This document shows positions 1 through 64,000 of a stretch of 64,000 nucleotides of DNA, one piece after another. The translations under genes were made by a program, and so were the position numbers. Numbering within the stretch: the stretch's first letter is position 1; the number at the start of each line of letters is the position of its first letter. The notes beneath the pieces were generated by a model that was not told the DNA's origin, made no database searches, and worked only from the letters and a program-made list of their open reading frames with translations. This stretch comes from Eledone cirrhosa (lineage: Eukaryota), in contig OZ024745.1 of the NCBI GenBank assembly GCA_964016885.1, positions 47,988,001 through 48,052,000 of the forward strand. The letters are read 5' to 3'.

Positions 1-712
1 AATTCCAAGTGTGGTCGTACCATAGCTGTATACAGTTTTAAATAGATGGCTGGAGAGTGGCTAACAAAGGTCTTGCTGAGTGATGCCAAGACACCCTCGG
101 CCTTCTTGACAATCTTAGAGACATGCTTTGTCCAACGCAAATCGCTGCTGACAGTAATGCCCAGGTCACGTTCACAAGAGGACTTCTTGATATCAGTGTT
201 GTGGAGGGAGTATGTGGACGCTGGATTTTTCCTTCCAAAATGCATGGTGGTACACTTGTCCACAGCCAGCTTCAGTTGCCAGTCTGTGATCCATTGCTGC
301 ATTGTGTCCAGGTCTGATTGTAGGAAAGAGTTGTAAATTTCAGGATCAGTCCTTTTGATTTCAAGGTACAGCTTCATGTCATCTGCATATTTCAGTACCG
401 TGGCATTCTGTAAGTTGGCATCTATGTCATTAATATATGCCACAAACAAAAGGGGACCAAGAACAGATCCCTGTGATACACCAGATGACATCTCATATGG
501 TGAAGAATGCTGTCCTAGAACCGTGACTACTTCTTTTCGGCTGAGAATGAAGGATTTCAACCAGTTGAAAAGATCATCCCTCACACCCATTGCAGAGAGT
601 TTTGCCATAAGTCTTTTGTGTGGCACAGAATTAAAAGCCTTAGCAAAGTCAAGGTAAACAACATCCACCCATGAGCCGCTGTCAGTGATCCGGGTGATGT
701 CTCTCGATAAGC
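1..712 (-). mobile_element. CR1/L2-clade LINE ORF2 reverse transcriptase fragment, 5'-truncated, runs off the left edge
   Basis: The minus-strand frame is open to the window edge: YLDFAKAFNSVPHKRL...GVSQGSVLGPLLFVAYINDI...KYADDMKLY...RDLGITVSSDLRW...LYTAMVRPHLE, all canonical CR1 RT motifs. Confidence 0.9.
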
Positions 713-1179
713 TGATCACAGAATGAGATAGAATGAGAAATAAAAATGAAAAAGTAAAAAAGAGAACGAGAAGGAACGAAAAAACATTTTTTTAGTGACA
801 GCAGGTATATCCAGTCAGCCATATATATATACTAGCATAGTACCTGTCAAAAATGCTTAAATCTTCAATTTTTCCTGGACATGCTCCTCCCTCTTGTCTC
901 GTCATGACTATATTTCATTTTTACATTCATCTAAATCAATTTCAAATATAGATACACGGGAAAATATAGATTGACATGCAGGAAGATATATAGAGAGAGA
1001 AAGAGAGGTTGACAGATAGTGAAATATTTTTTTCAGTCTGAAGATAGATACATAAGTAGCTAGTTAGCTAGCTATTGCCAACCATCTTGTCAAACCGTGA
1101 GAGGTGGGGAGGGAGGAAGACAAATCTAGCACGAAGTGGTTGTAACTTGATTCCTCTGTTTTATTAATTTGATATATAC

Positions 1180-1635
1180 ATCATCATTTTACGTCCGCTT
1201 TTCCCTGCTTGCAAGGAAGGGACGGGAACTGATTCTGGCTTAATTTCTACAGCTGGATGCCCTTCCTAACACCAACCTCATTTACAGTGAGTGCTGGGTG
1301 CTTTTTCTTCCGTGGCGCCTACACATCCACTTTACAGTGTAGGCTGGGTGCTTTTTTTGCCGTGGCACCTCCATGACCACTTTGATGATAGGGAGCCCTG
1401 TCCTATCATCTCATTTCTACAGCTGAATAAACTGGAGCAATGTGAAATAGTGTCTTGCTCAAGGAAACAACACATCACCAGGTCTGAGAATTGAACTCAC
1501 AACCTTTCGATTGCAAGGCCAATGTTTTAACCACTAAGTCATGTGTCCCCATAAAAGCAAGGCGTGTTGAGGTTGACAGGAGTCGAACACGTGATCACTA
1601 GTTTCCTAGTCTAATACGCTACCCAATGACCCACA
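1180..1635 (-). mobile_element. Cluster of SINE fragments (RTE-type tail and tRNA-derived heads)
   Basis: Contains the reverse complement of 'ggtgttaggaagggcatccagctgtag' and 'ggacgtaaaatgatgatg', shared with the RTE 3' end at 37800-37948, plus A/B-box-like tRNA heads at about 1480-1545 and 1570-1635. Confidence 0.6.
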
Positions 1636-2744
1636 AGGGAGTATTTATATATTTGAAATGTAGCCATTCTAATGTAAATGACCATAAAAATAGACAATCA
1701 CTATAAATAACAGTTGAGAACATTGACTAAAGTACCCCTGAAGAAGGGAAAATGGGGACAGAGTAATTTGAGGGTTAATAGATTGTTTTACAGCACAATG
1801 CCAAACAGCTATATTAGGAAAATGATCAAGAAATAGTTTTACAACCCTCGATTTTTGTTTTAGCATTACAGGTGATTTCACATTCTCTTTTAGGTACTAT
1901 ATTGAAAACCCACCAATTATATACAGTTAGAAGATTCATCAATTGTTGCCTTCAAGTAGACTAGAACATTTGTCCCACTAATAGTAATATATTCATTCAT
2001 TAATTATATTTTAAACTACTCAGAAATTATATTTTTTAGTGCAAGAGAGAAGACTGCAGTGGTGTGGGCATGTTGTGTGTATGGTAAAGAAGTGCCACGA
2101 AATCCCAGTGAAAGGTAGCTAGTTGCAATAGAAGACCAAAGACTTAATAACAAATCGCTGAAACTCAGAGATGACAATAGGACAATGAATGGAAGGCTGT
2201 TGTGCTAGAAAAGTGGACGTAAAATGATGACTACTTATTTTCACATTTTGTTCCCTGTGGGGTGAGGACTATCTGCATATGACATGTAAGAGTATAGAAC
2301 ATACCAATTAACCCTTTTGATATGAAACTGCCCTTGGTTTTATGATACACAGTTGCATATTTTTAAACGTTTATAAAAAACCAACCATCATAATTTTATG
2401 TAAGAACATTTATTAAGTTATGCTCCAAAAATGAGAAAGTTACTTATTACTAAATGCTTCAATTTTTTTTATTATTTTAAAAATGATTTGAAAATTGTAA
2501 GCAGTGCCTTTCACCTATAACAATAAATGTGAATTCCTGTCTGTGTGCGTGTATGTCCACAGAAAATAACTTGGGCTCCAGTGTCTAACCCAACATATTT
2601 TTGGAATCAGTATAATCCCAGGAACGTTTTTCCAACTAACATATTGACAGGAAGCACAATAAAAACACCAAACACCTTGTGCATTAAATTCTGTTCATTT
2701 GCAAAGAAATCAGAAATTTATGATAGAAAGACTATGGAAAAGTT

Positions 2745-3070
2745 GGATGCCGGTTGGTTATGTGAGCTACTGCGAAGCCGAATTCCAGGACGCCGTACTG
2801 AGCATCAATCTTGTCCTGGGCTTTGCTGCCTGCAATGCAGAGCAGAGGAGGATAATTACTGGGCCATGATAGACTGCTTCCTCTTTGTACTAGTCGCAGT
2901 TGAAACCTCTGGTGTCCTTGGTCCTCGCACTGCTGATTTCCTCCCCAAAATCAGAAAGACAGCAGCCCGCTTGAGGAGGGAGCCATGTGAGGTAGGGGTA
3001 GCTGTTGCAGTGGGTATCCCTAGTCATTCTCCACGATAATGCCTTTCCATTGTGTCCACAGGGCACGGCT
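2745..3070 (+). mobile_element. CRE-type (RLE) non-LTR retrotransposon 3' fragment
   Basis: FLFVLVAVETSGVLGPRTADFLPKIRKTAARLRREPCE matches the RLE C-terminus and is near-identical to the copy at 25180-25300. Confidence 0.7.
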
Positions 3071-5689
3071 GAGGTACTGCTCAGACTGGAGTGTAGTATC
3101 TTCCCTCTGCCTTTCTTTTGTCGCTTGATTCTTTTCTTTTTTGTTCACTTTAATAGTGTGTTTTGTTTTGTATAAATAGCTTTGTAAAATAAATAGCAAT
3201 TATTATTTGTTTTTTAAATGATAGTTGTGTTTAATGAAATACAAAATCGAATGATGTGGATGTATTGAAAGGCTACCTTGAGAGTGGCTTTTAAGTTAGT
3301 TTGAAACGTTAATAAAAGAGTTAGTATCGTATGTCAAATCCGTGTAGGGCCTACCTTTGTACACAATATATAGTTCTAATAACCCGAAAGTATTTTACTT
3401 TGTCATTTTCAGTGACATATCAATTAAAGGATTTTTGATTTCTTTTTTTATTGGCCGTTTCTTTAGAGCGTTGTTATTAAGATGAGAAATTATAAACAAA
3501 TATAATATCTGAGAAAGTGAAAGCGGCACGCTATACTCCAAGACCACCTACTACTTTTCTTACCTAGTTTAGTCCTCAATAGTGACTTTCCACAAGAAAC
3601 ATTTAAAGTAGACCTGTATTATGAACCCCATTGAAAGCAAAGTTTTTAATATTGCGTATAAAATATAGCAAGCAATCACTTTTTTTTTTATATGGTATTA
3701 GTTTGATGACATTTAAAACTGAATTTGAACTAGGAGGTAATAGTAAATATTGTTAAACATAATACAATTTCCGTGTTTTCAAGTATGTTATAAAAAGATC
3801 GGGAGTGTATCTAAAATGTATTAAAAGCAACAGCTTTCAGTTTTAATGAAGGTCACATCAACCTTCAACGGATCCCTTTCCGTGATTGAGCGCACATATT
3901 TTTAAAGGAAGGAAACAAGACACGAACAAGTTTCCCTTAAATAAACCTTTATTTACAGTAGCAATAATAATGACAAAGTTTCCCTTTGTTCTTAAATACA
4001 AACAAAATTACAGAAACTGCGCTTATTTAAAATATGATAAAGAGTGACATATCAAAAGAGTATTTATATAGAAACAAAATTTTAAAATAAAATCTTAGGA
4101 GAATGTTAAGATTATGCAATATCCTAAGATTAATCCAATTAATAAACACGGAACCAAAACTAATTTCTGACGAAAGACAAAACCTTTCACATTGGAATAA
4201 GATAGTGTGATGGGGTTCATGTTTTTCTCAAAAGAATGACATGCTTAGAAACCAAATCAACTTATTTTTTCGTTTTGATTGTATATTTTTGTCTATTATA
4301 TTTATAAGGTCTCTAGCAATAATTAATTGATTATATGTATTTCTATTTAATTTTATATATTTGTTGCATGGTAATAAACTAAAATTTCATTTGTTATCAT
4401 GAAGGAAACTTTAAAATTAACCAAAATCGATGTCGAGTATCATTGACTACAGATCTTGTACGAAGAAAATTAAAATAAGACTGATTCACCGAAATCATTT
4501 CACTCGTTGACTCATATAATATATGTGTGTGTGCTTGTTATATATGTATAGCCAACGAGGGATTCCTACCCCGTATACGCAAAGAATCCAGTGATGAGTA
4601 GGACGAAATATTTTCATTTATCTGCATTTAATATTCCAAATTTCTTCCAAAAGTAAAAAGTAAGCTCCTCATATTGATCGGGAATGGGGATAAGATAATG
4701 TGGTAGTGTTCATACCTTTCTCAAACGATCAAAATTAAATTTAATTTTCAATAACGCTTCAGATTTTAAAAGCTGCGGCGATCATTAGAGATGCGATTTC
4801 AATAATTCCGAACAAAGTTGAAACTCGTAAACTTAACTAAAACATACGACCGCAACACGAAATGTTATTCGAAAATTCATAGCAAATTTCTCAAAGTATC
4901 GTTTATATTGCACTCGGTACGTTTAGTGAAATTCAGCTATACATTCTTATTAACGTGACAATAAAAAAAGTCCATAAAAGAAATTGAGACACTAATTAAT
5001 CTATTAATCTAATTAAACTAATCACACGTGTCTACTCAAAATATAAGCTAGTACTTCGCTAATGAAGCACATTTCTAATAGATAAAGAAAATTACATCCC
5101 AGAAATACGATATAGGATATGATTAGCCAAATATATTAATGCACTGAATGACTTGAGGTTGCATATTCAAATGATACAATTTTTGAGGAGTACTAAGATA
5201 AAAATATTGTCAAAGGAAACATTAGTTAAAACAACCAGGAAACAGCCTTGATAATTATCATAAATTGAAATAAATGTAAAAAGCCAATCGTTTAATTTAT
5301 GAAAGACCATATAGATCGTTTGGTAAAATAAAAAAAAATGATAAAAGAAATAAATGGTTTGTGTGTGATATGAACAGGGCAAGTCTTATATTGACTGAGA
5401 TGAATCTATTCTAATATTATGAAAAAAATTCAAATGTTTTAAAAAATCCTCAAGCGGAATTTCGGAATAAGCATTCCACGTATATCTATCTCCCTGTTCA
5501 AAATATAAATTCCAGAAGAAAAAAAAAGTTACATAATTTATGTGCGGGGGTCTATTCCGAAACTCCACTAACGACCATTAGTTATTTTCGGTTTGCAAAC
5601 CTTATGAAAATAGATTAATTACGGCATACAACATGCAAATATTTCAAAGAAAATAAAGGAGGGAAAAAATTATCTTAATCGATTGCTAC

Positions 5690-5863
5690 CTGCGCCTGTC
5701 CCGGTACTTGGGGAACCTGCATTTGACTTAATGCTTCACTCAAATCATGAATGTCGATAGAACCGTCTTTATTCACATCAAGACGGTTAAAAAGTTCTGA
5801 CAGTTTCTGTGTTTCTTCTTGTGGAAGATCATGATGAGAAATGTTAACCTGAGAAGACGACAT
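5690..5863 (-). CDS. SCaMC: Calcium-binding mitochondrial carrier (SCaMC, SLC25A24/25-like), first coding exon, EF-hand 1
   Basis: MSSSQVNISHHDLPQEETQKLSELFNRLDVNKDGSIDIHDLSEALSQMQVPQVPGQAQ contains the EF-hand loop DVNKDGSIDIHD. The exon ends at a phase-0 CAG|GTAGCA donor, as expected for SCaMC exon 1. No later exon was recognised in the window. Confidence 0.8.
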
Positions 5864-6546
5864 TTTAATAATCACATGAAATTCCACTTATTATGCTCGC
5901 AGAGAAGCAGAGTAAGACCGCAGCAAATGACGACTGACTACATTACAACCTGAAAACTTTATTATTCTTTTTTTTTTTTTTAAGTTATATATATATTGTT
6001 CCGTTATATTGGAATAAAAATTTCTGATTTTAAATTTAAGCAAAATAAAACATCACAATACATTTGCGAATATTTTTCGCAAGTTCAATTAATATTGATT
6101 AATGATTTTATTAGTAATAACTTATACATTTTTTTTCTTAGATATAAATTGTGGATTTTGTACCTATTATATTTTCATTTTATCTTAAGATTTACACGTG
6201 GAAAATAGCAATGAAAAGACGTGAAAATATCGCAAGTAGGAAATTACTTCAAGAAAAATAATGTTGAAAAAGATCTTTAAATTATTTTTATGACAATAAT
6301 CAAGATTTTAAACTGCATTTATTATTAATTAATGGAGCCAACAAGTACCCCCTACTACACGGTCGTTCGACCTGCTAGAAATATCAGTAACATTACACCA
6401 ACTCCTGGTCCTTTAGGATATCAATGACATAATCGAGAATGTAAATACATTCATTATATCGAACATGCTTCCGTTATATATTTTATTCATAGTTGTATAA
6501 ACAACATTACAACTTGTTTATAATTCTTATAAAATGGAAATATAAA

Positions 6547-7560
6547 CTGGCCCGGGCGAATATCCCCTCAGTCTTGGAACCATCTGGGTTGTCCAGAAGT
6601 GACGGCAAAAGACCTGACGGCCTTACCCCTGTGCCCCTGGTCGAGAGGCAGGTGCCTTGTCTGGGACGTCACTGTTAGTGACTCTTTTGCTCTTTCCCAT
6701 ATCCTGGATGCTGCAGTTAGGACGAGAGCCACAGCTTCTGCAGCCGACCGGAGTAAGACCCTCAAATACTCTGATCTGTTGGCCAGCTACATTTTTCAAC
6801 CTGTGGCTTTCGAGACGTTTGGGGGAGTCGGGCCGCTGGTTCCTCTCTTCACTGGCGGCTCGCCTAATAGAGGTGTAGCGACGTGGTTAGTCAGTCTGGT
6901 CACTACTTCTGATCAGATCCGAGAATAGCCCTTAGAAGGACTTTTATCGCATACGGTCTGATCAGATCTGAAAATAGCCCTTAAAAGGACTGTTGTCGCG
7001 TATAGCCCTTAAAAGAACTGTTGAGGATGGACAGACGAAAGCACAAGTTGAAAGGACGAAGCAAGGCGAGATGTAAATTCGATCAGCTATTTATTTTCAC
7101 ATGAAGCGACGATACGAGGTACAAGGCGTGTGTGAGTGACAAAGCGTGGCAGAGGTGAGGAACAATGATGCGCTAGCTGACTCTGCCAAAAGTCGACTGC
7201 TGAAGTGTTTGGAACCACTCTATTTATACAGAAACAATCGTTTGATGTTTAGCCGATGTGTAGGCGTTTATTCTGGTAGGTTTTAAGGGTTCTTTTGTTT
7301 CACGTTGAAGTAGCTAGCTAACAGGTAGATGGCGCTGTATATTTCACAGATGTTATTTCCGGTGGCTGTACAGAGGTAACTGGCGAGGGCGCTTGGCTGT
7401 TTCAGCGCATCAGCCTCGCCATCACCCGAGGCAACGCTGCGAGTGTGCTGGCTTGCCTAAAAAAATCATTAGAGAGGTTGCCCAGTACTCGCGACGTTGC
7501 TGTCTTTTGCTCTGGTGTTGGCTCGGTTGTTCACCCCTTCCTTTACCTTTTCTTTAATAT
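6547..7560 (+). mobile_element. CRE-type RLE retrotransposon 3' end, interrupted by a solo LTR
   Basis: LARANIPSVLEPSGLSRSDGKRPDG..WSRGRCLVWDVTVSD..KYSDL..FQPVAFETFGG is a PD..D restriction-like endonuclease. It resumes after 7376 as VTGEGAWLFQRISLAITRGNAASVLACL. Confidence 0.85.
6874..7372 (-). mobile_element. Solo LTR (499 bp), 4-bp TSD (Gypsy-like)
   Basis: Termini TGTA...TACA; TSD GAGG at 6870-6873 and 7373-7376; minus-strand TATAAATA near 7225 followed by AATAAA near 7091. Confidence 0.85.
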
Positions 7561-7814
7561 TGCAACATTAAAAGAATATATCTTTCTGAAAGAATCGCGA
7601 GCTATTTATAATGTTATCTAAGCATTTGTAATATTATTTATGTATATATTTAAAACATATTTGTTATGTTATTCCACTGTAAATTTATTTATATGCTCTG
7701 TTTATATTTTCATTCTGAAAGAATTGCAAACGATTTGTAATGTATTTATGAAATAAATACAATTAATTATTGATAGGAACCTCACACATATAATGCACAA
7801 AAATATATGATCAA

Positions 7815-10110
7815 AAGATGGCCATCAATTCGCCACAAGGATCATTACCGTGAGTGGTGGCAAGGATAAGGCCCCTACAACCCAGTTTCTCAATCATCGT
7901 CTTCGCGGTTGCAAGGACCCCCCCCCCCCCAACAAGCATCATTCAGATACCAGACATTCAGATCCAGGTTAACTCACATCTTGGTGACGTTATCAATGCT
8001 GAGTGCGAAAAGAACAGGTCAGAGTGGATCACCCTCTTGGACCCATGTAGCAGATTGGAGGAAATAGGCTTGCCAAGTATAGTAGTAAAGCTGAGGGACC
8101 GAATATAAGAGCGAGAACAGGTTGACGAAATAGGTGAGATTCTCCAAGAGCTCTAGACAAGCATCTCCGGCCGACAATGAGACACTATCCTTGAGGTGAT
8201 GAGGTTGTAGACCATCAATTCCTACACCAAAAAAGATACGATCACCTTCCTGATATTATCTGGGGGTGAAGACAGGTTGTAAATAACCTGGAGGATCGGG
8301 CCAGTGTAAGTGGTCACCAGGAGGGGCCAGAGGATGTTTCACTCTCAGTCGGTTGAATCAGTAGTGCTCTAGGCGAAGGGTGACAGAGAATAGATGAGGC
8401 GAACGGCCTTTTTAATGTCAAATTCATTGAAACTGGCGTTGGCGGTTTTCTTTAAGTTCGGTGATCATCCATTGATTGGAACTGAGTCGATCACCGTCCT
8501 GAGATGAGCAGTAGTTGGGGTTGAATCAAACAACTCGAAATGCCGTTTTAGGGAAGATGTGAGGGATCCGGGTTTCGCGTTGGATACGCGGAGAGAGACT
8601 AAGAGGAACAAAAATATTTTCTGCCAATCCGAAATGTCGTTGAATAGACACGTTCTTCAGTAGCTTGGAGAGAGCACGAGCGAATCTGGTCCGAGCTCCC
8701 TTTGGGATCCTGTTGATGAGTTTCAACTTAGACACGTCCCGGGGGGGGGGGGGGGCAGCGGCAAAATCCTCAACAGAGACCTGAACGTCAGAGCTAGATT
8801 TTGATCTGCAAAGTGGATCGGAGTTGAAATGGCATTGGTTACACGTCCAGTTTGAGAAACTTTTGGCTTGAACCTTAGTAATGCCAATTATAACGGCGGC
8901 GAAGATTCGAAACCGAATCTGAGCTTTCCCGCCTCTGGGACAAGCCGTGGTAACTTGTTTACGCTCAAGAGACTAACCCCTTTGGAGAGGCTAAACACAG
9001 GTCAGAGGTGTTTACGCCTGACAGAAAATAGGTCAGAAAGATATATCCATCTTTCTGACTTGTTTACGCTTGGCAAACTAATCCCTTGAGAGAGACTAAC
9101 CAAAGTTCAGAGGATATATCTATCCTTCTAACTTCAACTCTTATAAATACAGGGGTTGTTCACGCCTCGACAGAAAAGAAGTGGATACAGACAAGACAAG
9201 ACGTTTTTACAAGCTCTCGTCACGAAAAACCAGTCTGCCATTTATTCTCACCTTCCTGGCTGATCGCTGACTCCTGCAATACAAATAAGTAAATATACCG
9301 ATACGCCGCACACACGCATTCATAGTGAGTCCAGTATTTGTACACGCACCATTCATTTCTGTTTACACATATTATAATCGTATTCTGTGATATTTGAATT
9401 TACCTGGCTCGAAGAGCCACCAAATTATTGTATGAATATTTTGTGTCAATTATTTTATCATTCAATATTCAAATTGAATATTGTTGTAATAAAATAAACT
9501 TTGTAACAACACACTCCTGGTATTTTTCTTTACATCGAAACCACCATACCAACAGTTACATCCATCCACTTATCGTTACAACCACACATAATATTCCGTT
9601 ACACCAACGTAACTCCTGTGTTAGTTTAGGCAACAGGAGTGACATTCGGTGGTCTTTATCGACTAGTACGTGAACAGAGAGCGCAGTTTGATGGTGAATT
9701 GGCAGCATTAGAATTAGGATTCAGATGGGGGGTAGGTTAACGATAGAGGTAGGAACCGGGTGATCAGCATTAACTCTGGCAGTGGGGCTCGGTTGGAGGA
9801 AGGTGACGTTGGAGGTAAGCTAGCTGTTGCGAGTGTGATGGGGTGAATAAAGAGATACAAGTTAGCTCGCTTCGAATGTGGTGGTGGTGTTGGAGAACGG
9901 GAGGACAAAGACTGATAGTATGTCACGAAATCCTTTAACCATGCGGGCTTCCTGGTCACTCGGCGCACGACCTTAAAATAATTTAGATTTAAATCTAAAT
10001 AGTGACATCTTTTTTTCAACCGACCATCAGTGTTACATCTACCGTCGGATGGGCATGTAAAAGGGGTTAATGGACCGCACGAGGAAGTTGGGAGCGAGCT
10101 AAAACAGAAA
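7815..10110 (-). mobile_element. Degenerate CRE-type non-LTR retrotransposon, 5' part (PHD-like finger and RT), interrupted by a solo LTR
   Basis: Minus-strand fragments: CALC..CHSC..HRSY|VGITKVQAKSFSNWTCNQC; RIPKGARTRFARALSKLL; GIDGLQPHHLKD; VQEGDPL*PVLFALSID; NVWYLND (decayed YLDD). Confidence 0.75.
8889..9603 (+). mobile_element. Solo LTR (715 bp), 5-bp TSD
   Basis: Termini TATAACGG (probably TGTAACGG ancestrally)...CCGTTACA; TSD CCAAT at 8884-8888 and CCAAC at 9604-9608; TATAAATA near 9142; AATAAA near 9488. Confidence 0.8.
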
Positions 10111-10380
10111 TAAAATCTGTTTGTAGGGAAATGTATGTGTGTGTGTGTGTGCAAACATTTAAAACAGCAAATTCAACAACTGCAAAAATACAGTAGTGCT
10201 ATATTAAAACGTTGAAGAGGGGAAGCTGAAATCTGAAAGAGGAATTTTGAGATGTACCAAAGCGAGGAAAAGGGTGAAATGTTGAGATGGATGTGCAGGC
10301 CTGTCAACTCACCCAGTCCGACGGGGAGATCTCCCACTCATTTTGAGGTGGGTGACAGATGTCTTCTCTTGTGAAAGGGC

Positions 10381-10563
10381 GGTGGATTGGCAGTATCGGT
10401 AGAGGGTCGGACGCCATGTTTTGCTGCAAAGAGTTACGGCCTTTTATGGTCCGAGTTCAAATCCCGCCGAGGTTAACTTTGTCTTTCATCCTTACGGGGT
10501 CGATAAAATAAAGTAATACACTGGGATAATTGCTGGCCTTGTGCCAAAAGTAGAAACAATTAT
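10381..10563 (+). mobile_element. tRNA-derived SINE (dominant family in the window)
   Basis: A-box TGGCAGTATCGG, B-box GAGTTCAAATCC, central GTTAACTTTGYCTTTCATCCTTACGGGGTCGATAAAATAAAG and a tail GTGCCAAAAGTAGAAACAATTAT. Confidence 0.85.
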
Positions 10564-10771
10564 GTAAAATCTCCCCATTCTGCCTCATTTCGGGGCACTT
10601 TTTTTCATGAGTTTTTAAAGGTTGCCAGGTCTGCGTGTGTAAACATTAGAACCAGTAAATTCGATAAAAGTGCAAAAATAAAAGCGTGAGTTGTTAAAGT
10701 ATTGAAGAGAGGAAGCTGGAATTGAAGAAAGAATTTGAGATGTATCAAAGACTGGAGAGAAAATATATAAT

Positions 10772-11530
10772 AATTGTTTCTACTTTTGGCACAAGGCCAG
10801 CAATTCAATGTATTACTGGTACTTTATTTGGCGATACTTGGTTTTAGTGTCCTAAATTATCATCATCGACATTCAATTATTAGCTCCACCCACTACACGA
10901 TACGTCACGAAAGTAAATGTTTCGAAAAAATTTTAAACTGTATATCGCAACAATATATTGTTTAAAGAAATTTTTTTTCTGTTGTTAAAAACTGTAAATC
11001 TGTTTTAAAAAAAATGTATTTCGCAGCAATTTCTTTTCTGTTAAAATCTGTAAATAAATATTCATGTAAAAATGAAGCATAGTGTTTCTGTTAAAAACTT
11101 AAAAACTGTAAATAAATATTCATGTAAAAATGAAGCATAGTTTTTCTGTGAAAAACTGTAAATAAATATTTATTTTGTTCAAAAAATAAATCAAAAATTA
11201 ATTTTCTGTTAATATTTTAATAAATATTTATTCTAAAAATTCAATTTTTTTTCGTGTAAAAATGAAGCATGTAAGAAAATGAACATGTAAAAATCAAGCC
11301 GCAGCAGCGTGATGATGTGTCGACGTATCGTGTAGTGGGTGGAGTTAATAATTAAATGTCGATGATGATAATTTAGGACACTAAAACCAAGTATCGCCCT
11401 TTATTTTATCGACCGCGTAAGGATGAAGGCAAAATTAACCTCGGCGGGATTTGAACTCAGATCATAAAGGGCCGCAACTCTATGCTGCAAAACATGGTGT
11501 CCGACTCTCTACCGATACTGTCAACTACCG
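10772..11530 (-). mobile_element. Same SINE family, split by a MITE
   Basis: The SINE tail at 10772-10829 and the body/head at 11407-11530 join seamlessly once the insert is removed. Confidence 0.85.
10830..11398. mobile_element. Non-autonomous DNA transposon (Merlin-like MITE), about 77-bp TIRs, 8-bp TSD
   Basis: TIR GGCGATACTTGGTTTTAGTGTCCTAAATTATCATCATCGACAT... at both ends; TSD CTTTATTT at 10822-10829 and 11399-11406; AT-rich tandem repeats inside. Confidence 0.85.
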
Positions 11531-12089
11531 TGAAACACGTGTTAAGCGTGATTACGGATAAAATGTTAAACTGAAACTTCGATCACTCAGTCCTGGTATA
11601 TATTTCTTTTCGGAACAGTATTTGATTGGCATTAAACAGGGAATTGAAGCAACCGACCAAAGAAGCTTTTCTTGGTTCAACATGGTATGATGTGACCCGA
11701 AAGAAATAGTTTTCTCGTCTTCTCTTTAACCTTATTAGATTGTATGTTGTCTTTTTTCCCCCGCTTAGATCGTATACTTCTGTGTATTATATCTATAAGG
11801 TTCCATGTGAAACACCGTGACTATAAAACAATCTCCCGTGGATATTGACCCGAAACTGTAATAAAATATTTGAACATGCTAAAAAAATAAAAAAGTATAT
11901 GAAGACGTTAATGAACAGAATTATACAACAATGAAAATGAAATGGTTAGATTTGAAACTACGAATATTTTTAAAGATTATATATATTTTTTTAATTATTC
12001 ACCAACGTAATCGTAATCTACCATCATGGAAAACTCATCGCTTCAAAGTTTCGTTTAATGCATTATTAAGAAAGTTTTGAGGAAACTAG

Positions 12090-12405
12090 ACCACGTTCAC
12101 TTAAAATATTTTTTAAAAATCATGTACACTTAAAAAATAATTTTTAAATAATTAAAATATACAGACATGTATATAATGTAAAATGAAATATGTATGTCTC
12201 TTCCATTTTCCTTCTCTCTCTATGTTTCTGAATCTACTCTTTCACAACCACTTTATCTCTCTATTTATGAAGGTACCCGGAAAAAAAACCCCGTATTTCA
12301 GGAAACTTGTTTTATTCCATTTGTATTCCCATTTCAAGGACAACTTCCTTTCAAAGTATTTTCCCATTATGCGCCATATCGGCTGTATTGAATAACAGAC
12401 AAGAC
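12090..12405 (+). mobile_element. Fragment of a Helitron/Helentron-like non-autonomous repeat
   Basis: Homologous to the reverse complement of 28010-28530 (…ccatttcaaggacaacttcctttcaaagtattttcccattatg…). Confidence 0.55.
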
Positions 12406-12499
12406 ACAATCATTGAGTTTTAGTAGATAGAGCTACGGTTAAAATGGGAGAAGGGGTTCATTGCATCCATAGTTGAACTTAATAAATTTCTATAATAAC

Positions 12500-12680
12500 G
12501 AGATTTGTCGATAAACTACATTTTTCAACCTGTGATATTTGAGACTTTTGAGGGAACTAGGCCACTGATGAGGTTATTGTCATGGTTGGCAGCTCACCTT
12601 ACTGGAGTATCAGGTGTTGCTTATGAGAATACTTGGTTATCCCAGTGCCTGAGTTTCGCTATCTACTGCAACAATGACAA
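12500..12680 (+). mobile_element. Degenerate CRE-type RLE 3' fragment
   Basis: YIFQPVIFETFEG...LAAHLTGVSG...WLSQCLSFAI aligns to the 6790-7440 copy. Confidence 0.65.
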
Positions 12681-13366
12681 TTTTTTCTTTCTTTCTCTCT
12701 TTTTTTCGTTAACCGTATTTATTATATAACAGTTAAAGGAAACTGTTTGAGGGCCCGTTGGATAGACTGTAGTTTTAATGTAATTCAAAGGGCCTGGCTT
12801 GTCAAACACTATGTAACGCTGAATCTCCCCGCGAATTGCGTTAAGGGTACTAGCATCCGTGGAATGCTTAGCTACTTTTTTTACTCGTAAAAATAAAGTT
12901 TTACTCACTGTTGTATAAAAAGAAATATAATAATCCAATGCTTACATGACGAAAGCACAAACAAATATATTATAAGGGAAAGAGAAAACAGAAAGAAAAG
13001 AAAGGAAAAAGGAAAAAAAAACACAGAAGCGGTTAGCACACATCTGGGACAACAACAAAATGCAGGCGAAAGGGGTGAACAACCGAGACGCTAAAAGAGC
13101 AGGCTGTTTCGTTGATAGAACAACTAGAACACTTTCGACGGAGGTCCATTCTATTATTTAATGGTGGAGATTACTTTCAATCGATGCTGCTGTTTGGACG
13201 TTTGACACATTAGCCTTTTAGTAACGTTTAGATTCAATTCCCCGTTTTCTCCTTTCTCTCTATCTGCATTTGTATATACATACATACGTACGTACGCATG
13301 TGAGTCCCGGGTTCGATCGGGGGGGGGGGGGGTTAACTACAGTAAGTGAGGCAATACATTAGTCGA

Positions 13367-13512
13367 GTATATACAATATTTGATACAGAAACGGCTCTAC
13401 AGGACTAGAACTATTTGGTTCGAAAGAAATCATCCTGATAATTTCTTTCGAATGAAACAGTTCTGTATATATATTAGTCCTGTAGAAGCGATTTCTATAT
13501 TAAATTATATAT
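13367..13512. repeat. Imperfect inverted repeat, small MITE-like hairpin
   Basis: ctacaggacta/tagtcctgtag and ttcgaaagaaat/atttctttcgaa are arranged symmetrically. Confidence 0.55.
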
Positions 13513-13634
13513 TTATTAAAATAACAGATTAAAGTTTAAGCAAAGAATCGCTGCTTTCACCCTTAACGGGATCTTCAGAAGTGGTCCGAAAGTGTTGTCA
13601 CATATTGTTTTAACTTTCATTATTTTTTGTTTTA

Positions 13635-13827
13635 GGGCGTTGGATTGGCAGTATCGGTAGAGGGTCGGACGCCATGCTTTGCAGCAAAGAGTTACGACCC
13701 TTTATGGTTTGAGTTCAAATCCCACCTAGGTTAACTTTGCCTTTCATCCTTACGGGGTCGATAAAATAAAGTACCAGTAATACACTGAAATAATTGCTGG
13801 CCTTGTGCCAAAAGTAGAAACAATTAT
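13635..13827 (+). mobile_element. tRNA-derived SINE, full length
   Basis: Same A-box, B-box, core and tail as 10381-10563. Confidence 0.85.
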
Positions 13828-14249
13828 TTTTTGTTTTAATAATATAATATATAATATCATTAATAATAATAATTGTTTCTACTTAATATAATTTTCTATT
13901 TCAGAGCTCCTACAGTTTGGCATGGAGGATAAGATTCGGCAAATCAGCTCCTCCGAATAGGACGATACTGCAATGGAGACAAACTGTTTCTCATTACTTT
14001 TTGGCCAATCGTTACACTACTTTACCACTTTCATCCATGTAACGCTCATAAACATATCAATCTCGCCTCTATTTTGTTCACCGTTGTCCTTGACTACGTG
14101 AACCTCTTCCCGTCACTTTCCATTCAACTTTCATTTGATTTACCAAAGCACGTCACCCAGCTTCGATTTATCTTTCTTGTTTCTTCTGAATAGCTGATTT
14201 CACATTTTTATCAGTTGTTATATAGTATCATATAGAAATATAGTATATA

Positions 14250-14990
14250 GTTATATAGTATCATATAGTATAATAAAGAAATTGGCAAGGTAAAACGACG
14301 ACGTTTTTGAAGAAAATTTTAGGCGTCGAAGACGATAAACTAGCCGCTCTTTTCTGGAGTACGTATGAATAACTTCCAGAAAATCCTGACTTGACAGCGC
14401 AACTGCCGATTCGAGATAAACTCTAAAGGCACGGAAACGGATCTGCATGCATTCGTGCAGCGTTTGATCATTGCTGACTTGTGGAACTATGTCGAACAGT
14501 TGCTGTCGCATGTATGACGGACCCGGCTGTCGGCTGAGTCCATCCTGAAGATAGCCCCGTCATTTTCCTTTAGACGGAAAGGAGTTTTCATCTGCCTGCT
14601 AGTCATGGCGAAAGAGGTTGTGTAGTGGACACGATTGAAAAGGTTGAGGACAGATACGTTTCTCTTCGGCGAAGCCCTTGAAGAGGAAAATCTGGGCGAA
14701 AAGGGAAGTGATACCTTCCAGCCAGTTTGTTAACGGTTGGATGAGAGAGGCAAGTGTGGGCCTGCTCTGAGTATACGCATATAGATTGGAGGACAACTGG
14801 GAGGGGATCTTTGGGCGGTCGTTTTTCTCCACGAAAATGACATCATGTTCGAGACAGTTTATCGTGAATTAGAATGGCTGATGCAGCGGGTATCGCTGTT
14901 CGTTTTTGCTGGCAATGCATTCGTTACCTTGTCCTTAGAGCACAGCTGAGATATGCCGCTTAACCAAGGGTGTAAACCCTTTCATTACCG
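14250..14990 (-). mobile_element. Highly decayed LTR-retrotransposon pol remnant (tentative)
   Basis: A GC/CpG-richer block; PTLASLIQPLTNWL...FAEEK resembles the Gypsy RT connection region. No catalytic motif is recognisable. Confidence 0.3.
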
Positions 14991-15296
14991 ATCACCCTTG
15001 TCATTTAAAGGAATTTTCCTACGGACACCGTTACAATTATTTCTTCCCCATAGTGTTATAGTGTGAGAATACCAATTAAAATAGACAAATGCTTATACGT
15101 AGCAAAAAAAGAAAAAAGATACCAGTAGCATGTTCAAGGAATTTTCAACGCAGGCTGGGAACCGGTGGTTAAAAGGTTCCCTCTTTCACCAATTCTCAGC
15201 CACCTTGTTTTTTTTATCATTCTTAAATTAAGTTTAAAAAATATTGACGCCAGGAAAAGAATATGCCCGTTTCAATGTTTAATTGCCAGACGAAGT

Positions 15297-16895
15297 ATAA
15301 TTGTTTCTACTTTTGGCACAAGACCAGTGTATTACTGGTACTTTATTTTATCGACCCCGTAAGGATGAAAGGCAAAGTTAACCTCGGCGGGATTTGAACT
15401 CAGACCGTAACTCTATGCTTCAAAGCATGGAGTTACGTCCCTTTACGGTCTGAAAATATATCATATATTAGTTCCACGCTTAATATAGTAGGAAAGGTCC
15501 TTCATGTATGTATATATTAGACTCCATGCTTTGCAGCATAGAGTTATGGCCCTTCATGTTCTGAGTTCAAATCCCATCGAGGTTAGCTTTGCCTTTCATC
15601 CTTACGGGGTCGATTCAATTGACTTTCCCTCCCCCAAAATTGTTGGCATTGTGCCTAAATTAGAAATCATTGGTGGATTGGCAGTATCGGTAGAGGGTCG
15701 GACGCCATGCTTTGACGCATAGAGTTACGGCCTTTGCCATTCTGAGTTCAAATCCCGCCGAGGTTAACTTTGCCTTTCATCCTTACGGGGGTCGATAAAA
15801 TAAAGTACCAGTAATGCACTGGTTAATTGCTGGCCTTGTGCCAAACGTAGAAACAATTATTATTGGTGAATTGGCAGTATCGGTAGAGAGTCGGACGCCA
15901 TGCTTTCCAGCATAGTTACATCCCTTTACGGTCTGAGTTCAAATCCCGTCGAGGTCGATAAAATAAAGTACCAGTAATGAACTAATAATTGCTGGCCTTG
16001 TGCCAAAAAAGTAGAAACAATTATTATTGTGGATTGTGGACGGTGGATTGGCAGTATCGGTAGAGTCAGACACCATGCTTTGAAGCATAGAGTTACGTCC
16101 CTTTACGGTCTGAGTTCAAATCCCGCCGAGGTTAACTTTGCCTTTCATCCTTACGGGGGTCGATAAAATAAAGTACCAGTAATACACTGAGTAATTTTCT
16201 GGCTTTGTGCCAAAAGTAGAAACAATTATTTGGATTGGCAGTATCGATAGAGGGTCGGACGTCATGCTTAGCAGCATAGAGTTACGGCCCTTTAGGGTCT
16301 AAGTTCAAATCCCGCCGAGGTTGACTTTGCCTTTCATCCTTACGAGGTTGATAAAATAAAGCACCAGTAACGTACTTGGTCGATTTAATCGACTTTCCCC
16401 TCCCCCAAAATTACTGGCCTTGTGCTTATACTAGAAATCATTCGAGGTTAACTTTGCCTTTCATCCTTACGGGGTCGATAAAATAAATACCAGTAATGTA
16501 CTGGTTAATTGCGCCAAAAGTAGAAACAATTATTATTATTGAGTTCAAATCCCGCCGAGGTTGACTTTGCCTTTCATCCTTACGGGGTCGATAAAATAAA
16601 GTACCAGTAATGCACTGGAAATTTCTAGCCTTGTGCCAAATGTAGAAACAATTATTATGAGGGTGATGGATTGGCAGTATCGATAGATCGCCGGACATGC
16701 TTTGCAGCATAGAGTTATGGCTGTTTACATTCTGAATTTAAATATCCCACCGAGGCTAGCTTTGCCTTTCATCCTTACGGGGGGGGGGGGGGGGGTCGAT
16801 AAAATAAAGCACCAGTAATGCAGTGGTCGATTCAATCAACTTTCCCATTCACTTCAAATTACTGGCCTTGTGCCTAAAGTAGGAACAATTATTAT
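15297..16895 (+). repeat. Head-to-tail array of about 8 SINE copies (+), preceded by one inverted copy
   Basis: Copies start at about 15520, 15671, 15863, 16041, 16230, 16441, 16540 and 16661, each soon after the previous AAACAATTAT/AAATCAT tail. A minus copy lies at 15297-15430. Confidence 0.9.
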
Positions 16896-16989
16896 TATCA
16901 TAATATATATAATATACAAATAAGATGTAGCTTAGCAGCGTCTTGTATATATGTGTGTATGCAGTGACCAACGGTAACAGCATGAACGC

Positions 16990-17320
16990 CTCATGATCTC
17001 AGAGGACAGAACAGAAAAAGCGTTAACCCAGAGAATAGCAGCGGGTAGGGAGTTGGTTTAGAGACCCAGAACACCAGACGTTTCCACCACTATAGGTTCA
17101 ACTACAAACTCTATTAGAAAGCGGCGATCTTCAGCTTGTTTAGCAAACTGGGTCTGGGTCTATCGTTGATTCACCAGGTTGCTGCTGGAATAAGTGTCTC
17201 TGCGTGTCGTATCCCAAATGAGGGGCTTTATTACTGCGGAACGGAGAGATTTTTGTGTCATCTGGCCTTTTGCCGTCCCCTCGGTCTCTAACTACACCGG
17301 TTGGAGTTGCGATGGGAAGT
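16990..17320 (-). mobile_element. CRE-type RLE 3' fragment
   Basis: The minus strand reads RGDGKRPDDTKISPFRSNK..IWDTT, followed by a decayed PIVVETSGVLG. Confidence 0.7.
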
Positions 17321-18075
17321 GTGTATAAACATCAATACAATAATTATACCAGAAGTTATTTCATTACAAAAAAAAAAAGACAATTGACCAATAGTGCACT
17401 GGGGTCAATTTAATCGACTCCCCTCTTCCCTAAAATTGTTGGCCTTGTGCCAAAATCAGAAACCATTATATTCAAGCTTCTCCCGCTTCCACTTATATAT
17501 ATATATATATACACATACATACATACATATACATACTCACACGTATGTGTATGTGTTTTGACCTGCGTCTACTCTCAAAATGAAATAAAAATTCTAAAAT
17601 GGACTCGTCCGTACGTTAACTGAACAAGAACGCTGGATGTCTCGTTTCAAAATATTGTGTGGAAAATTTAATAGAAGATCGTATTGAGTCTAATATAATT
17701 GGTGGCAACGAGATAAGATTTTATATTTCTGTCTTGTCTCTTACTGCTAACCATTTTATCTGACAACTCAAATATTCGAAAGCAAACCATAACAATAATA
17801 TTAATAATAATTGAATTACCATCAACATAAAAATAGTTTCTAACATAGGCACAAAGTCACGGATTTATAGGATTAAATCGATCATAGTACTTGATTGGTA
17901 CTTTATTTAATCAACCCCTGAGGGTGAAAGACAAAGTTGACCTGGGCGAATAATACTTTCACTATGTTTAAAATTTAAGTTATAAGTATTATACAGTGTT
18001 TGGCTTCCACGACGACGACGATCATTTTGTGAATTTAACCATATAAACTATTGAAAAAATAACAAAAAAAATAAC

Positions 18076-19452
18076 ATGCCGTTTTCCACCTCACCTCCCG
18101 AAAATGCATATTACACAAATAACCTATCTTCGAATGAAGTAATGCAACAACCATCACCGATAAAACTTAAATACGACAGAGACTTCATTCTAAAGTTACA
18201 ATATAATGAAGCTTCACTCACCAAACCAGTCGGACTTCCAGATTTGCCAGAAATATTATTTAAAAAACCACAATTTCCGAAGCAGGTTAAATATAATAAA
18301 ATACGGCGAGATATCATACCTTTTAAATGTTCCAAAAATATGAAGTCTGTGGATGACTTTGGAAATGATTCGGAGGACGAAGAACTTAATACGAAGATGA
18401 AGAACATTGCAAGTAGACTAGCACCGGAAAAATATAAATCTGTTTTGTCACAAATACGAGATATTCAGATTGATAAAGAAAGCAAGTTAGTGGCTATTAT
18501 GAATCTTTTGTTTGAAAAAGCAACCAGTGACCCTATGCTATCGACAGCATATGCTTACGTGTGTCGTTGTCTGACTTTGAAACGAGTTCCATCCGTCCAT
18601 TGCCACAAAGAAGTTGTAAACGTCCATAAAGTTCTTAATAAGAAATGTCAAAAAGAATTCGAAAAATACCAAGCTGAAGAAGCAATGATAAATAAGAAAC
18701 TGCAGCAAATTGAGAAATCTGAAAGCAATATGGAAAAATTAAAATTTCAAACTGAACTTGTCAAAGAAATTGAAACTTTCAAGAGAAAATCGCAAGCAAA
18801 TGTTCGGTTTCTCTGTGAATTGTTTAAATTGGGTGTATTGAGGGAGAACACCATGCAGAAATACATTAAAAGAATGCTGCAGTCCCTTTCAGAAAACAGT
18901 TTGGAAAGTGTATGTCTTTTGTTTAATACAATAGGTGAAAGACTTGACTCAGGGAAAAAGTTTAAAATGGATGTGTATTTCATCCAACTAAAAAGTATCG
19001 CAGAAGAAAATTCAACCCCGAACAGACTGAAGGTAATGATTGAAAATCTGATCAGTTTACGTGAAAACCAATGGAATCAAAAAGAGGCCGAGAATCACAC
19101 AAAACAGAAGGGAAATACGAGTATAAAAGATGGCATGAAAGAGGAAACTATAGCAAATAGTTATTATAACAAAGGCAAAGATATTTACCAAAACGGTGAT
19201 GGTTCTACAGCTTCTAACATGGGAGATAGTTTTCCCCCTTCCAGCTCATCCTATCAACAACAACATATGAAAGAAGAGTACCTCAAACCTGATTTTATGA
19301 AAATCTTCGATATTGACTCTCAAAATAAATGTACGGAAAGAAAGTATTCTAACTTCGTTTACGATGGACCGAACAGGGCCTCTGCCCGAGGAGATGTGAT
19401 GATACCGAACTGCAGCCCAAATATCGTTAGAGAGACCAAAGAAGCTGTTTAA
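18076..19452 (+). CDS. EIF4G: Intronless eIF4G-like protein (eIF4E-binding motif plus a single MIF4G domain), probable retrogene
   Basis: Uninterrupted 458-aa ORF. KYDRDFILKLQ plus ASLTKPVGLPDLPEIL are the canonical and non-canonical 4E-binding motifs. The MIF4G domain reads FEKATSDPMLSTAYAYVCRCL, KCQKEFEK, NVRFLCELFKL, SLESVCLLFNTIGERLD, MDVYFIQL, LRENQW. An in-frame TGA at 18052 with no AG before the ATG supports this start; AATAAA lies at 19839. Confidence 0.9.
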   Translation: MPFSTSPPENAYYTNNLSSNEVMQQPSPIKLKYDRDFILKLQYNEASLTKPVGLPDLPEILFKKPQFPKQVKYNKIRRDIIPFKCSKNMKSVDDFGNDSEDEELNTKMKNIASRLAPEKYKSVLSQIRDIQIDKESKLVAIMNLLFEKATSDPMLSTAYAYVCRCLTLKRVPSVHCHKEVVNVHKVLNKKCQKEFEKYQAEEAMINKKLQQIEKSESNMEKLKFQTELVKEIETFKRKSQANVRFLCELFKLGVLRENTMQKYIKRMLQSLSENSLESVCLLFNTIGERLDSGKKFKMDVYFIQLKSIAEENSTPNRLKVMIENLISLRENQWNQKEAENHTKQKGNTSIKDGMKEETIANSYYNKGKDIYQNGDGSTASNMGDSFPPSSSSYQQQHMKEEYLKPDFMKIFDIDSQNKCTERKYSNFVYDGPNRASARGDVMIPNCSPNIVRETKEAV

Positions 19453-19729
19453 TAACTAACCGAATCACGGACAAACAGATTCTGGGAATCTTTCGATACA
19501 ATAGCAAAATGAAATTGAAAGGGACATAACTACAATTTGGTGCCCTATCTTCTTCCCGGCTTTGTTCTCATAACTTTAATAGAGCTAATTCCCCCAACTT
19601 CTGTTGCATGATCATTTTTTCACCAAAGCATTTGTTCAAGAGAAAATTCTTTTTTTTTTCTCGCTTTTCAGTGTTCTAATTTCTCTATATAGAAAAAAAG
19701 TGAACTTATATCAAAAACTTTGCAAGCCT

Positions 19730-19833
19730 TCTTTACCATAGTTTATGTAATACATATATATGCAAGGCCTCTTTACCATAGTTTATGCAGTATGTATATA
19801 TATATATATATAGTGTCTTTACCATAGTTTATG
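19730..19833 (+). repeat. Triple 18-nt motif TCTTTACCATAGTTTATG in the eIF4G-like 3'UTR
   Basis: Exact copies start at 19730, 19770 and 19816, directly before the poly(A) signal. Confidence 0.85.
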
Positions 19834-19838
19834 CACCC

Positions 19839-19844
19839 AATAAA
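19839..19844 (+). terminator. Candidate polyadenylation signal of the eIF4G-like gene
   Basis: AATAAA about 390 nt after the stop codon, followed by T/GT-rich sequence. Confidence 0.55.
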
Positions 19845-20483
19845 GATATTTTCAATTCCATAAGATTGTTTTTAGATGGGACCTACTGAATTATGTGTAG
19901 ATGGTATACAACTGCAAATCTATATAAACTTTTAATTTTTCTAACCCATAACCTTCAAACAACACCCTCTTTGCATAGTCTTCTATCCTAACATTTTCTT
20001 CTGACAAAAGGCCAATGCTGAAACAATAAAATTCTCTTCTCAGAGCACACGGTAACGTTTAATTTTGTGAACTTTGTTGAACTTATTTCCTCAAACATTC
20101 TTAGTTTATATATTTCCTGAATGGTAGACTTCATTCATCACCTGGTTTAACACCATTGCCTGGCTTTGGGTGCCTTTGGTGGATACACTTTGTTGCAAGT
20201 ATTTGAGCTGTCTGAGAATGATTTTCTCCCTCCTATCAGTCTCAGAGGCCCTAAAAATATTAAGTCATGTAGACTGCCCTTCTTACCCTGACTAAACTGT
20301 GTGTGTGTGTGTGTGTATACTACAAATAAGACAAATATCAACAGCATTTGAAAAATAGCAGTTCTCAAATTTATAACAAACAAGAAAGAACAATCTGCAA
20401 AAAAAAGACCTTTCTCCATGTTTGTGCAAGAACCAGTTGAAGAAAGAAAAAAATTAATGAAATAACAGACATACTCTATAGGA

Positions 20484-20527
<44 letters not shown>

Positions 20528-20954
20528 CAAAATAAATTTTTAAAAGGGAAACATTCAAAATACATGTACTTTTTATTTACTTATTTTTTAATTGCATGTC
20601 CTAATTTGAAATAAAATTATTCATCTAGATAAAACAAAAAAAAAAAAGATCATAGCCATTTAAAAAATTGTAGAAAAAATGTTAAAAATATAATTTAATT
20701 TTGAATACCACTGCTCAAATTATTACAATGAAGGTAATGAGTGGAATTTTATTTTCAAGTTCCTTTATCACAAGGATAAACATTTCCCAACATTGTTCTT
20801 AAAAATTAATTATTCTTATAACTGAATTTTGATAGAGAACTGGCATGATCAGAGCTGACCACAATCCTGGTTTTAAGCAAGCTTCAAATCTATTTTTAGG
20901 CCAACTTGAATACTTTAAACACTGCATGTATGTGTATGCACACACATTATATAA

Positions 20955-20985
<31 letters not shown>

Positions 20986-23123
20986 AAAAGTAAACGGAAA
21001 CAACAAACCAAACAATACAGCACAATGAAAAAATACATTAGTATAGTAGGAAGAGAGTTTTAACGTTTTAGACACCAGTCTTTCATCAGAAGATAGAATG
21101 AGAGTGAGAAGAAGGGACAGAATAAAAGTGTTTGGAGAAAATGCATGCGTGTGTTTAGTCAACCAGTTTAGGGAGTATATATGTGTATACATACATACAT
21201 AAACATTTATACACACACACACACAGACAGACACATTTCCATTCATATATAAACACAGGTATGCAAATAAACATGCATGTATGTATACCTCAGTTGACTG
21301 GTATCTTAATTTTACCAATGCCAACTCTACTACAATGTTTGATCTCACTATCAGTAAATATTTGTTATTTATAACCCCCCCCTCCCCCCACACACACACA
21401 CACACAAGTAAATCTTTTGAGCAAAATGTTTTGAATCTTCACTGAAATTATGAGAAGGGAAAAAATATATTTTAAGTGAATCATATCCAGAAGTTAGCAA
21501 ATGTGAAAGCAATCTTTAGCTAACAAGGTAAATCTGCACAACACCAAATGCTTGGATTACATTTGTATAGGCAAAGGTAACCCACTCAGGAGAGTAATAG
21601 CTCTGAATAAAAACTGATACAGTGAAGAGGCCATCTTTAGCCCCAACAAACAACCTCTCTAGTGCTGGTGGAACGATAAAATGCATCTAGCCCATGCTGT
21701 GGAGTGGTTGGTGATATGAAGGGTATCCAGTCAGTAAAACCATGCCAAAAATCTGAACAATCCAATAAACACCCCCGCCTCCAACCAACCAAATGCAAAA
21801 GATTTACTATAAAAAAATTAATAAATTTTTAGTTGTATGAAAAAAACAAAACAAATTCAGGCCAAATAAAAAGAAAAGACTATTTTTATTTTATTTTAAA
21901 CCAGTCCATATCGTCTTGCGTCATCACTGTCTGTTCTGTTTGCTTTTAAATGCTTTTTTTCTGTTTTGTTTTGTTTTGTATACATTTTTTGTATTTTCTG
22001 GGAATTTTAATAGCATGATAAGCAGTTTTGTCTGAATTGTGTAACTTGATTTTTGTTCTCAGTATTGCTTATAAATTATAACCAATCATAAGAATCTGTT
22101 TTGTTTTGGACAGAGCATATGTTGTGCACAGATAAATGAAAAACAAGATCATTCGTTTTATTTCGGCTTGGTGCTTATTTTATGAAGTATCATCAATCAG
22201 GCATTGATCAATCCCTTTCTTCAGTTTCATGACTGTCAAAGAAATTCATTTTATATGCAACCTAATGAAATAGGAGATGAATTTTGAATGGCATTCTTTA
22301 AAATATAAGCAAAACAAAAAGGAAAAAAAAATTTAAAATTTATGAGGTGGTGAGGTGGTGGAATTGTAAAAAATATTTCAAGGAAAATTATGTTTTTTGT
22401 TTTCAAAATTCAAAATAAGTAAAAAATTAATTTAAATACTATATAAAATCTTCCTCAGAGAAAAAAAAATATTTAAAGCTTTTGTAGATTTGACTCATCT
22501 GAAAAGTGATGTGGGATTGTGTGGCCATCCATAAAATAAACACCAAACCACTGAATTCTCATCTTTCTTTATAGTCACATAATTCATGTTTCATTGGAGT
22601 GATTAGAAATGGTTATGTAGGTAACGTGGTAGTAACCCATTGAGTGGTGTAGACTACTTGTTCATTAACTCATTAAAACTCGAGTGACAAGTAAGTCTTT
22701 TAGATGTCAGGGCCATGAGTATCAGGACATTGGACAAATTTACTGCTTATACCGTACCTGCTAGACAGCAGTAGTTAGTGTTGTCTGATGTCTCGGTGTC
22801 ATCACAGTCAATTTGCATTGTATGTTGTGTTTAGAAGTGGTGGAAAGCTGTCCACAGTCATCAGTTAGGAATAGCTGATATTTTAGGATGTCATTTGAAT
22901 GCTCACTGTTATCTTGGAGGGGAACAGTAGTAGTCAAGTACTAGAGTCAATGTCATCAGTACAGTTATGTCTTTAATAGTCCTATTAATTGGCAGTAAAG
23001 AGAATTTGCAGACCATGACAAGTCTGCCTCTAGCACAATAAAACAGCCCAAATAGAAAATATCGACTGTTATACTTATGAGCACTGCTTGTAAACTGGCA
23101 TTTAATACCAGTAGCAAACTGGT

Positions 23124-23314
23124 TCAGAATTGAAATCCATCCATTGGTACATCCTGACCAGCACTAAACTGGTATTGTTGAGCACTTTCATCAGTTAAAG
23201 GAACAATACTTTTATCCTCTTCTTCAGTGCCAAAGTAACGTTCAATTATACCAAAAGCTTTTTGATAAATCTCTCGGTTTTCATGACTTTGCAGAAATTC
23301 AATCTTATCCAGAC
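23124..23314 (-). CDS. KPNA6: Importin alpha coding exon 13 (terminal)
   Basis: [29 protein letters not shown]...VPMDGFQF* (TGA at 23124-23126). Confidence 0.95.
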
Positions 23315-24049
23315 CTAGAGAAAATGAAAAGGTCAAATTTATTAATTAAGGGAACTAGATTTATTTACTCTTTTATTATTATATTTCTAATGAAAGACAC
23401 AGAAGTTCACTTATAATAAACATATATTCAGGCTCATTGAGAGTATTTAAGTATATACTTTGAATCACTGTTGGATAAGGGCAATTGTTAATTATCCACA
23501 TAACATATTGAACCATGCAACATGTATATATTACTAAAAATGTAATTCATTGTTTTTGAATCAATTGCCAAGCTTACTCTTTTGACCCTTTTCATACCAA
23601 CCCATCCAGAATCACCACTGGTTCAATGAAATAAAATAAAACATTTAAAAATGTTTCTACTTAAATTAAAATCTTCCAACATAATTTGATATAAGTACCT
23701 TTCGTTAAATTATCTTACTAATTCTATTTTAATATAGAAATAATTAATAATTTTAGTAAATCCATCCATTCTTCATTAATTCAAATATAGTATATTTCTT
23801 TAGAAATACAGTAATGAAAGGGTTAAATTATACAACAGCATGTTTACCAATCTAAACCATTCAAATTATTCAATCAACCAATTAGTTTATATCGTTTCAT
23901 ACAAACTATAATACAACATAGAAGTTTCTGTAATACAAAATATCCAGTAGTAAAAAAACTACAATATACTTAGCAATAAAGAAACCAAAAAAGAAAGTAA
24001 AATAAGAACAAGTAAGAGAAAAAAGTGAAAAAAAAAAAGGAGTGGAGGA

Positions 24050-25370
24050 GACAGGTTTACCCTTCAGTAAGCCATCTCAGCCCTCAAACATGAGATCAAC
24101 CTGTTCAAGCCTGAGGTCGTAAATATAAGCAACGGTGAAGCTGATTTTCAAGATGCCATACTCAGCATCTAACCCTCCCTGACTTGGGGCTCAGCTAATG
24201 CTGAAAGATGCCATCTACATTCTCGGCTCTCCAATCTGCCCAAAAGCCATATGAGAGTACTTGGAGACCAAGCATGAGGATCTGGTGACTACAACAGAGA
24301 GATCGCACCTCATTGACACATACCTGGTGCTCTTCTGTATGAGGAACTGCTTTGCTCTCCCCAAACTCCTCTTCATGTTGCACAGTGCGCTTTGTTAACC
24401 TCTCGCAGATTGCCTCATCAAACTCTAGGCCACCATCTGATGTTGTGCTGACCTCATATGTAATGTTTGCTTCAACAGCGTCGGCTGGAAAATCCATGAA
24501 ATTTGGAGGCCTCAGCCTCTGATCCACTTTTGTCCTGGCACTGCAGGCCTATCTCTCCTCTAGCTGCACTCTCATCAAGGTCCTTCATAAGACGGCAGAA
24601 CCTTACGTGGCCTGGGCACTGGAGTCAGCTCTGGCCAATTGGACAAATGAAGGCCTTGTTGTTCCCCAATATACAGATGTTCAATGTAACTGGGACAGCA
24701 GCAAATGTAGGTCTACTTTCAGACAAATTGAGTTCACTTTGGACCAACAGTCTCACAACCAAACAGCAGTACATAGTTCAACTCGATGTTTTTCTCATCA
24801 ACTGGTACCCTGATGAATGAACTTGCATCGGAGTAGACCAGTGCCTTGGCTTTTGCATGTGTGAGCCACATAAATCCCACTGTGGAGCTATTGTTGACAA
24901 GTTTGGTCTGCACCTGCTATCATGCCGCCATAACACAGGCTAGTTCCCGACACCTTACTCTGAACAACATCATCAGAAGGAGCCTCAATGCAGCCAGCTT
25001 CCTGTCACAACTAGAGCCAACTAGCCTTGGCTGTGGTGATGGCAAGTGCACTGATGGAATAACCCTCTTCTGATTCAAGGGAAATAAATTCCTAATCTGG
25101 GATGTGGCATGTTGTGACTCGTTCTCCGCCTTCAATGTAGGAGAAAGGAAAATGACTAAATACCGGGGCTTGACCAACAGCTTCCGTTTTGTACCAGTCA
25201 CCGTCAAGACCTCAGCACTTGGTCTCAGCATTGCTGATTTCCTTCATAAAATCGAAAAGACAGCAGCCCGCCTGAGGAAGGAGCCCTGTGAGGTGGTGTA
25301 GTTGTTACAGCAAGTGTTGCTGGCCATTCCCTGTGGCAATACTTTTGCCATTTTATCTGTAGAGCACAGC
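24050..25370 (+). mobile_element. Decayed CRE-type RT/RLE retrotransposon in an importin intron
   Basis: RHLTLNNIIRRSLNAASFLSQLEPTSLGCGDGKCTDG..IWDVACCDSF..KYRGL..FVPVTVKTS. Confidence 0.75.
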
Positions 25371-25470
25371 CCAAACAGTCATAATTATATAAGCCAATGT
25401 TTTCAAATTAGGTTGTCTTTTTATAACTTTTAATAAAAATGATTTATTTTTTTTATAATGTAGTTAGGAC

Positions 25471-25656
25471 TGTTTTGGGAAAGCCAGTACAATGCAAGTT
25501 CAACATCACTCTACATTTTTTTTTTTTTTTAAAAAGGGGTCCTAACCACCAAATATGAAATATAAGGTAAAAATGTAAACTGTTTTGTTGGTCTTATTTT
25601 AGTCTAGTTTTCACTCCTTTATTTCAAACTTGCATTGTACTGCCTTTCCCAAAACA
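25471..25656. mobile_element. MITE-like element with about 30-bp TIRs
   Basis: tgttttgggaaagccagtacaatgcaagtt ... aacttgcattgtactgcctttcccaaaaca. Confidence 0.65.
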
Positions 25657-25862
25657 TGAATAAATTTTCTCTGAAACAGTTTTTGTTTCATTTAATGTCT
25701 TATTAAAGTTAGTGTGGTAGGGACTGTCTGGAAAATATGTTCATATGGATTGCACAATGGCATAAGGATTCTGTGACAAGTAAGGGAACCATTAGAATTA
25801 GCATATACATTAATACCTTAAAGGTCATAAAATTAATATGGACACAAAAATAACCTACTAAC

Positions 25863-26038
25863 CAAAACATTCTTCAATACTTATAGCATAAGGATTTGTG
25901 TTGCTGTGTAATTTGGCATCTTGTTCTCCAAGGCGTAAAATATTTTCAAGACCATTGAGAGCAACATGAACAATTTTGCTATCCAAAACAGTCAACAAGT
26001 TACATAAAGGAACAATGCATCCCTGATCTACAAGAAAT
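25863..26038 (-). CDS. KPNA6: Importin alpha coding exon 12
   Basis: [58 protein letters not shown]. Confidence 0.95.
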
Positions 26039-27489
26039 CTGAGAGTAAGAAAAGAAAATTTAGATGACATATTACAATATTTAACACCTAAGTTGAGTAA
26101 AATAGTTAATATAACAAATATACAGAAAAAAAAGAAATTCAGAAAATTTTACAAAAGTAAAAAATGAATTTATTATGAACCTTGCTATGTAAGAATGTAT
26201 TTCTTAGAGCAACATGTTTCCTCTAATCAATTTAAAACCTTGGAATTTGATAATTGTAACTGAATATGTGTATAAAATAAAGGCCTTGTATAAGGGCTTT
26301 TGGATGTTATTTATAATGGAATGGCTGTAAAGTGCCATACAGCTTATTTTCTTTTTTAACATTGACTCCACTACATTATGAGCTAAAATTTGCTGATAAA
26401 CTTTCACTATTCATTCCCCTGGGTACAACATTACCTTTAATATCTAGCCAGTCTTTCAGATGATGCATGTTGTCTTTCATGCAAGTTAAACATAACATCC
26501 TAAAGATTATATATACCTGCAGTTTAACAACAAACCAGTAAAAGAATAAACCATTGTTGATTTTAAATAGAATCTCTACTTGTATTAGGTGAAGTACTGA
26601 AGTATTTGAAATTTTGTCAACCTTAGTTTAGGAAGAGTGAAATCTTCCAAATGAAGAATGTATTTTTTTTTTTTTTACTGTTTGCTCAGAGTTCTCTTGA
26701 TTTGTCCCATCAGATGCCCCACGTCTGACATTTGATTGACATCTACTTTGTTGACTTGTACATTGTGGATGATGTTTGTTAAAGTTATGGACTGCTAATA
26801 AATATATCTTCATTGATACATATGGCACCTCTGTCAGAGATTCCATCCTTACTGACTGTTAAAGAGGACATAACCTAACATAAGGATTTCTGTATCTAAT
26901 TTATTTTGTGCTATATTGCTTTGGAACAAGCTTTTGGGAGAAGCTTCTATTTAGCTTAATAATAGCCATCATCATTTTCACATCTATTTTCCTGTGCTAG
27001 CATGGGTTGGATAAGACATTTTTTTAGGCAGTAATTGATAGCTAGATTACCCATCTTGCCCTGTTCCTCTTTTTAAATAAGGTACTGACTTTCACACATT
27101 GAATATTAACACTTCTAAATATTCTTACAGATAACTTTACCCTTTTTTAAAATCCATATTTTTCTAGCATATTGATGCCAGCACTTATTCAAATTTCAGC
27201 AAATTCAAGAAGCATAAAAATATCATCTTCCTTTCTAAAAATGTGGGTGATTTCATTCCACATATATAAACAGGAAAAATATGCATGCAGAAACACATTC
27301 ATATGAGTAGTACAGATTAAATAAACTTATTGACTTTATGTCCGTTTTTCCATTCTGGTATGGGTTGGATGAGACTTTTTGAAAGTATTTCTATGGCTGC
27401 ATACCCATTCTGATGCCCCCACTAACTTAATATTATGAACTGCATTAGCAATATCAGGTAGAAAGCAAAGAGAAGAGACAAACATACAC

Positions 27490-27780
27490 ATTAGTGGTTA
27501 GAGAGTTGGATTCACAATCTTGAGGTTGGGCATTTGATTCTCAGACTGGGCAATGTGTTGTGTCCTTGAGCAATACACTTATTTCCCATTGCTCCAGTTC
27601 ACTCAGTTGCAACGTCACTGATGCTAAGCTGTATCTGTGGCATAAAGTGGGAGACTGGTATGAATGGGTGAAAGCTGGTTGTCCACGAAAACACCTTGCT
27701 CAGGCTAATGCCTTGGAGGGGAACCTTCTAGGTGCCAAACTCATGGTCATTCGAAACTGAAGGGGGGTCTTTAGCCTTTA
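27490..27780 (+). mobile_element. Second tRNA-derived SINE family (CORE-like)
   Basis: TAGTGGTTAG A-box, decayed B-box, then GTGTCCTTGAGCAA..CACTT..TTGCTCCAG. Partial copies occur near 1430-1545, 34620-34760, 41740-41780 and 55620-55710. Confidence 0.6.
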
Positions 27781-27989
27781 CTCATATATATAACCCATGC
27801 CTGCATGGACCACAGTTTTAAAAGGTGGTGATGATATATATAATGGGCTTAATACAGTTTCCATCCACCAAATTCCTTCAATTTCCAATATGTTTAAATA
27901 TTTCAGTAAAACTGAAAACATAATATCAATTATGAAAAAAAAAAGTTAGTTTTAACTACTGGTTTTCAGTTGCAAGTAAAAGTTGCAAC

Positions 27990-28535
27990 TAAAAGTCTGT
28001 GATTGCTTTCTTGCTTGTCTGTAATGTAATACAACCAAAAGGGCACATAATGGGAAAATACTTTGAAAGGAAATTGACCCTGAAATGGGGATACAAATGG
28101 AATAAAGCAAGTTTCACGTAAATTGGCGCACGGGTTCGCGAGATATGGGGTTTTTCCGAGTACCTTCATAAACAGAGAGAGAGAGAGAGATAGAGAGAAA
28201 GAGATAGTGGTTGTGAGAGAGTGGATTGAAAGAGACATAGAAGGAAAGTGAAAGAGGGAGGGAGAGAGAGTTGGTGGTGTTGTGTGTGTGTCTATGACCA
28301 GTGTATATAGATCACAGACACATATATATACACACATACATATATATATGTAATACAAACACACACATTTATATATATACATACACACATATATATATAT
28401 GGGCCTTCCAGTTTCATTTCACATTATATACATGTTTGTACATATTCTAATTTTTTAAAATTATTTTTAAGTGACCATGACTTTTTAAAAATATTTTGAA
28501 GTGAACGTGACCCAATGGGTCACGGGTAATCTAGT
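27990..28535 (-). mobile_element. Helitron/Helentron-like non-autonomous element with internal microsatellites
   Basis: The 5' end is ACTAGATTACCCGTGACCCATTGGGTCACG (hairpin). It carries (TA)n/(CT)n tracts and has a second copy at 12090-12405. Confidence 0.5.
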
Positions 28536-28709
28536 TGTAAACTAAAAATTCAAATGAAAATAATATGATACTACAAAATATATGTAATTAAGCTGTGTAA
28601 AAAGAAAAAGCAACCACTTTTTATGTTATTAAAAATAGATCACACGACAGTTATTTTAAATATTTAGTTATTCTGAATGAAGTAATATTTTGTATTAATA
28701 AGATCATAC

Positions 28710-28837
28710 CGAATTTGTTCTGGAGAACCTCCAGATGTAGCATTTGTTATGGCCCAAGCAGCCTCCTTTCTTGTTTTAAACTCTGCTTTACCAAGAATTT
28801 CAATTAAAACTGGAAATATGTTGGCATCAATCACAGC
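28710..28837 (-). CDS. KPNA6: Importin alpha coding exon 11
   Basis: [42 protein letters not shown]. Confidence 0.95.
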
Positions 28838-28903
28838 CTAAAAACATAATAAATGAATTATCTTCAGTTTTCTATCAAAACAGTAATTATTAAGAATATT
28901 TAA

Positions 28904-29152
28904 CCCTTTCATCATTGTACTTCTAATCAAATATACTGCCTATGTGTTTCAGTTAATTTTGAAAATCAATATTTGGAGGAATTTAATAAGATAACTAAAT
29001 TTTTTATTAGTAAGCCGATATTTAGAACATTACTTAATATTTCTTCAATAAAATTGTGAGGTAAGGATTTAATATAAGTACAAATCATTTTAAAATGAGC
29101 TGTTTTGTATCACATAATCAGGGCAGTTTCAGGCAGTTCAGTATTAAAAGGG
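28904..29152. mobile_element. TTAA-flanked CCCTTT...AAAGGG MITE (piggyBac-like), representative of about 10 copies
   Basis: TTAA on both sides. Similar copies lie near 2310, 23585-23826, 32548-32725, 41025-41375, 46245-46568, 50437-50667, 52830-53072, 54838-55076 and 56400-56643. Confidence 0.7.
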
Positions 29153-29213
29153 TTAAGATATTAGTAAAATTAATATTAAACACAAATACTGCAAATATAA
29201 TAATTATCATTAC

Positions 29214-29339
29214 CTGTATTTGCATTCGGTTTCCTGCAGTAATATTTGATATTGTCCAACATGCTTCTTTTCGAACAGCTTCCTTAGAACTACCCAGCAG
29301 AAGTAGCAATGATGGCAATGCAGAGCAGTTCAAAATAAC
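29214..29339 (-). CDS. KPNA6: Importin alpha coding exon 10
   Basis: [42 protein letters not shown]. Confidence 0.95.
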
Positions 29340-29742
29340 CTAGAAACACAATGGTTTCAATTTTGCAAATTACTGATATACAAAAATAAGATAGCAGGAT
29401 GGATTGCAGATAATTTAGAAGAAAACAGTTGGTATATTGGATAAAACATTCCGACCCCCTACTATGTACATGATCCCTAACTCTGAGCGATGGCATGAAA
29501 TTCACCGAAAAATAAGTATGCATCACAGCAATGATGTAAAATGATTGCTGATTTGTGCAGAAAGTTGTATAAATAAGAGTAGTCAATACAGTATAATATA
29601 TCCCTTTATACATGTAAATATAAGATAGCCAATTTATACATGTAAATATAGTATAATCACTTTATATATTTAAATATAATATAGCCATCACCATCATCAC
29701 CATTTTACGTCCATTCTTCCACGCTAGCATAGGTTAGACGCC

Positions 29743-29780
<38 letters not shown>

Positions 29781-30305
29781 TCTTGCAATTGATATCCAAA
29801 GGTGGAGAGATACAAACAGTGCATTACACCAATCGCATTTAGTTTTAGATATTTTGAAAATTGACCGTAGGGTCAATTTTCCCTTCTATCTCTGGGATCA
29901 ATAAAATAATTACAGGAATTGATTCATCCAGCCAAACCCTCCTCTGTTTGTTTGTGATCATGTGCTAACATAAGAAATCAATATTTAAAGGGTGGTGGAT
30001 TGACAGATGTTGTAGTATTGGGTAAAATAGCACTGCAGTATTTGTTTTGAACAGGAGAGGTGACAATACACATCCTTGGCGGAGCCCGACTCCCACATTG
30101 TATGGTTTCAATTTAGCACCATTAATCTGAACATAAATACTTGGGTATTCATATAGAGACATCAGGGCAACAGCCAGCTGATGTTAAAACAGAGCCTAAA
30201 AACGAAAATGCTAAAATTAAAATAAGCATATAACAGTAAAGAAAAGTTGTTTGTCTAAAATGAGATAATATGTAAAGTATCTGAATAACAAAAAAAGAAA
30301 ATCAC

Positions 30306-30384
30306 CTGTGTTTGATAGTCATCACCAGTGACAATGTTACCAACAACACGGAGAGCTGCAGAAACAACACCCAAGTTGGAATTT
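30306..30384 (-). CDS. KPNA6: Importin alpha coding exon 9
   Basis: NSNLGVVSAALRVVGNIVTGDDYQTQ. Confidence 0.95.
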
Positions 30385-31161
30385 CTAGAGAAAGAAATAA
30401 AAAATAAATAAATTGCTCAATCAATAATTCAAGACAAAATAATTATAATTTGGAACATATTTAGAGTGGCTGATGAATGAATGGGGACATCACAGGTCAG
30501 AGAGGGCTGATTGGCCTTGAAGACTTGACAACCACTTTAGTGCTACAATACAATGTACCCATCACACTATATTAAATGGTAGTGGATGCCACGACAAAAT
30601 AAACCAAGTCCATTCTGTAAAGTGGTTGGTGTTAGGAAGGGCATCCAGCAGTAAAAACTGTCATAATATAGAGCATATGAGCAAGGTATGGTGGTTATCC
30701 AATCTATCTTGGATTGGACCATGACTTATTCCAGAATGGAAAGCAGATGATGATAGTGAAAGATAAAATATTTTTGTACTTCATGTTTAATTACTATTTA
30801 AATGAATACTTTCAATTCCAAGTATTGTTTACTTGTTTGAAAGCATTAGAAAAAAATTGCTTTTAGTATAACAGCATGGCAGCTTGAGGCAGTATCTTGC
30901 ACTATAGTAACCCTATCAACACTGTTTAATGTCTTCTGTGATAGTTGTTTATATTGCTCATAAACAATATATTGGGCAGTGTTGCAGTTTGGTAAACATT
31001 TACTGGCATATACCATACTTAGAATAAGGCATGGGTTACTGTCAAGTAGGACATATAGTCAGAGTTAAACCTGCCAGAAAACAGACCTCATCCATCCCAT
31101 ACAAGGATGGAAAAACCAGACATAGATACAATCATGATAACAATAATTTACTGCATTTTTT

Positions 31162-31299
31162 ACTAAAGAAATTTTAGCCTGATAGTGAGGCTTAGAACCC
31201 TCTAAGAGATGGAAAGAGATGAGTATGTACGTCAATACTCATCTTTTTCCATTTCTTAGAGGGTTCTAAACCCCACTATCAAGCTAAAATTTCTTTAGT
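31162..31299. repeat. Inverted repeat, 65-bp arms, 8-nt loop (intronic hairpin)
   Basis: 31162-31226 is the reverse complement of 31235-31299 apart from a few transitions. Confidence 0.9.
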
Positions 31300-31369
31300 C
31301 AAAACTACAACGAAAGCTATTTCTAATTTCAAACTCCCTCGCTGTTTCAAATACAAACTTACTTGATAA

Positions 31370-31580
31370 CAATAATTGTTTCTACTTTTGGCACAAGGCC
31401 AGCATTTTGAAGGGAAGGAGAAAGTCAATTAAATTGACCTCAGTATTTTATTTCATCAACCCCACAAAAATGAAAGGTAAAGCTAACCTCAGGGGAAATT
31501 TGAACTTAGAACGTAAAGGGATGTAACTATGCGGAAAAGCATGTTGCCCAATGCTCTACCGATACTGCCATTCCACCCAC
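31370..31580 (-). mobile_element. tRNA-derived SINE (dominant family)
   Basis: Reverse complement of the 10381-type consensus. Further minus copies lie at 44893-45076, 49868-50060 and 53780-53953. Confidence 0.8.
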
Positions 31581-31614
31581 TTATAGTGATAAGAAGAAGA
31601 AATGAAGCACTCAC

Positions 31615-31778
31615 ACTAAAAGTTCAACCAAACGACGGCAAACACCAGCATCTATTACTGCATGTATCTTTTCATTTGGCCCATCAGACAAATAGGATAA
31701 GGCCCAACAAGCATCTGCAAGTACATCTTTATCGGCATGGTATAATAAACGAGCCAACACAGGAAGAGCAGGAGAAAC
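31615..31778 (-). CDS. KPNA6: Importin alpha coding exon 8
   Basis: [54 protein letters not shown]. Confidence 0.95.
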
Positions 31779-32275
31779 CTGAAGGTAAAAAAAATACAAT
31801 CAATGGTTATTTTTAAAAAGCAAATTTATAAAGATTAATATTACTTTTAACAAAATAGTTTTGCTAAGAGTTTTATAGTGTAAATGCACACACATATGGG
31901 TGAAGGTATTCAAATTACAATTGAAGCCTTTTGATACCAAAATGCTTGAAACTGCTTCTAGTTCTATGATAGAAAATCTATTTGTTAAGTTTAGTTATTG
32001 CTTCACCTATTTTTCATGAAAGTGAGGAAGGCATACACAAATTAATTTGTTTCTTTTCTCTCTTAACCCTTTTGTTACACACTGAGGTTAACTTTGCCTT
32101 TCATTCTTCCTGGGTCAATAGAAAGTACCATTTAAATAGTGAGGTCAATATAATTGACACCGTCACCAATTGGTGACCTTGGGCCATAAATTAGAAACCA
32201 CCATTTACCAGTTAATAAAATAATGGTTAGTGAAATTAATCTTTTATTTCAATAATATTAGAAATATATATTTAC

Positions 32276-32375
32276 CTTTGCAAAGTCAGGTGGGGGGTTT
32301 TTCCCCCTGCATAAATTGGATAAGCACCACACTGCATTTCTAGTCATAGATAAACTTGGATGTTGGCTAAGCAAC
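32276..32375 (-). CDS. KPNA6: Importin alpha coding exon 7
   Basis: [33 protein letters not shown]. Confidence 0.95.
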
Positions 32376-34432
32376 CTAAAGAAAAATAAATAAATAAATA
32401 CTATGAGTAAATTAAAAAAATTATGCAAATATGAAGTAAAAATTATATTTAAAAAAAAATCATTGTTTAGTTTGATTAATTCAGAACATCCCAAACCAAT
32501 TATTTAATATTATTCAAATAAATTATTCATTAATGACATTCAATTAACCCTTTAGCATTTACATTACTCTATATTTACTATTGTATTTTCACAGTAAAGG
32601 CTTTATCTCACATAATATTGATATTTATTTTGAGAACAATACCTTAATGTCGGCATGAGTAACTGGTTTGAACAGAAATAGATGATAGAATTTTGGCCGG
32701 ATAAAGCCGGTTTAATGCTAAAGGGTTAAAGTATACAAGATACAACATATTCATTATTTTTGGCAACATAAATTTCATGAGTGTTGTTTGGTCTACTTGT
32801 GGAATTAACATCTAAGTGGCTGAGTATTCCACAGACATGAGCCTCCTTAACATATATCTCAGAGATTCAACATGAAACAAAGTAACAAAGCTAGTCTTTT
32901 GGATTGAAAGTACAGTTCATCTGAGTTTCTAAACAGCTTCCATCTACCCAATTTCACTTACAAGGCTTAGGTTGACAAAAAAGCCAGTGGGATAAAAATC
33001 AAAACTTTCTGATTATGAAGTGAACTTAAACATTCAGTCATGCTGCATTCCCTATATTTGAAAACAGCTGCATGTGAATTGCATATCTTTTGTTTTCTTT
33101 TTCAATAAACATTCATATAATACACAATATTAGAGCACTAACTTACTTTCCTTTTCTCTCTAATGCTACTACATTAGCTGTTGTGAAAAAGATGGTGGCA
33201 ACAACAGTGACTTTTTATGTGTAACAAATGAAACTGTGGTGTCAAAAAGGGCCTAGAAGCAGGATCACCAAAGGGATTTTAAACACATACTCATACTGGC
33301 ATGTAAAAATGGCAGTTTGACAACAAACTCTCTTTCATAATCTCATCCAAATTTGAAGTCACTTTTTTAGTTTACAAGGGAGCGAGTATGTAGTGACTTA
33401 ACCTACTAAAAATAGCAGCTAAATCTTCAAATCACAATATACCATCTTAAAAATGGAAAGGCTCATTGAATAATGTAGTCTTCGATACTGCGTATAAAAA
33501 AAAAAAAATGGGATGGTTATGGCTGGAACATCGTTGTTCATAAGTTTGTTGTATCAGAGTTGATCTTGTTTTAAAGAATAACATCTTATTTTCAAGTAAT
33601 AATGTCATTATAAATCTTACTATGATGAAAGACAAGTCTGGTTAGATACTTAAAATACTAAAGTGGAGACATGAAGCTGTATAATGCAAACAAGAAACGA
33701 CACAATGTACTTTAACTAGAGTTCTTACAAGTAAAGATTATACTTAGAACATTTTTTCGTGGTGCAGGTATATGTGTAGCAGAAAAATGGGTAGATAGAG
33801 TGATTGTTTAACAAAAAGGGGTCATGGTACAATGCTATGTTTGGATTAAAGTAAGTATATATTTTGGAGAAAACTAAAAAACCAATCCTTATTTTAACAT
33901 TGATTTTGTTGTAATTAGGTTTTTAAGTTAGCTGTGATAAGTGTGAATTGTAAAAGTTTCAGTTTAGTTCTTTGAAGGAGGAAATCCCCAAATGGAGAAA
34001 TTACTGAAAGAAAAACAAACACTGAAGAAAACTTAATATGGTGAAGATCAAAGAATGATTTTGTAAACCTTGATGAACTTATTTTGAAATGGACTCAAGT
34101 GAGTCAACAAATGTTGGTTGATCTTCATGCTAAGATACCATAATCTTGACTGACTTTGACAGAATTCATCAGATATTTCAACATGGACTTCAATTTCATT
34201 AGATTTTATCCTGAAAATGAAATATTCCTCTAGAAAAATGAGAGTGAATGTGTGTGTGTATTGGAAGTAATAATTGTTCTTTCTACTACTTCATATTATA
34301 ATAATAATGAAATTATTGTGTACAGTGCTCAGGTGCACAACAACTCATCAAAGGTGCATGCATAGTACATAGAATAATGTTCAAATGTCAGGAAAATGAA
34401 ATGAAAAGGAAAAATAAAATCAATAAGCTCAC

Positions 34433-34521
34433 TGTAAAAGTGGTACCAATATGCCTTCATTCAAAACATAGTTTCGACATTCTGGACTATCTCCTGCAAT
34501 GTTTCCTAGAGCCCACACAGC
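34433..34521 (-). CDS. KPNA6: Importin alpha coding exon 6
   Basis: [29 protein letters not shown]; tacag / gtgagc. Confidence 0.95.
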
Positions 34522-34949
34522 CTGTAAATGAAAATTTTTAACAAAATTTATAAAGGAAAAAGTAAATTCACTAATTAATAAAATAAAATAAAATAAAGCT
34601 ATTGGAATTAATGTTTCAGTCTCAAAGCATGAAAGTGCAATGTATTCTTAAGCAAAACACTTCATTTCATATTGCTCCAGTCCATTGAGTAGCCCCCCAA
34701 AAATGAGTATTAGCAACAGCAGCTTGGGGCTAACCCTATGATAGATCGATGTCCTGTTCAGTGACAAACAAACTTTCAGCCTCTAATAAAGTAATTAACA
34801 TTTCAAATATGTTTTATTCTAATAAGTAAATAATATTATATTGAACTGCTATTGAAGTGATCATTTTCTAAAATTTAAACACTATAAATTACAGCATACA
34901 AGTCAACCTTTTAAGCCTGAAAAAAAAAAATCTATCTAAAACTAGGAAC

Positions 34950-37948
34950 CAGTTTATAAGCTTTTCTAGGTGGGAAATGACAATGGGCTGGGTGGAGTAG
35001 GAATCATGCTAGCAGAAAAATGGGTAGATAAGATAATAGACGTAAATAGAGTGAACGACAGAATAATTAAAATAAGACTTGTCCTCAATAGAACTACTGT
35101 GACAATAATATCTGCGTATGCACCCCAACCCGGACTGCCTGGCATTATAAAAGACAGATTCTATGAGTCGTTAATGCTCATAACCTCCCAAATAACCGAC
35201 AGTGACTATATAATTATTGCTTCACTAAATCCCTGCCCCATGAAGAATGTACCTCCCAACATAGCCTCATAGTTAGCGACCTCATAGTCAGGATGAGACG
35301 TATTCGACAACAGAAGAGGACTATCTTTATGAGAAAAATATGGAAGTTAAAGGACCCCACAGCCAGTAATAAATTTACAAGCATATTACTTGATGCTTTT
35401 GACAGTAAGCAAGAGCAATTAGAGTTGTACAATATAGAGGAACAGTGGGAATTCCTGAAAGCTAACCTGCTGAAGGCAACAGATGAAATCTGTAGCTGGA
35501 GCAGACCTATAGGCAGGAGGAGAGTAACCTGGTGGTGGAACAGTAAGGTGGAGGAGTCAATCAAGGCCAAAAAGCAGGCTTGGAAAGTATGGTGGGATGG
35601 GGGAAGTAGAGAAGACTATCAAGTGGCCAGGAGGGAAGCTAGGAGACAAGTGTACTTCGCAAGAAGGGAAGCAGAGAAAAGAAAGTTCAAGCATGTTCTA
35701 CAATGCAAGGACCAAAAATGTGAGGTGTTCAGGATTGCTAGACAATCTGTCAAGGAGAACCGTGATATTGTCGGGGAGCAGTGTGTCCGTAATGATGATG
35801 GTGTACTTGCCATCACTGACGCTGATAAGAAGGTAGCTTGGAAGTATCACTACGAAAGGCTACTAAATGAGGAGAATGAATGGGAGAAAAACAGCCTCCC
35901 TCACATCGATCCAATAGAGGGACCAGCAGTGCAAGTTGAAGGTAGTATAATAAGTAAGGCAATCAAAGATATGAAGACGGGCAAGGCGGCTGGGCCTTCG
36001 GAAATATTTGCTGAAATGATGAAAGCATCTGGAACGGTGGGACACACTATGGTCACCCAGATAGTAAACCAAGTTATACAGAATGGGTCGTACCAAAGGA
36101 CTGGCGTAGTAGCATCATCATTAACTGTTACAAGGGTAAAGGAGACACCCTAGATAGGGGAAACTATAGAGGCATTAAATTAATTGACCAGGTCATGAAG
36201 GTCACAGAAAAAGTAATAGCGCAACTAATCAGAGAGCGAATTGATCTAGATGAAATGCAGTTCGGGTTTGTGTCAGGTAAAAGTACCACAGACGCTCTTT
36301 TCATTGTACAACTACAGGAGAAGTACCTAGCTAAAAGTAAACCCCTCTACTTAGCGTTTGTAGACCTGGAGAAAGCCTTTGACAGAGTCCCCGCTCCATT
36401 ATCTGGTGGGCTCTGAGAAAACTAGGTGTAGAATGGCTTGTGAGAGCTATACAAGCCATGTATAAAGAAACAGTCAGCAAGGTTAGAATTAACGAATATA
36501 GTGAAGAGTTTAGCGTAAAAGTTGGTGTTCATCAGGGCTCCGTCCTTAGCCTCCTCCTATTTATTATCACCCTCCAAGCTATAACGGAGGAGTTCAAGAC
36601 CGGCTGCCCATGGGAACTTCTATACACAGATGATCTAACGCTCATAGCCGAATCAATGGCTGAACTAGAGAAGAAATTCCAAACATGGAAGCATGGCCTA
36701 GAATCAAAAGGCCTTAAAGTTAACTTGTCTAAGACTAAAGTCCTAATATGTAGGAAGGAGAATAGGGCACTGGTCCCATTTGGGAAATGGCCATGCTTAG
36801 TGTGTAGGAAAGGAGTAGGCAGAAACTCCATTTTATGTCCCAAATGCAAAGTATGGGTGCATAAAAGATGTAGTGGGATCACAGGTAAGCTAATTAAGAA
36901 TATAGATTTTATATGTGGCCGGTGCTCTGGTGCAATAAGTAGCAGCAAATGCCCACAGAATACTAGCTCATTCCATTGCCCAGATGGTTCTATAGAAATA
37001 GTGGACACCTTCCGTTACCTGGGTGATAAAATCAGCAGTGGTGGAGGGTGCTCTGAAAATACTGTAGCTAGAGTCCGAACGGGATGGAAAAAGTTCAGAG
37101 AGCTTATACCACTATTGGCCGCTCAAGGTTTCTCTCTAAAAATAAAAGGCAGGCTGTATGATGCCTGCATACGAACAGCGATGTTACATGGCAATGAGAC
37201 ATGGGCCTTGTGTGCAGAGGATCTACGCAGACTGGAGAGGAACGAAGCTTGCATGCTCCGTTGGATGTGCAATAGTAATATACGCGAACGGCAAAGCATA
37301 AATGAACTAAGTGAGAAATTAGGAATAAGAGGGATCAGATGCTGTTTACTCGAAAGACTACGTTGGTATGGTCACGTGATGCGCACGAAAGATGACAGCT
37401 GTATAAAAAAGTGCAGGGCGATAAATAGACGGTAGCTACGGAGTAGGCAGACCCAGAAAAACCTGGGACGACTTGATAATAAAATCCGACCTCACACACT
37501 CACACCTCTCCAAGACAATGTCACTGGACCGAGATCTTTGGCACTACATAGTAATACAGAAGACCCGCCTTGGCTAAGTACAAAGCGAAACCTCTCTTAA
37601 CTAAAATACACCCCCGTCCCACTAACCCTACCCACACCGCCATCTACACCACCCCTTTCGATGTAAAGCTATGTTGGTACCACAACATCCAGTCCTAAAT
37701 AAATGAGGTTGTGTAGGTGTCACAACAAAAAAACACACAGTCTACGATGTAATGTGGCCGTGTAGGTAACACGGTAAAAACATCCCAGTTCACACTGTAA
37801 ACGTGGTTGGTGTTAGGAAGGGCATCCAGCCGTAGAAAATCCACCAGACAGTCCTCAGCAAGACAACCAATCTTGCCTCAAGTGGGCCAATTCCCGTCCA
37901 GACCCATGCTAGCGTGGAAAATGGATGTTAAACGATGATGATGATGAC
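34950..37948 (+). mobile_element. RTE-BovB-clade LINE, 5'-truncated and frameshifted, antisense in an importin intron
   Basis: APE endonuclease (GVGIML, ISAYAPQ), TWWWN, FVDLEKAFDRVP, GVHQGSVLS, LLYTDDL, FRYLGD and LRWYGHV, then a 3' tail ending GGATGTTAAACGATGATGATGATG. Confidence 0.92.
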
Positions 37949-38203
37949 GTAGGATACAAACATGATGAGTTAAAAAAAAAAGGAGATAAATATCGCACAT
38001 GATATTTTTTACTTATGTTCACATTTTGTCTTGATATATAAAGCACATTATTACAAAATTTATTTTTTCTAAAATAACAATACACCTATATATATAATCT
38101 TTTTTTTTAGTCAAGAGAATGCTTGTGTAGCAAACATTACTATGTTTTTGGATACAATAAAAAAGTTTTGTATAAATTATTAAAACATGAGACAGTAAGT
38201 GAC

Positions 38204-38335
38204 CTGTTCCTGCACATCTTCTATTTCAGATTCCAAAAGTTTGATGAATATAGGAACTGCTCCAGCCTCAATAACTACTCTTGTTTGAATAGATGTACCA
38301 GAAGCAATATTAGTTAAAGCCCATGCAGCTTCAAA
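38204..38335 (-). CDS. KPNA6: Importin alpha coding exon 5
   Basis: [44 protein letters not shown]; long poly-T tract before the acceptor. Confidence 0.95.
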
Positions 38336-38338
38336 CTG

Positions 38339-38371
<33 letters not shown>

Positions 38372-38401
38372 TATTTCAACAAAATATTATTTACCTAAAT
38401 A

Positions 38402-39060
38402 TTAGGTTAGACAGAAATTCTCACTGTTTCTCAAATTTTTATTGAATTTGGTGTTTTTTAACATTAGGAAAATTCTATGACAAAATAAACGCCAAGTTTT
38501 GGTAGGAGCGGCACATAGTGGATGACACCTTTCCAGTCCCACCAGATGCTCAGTAGAGCCTTGCGAGGGTGGAGGCAAGCCTTGCGAGGGTGGAGGCAAG
38601 CCTTTGCTTCCCATTGTGGCACACACTATCAACCCATGATCGCTTGTGCTTGACATAAATGTAGAGACACTATTTTTCATTAACAGTGACAGCGGAATGT
38701 AACCAGCTGGTTGTGCGATGGTAGGAGAACAGAGAAGTCACAGCTGCTGTAGGCATTTACGATTATGGTCAGGTAGATTGTGAGGCACCCAATGGTCCAA
38801 CTTGGACACATTCCATATTGCATGAAGTGATTGAGCATTGAGCAGAGTTGTTTTTGATGCCCCAAGCACTTTGGAGAGTTGATGTGGTGTCTGCAATCAT
38901 CAGAATGGAAGCATCTGAACCAGTTTCTGGCACTGCATTCAGACATGGTGTTGTAACCCAAATGCATTGTTAATGTGACAACTCAATGCTGCTGCACTTA
39001 GGCTAGATTTGAAGTCAAAGTAAACAACCACGATTAAATGATTTGTTAAGTTACTCTCAT
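38402..39060 (-). mobile_element. Mariner (Tc1/mariner) transposon remnant
   Basis: HTH-like MSECSARNWFRCFHS and the WVPH linker motif (LDHWVPHNL); TA|TTAGGTT terminus near 38402. Confidence 0.65.
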
Positions 39061-39330
39061 GATTCTTAAATTAAATGAATTTGGAAGATTTTAATTTAAA
39101 TAAGAACCCTTTAAAATAGGTGGCTTTGTTTCATAGAACCAAAGCCAGTTTTGGGTTAATTCAGAAGGGTTAATTCAACAATTACTTTTGGGTTAAGCCA
39201 GAAGGGTTAATTCAACAATTACTTCAGAAAAACTAACTTAGGGTTCTATATGTGTATTTGGAATAATCTACCACACAATTTCTGTAGGAGTACAACCATA
39301 ATTACAATATATAAAGTAATAAAACCATAC

Positions 39331-39422
39331 CTGTAATGAACAGTTTCCATCTCGTTGAAGAAATTCAACAAATTTTGGAACAACTCCAGTTAAAATAACT
39401 TCATCAATTGGTGGATTAGGTT
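39331..39422 (-). CDS. KPNA6: Importin alpha coding exon 4
   Basis: [31 protein letters not shown]; tttag / gtatgg. Confidence 0.95.
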
Positions 39423-39735
39423 CTAAAATTGAATAAAATAAATGTCAAATAAATATATGTGCACATGCATATTTATATATAAGCAGATATGCTAAAATAT
39501 CTAAGTATCCACAAATTAGCAAACATAATATGACCTTCCCCCTTCCCACACTACTTGCAACCCCACCAGCCTAACCACTTTAACCATCTTGACAAAACGT
39601 TTTTTTTTTCCTTCAATCTTCTAATACCTTTCCTCTTTCATAATGAAAGATTGACATCCAATATATGGAGACATTCTTTTTCCATGAAAAAGGGGGTAAA
39701 GTTCCATACAAATTAAAGGTTATAGGTACTTTTTA

Positions 39736-39773
<38 letters not shown>

Positions 39774-41802
39774 CACTTCGTTTTTGCATTTGTTTTGCAA
39801 GATTTATCTAAAAATATGTGTTGAAACAGATATTGTTATACTTTTGGAGGGTCATGTTGCCAATAAAAATACACGCACCTGTTCGTTTTCACTTCAGTTT
39901 ATTACAAATTTCCAGGTTTAATAATTGGATGTTTGTTTATTTATTGTCGAAGCTCTTTTGTCACACATTCTGTGACCAATTTATTATTTTGTGTCTCTCC
40001 TTTGTTCTGTCCTACACCATCTTGTTTAGATGGTGTAGGACAGAACACACTGTCAAACCAGTATTTATCATAAATAAATCTTTTTAAAGACTCCAACTGC
40101 ATTTACAACTTTTTCCTATACACACACATATTTATATAGATACATATACATACACATTCTTACTCTAAGAATTTTTAGGGAATGTTTCAAAAGCTCTTCA
40201 TACTTCTGTTTATTTTATGTCCAGCATTTCAAGATCCAGATTAAGAGTAAAAGACATTGTATGATTTTGCTGTTGTTATTCACTGAAAAGGGCTGTTTAG
40301 CATACTCATACTCCAATTTTGATGAAATAGTGAAGATAAGATAGTAAATCTTTCTTGATTGTTTTGTTTTTAATTTTTACTTATTGGTTACAAAGTGGAG
40401 AAACCGTACTCAGTCTTTTAGGATATTCTGGACTGGCAGTTATGAACAGCCGAGTAGAATGCCTGTATTTGTTAGTTGAAACACAGAGGAATGAGTTCCA
40501 GAAATGTAAGTTTTGTTGCAAAGTAAACAAAATCAGCTTGATGGATTAACCCTAACCTACTCAAGCAAGGCTACAGTTAAACATTTAAGAATTCTGAATT
40601 CCGGATATAGTAAACTTCAATATGTTTGGGGACTACTCTGCACACTGTTATGGGGTTATGACTTGTGTAGTATAAAGTGTAAGCAGTAACATGCATGGAA
40701 GAGAAAAACAGCCCTAGCATAGCTGGGTCCTCTGAACATGATATACCAGCTTAAAAGGATGCCAGAACTCCACAAACCCTCCTATTATAACTAGACAGCT
40801 CTTTCCTTTGTGTATCGAGACTACAGCATATATTACTGAAATAACAGGGTTTTTTTATTTTATTTATTTATTTATTTTTTTTTTTTTTTTTTAATGGTGG
40901 GTAATTTTGGTAACAAACCATTTGTAATTCCAGTTATATGAATGTATCTGGAATGTTTTAGTGTCATATGATAATGCAATTTTTTTTCTTATCTTGCTAT
41001 ATAAAACTAACTCATCAAAAAACATTAACCCTTTAGTGACTATATTTCCAAATTAAATACACTACCTATGTGTCTAAAAACAGGTTTGTTTACAGTGTCT
41101 TTACTATTGGACAGATCATTGTAAACATTTGCAGTATTAGAGTAAAGATTTTAATTTTTTATATGTTTTGCTAATACAGTTTCATGCAATACAGGACATT
41201 AGGACTTAATTTTGTAAGTAAGAAGTTTCGATGAATTTAGTGATATAACAGTTTCAGTATTCATTATTGTGTTGGTGCTTGGAACATATATAACAAAACT
41301 TCTCACTTAAAATTATGATAGTTTTGTAACATAGAACTTGAGGCAAGTTTCAGGTAGGATGGTTTCAAAAAGGTTGAAAGGAAAATTTATTAACGATTTT
41401 GATTATAATTCCTAACAGCAAACATATAGACCAAGATATATTTAATTACTTTTGAATTGTTTCCACTATATATAGTGTTGAATAAAATTAAAATCCAACA
41501 GCAAATACTTGGAAAAACAAAATTAATTTAGTCAAATGAATCACTAGACAATATTGTGCAGCAGTATTCTTATTGTACAACCCCCACTTATATAGGTTTA
41601 GTTGGTCTTCTACGAGATTGTATTTCATAGGAGATTTCTCTGGTGTTTTGTTCATAGAAACCCCAGTCCTCAGGGTCATATGCCAGTCAGTTATAAAGGT
41701 TAATCCCTAGTTGCTGCTAATATCAATTTTTTCCCCAGCTGAGTGGATGGAAGCAATGTGAAATGAAGCATCTTACTCAAGTAGCAATAAAGTTGGAATC
41801 AC

Positions 41803-41899
41803 CTTTTGATAAGAGTTTTCGAAATTTTTGTGTTGCAGGTTCTTGTTCTTCTATATTGTCACTGTACAGAGCCTTTACCATTTCACTGGTAACACCACC
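41803..41899 (-). CDS. KPNA6: Importin alpha coding exon 3
   Basis: GGVTSEMVKALYSDNIEEQEPATQKFRKLLSK; atag / gtgatt. Confidence 0.92.
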
Positions 41900-42169
41900 C
41901 TATATTCAGCAGAGAGAAAGAAGGAAAATTAAACAGAATTAGAAAATGTATGAAGAGTCTATATATATACCTAATTAAATGATGAAACAAATTTGAACAA
42001 AGCAATATATTTTCTATATCTTAAAGTCACCCATTAATACTTTTAGTTTATGACTAATCAATCCTTTTGTTTCTTTATTTTTCTTTACCACAATCAAACT
42101 TTAACAACAGGTAGCTGTGTATATATCTTCTAGTACATAGTTTATATTTAAAACATCCCATACAAGATA

Positions 42170-42217
<48 letters not shown>

Positions 42218-43075
42218 ATTTCTTATTTATTTTAAGGAGGAAACTATTTAGTGTGGGTTTGAAACCGGTATATGCAATTCATCATCATCGCCATTTAATG
42301 TCTATTGTCCAAGCTTGCATAGATTAGATGGTTGTCATGTTATGAAGACAGACAGGTCACGATCAGGTGACCATGTATTACTCATATACTCTGTAGTCTT
42401 TTATGCAAATTAGTGAAAAATAGTTTCAATACACCTTTGAGATATTACAGTATATGACATGGCTATCAAATTAGCTTACCACAAACATTGATTTTACTTC
42501 CAATTTTACAGTACTCAGACAAAACCATCTTAATCTATGTTACAGGATGTATTACCGAAATTAGTGAAACAGAGCAGTCAAGTTAAGCCCATCCTGAGAG
42601 GAGCAACCCAGCAATAAGACAGTCAGAAGTCCTTTACTGTAGAAAAAAGCATAATATAAATCGGGTGGGCAGGGTGAGGTCGCAGTCATGTAACTGCGTG
42701 TTTTGTCAGACATGCAGGTGTTTTAAGGTGTCTAGGATGTTACATTATGTTGTGAAAATGGATGTGCGTGGGGGGGGGGGGGGGGGCAGTAGGGCACTAA
42801 TATGAGTAAGTGATAAATATGACAATTAAGCAATGTTTTGAATTAAGCTCATCACAATTATTCTCTCGTGATAATGCTTGTATTATTAACCAGATATGCA
42901 GTTTATTTGCCAAACATGAAGAAAATCAATACATCTCTTATTCTTAAACTATTTGTAAACAAAAAATTTGCTGGATTTAATACCACCACCTGGGCTTTGG
43001 GTGACTTTATCAGAGTCCAGTTGTAACCATTTTGGTCAAATTTCTGGTTTGAGCATACTACCTCCTTTTCACTTA

Positions 43076-43423
43076 CATGTTTCAGAGACCCTGAAAAGCA
43101 CCAGGGGCACTGCCTTTCTCTCCCTGACTATGCCCACATATTTCAGAGACCCTGAAAAGGACCAGGGGCACTGCCTTTCTCTCCCTGACTATGCCCACAT
43201 ATTTCAGAGACCCTGAAAAGGATCAGGAGCACTGCCAAACTATCCCCACATGTTTCAGACATCTTGTAAAAGATCATAGGCATTGTCTTTCTCTCCCAGA
43301 TATGGCCACATGTTTCAAAGACCTGAAAAGGACCAAGGGCACTGTCCTTTTCTCCCAGACTATGCCCACATGTTTCAGAGAACCTGAAAAGAATCAGGTG
43401 TTCTGCATTTTCCTCCCAGACTA
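43076..43423. repeat. Minisatellite, about 60-bp unit, about 6 copies
   Basis: The unit catgtttcagagaccctgaaaaggaccaggggcactgcctttctctccctgactatgccca repeats with increasing divergence. Confidence 0.9.
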
Positions 43424-43630
43424 AACATAGAAAAAACAAAAAAACTATTCATTGAATAAGTAGTAGAAAAAACAACTTAGTGCAGTAAAACATTTAAAAC
43501 AATGCAATAAAAAGTTCTAGTTATGTTTCTTAAAAATGGAAAAAATAAATAATTACAAAAATTTATAACAATTATAGCATTTTTAGAATAATTAATCATA
43601 ACAAGCCAAAAAATATCACATTGAACTTAC

Positions 43631-43717
43631 AGTGAAAGAAGATACGTATGGTTCTTGAATATCAGATATCACATCATCAGAGTCGTTTGGTAATGATACA
43701 TTCCTTCGTTTGAACAA
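43631..43717 (-). CDS. KPNA6: Importin alpha coding exon 2
   Basis: LFKRRNVSLPNDSDDVISDIQEPYVSSFT (autoinhibitory KRR); ttag / gtaagt. Confidence 0.92.
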
Positions 43718-45285
43718 CTAATGGAAGAAATAAGGTTTTCAGAAAAGATAATTCTTTCACAATTCATTAATAAGTCATGTACTTGTAAAAATACAAAGAT
43801 CATTATTCATTGATAATGCTCTTTTATTCTTCTACTGGTTTTAGTCATCTGACTATGGCCATGTCGGAGCAATCCATTAAGTTTCTATCTTAGGCACAAG
43901 ACCAGCAATAAGGGGAAACGTAAGTCGATTATTTTGACAGGGGGATCCACTCAACTTTTTTGGTATTATTTTTATGGCTGGAAGCCCTTCCTAACACCAA
44001 CCATTATACTGAGTATACTGGGTACAATTTTTTTGCGGTGCCAACCACATGAAGGTTGTCATTTATAGACTTGACTGAAGGGCTCTCTTTAACTTGGAGG
44101 GAGGGGCAACTTCCCATCATAATTTTAAGAACCTTTGTTAAGTTATGTTCCAAACACCAGATAGATAATGAAAAATTGAATTATATTACTAAAATCTCCC
44201 TAAATTCTTATTTTCAAAATGATTTGAAAATATATAGATGGTATATTTCATTAAAAATATTATAATGAAAGGGTCAACAAGCACACTTAACATCTGTTTA
44301 ACCTAAATTCCTATAACGCCAACAAAAAACCATTCCATAAGAAATAAATCCTTACTAATTGCTTTATGATGTCAATGTTACAGAACATATATATATATAA
44401 CAGCTGGTATATTGTAGAAAGGTAAACAGGTGCTCATAAAACAAACAAGCTAATGTAAAAAAACTTGAATTGCTTCTATTAGCAATTTCTGATACTAAAT
44501 AGCCTGAAGCCAGCCCTAGTTCTATGATGATACAAAGCTATGTGTTTATATTTATATAAACATTTTTCCATCATAATTCTATGTAAGAACCTTTGTTATG
44601 TTATGTTTTAAACAACTTAATAACAAGAAAGTTATCATTGTTGAACTGTTAAACTGCAGGTTAAAACCAAATGTCACCACTTCCCTAAATGGTGTCAAAT
44701 GTGAAAACACAAGCAGACACACCTAAACATATATGGGAGACCGCTGCACAGTTTCCACCTGCAAAATTCATTCACAAGGCATGAGTTAGCCCAAGGCTAT
44801 AGTAGAAGACTTAGCTACAAAGCAAACATTCTAACCACATGCCCATGCCTGTGCCTACATTGGCTTCTATAGTATTATAAGAAACTGCTCATATAATTGT
44901 TTTTACTTTTGGCACAAGGCCAGCAATTACCCAGTACATTACTGGTACTTTATTTTATCGACCCCGTAAGGATGAAAGGTAAAGTTAACCTCGGCAGGAT
45001 TTGAACTCACATCGTAAAGGGACGTAACTACGCTGGGAAGCATGTCTGACTCTCTACCAATACTGCCAATTCACCGCAATGAAATGTTATGTAGACTTTG
45101 TAACAGCAATAAAAAAAAAATTGACTAAAGAGTAATAGGCCACAAGCTACACAATATCTTTATTGTTAGAAAATTGGAACTTTTTGTATGACATTTTAAA
45201 CCAGCTGCAATATTTGTAAAAATGTCAACAATCCAAGTTCAAGTAATTCAAAGAATTGTACTAGGATCATTGTTATTTATAATGT

Positions 45286-46129
45286 ACTAGCAGTGGTACC
45301 CGGTGTTGCACAGGATAAGGTATTTTGGAATGCGGGCCGCCAACAGACCTAATCATGGAAAAACTGCATGCCTGGACAATATGTAAAGAAAATAAACCGA
45401 ATACTCTGATGGCTGGGTAATCTTTAAGATTTTCCTCGATGAAGCAGGAAAAATGCAGGTTTTTACCTAATGCAGGCCCTAGGGGGATCAAGAACATGAG
45501 TTTTTTTTATGTGCATAATATGCCTTGAAATTTCTGGAAAATCGGCTAGAACTAACGCCTCAAAAAAGCCCTACAAAGCTGAAAAAAATGAAGTTTTTCA
45601 CCTAATGAAAAAAAAGTTGGATTTTCTTTGCTCACAGTATGAAGAAGAGACTGACTAATACATAGTTACAATCTCAAGGAAATCGGTCTGACGTAACGCC
45701 TCAAAAACCCCTAAAAACCTGAAAAAAAATGCAGTTTTTCACCTAATGCGGGCCCTAGGGGATCAAAAAGTGTAAGTAATACACATGTAAAGTTTGAAAA
45801 AAGTCGGTTGAGTACTTCTCCAGTTTTAGGGATTCAAACTCAGACACACACAGAGACATCCTCAGGGAAGTGACGTAATGCAGACAGCCAGAAATACAGA
45901 CAGATATTATAAGGGCGCGACATTATATGTATGTATCTATCTAAAAAGAGAAAGATCGCTAAATTGTCTAATGTGGTCCCTAGGGCATTGAAAATTTGAA
46001 TTTTTTTTTGCTCAGAACACTCCCTGAAACATAAGTATATGTGTAAAGTTTGAAAACAGTCGGTTGGGTGCTTCTTGAGTTTTAGAGATTCAGACACACA
46101 CACAGACATCCTCAGTTTTAGATATATAG
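45286..46129 (+). mobile_element. Helentron/DINE-1-like non-autonomous element
   Basis: 5' end ACTAGCAGTGGTACCCGG; duplicated subterminal block GTAAAGTTTGAAAA..GTCGGTTG..(CA)n AGACATCCTCAG; 3' end TTTTAGATATATAG. Confidence 0.6.
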
Positions 46130-47347
46130 CTAATAAAACCCACAGTAATACATTTCTTTTAACTAACCTAACTGAGGCAACTAAGTCTCCTTAATACATT
46201 AATAGTGCTGTGGAGAAGTGAGTCAATGTAAACAACATGCAATTTAACCGCTTTGTTACCATATTTCTACTAAAAATAGTGTCCACAATTTTCAAATAAT
46301 TTATAAAATGATAAAAAAAAAATTGGAGGGATTTAGTAACACAACTTTCTTATTTATTAAGTTGGTATTTTGTAACAACTTAAAGGTCTTTACATAAAAT
46401 TATGAAGGAAGGTTTTAAGATAAATATATAACCAATTTGTCTCAGACTGACAACCCATCCAACTCATGCAAGTGTGGAAAGTGGACATAAAATAATGATA
46501 ATGAGACATTTTAAAACAAACAGTTTTGTATCACAGAACCAAGAATGGATTGGTATCAAAAGAGTTAACAGTGTTATATTTTAAGTCCTGTGCTACCAGT
46601 ACTGAAAAATACAGCAACTGGACAAATTGACTCCAGATAGAAGATAACTCGATATCTTGATGTAGATTTTCTTATTGGCACCTTTGTTACATAGTGCCAC
46701 TGTTTATTAAAATGTATAGTTGGGTAACATATCTGGAAGATACATTTCTAGCCGAGATGTGCTTCTCTTTTTCTCCACGAGTCTTGGAGGGCAGGCAAAA
46801 ATCATGGATATTGCCTTTCCTTCTTTGATTAAAAACACCAACATCCATACACGTAAACACGTAAAAATTTAAATAATCCGAATGCACGTAAAAAAAACTA
46901 CAGCTGTCACTTGCAGAAGAGTATGAATTATTTACTATGCTTTCATTAAAGGGTTTTAGGTGCCCATATAGTCATTAACCAAATAAAAAAACTATCTTGA
47001 CTATCCCTTCTTTTACCCAGCGGAAGATCCAGGATGTAACATCTGGAAATAGAGAGGGCTGCACTCGCATTAGGCTGATACTTTGACTCGGGAAGGATGA
47101 ACAACAAAGTGGACCTTGGCAGGATTTCAATAAAGAACACTGAACTAAGAAATAATTCATCCAATGCTCTGCCAAATCAACTGCCTTAACAATGCATGTA
47201 AAGTCTAAGAATTATAACCAAGGACATTTGCAACAAAAGTACAAAAAAATATACTGTCTTAGTAAAAGAGGGACACTTTTCTGTCATGATTTTCTAATGT
47301 CAAGCTCACTATCATATTAAAAAAAGTTATATCTTTCTTGAGTATAC

Positions 47348-47479
47348 CTGCTCATCTCGCTTCTGTTTTCTGATTTGAATACCTTCTTCTTCACGACGTC
47401 TGCGTAGTTCTTGAGAATCCAAAGCTTTATTCTTGTATGACTTTATGCGATTACTGGCAGGACTAGAAGTATCAGCCAT
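47348..47479 (-). CDS. KPNA6: Importin alpha coding exon 1 (IBB)
   Basis: cag|ATG; [44 protein letters not shown]|gtatac. Confidence 0.95.
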
Positions 47480-47579
47480 CTGTAAAATAGAATTACAAGT
47501 TATCTAATTTACAAATGTATACTAGTTTGTAAAAACTTATTTGTAAACATCATTATTTCAACTAGCAGAAAAACCACCC

Positions 47580-48020
47580 TACGGATATATATTGATATTA
47601 TACATAAATATATATGCATGTAGATATGATGCATCAAATAAAATCGTAATTGAAAATATACACAGAAATTGAATGAAGTCTATGTTACACTGTCTTCTGT
47701 AATCAGTAACGTAATCCATGATACATTTAAAAAAAGACGATATTATATATAAACTGCAATAGGAGAAAATTAGCGACGGAAATATATGCGATATTTTTAT
47801 AAGTGTTATAATATAACGGCCGCTAACCGGAAGTGTTGACATTTGAAAATTTTAAAGAAGTGAATTTTAAAGATCATTAAATAAGCTATAAAATATATTT
47901 AATCAACAGCCATGAAATATAGCACATAAGTTATGTAATATTCATTCATTATTTATTCAAAGTAATCCAACTTATTTTACAAACGGGGTAAAAAAAATAT
48001 TCTGGACGCAATCCCGCACT
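47580..48020 (-). promoter_or_regulatory. Candidate importin-alpha promoter (local CpG retention, ETS-type motif)
   Basis: A CpG-containing patch between CpG-poor flanks, with ACCGGAAGTG at 47826-47835, about 350 bp upstream of the ATG exon. Confidence 0.5.
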
Positions 48021-48689
48021 CCTTTCTTTATTATAGTTAAGATTAAATTATACATCTAACTGGCCAAGTTTGAACATCTCCAGTTGATATATCATATGTT
48101 AAATTTCATATAAGTTTTAGCTTTATAGAAAAACAATGCATATTAAATTGTGCACTAAGCAGGTGAAGTATGCCTTAAATTCATATCTGTATACAAACAG
48201 TACAGGTTTTAACCAAAGCTACGAGAAATGTGTATATAAACACATACACATATACATATTTATTTAGACTTATAAACATGTAGTAATTTAATATATGATT
48301 GAATTAACTATCACTATAAACACAAAAATTATGCAAATTGACAGGTCCAGTTTTGTTTATGTCATCTAATGGGTATATAAATCCTTTAGATGCATATTTC
48401 TCCATGGATTGTGAAGGATGTTGATAGTTTTTGATGATGATCTCAACAAAGATGGAAACCCAGGTCAAACTATTCATCTTTTTCAATCTATGGAGAGATA
48501 TGTAATTAAGACATGTTTACATATTTAAATAATACAATCTAGTCTTTAGGGTGAATAACTCCAAAGGGAACTTTTTTGCTTTTTGAAATTGTTTTTCTTC
48601 TAAAATTAACTATAAGATTTAGTTTGGCTCCAATAGTCAAGACTTTTTTTCCATATCCTGTTGCTCTAACATAGCTTTACTTATTTTAT

Positions 48690-49010
48690 CCAGTGTACTG
48701 TTTCCTGACGTGTAAAAAAAAAACATGGGTGTCTCAGCCATGTTTTAAATTTGACCCAGTTTAAAGTCATGCTGCTGTTTAGTTTTATAATAAAGTCATA
48801 AAAGAGCCTAATCTTACACAAATCAGAGGGGAGTTTTCATGAAATTGTTTTTTTGGCATAGAGCAAAAAAAAATGTTTTCTGAAGAATCTCTGGCACCAC
48901 CCATTTGAACAATTCAAAAATAGACAAACTCCACATTTCTCCTATTTTGATATTTTCTTTGCTTGTAACTTTGCAACCAGTGTTGTAGCAATATATCCAA
49001 TTTACTAAAA
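48690..49010 (-). mobile_element. pogo/Tigger transposase remnant
   Basis: LQAKKISK..CSNGWCQRFFRKH..KKTIS*KLPSDL (CENP-B-type HTH) and GQI*NMAETPMFF (decayed NMDETP). Confidence 0.65.
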
Positions 49011-51082
49011 TGTGAAGATGCATAGTTAGGGTGTGGATGCACAACCAAAAAGGACACTAAGTCTAAAAAAAAACAACTAAATTAGCCAGCATATTTACTT
49101 CATAAATCTGTTGGACTTTAGCTAACTGGGAGCTAAGTAACAATATTCAATACCTTAAACATATGTACAAAAATGAGAACACTCACGGGGTTGAAAGTGG
49201 ATTTGTCTAAATACACTCAGAACCTTATGATAATTTATGTTATCCTAGACTCAATGGGCAGTTGGTATACTTTATAGTTCTTTTCCAAGATGGTTTTGGA
49301 AGATAAATATAAGGCATACCAACACCAACAAAAATGTAAGGAATTAATTAGGAATGATATGAAGAATGACAGGAATTGTAACCAACTTGAACTAATAACT
49401 GATATATCAAGTCACACTTTGTAATCCAATATCAAGAGTCAGCTATAAAATACATGATAAATTGGATAAATTCCAAGTTGCAATATAAACAAATAGAATG
49501 TTGCTTTTCTGTGGAAAACAGCACATATAATCAGTTGCTGCTTGAAAATATCAAGACAATTTCTTTGAAGTTATATGTTATTTCAAACAATACGATCCAT
49601 AGGAAGAATTTCCCAGGATAAATGTAAAAAAATACTTCTGAAATAGAAAATGCTGACAATTTTCAACACAAATGAAATTGATACACTGCGCCAATAAAAA
49701 CTTTTACTATGTGTATCAACAATAGAATTTATAAAGTCATCTAGGACAGAGAATCTTCCATTGTGAAAGTCAGCTGTCAACTGATACAAAGTTAAAAAAT
49801 ATAAAAACAAAGAGATTTCAAAATTTAGTAATTAAACTTTGATTTTAAACTAACAATTGTATCGATAATTATTGTTTTCTACTTTTGGCACAAGGCCAGC
49901 AATTTTCCCAGTGTATTACTGGTACTTTATTTTATCGACCATGTAAGGATGAAGGGCAAAGTTAACCTCGGCGGGATTTGAACTCAGACCATAAAGAGCC
50001 ATAACTCTTTGCTTGCAAAGCATGGCGTCTGACTCTCTACTGATACTGCCAATCCACCACCCTTTGTATCTATTGATACTTTGAACTTATATTTAGGCAG
50101 TAACCACAGGAAATTGGGGTTCTCAGACAAATAAGAAAAACCCTAAAGTGTTCTGCAAGTTCAATCTTTTCTAAAAAAATGTGATCTTACAGTTAGTATC
50201 TAAATACCAACAGGAAAGCATTGCTTCTCCGTTATGAACTGGTTCCACCTTTATTGGACAAATTTCAAAACTCTCTTCCAAAATAAATACCACAAAGAAT
50301 AAACCTAGATATAAGAATCATTACATTCTACATTGAATTAATTCAGTAATAATATACATTTACACTTGCTCAAAAGTAATTTGAAGTTATAACATGTAGG
50401 ATGTACATATAGGTTTCACACATACTTACACACTGTTAACCCTTTTGATAACATTTCTAATGAAAGACACTGCCCATGATTTTCAAATGAGACTTAAAAT
50501 CAAGAATTGATGGATCTAACTTTCCCATTATAGAGCTGGTGTTTGGAACACAATTTAAAGGTTCTTACATAAAATGAAAATGGAAAGTTTGTAGACAAAT
50601 ATTAACATTTTAAAACAAGCAGTTTTGTATCATAGAGCCAGGGCTAGTTTAGTATCAAAAGGGTTTAAGTATTTTTTCTTGTACACTTCTTTAAAATCAA
50701 CTAATCTCTCACCTGAACACTTACAACAAACATTTCCAGAAGTTTTGGCTGAAGTGTCAACTCCACACCATTACTAATTATTTGACAACTGTATATACTG
50801 GTAGATAAGTCACTCCTCAATTTTACACACATTTACAATATACCATGTTGAAGTTTTTTAGATTCAGTAGGTAAGTAGCATGCTGGTATTTAGCATAATA
50901 TTTTCATGAAAACAGACTGGACATATAAGATTATATATGGTAAATCTCAAACAGCATAAAAATAACCAAAATATTCATGGTCTTTTAAATCCATTTATGT
51001 TTCAGCTTATGTAGAAAACAAAATGTTTTCTGTTTTTTCAGTAACTCACCAAACGTTAATTTTTTTTTCAAGTCAAAGTGTA

Positions 51083-52499
51083 CCTCATGTACATCAGAAG
51101 ATGCCGTTGTATCTGGGTTTAGGAGATCAGCAAAATATTCTCTCCACCTGGCAAGGATGCACCTCTCAGAAGAGAGGAGAACCCCAGACACGTTCCCGAT
51201 AGCAGGCATGGAGGAGGACTTCTTATTATGAAGTCGGTGGATGGTTTGCCAGAATACTTTATTTGCTGATCTGAAGTTAGATTCCAGCTTAGCCCCAAAG
51301 TTCTCCGATGACTTACCTTTGGATGCCTTTACTATCTCTGCTGCAACTTTTTGCACCTGCTTGTATTGTGCGTACAAGAAGGAGAACTTATTTTAAATCC
51401 AATCTTTGTAAGCCTCTTTCTTTGTTTGGATGACATCTTTAACTTCATGATTGAATCAAGAGGCCCACCTACCACCAAAGTCACTTTTGCCCACAGCAGA
51501 AACTGTCAAGCTAAACATTCTCCACTCTGCCAGCGCCTCTCACTTTATCCTGTAAATTGAGCTGGACCTGCCAGTTTTGTGGGCTTTCTTAACTTTAGGT
51601 AATCTCACGTTGCAGATGATTAGGAACAATGACTAATCTCTTGGAGGCTGAGGTCATAAGAGCAATTAAAGAGCTCAAATGTGGCAAGGCATCTGGGGAG
51701 GATGAAATTTGACTTGAGATGTTAAAAGCCTTAAAAAGCAAAGGTATTCTCTGGCTGACTCGTGTGCCAGGTGGCCTGGATCTCTGAAAAGGCATCTACG
51801 CAATGGCAATCAGGAGTAGTAATGCCAATTTTCAGAGATTGCTCCAATTATAGAAGGATCTCCTTGTTAAGCCTCTCTGGTAAAGCTAAGTATCGGACAA
51901 AAAGATGTAGTCAAGGCCAAGCTAACTGATGAACAATATGGGTTTCACCACAGATGCAGAAAATCCAACTAAATATTCATACTGCAGTAGGTCTTTGAGA
52001 AATTGTGGGAGTATTTGGTAATCAGGAGAAGGGAGGTAGGAGTAAAAACCAAACTCACAATCTGCAATTCGGTATCTGTGCCAACCCTTACTTATGGTCA
52101 TGAATCTTGGGTAATGACCGTAAGAACACGATTGCTAACATTAGTGGCCGATATGGGGTTCCTCAGCAGGGTCTTTAGAGTAATGTTACTTGATAGAGTG
52201 CATAACTCAGAGATCAGAGTCACTCCAGGTAAAGCGGCTACTTTTCCGAATTGAGATCACAGCACCGATACTACAGATGTGTGGTTAGAATGTCTCAGGA
52301 AAGAATCACTAGACAAATCTTACAGGCAAAACCAACAGACACCGAACAAGGTGATTGGATAACATCCATGATCTCAGCTGGCCTCACATGGGCATCCAGC
52401 TGGATCAATTGGAGACAGTTGCTTTTGGCAGGACTCTCTGGAAAGCATGCTTGAGGACCTGCCCCTGTGACCCTTCTGGTGAAGTAGGTGAAGAAGATA
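51083..52499 (+). mobile_element. Rex3/RTE-like LINE with an inverted 5' segment and a 10-bp TSD
   Basis: The minus segment 51083 to about 51620 reads ..FWQTIHRL..RWREYFADLLNP... The plus segment from about 51621 to 52499 reads KCGKASGEDEI..NYRRISLLS..LTYGHESW. TSD TCAAAGTGTA lies at 51073-51082 and 52500-52509. Confidence 0.85.
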
Positions 52500-55400
52500 T
52501 CAAAGTGTAGTCCCTCCTTAGATATGCTATCTGCACTCATCTAATTTTCCCATATGTACTTCACTATTCCATCTTGCTTTAGATTAAAATACTGTATATT
52601 AGTCACAACTCAAAGCATTTCCTAGTCACACAAATTAGCCAAGTGATAGTTTCTCAGCCAATTCTACAGTTATTAATCATGGCAGCTATTCTGCTACTGT
52701 GCCAATCTATTGGAGACACCCCAAATGAGTAACAAGAGTAAAACTTCCACAACCTCATTCTACTAAAACCCATAATTAATCCAGAAATAATTAAATGGTT
52801 AACAAGAAGCAGTACTACTATCAAACATATAAAAATAAAGTTTAAATTAACTTCTTTGTTACCATATTTCTCAGGAAATACACTGCTTATGTGTATAATC
52901 AATTTTTAAAATTTGAAGAATGTAATGGAGATAGCTAACTTTTTTTATTAGCAAGCTGATGTTTGAAACGTAACTTAAAAATTTCTTAAATTATGATAGG
53001 TTTTAATATAAGTTTGAACATTTTAAAATGAGCAGATGTGTAGTTTCAGGCAATTTGATATCAAAAGGGTTAAGAGGAAATTCATCTCCCAATAAGTAGG
53101 TACAGATACTCACTGTGAACAAATGAATTTCTTTGGCTGTTAAATTTCAACAGGGGGAATGGACTTAAATGTTTCCTAAAGAAGGTTTCAAGCAAAAAAT
53201 TGTAGGATTTTCTGAGACAGGGTGTCATCATCGCCATTTTACACCTGCTTTCTATGCTGGCATAGGTTGGATGGGTCATCACTGTCGGAGACTAGACAAG
53301 GTCAGAGAACCACATCTTGCTCATAAGTTCTATATTTTGAATGCTCTTCCTAACACTAATCATTTTGCAGAGTGTACTGGGTACATTGTATTATTACACC
53401 AGCACTACCATTTTACAGTGTCTTTTAATAATAATTTATTACATATATATTTTTATATGAATAAATTCTCTCCTTAAAATAACTTTTGGCAGAGTAATTT
53501 TGCTGCAAGAATTTGGATCATGTCTCCAGTTTAAGGATATCTCCATCCCACTGAAAAGGGAAACGGGCGCTGTCATTCCCTCCCCAATTAACAGGGAAAA
53601 CCCCCCAAAACATAACACCTATGTAGCCTAATACTTTCAACATTGTTACAAAATATAGAAAAGTTTGAATTTTGTTTGACAGCATTTGACAAACAATGCC
53701 ACTGCTGCTGATAATAAACATAATTCAAACATTACAATGACTTGCAGAATATCCCTTTGTCTAAATGTAGTGATAAAAATAATTGTTTCTACTTTTGGCA
53801 CAAGGCCAGCAATTATCCCAGTGCATTACTGGCATTTTATTTTATCAACCCCGTAAAGATGAAAGGCAAAGTTAACCTTGGCGGGATTTGAACTCAGATC
53901 GTAACGGCCCGTAACTCCATGCTGCAAAGCATGGCGTCCAACCCTCTACCGATAAAAATAATGTTATATTTTCTCACTCCGGCTCTGTCAGTGGACTTAG
54001 CTGTTTGAGAGATTATCATCATCATCGTTTAACGTCTACTTTCCATGCTAGCAAGGGTTAGACTGGTTTGTACCAATTGAGGCAAGTTGGGTTGGGTGAC
54101 CCTGTCTCGTTCATACAGGACGGTTTCTGGCTGATTTTCTATGGTTGGATGCCCTTCCTAATGCTAACTATATTTACAGTGTGTGCTGGGTGCTTTTTGC
54201 TGTGTCTCCTACATAACCACTTTACAGTGTGGGCTGGGTGCTTTTTGTTATGACACCTACACGACCTTATCTTAAATAGATTTCACCAGTCCCCCCGTTT
54301 AATGCCACCATTTAGCATTTGAAAGCCTTTAGCAGAGTCCACTGTTGAATTTGAGCCAGTTTCCTGCCTGAGGATAACTTACCCCAACCAGTCTGCCCTT
54401 TCGTGATATCTCTGATTAAATCATTAAAAAAAAAAAAACTCTGGTTGGCCTACAGATTTTCTAATTGTCAAACCCTTATGGTACCTAATCTTAATTTCCC
54501 TGTTAGTTTCATTGAGTAGGTCCCCACCTTTCATAGTAACACGTCAAAACATCGTTTTCATTGTTATTTAGCGAAAATTTGCCATCTTCGTACAAACTAA
54601 TTACCTTGCAATTTGTTTCATATAAAGAGAAATGTCTTTTTTTCATACTAATCTTTTTCTTTCACATCTACACCATACTAAATCTAAAGTCACTAACAGA
54701 TAATCTATATTGAAGAGTACATTCAACAGCATGAAAAGACTTGGTGTTCACAACTATCAGCCTCTGATGCTTTATGTTAAGCAAAAGTCAAGCTGATGCA
54801 AAGGACTATATGAATGACGGGTGCCTGGTTTTATTAACCCTTTCGTTTCAATATTTCTGTTGATTTTCAATAAATTTTTTAAATAATCAGTTATTTGTAG
54901 GAGTTAGTAATATAACTAAGGAGTTAGTAATATAACTACCTTGTTATTAAGATGGTGCTTGGAACATAAGAAAAGGTTCTTATGAAAAACTGTAGTGGAA
55001 AGTTTAAATTTAAATATGAACAAATGTTCTTTTTCATCATGGAAAAAAGGTTACAGGCGGATTGGTGTCAAAAGAGTTAAGTTAGTGTCGTAAATGGTTT
55101 TTGTCTAATAAGTGCCTAGATACCTATTTCTTTCCTGTTCAATGGTCATAGCCTAAATGCACTCCAGTGTACAAGTTCTAGTGTTTCTCAATATGGTCAT
55201 AGGGGAAATTACCAGTTAGGACAATATTAATGTCATCAATTCCCAAGGTAGCCTATACAAGGGTTACATTGATCCAGACCATTTGCCTGTTTCTTTATCA
55301 TTACTTGTAGCACATAAATAGAGAATACAGAAGCTGTCAAGAGTTGAATTAACTTCTCACCTAGTCTGGTTACCTTAATCACTCACCTATCCAATTCTTT

Positions 55401-58267
55401 ATCATGAGGGTACTTTCATCACCAATACCATAGTTACCCACTCAGAAGAATTTGTACACAACTTACATTCACTTTCCTCAACTCTAACATATCAAAATGA
55501 AAATGAATAAAATTCACAGAACACACACATATATAAAGGTTTAACTGCTCTCTTAGAAGCTTACATCATATAAGGTTTCTTAGGTGTTTTAATGACAGGG
55601 TCCCCAATCCTATCACAAAAAGCAATGTGAAATGAAGTGTCTTGCTCATGAACACAATGTGCTGTTCAGTCCAGGAATTGAAGCAGTAACCTTATGATCA
55701 TCCACTAGGCCACACAACTTCATATATCAAAAAACCTATTTTTAATAGGACACCTGAAATCAAGACTTTAAAAGGAAGAATGTTGTGGCTGTTGGTGGTA
55801 GGATTGTTCAATAATGGTCAATGAATACACACATGACACTCTTCTATTGTGCATAGTACTAACAGGACAAGTGTTAGTTCTGCTAGGAAGATTCTATGAC
55901 TGGATACTCTTCATACCATTAATTACAAGGAGAGGAGACTTGGTGTATTTATTGCAACAAGAGGGCTGCATTCACCTAGTTTCAGTTTGAATTCAAAATG
56001 GCATATCTCCTAGGCACAATTGAGGTGGCCTGCCTAGGCCACCTCAATTGTGACTTTCCTACACTCAGCATTTTTCTTCTATTTGGTGCAACACACACAC
56101 ATCAGCCATAGTTATTTCAAAGCATACTCAATTTCTGGGAATTTTTCCTTGGTCATGAAGCAAAGCTTGAGCAGAATTCTGGCAAAGAATCTACCTGTAA
56201 TAGATAGTATGGTAACAGGTATGAAGCCAGGGTCCAATTTCTCTTTTTTATAGAAAGTGACAAATGATACGGATCTTATAAAACTACTCATTTCTCTCAG
56301 CAAAGTGCAAATAGATATAAAAGTCTTTCTAGAAAATATTTCCACCCAGCAATGCAAATAAGTCCTTTAGAAAATATTTCCACTTATTTTGTATACATGT
56401 CAAACCTTTCTTTACCATATTTCTAATGAAAGACACACACTGTCAATGAATTTTAAAAAATGTTGAAAATAATCAAGAATTTGGAGGGATAACTAACATT
56501 CTTATTAACAAGATGGTCTTTGGAACTAAATTTCTTATATAAAATTATGATGGCAGGGTTTTAGATAAATCTAAACACTTTAAAATAAACTTGTACCTTA
56601 GAACCAAGAGCAGTTTCAGGCAGTTTAGTATCAAAAGGGTTAAAAACTGAAATATTTCAGCTACACAAAAAGGAAATATCAATTTTTTTTAGGTTGGCAG
56701 GTATTGTAATCCAACTTTTTGTTGTGGAATCCTTACAACTGAAGCATTGTCATGCAGCATATATTTATAAAATAGTTCCTGTAATGCCTATCCATTATTT
56801 CAAGATGGATCTCTACATCTCTACTTGTTGGCAAGCAATTAGAACATCACAAATCAGACCATATTTGTGCTGCACCTTGTAGAAATGCCATTTGGTACTT
56901 GCACTGCAAAAGTCAACAACAAAATATCATGCATTTTTCCATGCTTAGCTCGGAGGATGCTTCAAGCAACTATGTATGGTTACAAATGATATTTTGTTCT
57001 GGTTAGGTATTGAAGTATACCAGCAGTCATCCATTCTCTGAGTCAAGAGAAATGTTAAAGATATATCACTGATGTTCAATATCATCTTATATTGGAAGGC
57101 TCAAGTTAACCTGGAGATTCTTTGGCTGTAGCCCATATATTATATATCATCATTTAATGTCTGCTTTCCCTGCTAGCAAGGGTTGGACGGATCTACCTAG
57201 ACCAAGTCAGTTCTACCAAGTGCATTTTATCGTGACACCAGCACTAGAAAAATTGTTATCTCTTTGACACAACTGGAGGGTCCTCCCAACCCTTTGTTTG
57301 GCAAGCTTTCACTGGATGCCCTTCCTATCACAAGCACTTTACAGAATGTACTGGGTGTGTTTATGTTCTTGACATGACTGAAATGTTATATATATATATA
57401 TGTATATGCAGGTAAAATTCTGTTATAACAAACAAACACTCAATTTGTTTCGATTGATCTTGTTATAAAGTATTTTTCGTTACGACAAATCTTTTTTATT
57501 TATAACCTATAAATTTCGTTATAACAAAATTTCACTATATATCATCATCATCATCGTTTAACGTCCATCTTCCAAGCTTGCATATATATATAGTTGGTAT
57601 CAGGGGAAGTGTGCCTTTGGTTCTGACCAGTCTGATCTTGAGCACTTGTTACAAACCTAATACAGAAAATTTTAATATTGATAGATGCCAGTGTTTAGAT
57701 CTTGTATGTCACCACGTACTCTTCAATATGATCTGTTAGATGTTTTTTATTGCTGTCTTTCAGTCGATGAATCAGTTTATTTCCTTGTTTGATTTTCAGA
57801 AGACCTGTCATTCACTGGCATTTGAAATATGGTCAACTAAATCAGAGTAAGAGGGAAAAATGTCTATTTAGGAAAAAAGACTCCCAAAGATTATTTTGAC
57901 CATTTTTATATTCCTCTGTCTTGTCAGAATAGAGGCTTTTTGAATCTCAATGCCATTTATTCAATTATACTATTGGTATATTTTTCTTTCAATTTTGAGC
58001 TACATATGAAAATGTGTACATCACTGAAAACTAAAAGTTATATTCCATCAAAAGCATCAAATACACCAATACAACAGAATATCTTCCAACATAGCCACTG
58101 AAGTTGCCTGCTACAATTACAATGTCTGTTAGATGATGTCAGATCTATCTGTTAATCCTAATTGTTAGGCATATTCTGAGATTACAATAACTGTCATGTT
58201 GCTTATCAATAAATTAGGTCAGTTATGATTTCAATAAATTTTTTTTTTGCTGCCTATCTAGAACATA

Positions 58268-60498
58268 CCGTATTTACTCATGTATAAGTTTATCTGAATA
58301 TAAGACAGCTCCCATTAATTTACGTCTGAGAAATGGGCAAAAATCCCAAACTCATGCATGAATGTAATGTACAAATCGAATGAAATGTGTGCCTTAAAAA
58401 CGTGGGAAACATTTAACACCCTACAAGCAGATTTATTTTTGCCAAGTTATTAAACTTTATATAATGAACTGGATACCCATATATTGTACAATAGGAAAAT
58501 AAAAGCTTGTGTAAAAGAATATTCTGTAAAAACGATTCTAAAATGTAGTAAAACTGCTTCACTGTAAAGCAATTATTCCAGATATCTTGGAGCCCTTTTT
58601 TTACGATGTTGAAGTTAATGAAAATCAGCAAAATATTGACCTCAAATATAAGTCTACCAACCATTTTATCATCAATTATTTTTGTCATATATTTCTTGGC
58701 CTATGCACTAGTATACACAGTAGATTTATGTGTCTGTCTTAATGCAACAAAGAATATGCCCACTAGGAGCTCTGAAATTATGTATGTTACAAGGATCAAC
58801 TAAAGCATACTTTAAAAGACTTAATAGTGATGTTTCTTCAATGGACTGTTGACACATCTGACCATTTGCTCTGGAGGAGAAAATGTCATACTGCAGTTGA
58901 CTTCTTTGAAAGAAATTGAAGATTAGGCTGATAGATGGAGAAATCATTGGAGAAAAGCAAACAAGAGAAAAAAACCTTTTGGACTCAGCTGCATCAAAAT
59001 TTTCCATGTCCTTACACAGACACCTTAGAACAAATAATTTCAATGTGATACCAATAATGATGAAACAAAGTATTCAATAACTCATAGTTTCATCTAACAG
59101 TAAAGTCCTTCAATATAACTAAAGACATTACAGAGAAAGGTAAAAACTAGGGAGTTCAATTTGTCATAAGACTTCTAAATCATAATTGTCTAAAATTATC
59201 CAATCACTTCTGCAACTTGGTATGGTGAAATTGGAAAATAAAGAATAATATCACTATTTTATTTGATATTATGGGCATGTTGTTATAATGTCTCAGGAAA
59301 GAATCACTGGACAGATTTTATGGGCAAAAATAATCAGCAGGAGACCCAGAGGCAGACCCCAAGTAAGGTGGTTGGATAACATCCATGAGCTTGGCTGGTC
59401 TCGCTTGGGGTTCCAGTTGGAGGCAGTTGCTTCTGACAGGACCCACTGGAAGGAGTCTTTGAGGACTTTGCCCCCACAGCCCTCTAAGAAATAGCTGGGC
59501 AAAGAAAAAAGGTGTAATTAACAACAGCATACAGTGACCAAAACCAGCTGTAATTCTATGAAAGAAAACTGCTCATTTTGTTTTGGCTCTATGTATTCTA
59601 TGTTTAAATACAGCTATGGCCTATTTAGGTGGTAGACTTAACCTGTGACCTGACTTAACACCACTACATGACCCTTGAGTGCTTTTCAGAGTTCGTCTGT
59701 TGCAATCATTCAGACCAGGCTTTCGGCTTGTGAATATCTTCCTGCCTCCACCTAATGGTTTCGGAGAACATGAAAAGAGTCTAGGGTACTGCACCTCCTT
59801 CCGACCTAGTTTTGGAAGACCTTAAAGCAGTTTTGGGTACTGCCTTCCTTCCCTCCCAGGTTAAATAGTAAAAAAATAATTTTGATTGTGGAATGAAGGC
59901 GAGTAGACAGTGAATCAGACAGAGGTGAAGCAGCTAAGAGAAGCTGTTACATATTGTCACTGGCACTACATTGTGTCCATGGCATGGAGCCTAGATACTT
60001 AACATTTGTGAACTTTCACAGATGAGTCTATTTAGATCCATCATAATTTTATATAAGAGACATATAGTGTTGGTGCCACAATAAAATGCACCTAGCCCAC
60101 ACTGTAATGTGGTAGTGCTAGTGCTATAAAATGCATCTTGTCCACCCCGTCAGGTGGTTGTGCTGGTGTCACAATAAAATTATATCTGAGGTTAATGTTT
60201 TGCTGATTTTCACCAACTTCAAAATACTACATACATGAGGTGCTAAAATATTTTTGCTTTGGAGGTGAATATTACACCAGTTTCACTTTTACTGTGAAAT
60301 TCATATTTCCTATTGTTTTGAATGAATAATGGCCTTCAAAAAGGTTAGAAATTGGTAAAAAATCCTTACGTTATGAAAATTTTAAAACCACACCATCTAA
60401 ACGTGTTGATTACCTGCTTCGGCCTATAAATGGGGTTTACATTTTGGCTATATCTCAGACATAAAACAGGGGGTCACTTTATATTCGAGTATATACCT
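58268..60498. mobile_element. Old pogo/Tigger-type element defined by decayed TIRs (tentative)
   Basis: TA|CCGTATTTACTCATGTATAAG at the left and TTATATTCGAGTATATACCT|TA at the right; the internal sequence is not interpretable. Confidence 0.35.
59272..59505 (+). mobile_element. Rex3/RTE-like LINE 3' fragment
   Basis: MSQERITGQILWA..RRPRGRPQVRWLD is homologous to 52290-52490. Another copy lies on the minus strand at about 62675-62995. Confidence 0.75.
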
Positions 60499-60949
60499 TA
60501 ATACTTTTATTAAATCCCTCAAAACTCTTCATTACTTAATCATAAATACAGTTATGAAAGGATTAAGAGAAAAAAAAAATTCACCACCACCAAGTTTTCC
60601 CACTTATACTTTCTAAATTGACTGCCATGTATATAGTTCTTTAGTTTATAATTAAGCATAGAAACTCACTGAAGTATTAAGTTTCTTTCATTCAAGTTGA
60701 CACTAGTACACACACAGGCACAGAACAGCATTGTGGTAATGAAACCATAGATAAATACATACCTACAAACAAGATATACATGCCCTATATATATATAAAA
60801 CAAAGTAGTTGTGGTAAGGAACCAGATGGACCATAACGCACCAGAGTACTCAATACTTAGGGTAGTAGAGTGGGTAGTATATATATATCTTGTCAGATGA
60901 CCCTGTGAGTGCGCAAGTGAAACTCCAGAGTAAGACCCACTACTTAGAC

Positions 60950-60992
<43 letters not shown>

Positions 60993-61268
60993 TATATAGG
61001 ACATGTGTATCTGGTTGAGAATAGGTTCACCATAACCTTGAATCTTCTAAGAAGTAACTAAAAGGGGTTGGTGTCAGGTAAAACATTGCCTTAAAAAGTT
61101 CCATCCAACCAATGTCGGCCTGGAAAACAGATGTAAAACGATGGTAAAATATATACATATACACACATACATATAGAAAGAAAATATTCAACTGTGAGCT
61201 CCTGTGGTTTTTACTTGTGACTTCATACACATGAGGGTCTTTAGGAATAAAAAAAAATTTCTTTCACC

Positions 61269-61491
61269 ATTACCGAGAACAATTATTTCACCTTATTCAA
61301 ATCATCAGCTCGGTTTAAATGAGGTTGTACGGAAAAGGAAAAAACAATTGTACAAATATGCATGTGCAGAAACTTTGAGAAGTGACTGTTTCTGCACATG
61401 CGTATTTGTACAGTTGTTTTTCCTTAACCGTACAAATTCATTTAAACCGAGCTGATGATCCGAATAAGGTGAAACAATTGTTCTCGGTAAT
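61269..61491. repeat. Long fold-back element (about 105-bp arms, about 14-nt loop)
   Basis: attaccgagaacaattatttcaccttattc...gcatgtgcagaaac is mirrored by gtttctgcacatgc...gaataaggtgaaacaattgttctcggtaat. Confidence 0.9.
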
Positions 61492-61612
61492 AGCGAACTA
61501 ACTGTTGTTCTATAAGAGATATCAACATGAATAGACCTGTTATTTTTATCTAAAGACATTTTTTCCAATTCCACTCCGCCCGTCCCTTCAATCTATCTTA
61601 TTTCTCGTTCTT

Positions 61613-61648
61613 TCTTCTGATGAAAGACTAGCGTCCGAAACGTTAAGA
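61613..61648 (+). ncRNA. Minimal type-I hammerhead ribozyme motif (Penelope-like pLTR relic)
   Basis: TCTT-CTGATGA-AA-GAC TAGC GTC-C-GAAACGT-T-AAGA has the catalytic core, a short stem II, the palindromic ACGT stem III and stem I TCTT/AAGA. Confidence 0.55.
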
Positions 61649-61798
61649 CCCTCTCCCTGCTATTTCAAGCATTAACCTAATATATTCCTTCCATATACTG
61701 TACCGATTGTGTTGTTATTTCTATTTACCTTTTACATATATATATATATAATGTTCACCATCATGTAATGTCCACTCTCCACGCTAGCATGGGTTAGA

Positions 61799-61829
<31 letters not shown>

Positions 61830-62203
61830 AGAGACTCACTCAGATGGTGGATGGGTGCTACACGAGAATGCTGAGGATGGCTCTGAACATTAATCAGTAT
61901 ACACTGAGGATGAAAAACTCAGAGCTGTATGGGAGCATCCCAAAAGTCAGCTCAAAAGTGACACAGAGGAGACTGAGGTTGGCTGGACATGCTCACCGAC
62001 ATCCAGAGTTGACATTGCACTCAGTGCTCCTTTGGGAGCCCCTACATGGACACACTAGAAGAGGAAGACCAAGGTTAACATATGTTGATGCCCTAAGGAC
62101 AGACACTGGTCTGTTGGAGATGCAGGATATGGCAGCGATAATGAGGGACAGAGACCGCTGGAGAGAACTCGTCCATGGATCTCGGGAATTTTACCCGCCT
62201 TAG
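61830..62203 (+). mobile_element. RTE-group LINE 3' fragment (third family)
   Basis: DGCYTRMLRMALNI..RRLRLAGHAHRH..LLWEP..RRGRPRLTYVD is the typical RTE ORF C-terminus. Confidence 0.8.
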
Positions 62204-64000
62204 ATAGATATATACACAGACACACACAAACATACATATGTATTTCTGTCTCCATGCATTTTCATATGGATCCCATTTAAAGCAAGCAGTGATGTTTATT
62301 TATATCCCACAGTTAAGAAGTTAGGCGAAGTGATATACCATACTTAAAAAAGAGTTGGCAACAGGAAGGCTATCCAACTATACTAAAAAAAAATGCCTCA
62401 ATAAAGTCTTGTTCAAACCAATGCTAGCATAGAAAAGTGAATATAATGGTGTTGATTGCCATTTCCAGTACCATAAGTGTGTAAAAGATTATTTTGTTTG
62501 GACACTACAACATTGAATGTCTCAGTGTAGAGGAAGCCAAACTATTTATTCCACTTAAATATGAAAGCATCACAGTCATAACACTAAGCTGCCTTCTCAG
62601 TTATTACTTTTTGTTTTCCATACTAGCAAAGTGAGAGTAGATTTTGCAATTATGGATATTTTTATAATTTGTTTTCTTCTTCGCCCACTTATTCCTGAGG
62701 GTCATGGAGGCAGTCCTCAAACACTCCTTCCAGTGGGTCTTGTCAGAAGCAACCGTCTAACTGATCCAACTGGATCCCCAAGTGAGAACAGCCGAGCTCA
62801 TGGATGTTATCCAACCACCTTACTTGGGGTCCACCCATGGCTCTCCTGCCAGTTAGTTTTGCCCATAAAATCTGTCTAACGATTCTTCCCCCCACCCCCA
62901 CCCCCCAGACATTCTAACCACATGTCCATATTATCAGAGCTGTGATCTCTCACATCGGAAAAGTAGCGGCTTTACTTGGAGTGACTATCTGATCTCCTTG
63001 CAACCTTAATACCAAACCAGTTAAAACTGGTCCTAGTTCACCAATATAAAACTGCATGTTTTAAAGTGTTTATCATTATCATCATTCAATGTTTGTTTTC
63101 CTGCTAGTAAGGGTCATTACAGACTGAGTCTGTGCTCAAGCAGAGCTACTGAGCTCTCAGCTGTGTTGGGGCTGCATCTTGCTTCTTACATTCCAACATT
63201 CTACTGAGTGCTCAGGCAGACTAGGAGCTTGCATATTATCATGGCATGTGCACTAGGGAGGTTGTCATGTTCTTGACATAACTGGATGCCCTTCCTATCC
63301 TCAACAAATTTACACAGCATACTAGGGGCATTCATCACGTAGATCACCAACATAATGCGAAAACTATTAAGTTGTGCTATTAAATCCCTCCAATTTCTTT
63401 TTATTATTTCCAAAATTAGAGGCAATCTATTTCATTATAAATAAGGTAACGAAAAGGTTAATTCTATGTCCTGTACTGCAAGAAATGTACAAAATGATGC
63501 TATGCCTTGGATCACATTGGTAAACGAAGTCCTTACCATAATATTGTCAATTTTCCAAACCATCTGTCTACTAGTAAAGATACTATGGTAATTCTTTTAT
63601 TAATACAGGTCACTGATGCTATAAACATTTGAATTAACAAACCCGTTTTTTTAGATACTTTCTGCTAAATCATTACAGGATTATCATCATCGTCGTTTTT
63701 ATATTCACTTTTCCATGCTGTTATGATCTGGACGGTATGTTTTGAGACAATATTTTACAAACAAATGCCCTTTGTGACGTCTACCTTTTCAGTTGCTTTT
63801 TATAACATGCAGGAATACCCTACACTTGAAATAAAAACTGGGATACACACAGCAATGTTACGAATAGCTGAATGTTCTTTTTAAAATTAAACATTTAGTT
63901 ATGTAACCCATGCCCCAGTGTGGTAAATGAAGCAAATAAAGTAATGTGCCATAGACAAACAGCAACAGCAAACCTGCAGAGTTGTTAGGGCCTGAGGCAG

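Follow-up and report, generated by a model that had tools for sequence, protein, structure and literature searches.

What does the uninterrupted open reading frame (ORF) at positions 18076 to 19452 of this DNA encode, and would its product promote translation or restrain it? A sequence-only reading of the window, that is, of the whole 64,000-nucleotide stretch from Eledone cirrhosa analyzed here, had proposed a retroposed and streamlined eIF4G paralog that could form an alternative cap-binding complex. We refer to the product as mini-eIF4G. Databases already contain it under generic names (eIF4G 3-like or 1a), and literature searches covering sources other than subscription journals and bioRxiv supplements found no paper on it. 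We propose, with about even confidence, that this conserved, likely retroposed coleoid eIF4G paralog would occupy eIF4E as a regulator and keep capped mRNAs from the normal eIF4F.

Results

An intact single-exon ORF with one recognized domain

The ORF runs from an ATG at 18076 to a TAA at 19450-19452, and its 458 codons contain no internal stop. It is the longest ORF of the whole window, and the probability of so long an open frame arising by chance at the local composition is ~5e-16. Start and stop are common to the orthologs described below, and an in-frame stop lies 21 nt 5' of the ATG with no AG in between. Thus, the intact frame claimed in the sequence-only reading was borne out. Contigs of DNA runs X1 and X2 cross the ORF with zero differences, and the only difference listed for run X3 lies outside it; the three runs come from a single sample, which may be the one that was assembled, and cover introns and repeats as DNA does. 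The following features were delimited, all on the plus strand.

18076..19452, plus strand: mini-eIF4G ORF, 458 aa, single exon without intron
18166..18267, plus strand: predicted eIF4E-binding region (aa 31-64), with canonical helix Y33-L39, elbow and noncanonical segment
18268..18384, plus strand: shortened linker without the DFTP and SQQ blocks, ~50 aa shorter than in full-length eIF4G
18385..19074, plus strand: MIF4G domain (aa 104-333), from Pfam, AlphaFold2 and Foldseek
19075..19449, plus strand: tail of 125 aa, predicted to be disordered beyond aa ~347; its end is conserved in octopods, and it is absent in cuttlefish
19839..19844, plus strand: first AATAAA 3' of the stop

As predicted, MIF4G was the only domain returned by a Pfam scan of the 458-aa protein (aa 107-331, E 3.9e-30), which contained no KH or other RNA-binding domain. 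In a control scan of the full-length eIF4G of O. sinensis, the scores of MIF4G and MA3 exceeded the cut-off, and those of W2 and the 4E-binding domain fell just short of it. A sequence search of the PDB retrieved HEAT1 of human eIF4G1 and eIF4GII (E about 1e-46 to 1e-48), to which mini-eIF4G is 32-34% identical. Moreover, an AlphaFold2 model built from a 31-row alignment placed a helical domain with high confidence at roughly aa 101-340 and a short helix at aa 35-41, with a pLDDT of <50 for aa 1-32, 41-97 and 348-458. The top Foldseek match of this model was eIF4G HEAT1 (8HUJ, E 1.8e-15), and an ESM Atlas search returned MIF4G clusters only.

Using three full-length queries, we searched the 134 kb surrounding the ORF for exons of the MA3, W2 or N-terminal regions of eIF4G and found none, the ORF itself being the only match; the same search gave 19 C-terminal matches at the locus of the putative parent gene. 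Only 32 aa precede the eIF4E-binding motif, compared with 609-801 aa in four full-length eIF4G proteins. These results agree with the absence of MA3, W2 and the N-terminal region expected to carry the PABP site, as noted earlier. Neither the possibility that the ORF is one exon of a longer eIF4G, against which the sequence-only reading had cautioned, nor that of a decaying copy was supported. Two further claims fared less well. The supposed poly(A) signal, the AATAAA at 19839, occurs at chance level (0.63 expected per 400 nt). A tail of the size described (~120 aa) is present, but it is perhaps not wholly unique, because its first ~55 aa are weakly similar to the post-MIF4G sequence of the parent, of which they may be a remnant.

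The predicted eIF4E-binding region

A 4E-type motif begins at Y33, and aa 30-65 match the eIF4G1 peptide of PDB 5T46 (E 0.0022); the score of the region against PF05456 was weak and below the cut-off (E 0.013). In all five octopod proteins, Ile replaces the Leu of the Y-x4-L-phi consensus given in PMC10810786 and PMC4573856. The motif was thus rightly noticed and is followed by a noncanonical segment, but it reads Y-x4-I-L. The W-x-P segment N-terminal to the motif is missing from the octopod copies. Because of this loss and of the Ile, eIF4E binding may be weaker in octopods. The region is identical to that of O. sinensis at 33/34 positions and to that of Argonauta at 32/34, compared with 30/34 and 27/34 for the parent protein; mini-eIF4G and its parent share 20/34. 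Judged by identity, the predicted eIF4E-binding stretch is the best-kept part of mini-eIF4G. The distance from the motif to FEKA is 112 aa in mini-eIF4G, 105 aa in the cuttlefish protein and 159-189 aa in four full-length proteins. Alignments disagree as to whether exon skipping caused the deletion in the linker.

Orthologs in octopods and a counterpart in cuttlefish

When orthologs were sought as suggested in the sequence-only reading, four further octopods, O. sinensis, O. vulgaris, O. bimaculoides and Argonauta hians, proved to have full-length counterparts of 488-490 aa, with aligned identities of 89% and 78%; XP_036367469.1 and CAI9734292.1 are among these proteins. In cuttlefish, the corresponding protein measures 361 aa. 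Identity of the MIF4G domain amounts to 216/230 with O. sinensis and 208/230 with Argonauta (214/230 and 198/230 for the parent). The N terminus and the tail are less conserved than the core (Fisher p 2e-5 and 8e-15; O. sinensis and Argonauta), and all 8 indels relative to O. sinensis keep the frame; selection was judged at the protein level. Only 95/229 MIF4G residues are identical between mini-eIF4G and its parent, and in the tree the stem is long and the crown short, as when fast change gives way to constraint.

Besides the octopod cluster and ordinary eIF4G-like proteins, a profile search over 1.84 billion representatives retrieved the protein of 361 aa; Sepia pharaonis CAE1258657.1 belongs to its cluster. 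No longer homologs were found with a single-sequence query at E 1e-30; a profile query did retrieve longer ones. The cuttlefish protein has the same plan, with a short N terminus, a 4E region carrying a canonical Y-x4-L-L motif, a short linker and MIF4G, and it stops 2 residues past the last MIF4G tryptophan. It lacks ~10 residues of helix 1, and at human positions 770, 773, 783, 978 and 982 it has S, M or A (depending on the alignment), E, S and S. The cuttlefish proteins lie on contigs of at most 2117, 2140 and 2121 nt (8, 2 and 1 contigs), a transcript-like size.

In trees of 15-21 chosen rows, the cuttlefish and octopod proteins clustered with support of 100/99 (LG+G4) and of 99/98 under the C20 mixture, with NAT1 and the second full-length eIF4G of this genome included as long branches. 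They share 9 MIF4G residues that are absent from 12 full-length rows (5, 4, 5 and 1 in control pairings), and placing mini-eIF4G or the cuttlefish protein beside the eIF4G of its own lineage was rejected (AU p 0.003 and 0.001). An independent origin of the two short proteins keeps some weight, since long branches meet at this grouping and the cuttlefish MIF4G is nearer a full-length protein (105/221 identical) than octopod mini-eIF4G (87/220). On the evidence of these alignments, mini-eIF4G is probably older than the octopus-cuttlefish split. The paralog announced in the sequence-only reading is thus real, but it appears older and more widespread than a single species.

Origin and genomic context

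A genome search showed that mini-eIF4G is a single-copy gene (contig C5) and that full-length eIF4G exons, including MA3- and W2-region exons, lie on contig C28. Over the homologous stretch, the C28 gene consists of 9 exons, all with AG/GT ends, that form an open 424-aa frame interrupted by 8 introns. All 8 are missing from mini-eIF4G, 6 of them in well-aligned sequence and the other 2 bordering on the deleted linker, and the gene is therefore likely an old retrogene. Weak DNA similarity between the two genes spans 2/8 exon junctions and is otherwise patchy; the longest downstream A-run is 8 nt, a genomic poly(A) tract not being expected to survive at such an age. Together with the protein-level conservation and the lack of further exons, the missing introns support the earlier view of a retroposed, intact and selected paralog.

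The other eIF4G-family genes of this genome are NAT1 on contig C23 and a second, diverged full-length eIF4G at C22:19.86-19.88 Mb, which has the 4E motif, all seven conserved eIF4A contacts and MA3/W2-region exons. By sequence, mini-eIF4G is a member of the eIF4G family by descent. It forms a clade with the cuttlefish protein and the C28-type coleoid proteins at 96/98. Sisterhood with the C22 gene gave AU p values of 0.37 and 0.26 without the cuttlefish protein and was still unrejected with it (p 0.094), so the C28 gene is favored as the parent but is not proven. Retroposition from this gene is thus a likely, not a proven, origin.

Z markers were drawn from bioRxiv 10.1101/2024.12.09.627507 and from Table S6 of PMC10925132. 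Five of six marker families matched C28: Amnionless at 56.4 Mb, OCIA at 58.9 Mb, the eIF5/eIF2B family at 55.4 Mb, SNF5 at 98.7 Mb and OST48 at 99.0 Mb. The eIF5/eIF2B family gave two matches, either of which may be eIF5. The RH1 family, a proxy for the SPAG9 marker, matched on C1 and C1420 and not on C28. Since the parent gene lies at 78.4 Mb, between two blocks of Z markers, it is likely Z-linked. With these five octopus markers, C28 measures 136.5 Mb, far longer than the roughly 55 Mb of the O. bimaculoides Z axis. The two genes lie on C5 and C28 here, and on equal-sized contigs in O. sinensis and O. vulgaris, where they are therefore probably on the same chromosome. Apparently the locus changed place in one lineage, so that mere escape from Z does not hold as an explanation.

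An RT-bearing LINE is inserted in an intron of the parent gene (C28:78401281-78403841) and after it the final part of the exon upstream of that intron occurs once more (94% at the protein level). This arrangement resembles a long target-site duplication, and the duplicated exon end could offer an alternative donor. In the window, importin-alpha was confirmed as a neighbor of the ORF, tail to tail with it.

23127..47503, minus strand: multi-exon importin-alpha (IBB and Arm_3)
5678..5887, minus strand: EF-hand exon (Pfam, EF-hand only), which we take to be of the calcium-binding mitochondrial carrier type

A broken LINE with an RT and a PHD-like segment lies within an importin-alpha intron (34970-37435, plus strand), and the same family occurs at the C28 and C9 loci.

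A remodeled eIF4A surface and an unrecognizable or absent eIF3 segment

Ten eIF4A-contact positions were taken from papers. For one of them, we equated DAP5 N86 with human N770 through the 4IUL alignment, using a numbering offset that we presume to be correct. As described in the respective papers, eIF4A contacts comprise the site-3 tryptophan (PMC9177959) and S738, R764, S767, T773, Q779, Q783 and D982 (PMC7470955); the DAP5 mutation N86A abolishes eIF4A binding and keeps eIF3 binding (PMC4402527), F978A removes the high-affinity eIF4A site (PMC3074137), S767D does not bind wild-type eIF4A1, and neither T773I nor D982R is active when tethered (PMC7470955). The reference set contained 91 distinct regions from 131 long proteins with one clear motif pair, plus the parent. 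Seven of the ten positions are ≥95% invariant in these 92 rows, which are mostly vertebrate (8 are from molluscs) and not independent. All statements on binding made here rest on sequence and on human or yeast mutants.

18340-18342, plus strand: M89, aligned with the tryptophan of site 3 (W735 in human, W579 in yeast)
18403..18423, plus strand: remodeled eIF4A site-2 patch, with N110, A112, S113, R114 and A116 for human S767, L769, N770, K771 and T773
19033..19047, plus strand: remodeled eIF4A site-1 patch, with V320 and N324 for human F978 and D982

Six of the seven conserved contacts are changed in mini-eIF4G, namely, human W735 (to M/T), S767 (to N), N770 (to S), T773 (to A), F978 (to V/L) and D982 (to N). 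K771R, D982N and S767N are conservative changes. Q783, R975 and a Lys equivalent to R764 are kept, and Ser stands at position 779, which also differs from Gln in the octopus parent. The background of change is high, with 42/102 other invariant columns changed (41%), so that the excess at contact sites is modest (6/7 versus 42/102, p 0.042). The C22 eIF4G has 0/7 contact positions changed (p 0.0047 versus mini-eIF4G) and 22/102 other invariant columns; NAT1 has 1/5 changed, and both proteins kept N, T, F and D. These p values are descriptive, since the list of contact sites was assembled after the changes had been noticed by eye. The site-2 surface is identical in 5/5 octopod proteins, suggesting a partner for the new surface.

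In a wider sample of 118 rows (116 of 146 representatives covering ≥6 sites, plus mini-eIF4G and the C22 gene), 106 rows had ≤2 of the seven positions changed and 4 had 6 changed, these being mini-eIF4G and three fish gene models; S767 and Q783 were variable. The fish eIF4G-like models (Astyanax, Pleuronectes and Oncorhynchus) might be decaying duplicates or parallel cases. Two adjacent short eIF4G copies of Patella vulgata, XP_055958558 and XP_055958562, carry a 4E motif together with a helix-1 patch that is damaged. These copies fall outside the cephalopod mini-eIF4G clade in the tree, and convergent truncation or decaying duplicates would be possible.

The invariant block after the last MIF4G tryptophan is lost in octopod mini-eIF4G, with no significant similarity beyond it. 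The human eIF3-binding subdomains are placed at 1011-1104 in PMC7470955; this segment is unrecognizable in octopod mini-eIF4G and absent in the cuttlefish protein. Taken together, the substitutions suggest that mini-eIF4G likely no longer grips ordinary eIF4A.

Other eIF4F components in the genome

At an E threshold of 0.01, at least two loci of the eIF4E family were detected (C7:23836684-23844383 and C9:53.06 Mb), with no third class seen; judging from their motifs, they are presumably class I-like and 4EHP-like. None of the eIF4E loci found was intronless, nor was any eIF4A among the DEAD-box loci examined (30 of 52 matches). Two eIF4A1-type genes lie in tandem at C9:41781400-41819700. In the first (about 41.781-41.792 Mb), human E268 is replaced by Ala and D296 by His, and D265 and T298 are kept; the second keeps E268 and D296 (numbering from 6ZMW chain j). 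The exon peptides of the E268A/D296H paralog are open, as seen in one genome only. Long intron-free helicase frames (702 and about 1400 aa) at C2:363317990 (plus strand), C26:13.96 Mb, C23:0.31 Mb and C3:127.57 Mb are possibly other retrogenes. With two full-length eIF4Gs, NAT1, mini-eIF4G and two tandem eIF4As, the eIF4F toolkit is unusually rich here.

Discussion

Since most of the residues that grip eIF4A are changed while the 4E region is kept, a brake or switch is a likelier role for mini-eIF4G than that of a normal scaffold. In the model that we favor, retroposition from the eIF4G gene on the Z-marker contig would have preceded the octopod-cuttlefish split. Mini-eIF4G would bind eIF4E through the retained bipartite region and compete for it with the two full-length eIF4Gs. 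Because it would offer neither the eIF4A grip nor the eIF3-binding segment, and would recruit neither PABP nor Mnk, the cap complex left on the mRNA would be silent or paused. The remodeled MIF4G domain might serve as a dock for RNA or for another partner that picks the targets, and a germ line role is a guess by analogy with fly and mouse paralogs. Some evidence may count against such a regulator: the whole domain has drifted, several of the changes are conservative, and eIF4E binding is possibly weaker. In addition, the uniform site-2 surface of the octopod proteins suggests a partner, and one of the tandem eIF4As is changed at the residues that face eIF4G. Mextli also counts against it, being a 4E-binder with a MIF4G-like domain that can activate translation, as described in PMC4573856. 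The alternative cap-binding complex of the sequence-only reading is half right, because the eIF4A surface had not been looked at: the 4E region is kept, but 6/7 eIF4A contacts are changed and the eIF3 segment is unrecognizable or absent.

Other readings have to be weighed against this one. Octopod mini-eIF4G might have kept a helicase of its own, with the remodeled MIF4G pairing with the diverged tandem eIF4A in a private eIF4F that serves a subset of mRNAs free of PABP and Mnk control. We regard this as unlikely, although E268 and D296, kept by the tandem neighbor, are the residues used in PMC7470955 for obligate dimers with eIF4G mutated at S767 and Q779/Q783 (D296H included), and mini-eIF4G has S767N and Ser at 779 in a patch common to all five octopod proteins. 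The engineered dimers are charge swaps, unlike the changes seen here, position 779 is also non-Gln in the parent, part of the helix is gone altogether in the cuttlefish ortholog, the eIF4A paralog comes from a single genome, and only one class I-like eIF4E locus was found, which is a lower bound. That the two surfaces coevolved into a second octopod cap-binding machine, a natural obligate eIF4G:eIF4A dimer, is accordingly a tentative idea of low probability. An activator that does without the helicase, binding eIF4E and recruiting eIF3/40S through MIF4G to unstructured or germ line mRNAs, is quite improbable. It has a precedent in Mextli, a competitor of eIF4G for eIF4E that nonetheless stimulates translation by way of eIF3 (PMC4573856), and DAP5 N86A retains eIF3 (PMC4402527); a copy lying elsewhere could also back up a parent that is among the Z markers. 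However, the stretch that binds eIF3c/d/e is unrecognizable or absent, mini-eIF4G has no RNA-binding domain such as KH, and the backup argument is weakened by the probable shared chromosome in the two Octopus species.

Just as improbable, if not slightly more so, is the streamlined ordinary scaffold of the sequence-only reading, which would bind eIF4E and normal eIF4A without PABP, MA3 and Mnk sites, in an outline like that of yeast eIF4G. Its fold is intact, basic residues at 764, 771 and 975 and Q783 are kept, and middle-domain fragments suffice in tethering (PMC7470955). N770, T773, F978, D982 and W735 are nevertheless changed together, and single changes disable binding or activity in the human proteins; the two other diverged paralogs of the genome did not change N, T, F and D, and the helix is partly deleted in cuttlefish. 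A nonfunctional processed pseudogene or an exon of a longer gene is the least probable reading by far: the frame is intact in five octopod species and in cuttlefish, with domain-shaped conservation, frame-keeping indels and shared start and stop, and 134 kb hold no further eIF4G exon.

If the regulator model is true, mini-eIF4G would illustrate how a scaffold can be turned into a regulator by gene copying, and provided that the cuttlefish protein is an ortholog, the gene has persisted for about 300 million years (the octopus-squid split is put at 285-340 My, as cited in PMC10925132). If instead the private pair is true, it would be the natural counterpart of the obligate eIF4G:eIF4A dimers that have been built in human cells, acting on a selected set of mRNAs. 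Either outcome of a binding experiment would be informative, pointing to a new 4E-BP born from eIF4G or to a natural orthogonal eIF4F.

Comparison with known systems

Metazoan eIF4G1 and eIF4G3 (8HUJ, 6ZMW, 1HU3 and 5T46) have a homologous 4E region and MIF4G in the same order and fold. In contrast to them, mini-eIF4G lacks the N-terminal 700 aa, MA3, W2 and introns, its linker is about 50 aa shorter, and its eIF4A anchors and post-MIF4G segment are changed. On sequence grounds, it fails the canonical eIF4G features (eIF4A contacts, MA3, W2, the PABP-bearing N-terminal region and the eIF3 segment). PAIP1, SLIP1/MIF4GD, T. cruzi EIF4G5 and mimivirus vIF4G have the same fold at 11-16% identity (Foldseek) and are not its source. 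The 4E-BPs (4E-BP/Thor, Cup and 4E-T) resemble its predicted mode in bipartite eIF4E binding without helicase recruitment, but they are nonhomologous outside the motif, and mini-eIF4G carries a folded MIF4G. Drosophila eIF4G-2/Off-schedule and mouse eIF4G3, which we take to be long multidomain proteins, support translation, unlike the role proposed here. Like mini-eIF4G, they are lineage-specific or tissue-biased paralogs beside a general eIF4G, listed as testis-acting in a table of PMC3359775. According to PMC4573856, Mextli binds eIF4E, has a MIF4G-like domain and is a competitor of eIF4G, as proposed for mini-eIF4G, but it belongs to a separate family with a KH domain and C-terminal 4E motifs, whereas mini-eIF4G derives from eIF4G and has an N-terminal motif and no KH. 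We thus rejected both Mextli and 4E-BP as identities by homology. Specialized eIF4G paralogs are known, and DAP5/NAT1/eIF4G2 is likewise a truncated eIF4G relative. DAP5 still binds eIF4A but no longer has the eIF4E site, and mini-eIF4G, which kept the eIF4E region while its eIF4A surface was rebuilt, would be its mirror image.

Follow-up and report, generated by a model that had tools for sequence, protein, structure and literature searches.

A short eIF4G derivative of octopods and cuttlefish, intronless in Eledone cirrhosa, with an eIF4E-binding segment and altered eIF4A-contact residues

Relation to described eIF4G-family and eIF4E-binding proteins

In canonical metazoan eIF4G (eIF4G1/3 type), the PABP site sits in a long N-terminal region. 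The window, which is the whole 64,000-nucleotide stretch of Eledone cirrhosa DNA that was analysed, contains a gene for a much shorter protein that is an eIF4G family member by descent and has a MIF4G/HEAT-1 domain of the eIF4G type. It shares a homologous eIF4E segment and MIF4G with the canonical type in equal order and is its sister in the tree. It differs from it as the long N-terminal region, the Trp motif, MA3, and W2 are absent, the eIF4A contacts are changed, and the gene is intronless.

DAP5/eIF4G2 is comparable as an eIF4G-family duplicate minus one eIF4F arm. According to the passages available, DAP5 has lost eIF4E binding and needs eIF4A, which makes the short gene its mirror image. 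The DAP5 features (no eIF4E motif, eIF4A contacts kept, W2) form the opposite pattern in the short gene, and a separate DAP5-like gene is present on C23.

Mextli of Drosophila and C. elegans also combines a MIF4G-like domain with a two-part eIF4E-binding region and, in the sections available, is described as competing with eIF4G (PMC4573856). The same sections give Mextli an N-terminal MIF4G-KH, C-terminal eIF4E motifs, and eIF3-mediated activation (PMC4573856). The short protein, in contrast, has the eIF4G order with an N-terminal motif, gives no Pfam match to a KH domain, and nests inside eIF4G.

4E-BP1-3/Thor, 4E-T, and Cup resemble the short protein in having canonical and non-canonical eIF4E motifs and, as is predicted for the short protein, no eIF4A recruitment. 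They are largely disordered and are not known to have a MIF4G, whereas the short protein is eIF4G-derived with a MIF4G that is predicted to be folded. Its similarity to PF05456 (aa 29-72) is weak and below the cut-off (E 0.18, 12.2 bits vs cut-off 24), and C1 carries a true 4E-BP gene.

The short protein does not fit the tested features of canonical eIF4G, DAP5, Mextli, or 4E-BP. An earlier note on this DNA had called it a "4E-BP/Mextli-type" regulator. We abandon this term, which mixes a repressor class with an activator, as the short protein lacks the defining architecture of both. Among the listed titles and abstract openings on octopus eIF4G, cephalopod paralogs, and truncated repressors, a set that covers few subscription papers, none describes this gene.

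Locus, parent gene, and orthologues

The features of the gene and its surroundings are listed in Table 1.

Table 1 Features of the short eIF4G gene and of the surrounding window
Feature	Position in window	Strand	Remarks
Intronless ORF, short eIF4G derivative, 458 aa (P0001)	18076-19452	+	Orthologues share the MPF start at the same Met; frame open across parent intron positions
Two-part eIF4E-binding segment, aa 30-65	18163..18270	+	Canonical motif YDRDFIL (18172-18192) and downstream LPDLPEILF stretch
Shortened linker, aa 66-102	18271..18381	+	Without Trp-x-Pro eIF4A-binding motif
MIF4G/HEAT-1 domain, aa 103-333	18382..19074	+	Predicted folded
Helix-1 patch KNIASRLA, aa 109-116	18400..18423	+	N110 = human S767; S113 = yeast N615/DAP5 N86; A116 = yeast T618/human T773
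DPML replacing EPxF	18529..18540	+	D152 at yeast E659
Last-repeat patch NRLKVMIEN (NRLKVM = aa 316-321, 19021-19038)	19021..19047	+	Yeast-like K319 = yeast K837; V320 = F838/F978; N324 = human D982
Octopod tail, aa 334-458	19075..19449	+	Mostly predicted disordered; without post-MIF4G motifs common in eIF4G; missing from cuttlefish form
Importin-alpha-like gene exons	23127-32375	-	Encodes Arm repeats, with Arm_3 in the final exon; oriented convergently to the short eIF4G gene
Cluster of near-identical dispersed repeats, upstream of the gene	~15200-17460		Some tandem/inverted; presumably SINE-like
Retroelement fragments encoding reverse transcriptase	3-791; 29968-30183; 35206-37435	-; -; +	One with a PHD-like finger match
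First-exon-like frame with EF-hand	5678-5887	-	Begins MSSSQVNISHHDLP; presumably resembles the N-terminus of a calcium-binding mitochondrial carrier

The single Pfam family above cut-off in the short protein is MIF4G (PF02854; aa 107-331, E 3.9e-30). Its best solved relatives are human eIF4G1/3, followed by DAP5 and yeast eIF4G. AlphaFold2 (66-row alignment) predicts one confident region (block-mean pLDDT 91-98, aa 101-330), gives block pLDDT of 75-85 for aa 31-60, and is low elsewhere. The top Foldseek match of the predicted MIF4G is the HEAT-1 domain of human eIF4G (8huj_B, TMt 0.85).

W333 is the sole Trp of the protein; hence, the Trp upstream of MIF4G is gone, as the earlier note had stated for the AWKP motif. 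The spacing from the motif Tyr to helix 1 is 76 aa, compared to 126 in the parent described below. MA3 and W2 gave no Pfam match in the short protein and no remnant by tblastn within the window, and no trace of the eIF4G N-terminus was detected in the rest of the window. The protein thus also lacks the second eIF4A site. Rfam gave no match within the window.

DNA runs X1-X3 stem from one sample, possibly the source of the assembly. One contig from these runs covers the ORF with no differing letter listed inside; hence, we dismiss an assembly artefact. The runs behave as DNA because all 30 bins are covered, repeats included.

The short gene lies ~3.7 kb from the last coding exon of the importin-alpha-like gene (150/159 candidate frames scanned). 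The octopod disordered tail has conserved blocks at aa 401-418 and 447-458 (EY-KP---KIFD and PNCSPNI-RET-EAV), which are candidate short linear motifs. F-D-x-D in this tail presumably resembles a TOR-signalling motif, imperfectly.

Besides the DAP5-like gene, full-length eIF4G is encoded twice in the genome, by intron-containing genes on C28 and C22. The stretch of the C28 gene from the eIF4E motif to the MIF4G end is interrupted by 8 GT-AG introns; the motifs considered here read YDRDFLL, NAWKP, RSILNKLT, EPSF, and SRVRFM. The consensus motifs used in the earlier note are therefore correct. Its substitutions are present in the DNA: RSILNKLT reads KNIASRLA, SRIRFM reads NRLKVM with Phe replaced by Val, and the eIF4E motif YDRDFIL is found at aa 33-39, outside the interval that the note had delimited.

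Seven of the parent junctions map inside the uninterrupted frame of the short ORF and one in the deleted linker. The gene is intronless in this genome across the parent intron positions and lies on another chromosome. As the short ORF is uninterrupted at these positions, we infer retroposition. The event must be old because four-fold sites are saturated against the parent (7/23). Similarity to the parent has decayed on the DNA level (best blastn E 0.068), and the proteins are 42% identical over MIF4G.

The tree (37 rows, LG+C20) includes 30 references hand-chosen from matches, other long branches among them, and is built without a canonical cuttlefish eIF4G. The six short rows form one clade (100/98), which is sister to the C28 type (84/90). 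When the interface patches were removed (LG+G4), support was 97.8/100 for the short clade and 99.7/100 for its sister position. This agrees with the earlier claim that the protein derives directly from eIF4G. Retroposition probably predates the split between octopods and cuttlefish. The branches of the short clade are long (stem 0.51, then 0.92 and 0.99).

Three alternatives for the origin were rejected. Separate octopod and cuttlefish origins, modelled as a clade of octopod short and octopus C28 proteins, are rejected by the AU test (p=0.0067). Convergence as the cause of the octopod-cuttlefish clade is at odds with its support of 97.8/100 after dropping the patches. C22 eIF4G as parent conflicts with the grouping with the C28 type, both with the patches and without them.

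The C22 gene (~19.863-19.876 Mb, minus, L028-L029) reads YDRDTLL and NAWLP, and its contacts are canonical. P0047, its orthologue, sits on a long branch (1.03) and apart from the C28 gene. One eIF4G exon of the C28 gene is partly duplicated, donor site included, within the intron that follows it (C28:78403791-78403841, L007). The O. bimaculoides eIF4G models P0045 and P0163 are without the exon for the last MIF4G repeat (SRVRF), which the C28 gene here has; either the annotation is incomplete here or the models represent an isoform that lacks the Phe contact to eIF4A.

Orthologues of 488-490 aa are found in Octopus sinensis, O. vulgaris, O. bimaculoides, and Argonauta hians. Orthologues are represented by NCBI gene models, and the database labels are eIF4G-like or MIF4G protein, or "eIF4G1/3-like". 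A cuttlefish-type form was found by a full-library search (best 150 of 3225 matches) and a profile search (5 matches/7961 candidates). It has 361 aa in Sepia pharaonis, and a 365-aa relative is 86% identical to the Sepia form. This form carries YNREFLL, likewise has a short linker, and ends two residues past the last MIF4G Trp. A shared-word search for longer homologues gave 1 protein/1939 candidates, and ESM Atlas matches were only eIF4G-like and unnamed viral clusters.

Could the gene be a decaying retro-pseudogene or a relaxed duplicate that has no function? Its lack of introns and the long stems would fit this explanation. However, five octopod and two cuttlefish-type protein groups retain an intact ORF, and the frame is still open though four-fold sites are saturated. 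Conservation also tracks the domains: identity with Argonauta is 94% in the eIF4E segment (34/36) and 90.5% in MIF4G (209/231) and falls to 52-58% in the termini (15/29 in the N-terminus, 72/125 in the tail), with 26/37 in the linker. Compared to O. bimaculoides, the short gene keeps 34/36 residues of the eIF4E segment and 179/192 of MIF4G, and the canonical gene keeps 33/36 and 182/192. As the conservation of the short gene matches the rate of its parent, it points to constrained re-tooling instead of decay, which we regard as extremely unlikely. The alignments indicate rapid early change, after which the altered surface became fixed. The copy was free to specialise since two canonical eIF4Gs and the DAP5-like gene remain in the genome.

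eIF4E-binding segment and eIF4A-contact surface

Residues aa 30-65 align gaplessly to the eIF4G chain 5t46_B (E 4.6e-5) from a structure which we take to be an eIF4E-eIF4G complex. The canonical eIF4G feature, a YX4L-phi motif upstream of MIF4G, is recognisable in both lineages, as YDRDFIL in octopods and YNREFLL in cuttlefish; the C28 parent has YDRDFLL. The position of the octopod Ile is Leu in 60/64 references and Ile in 2/64. The Leu-to-Ile substitution could lessen eIF4E binding.

The whole two-part segment is kept, as the earlier note had held for the 4E-binding motifs: 34/36 residues are identical to the Argonauta short protein and 22/36 to the C28 parent. Judged from the alignment, both eIF4E motifs, canonical and non-canonical, appear to be present and constrained, and the protein may compete with eIF4G. 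Among 15 scored candidates for eIF4E in the genome, 5 are exon matches that fall at two loci, and no intronless copy was found; the octopus eIF4E proteins are encoded on C7 and C9.

The eIF4A contacts were taken from passages of the secondary literature and mapped by residue number on the 4iul and 2vso chains; full contact tables could lengthen the list, which was drawn up after the earlier note had pointed to two patches.

W579: This residue is named as an eIF4A contact in the passages available (PMC9177959).

N615 and K837: The equivalent residues in DAP5 are N86 and R295, as far as the excerpts state (PMC4402527, PMC10746786). In the parts available, substitution of N86 with alanine abolishes eIF4A binding by DAP5 and leaves eIF3 co-precipitation intact (PMC4402527).

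T618 and E659: Both are contacts in the sections available, where charge reversal at E659 abolishes binding (PMC4138323).

F838: The equivalent residue is F978, and an F978A variant breaks the high-affinity site according to the passages available (PMC3074137).

D982 and other human residues: S738, R764, S767, T773, Q779, Q783, and D982 are given as contacts in the excerpts available, and the T773I and D982R variants are inactive in tethering (PMC7470955).

The available parts of PMC4703368, PMC10462655, PMC13586536, PMC3089569, and PMC4164784 gave no further contact residues.

The equivalents of W579, N615, T618, E659, F838, and D982, the canonical eIF4A-contact residues, are all changed or absent in both lineages. 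The reference set comprised 132 of 153 scored proteins, after removal of the cuttlefish protein and of rows that did not cover the whole domain. At least 80% conservation among them is reached by 56 columns, of which the parent keeps all 56, the octopods 37, and the cuttlefish 39. Six of these columns are contacts, and all six are changed in octopods and in cuttlefish, compared to 13/50 and 11/50 of the other columns, respectively (Fisher, p=0.0008 and p=0.0004). If R-to-K (the yeast residue) is scored as kept, the enrichment has p=0.011 in octopods and 0.006 in cuttlefish.

Among polar columns, contacts are changed in 5/5 and others in 1/13 (p=0.0007), with 12/13 conserved polar non-contact residues kept in both lineages. 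D982 had come up as the single changed polar control before it was recognised as a contact. All four N/T/E/F contacts are kept in 103/132 references and lost together in 1/132. These results bear out the selective loss of eIF4A contacts proposed earlier, and the random spread of substitutions that the note had named as the contrary outcome was not observed.

However, the domain also diverged off the interface (13/50 columns, core included); therefore, part of the contact signal is a general speed-up. In addition, the register of helix 1 in the cuttlefish form is ambiguous. Columns with 95-98% conservation that are off the listed contacts changed as well, namely L to A112, F to V183, G to A241, G to C247, and L to M267. 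The earlier statement that the hydrophobic core is retained thus applies only in part, though the fold is predicted to be intact.

The interface might also be weakened and not lost. In this case, the protein would be a minimal conventional eIF4G that binds ordinary eIF4A less tightly and serves tissue-specific cap-dependent initiation. The predicted fold would allow this, and in tethering assays the middle domain can suffice for initiation. At K837 and at the basic positions of helix 1, residues are unchanged or replaced conservatively. Three of the 12 contact positions on the list (K107, Q126, K319) are retained or carry the yeast residue in octopods, among them the R764-equivalent Lys and Q783, and Q779 is variable in the parent too. 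Octopod changes such as E to D, K to R, R to K, and F to V or L are conservative, whereas the mutants in the papers are alanine substitutions or charge reversals. Against this, all three interface sites and the MA3 site are altered or missing. In the cuttlefish form, helix 1 is degenerate and the Phe is Ser. A minimal conventional eIF4G is therefore improbable in our view.

Degenerate eIF4G copies occur elsewhere. P0025 and P0112 are similar to the short protein in that several or all N/T/E/F contacts are lost, but both fall outside the short clade and show no intact eIF4E segment ahead of their MIF4G. With all four contacts lost, P0025 is a possible independent case. P0025, P0031, P0037, and P0042 have tandem or degenerate MIF4G, three of them behind zinc-finger/coiled-coil N-termini.

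Candidate functions and significance

We put the chances at about even that the short protein is an eIF4E-binding, eIF4A-uncoupled regulator, acting as a translational repressor or mRNA-storage factor. As most eIF4A contacts are changed and the eIF4E segment is kept, the helicase is likely not recruited though eIF4E would be bound. Judged by its sequence, the protein would occupy eIF4E on capped mRNAs. Mutagenesis of the equivalent human and yeast residues suggests that eIF4A would be recruited weakly or not at all. The protein would compete with full-length eIF4G for eIF4E, ordinary eIF4F would not be assembled, and translation of capped mRNAs would be blocked or redirected. As the remaining MIF4G surface is conserved, a partner for it is implied; a new RNA or protein partner there may confer target or tissue specificity.

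Besides the conservative contact changes, the divergence off the interface, and the Ile of the octopod motif, two facts count against such a regulator: for a pure decoy, the conserved MIF4G is superfluous, and an ordinary 4E-BP gene exists. Roles without eIF4E are very improbable.

The conserved surface might instead recruit the ribosome. In the manner of Mextli, the protein would then be an eIF4A-independent activator that binds eIF4E and works via eIF3 or another factor on MIF4G. Precedent comes from the available sections on Mextli, whose MIF4G-like domain and eIF4E motif promote translation through eIF3 (PMC4573856). The intact eIF3 co-precipitation of DAP5 N86A, reported in the passages available (PMC4402527), and the 12/13 polar non-contact residues kept in both lineages also fit. 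However, the post-MIF4G motifs, found in 66 and 38 of 105 references, were seen in none of the 5 short proteins checked, and there is no KH domain. The human eIF3-binding region (1011-1104) lies in this part, and the cuttlefish form stops just past the domain and thus before its equivalent. We consider such an activator distinctly unlikely.

A divergent eIF4A paralogue offers an alternative partner, which also counts against the eIF4A-uncoupled regulator. Two intact tandem eIF4A genes lie at C9:41782304-41792193 and C9:41810091-41819652 (L065-L071). They are 78% identical over 382 aa, and all nine helicase motifs checked are present in both. The first (divergent) copy has E268A and D296H at eIF4G-contact positions (6zmw_j numbering). 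Possibly, the short eIF4G was re-tuned to this copy and forms with it a private initiation or mRNP-remodelling complex. In the parts of the source available, E268 and D296 are the two eIF4A positions that yielded engineered obligate eIF4G:eIF4A pairs, with E268S/R and D296R/H/K partners (PMC7470955). The short eIF4G has Asn at S767, the partner position of E268.

On the other side, two changes among five eIF4A contact residues on a 22% divergent background are not significant alone (about 0.3, an estimate). Octopods have Ser and Gln at 779/783, so there is no acidic change that would complement D296H. T298 and R45 of eIF4A, the partners of the lost T773 and D982 contacts, are unchanged. Hence, we hold this pairing to be unlikely. 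The fuller version is slightly more doubtful. Coleoids would then have a second, orthogonal eIF4F: the retroposed mini-eIF4G and the tandem-duplicated eIF4A would have adapted to each other at the residues used for the engineered pairs and would serve as a private machine for initiation or mRNA storage, kept apart from the housekeeping complex.

The earlier reading thus stands for descent, contact loss, and the eIF4E segment. It did not consider a probable retrocopy origin or the cuttlefish lineage; nor did it cover the changes at EPxF and D982, the lack of MA3/W2 and of post-MIF4G motifs, or the divergent eIF4A.

One short motif is common to eIF4E-binding repressors and eIF4G, and the route from one class to the other can rarely be traced. 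In this case, the parent, its derived copy, and two lineages of descendants are all identified for a scaffold that appears to be without its eIF4A arm and with its eIF4E arm. The short protein would be a natural separation-of-function protein for probing an eIF4E-MIF4G complex without the helicase. If the pairing with the divergent eIF4A is true, it would represent a natural orthogonal eIF4F. For cephalopods, it is a candidate for a lineage-specific translational regulator that is now filed under the label "eIF4G1/3-like".
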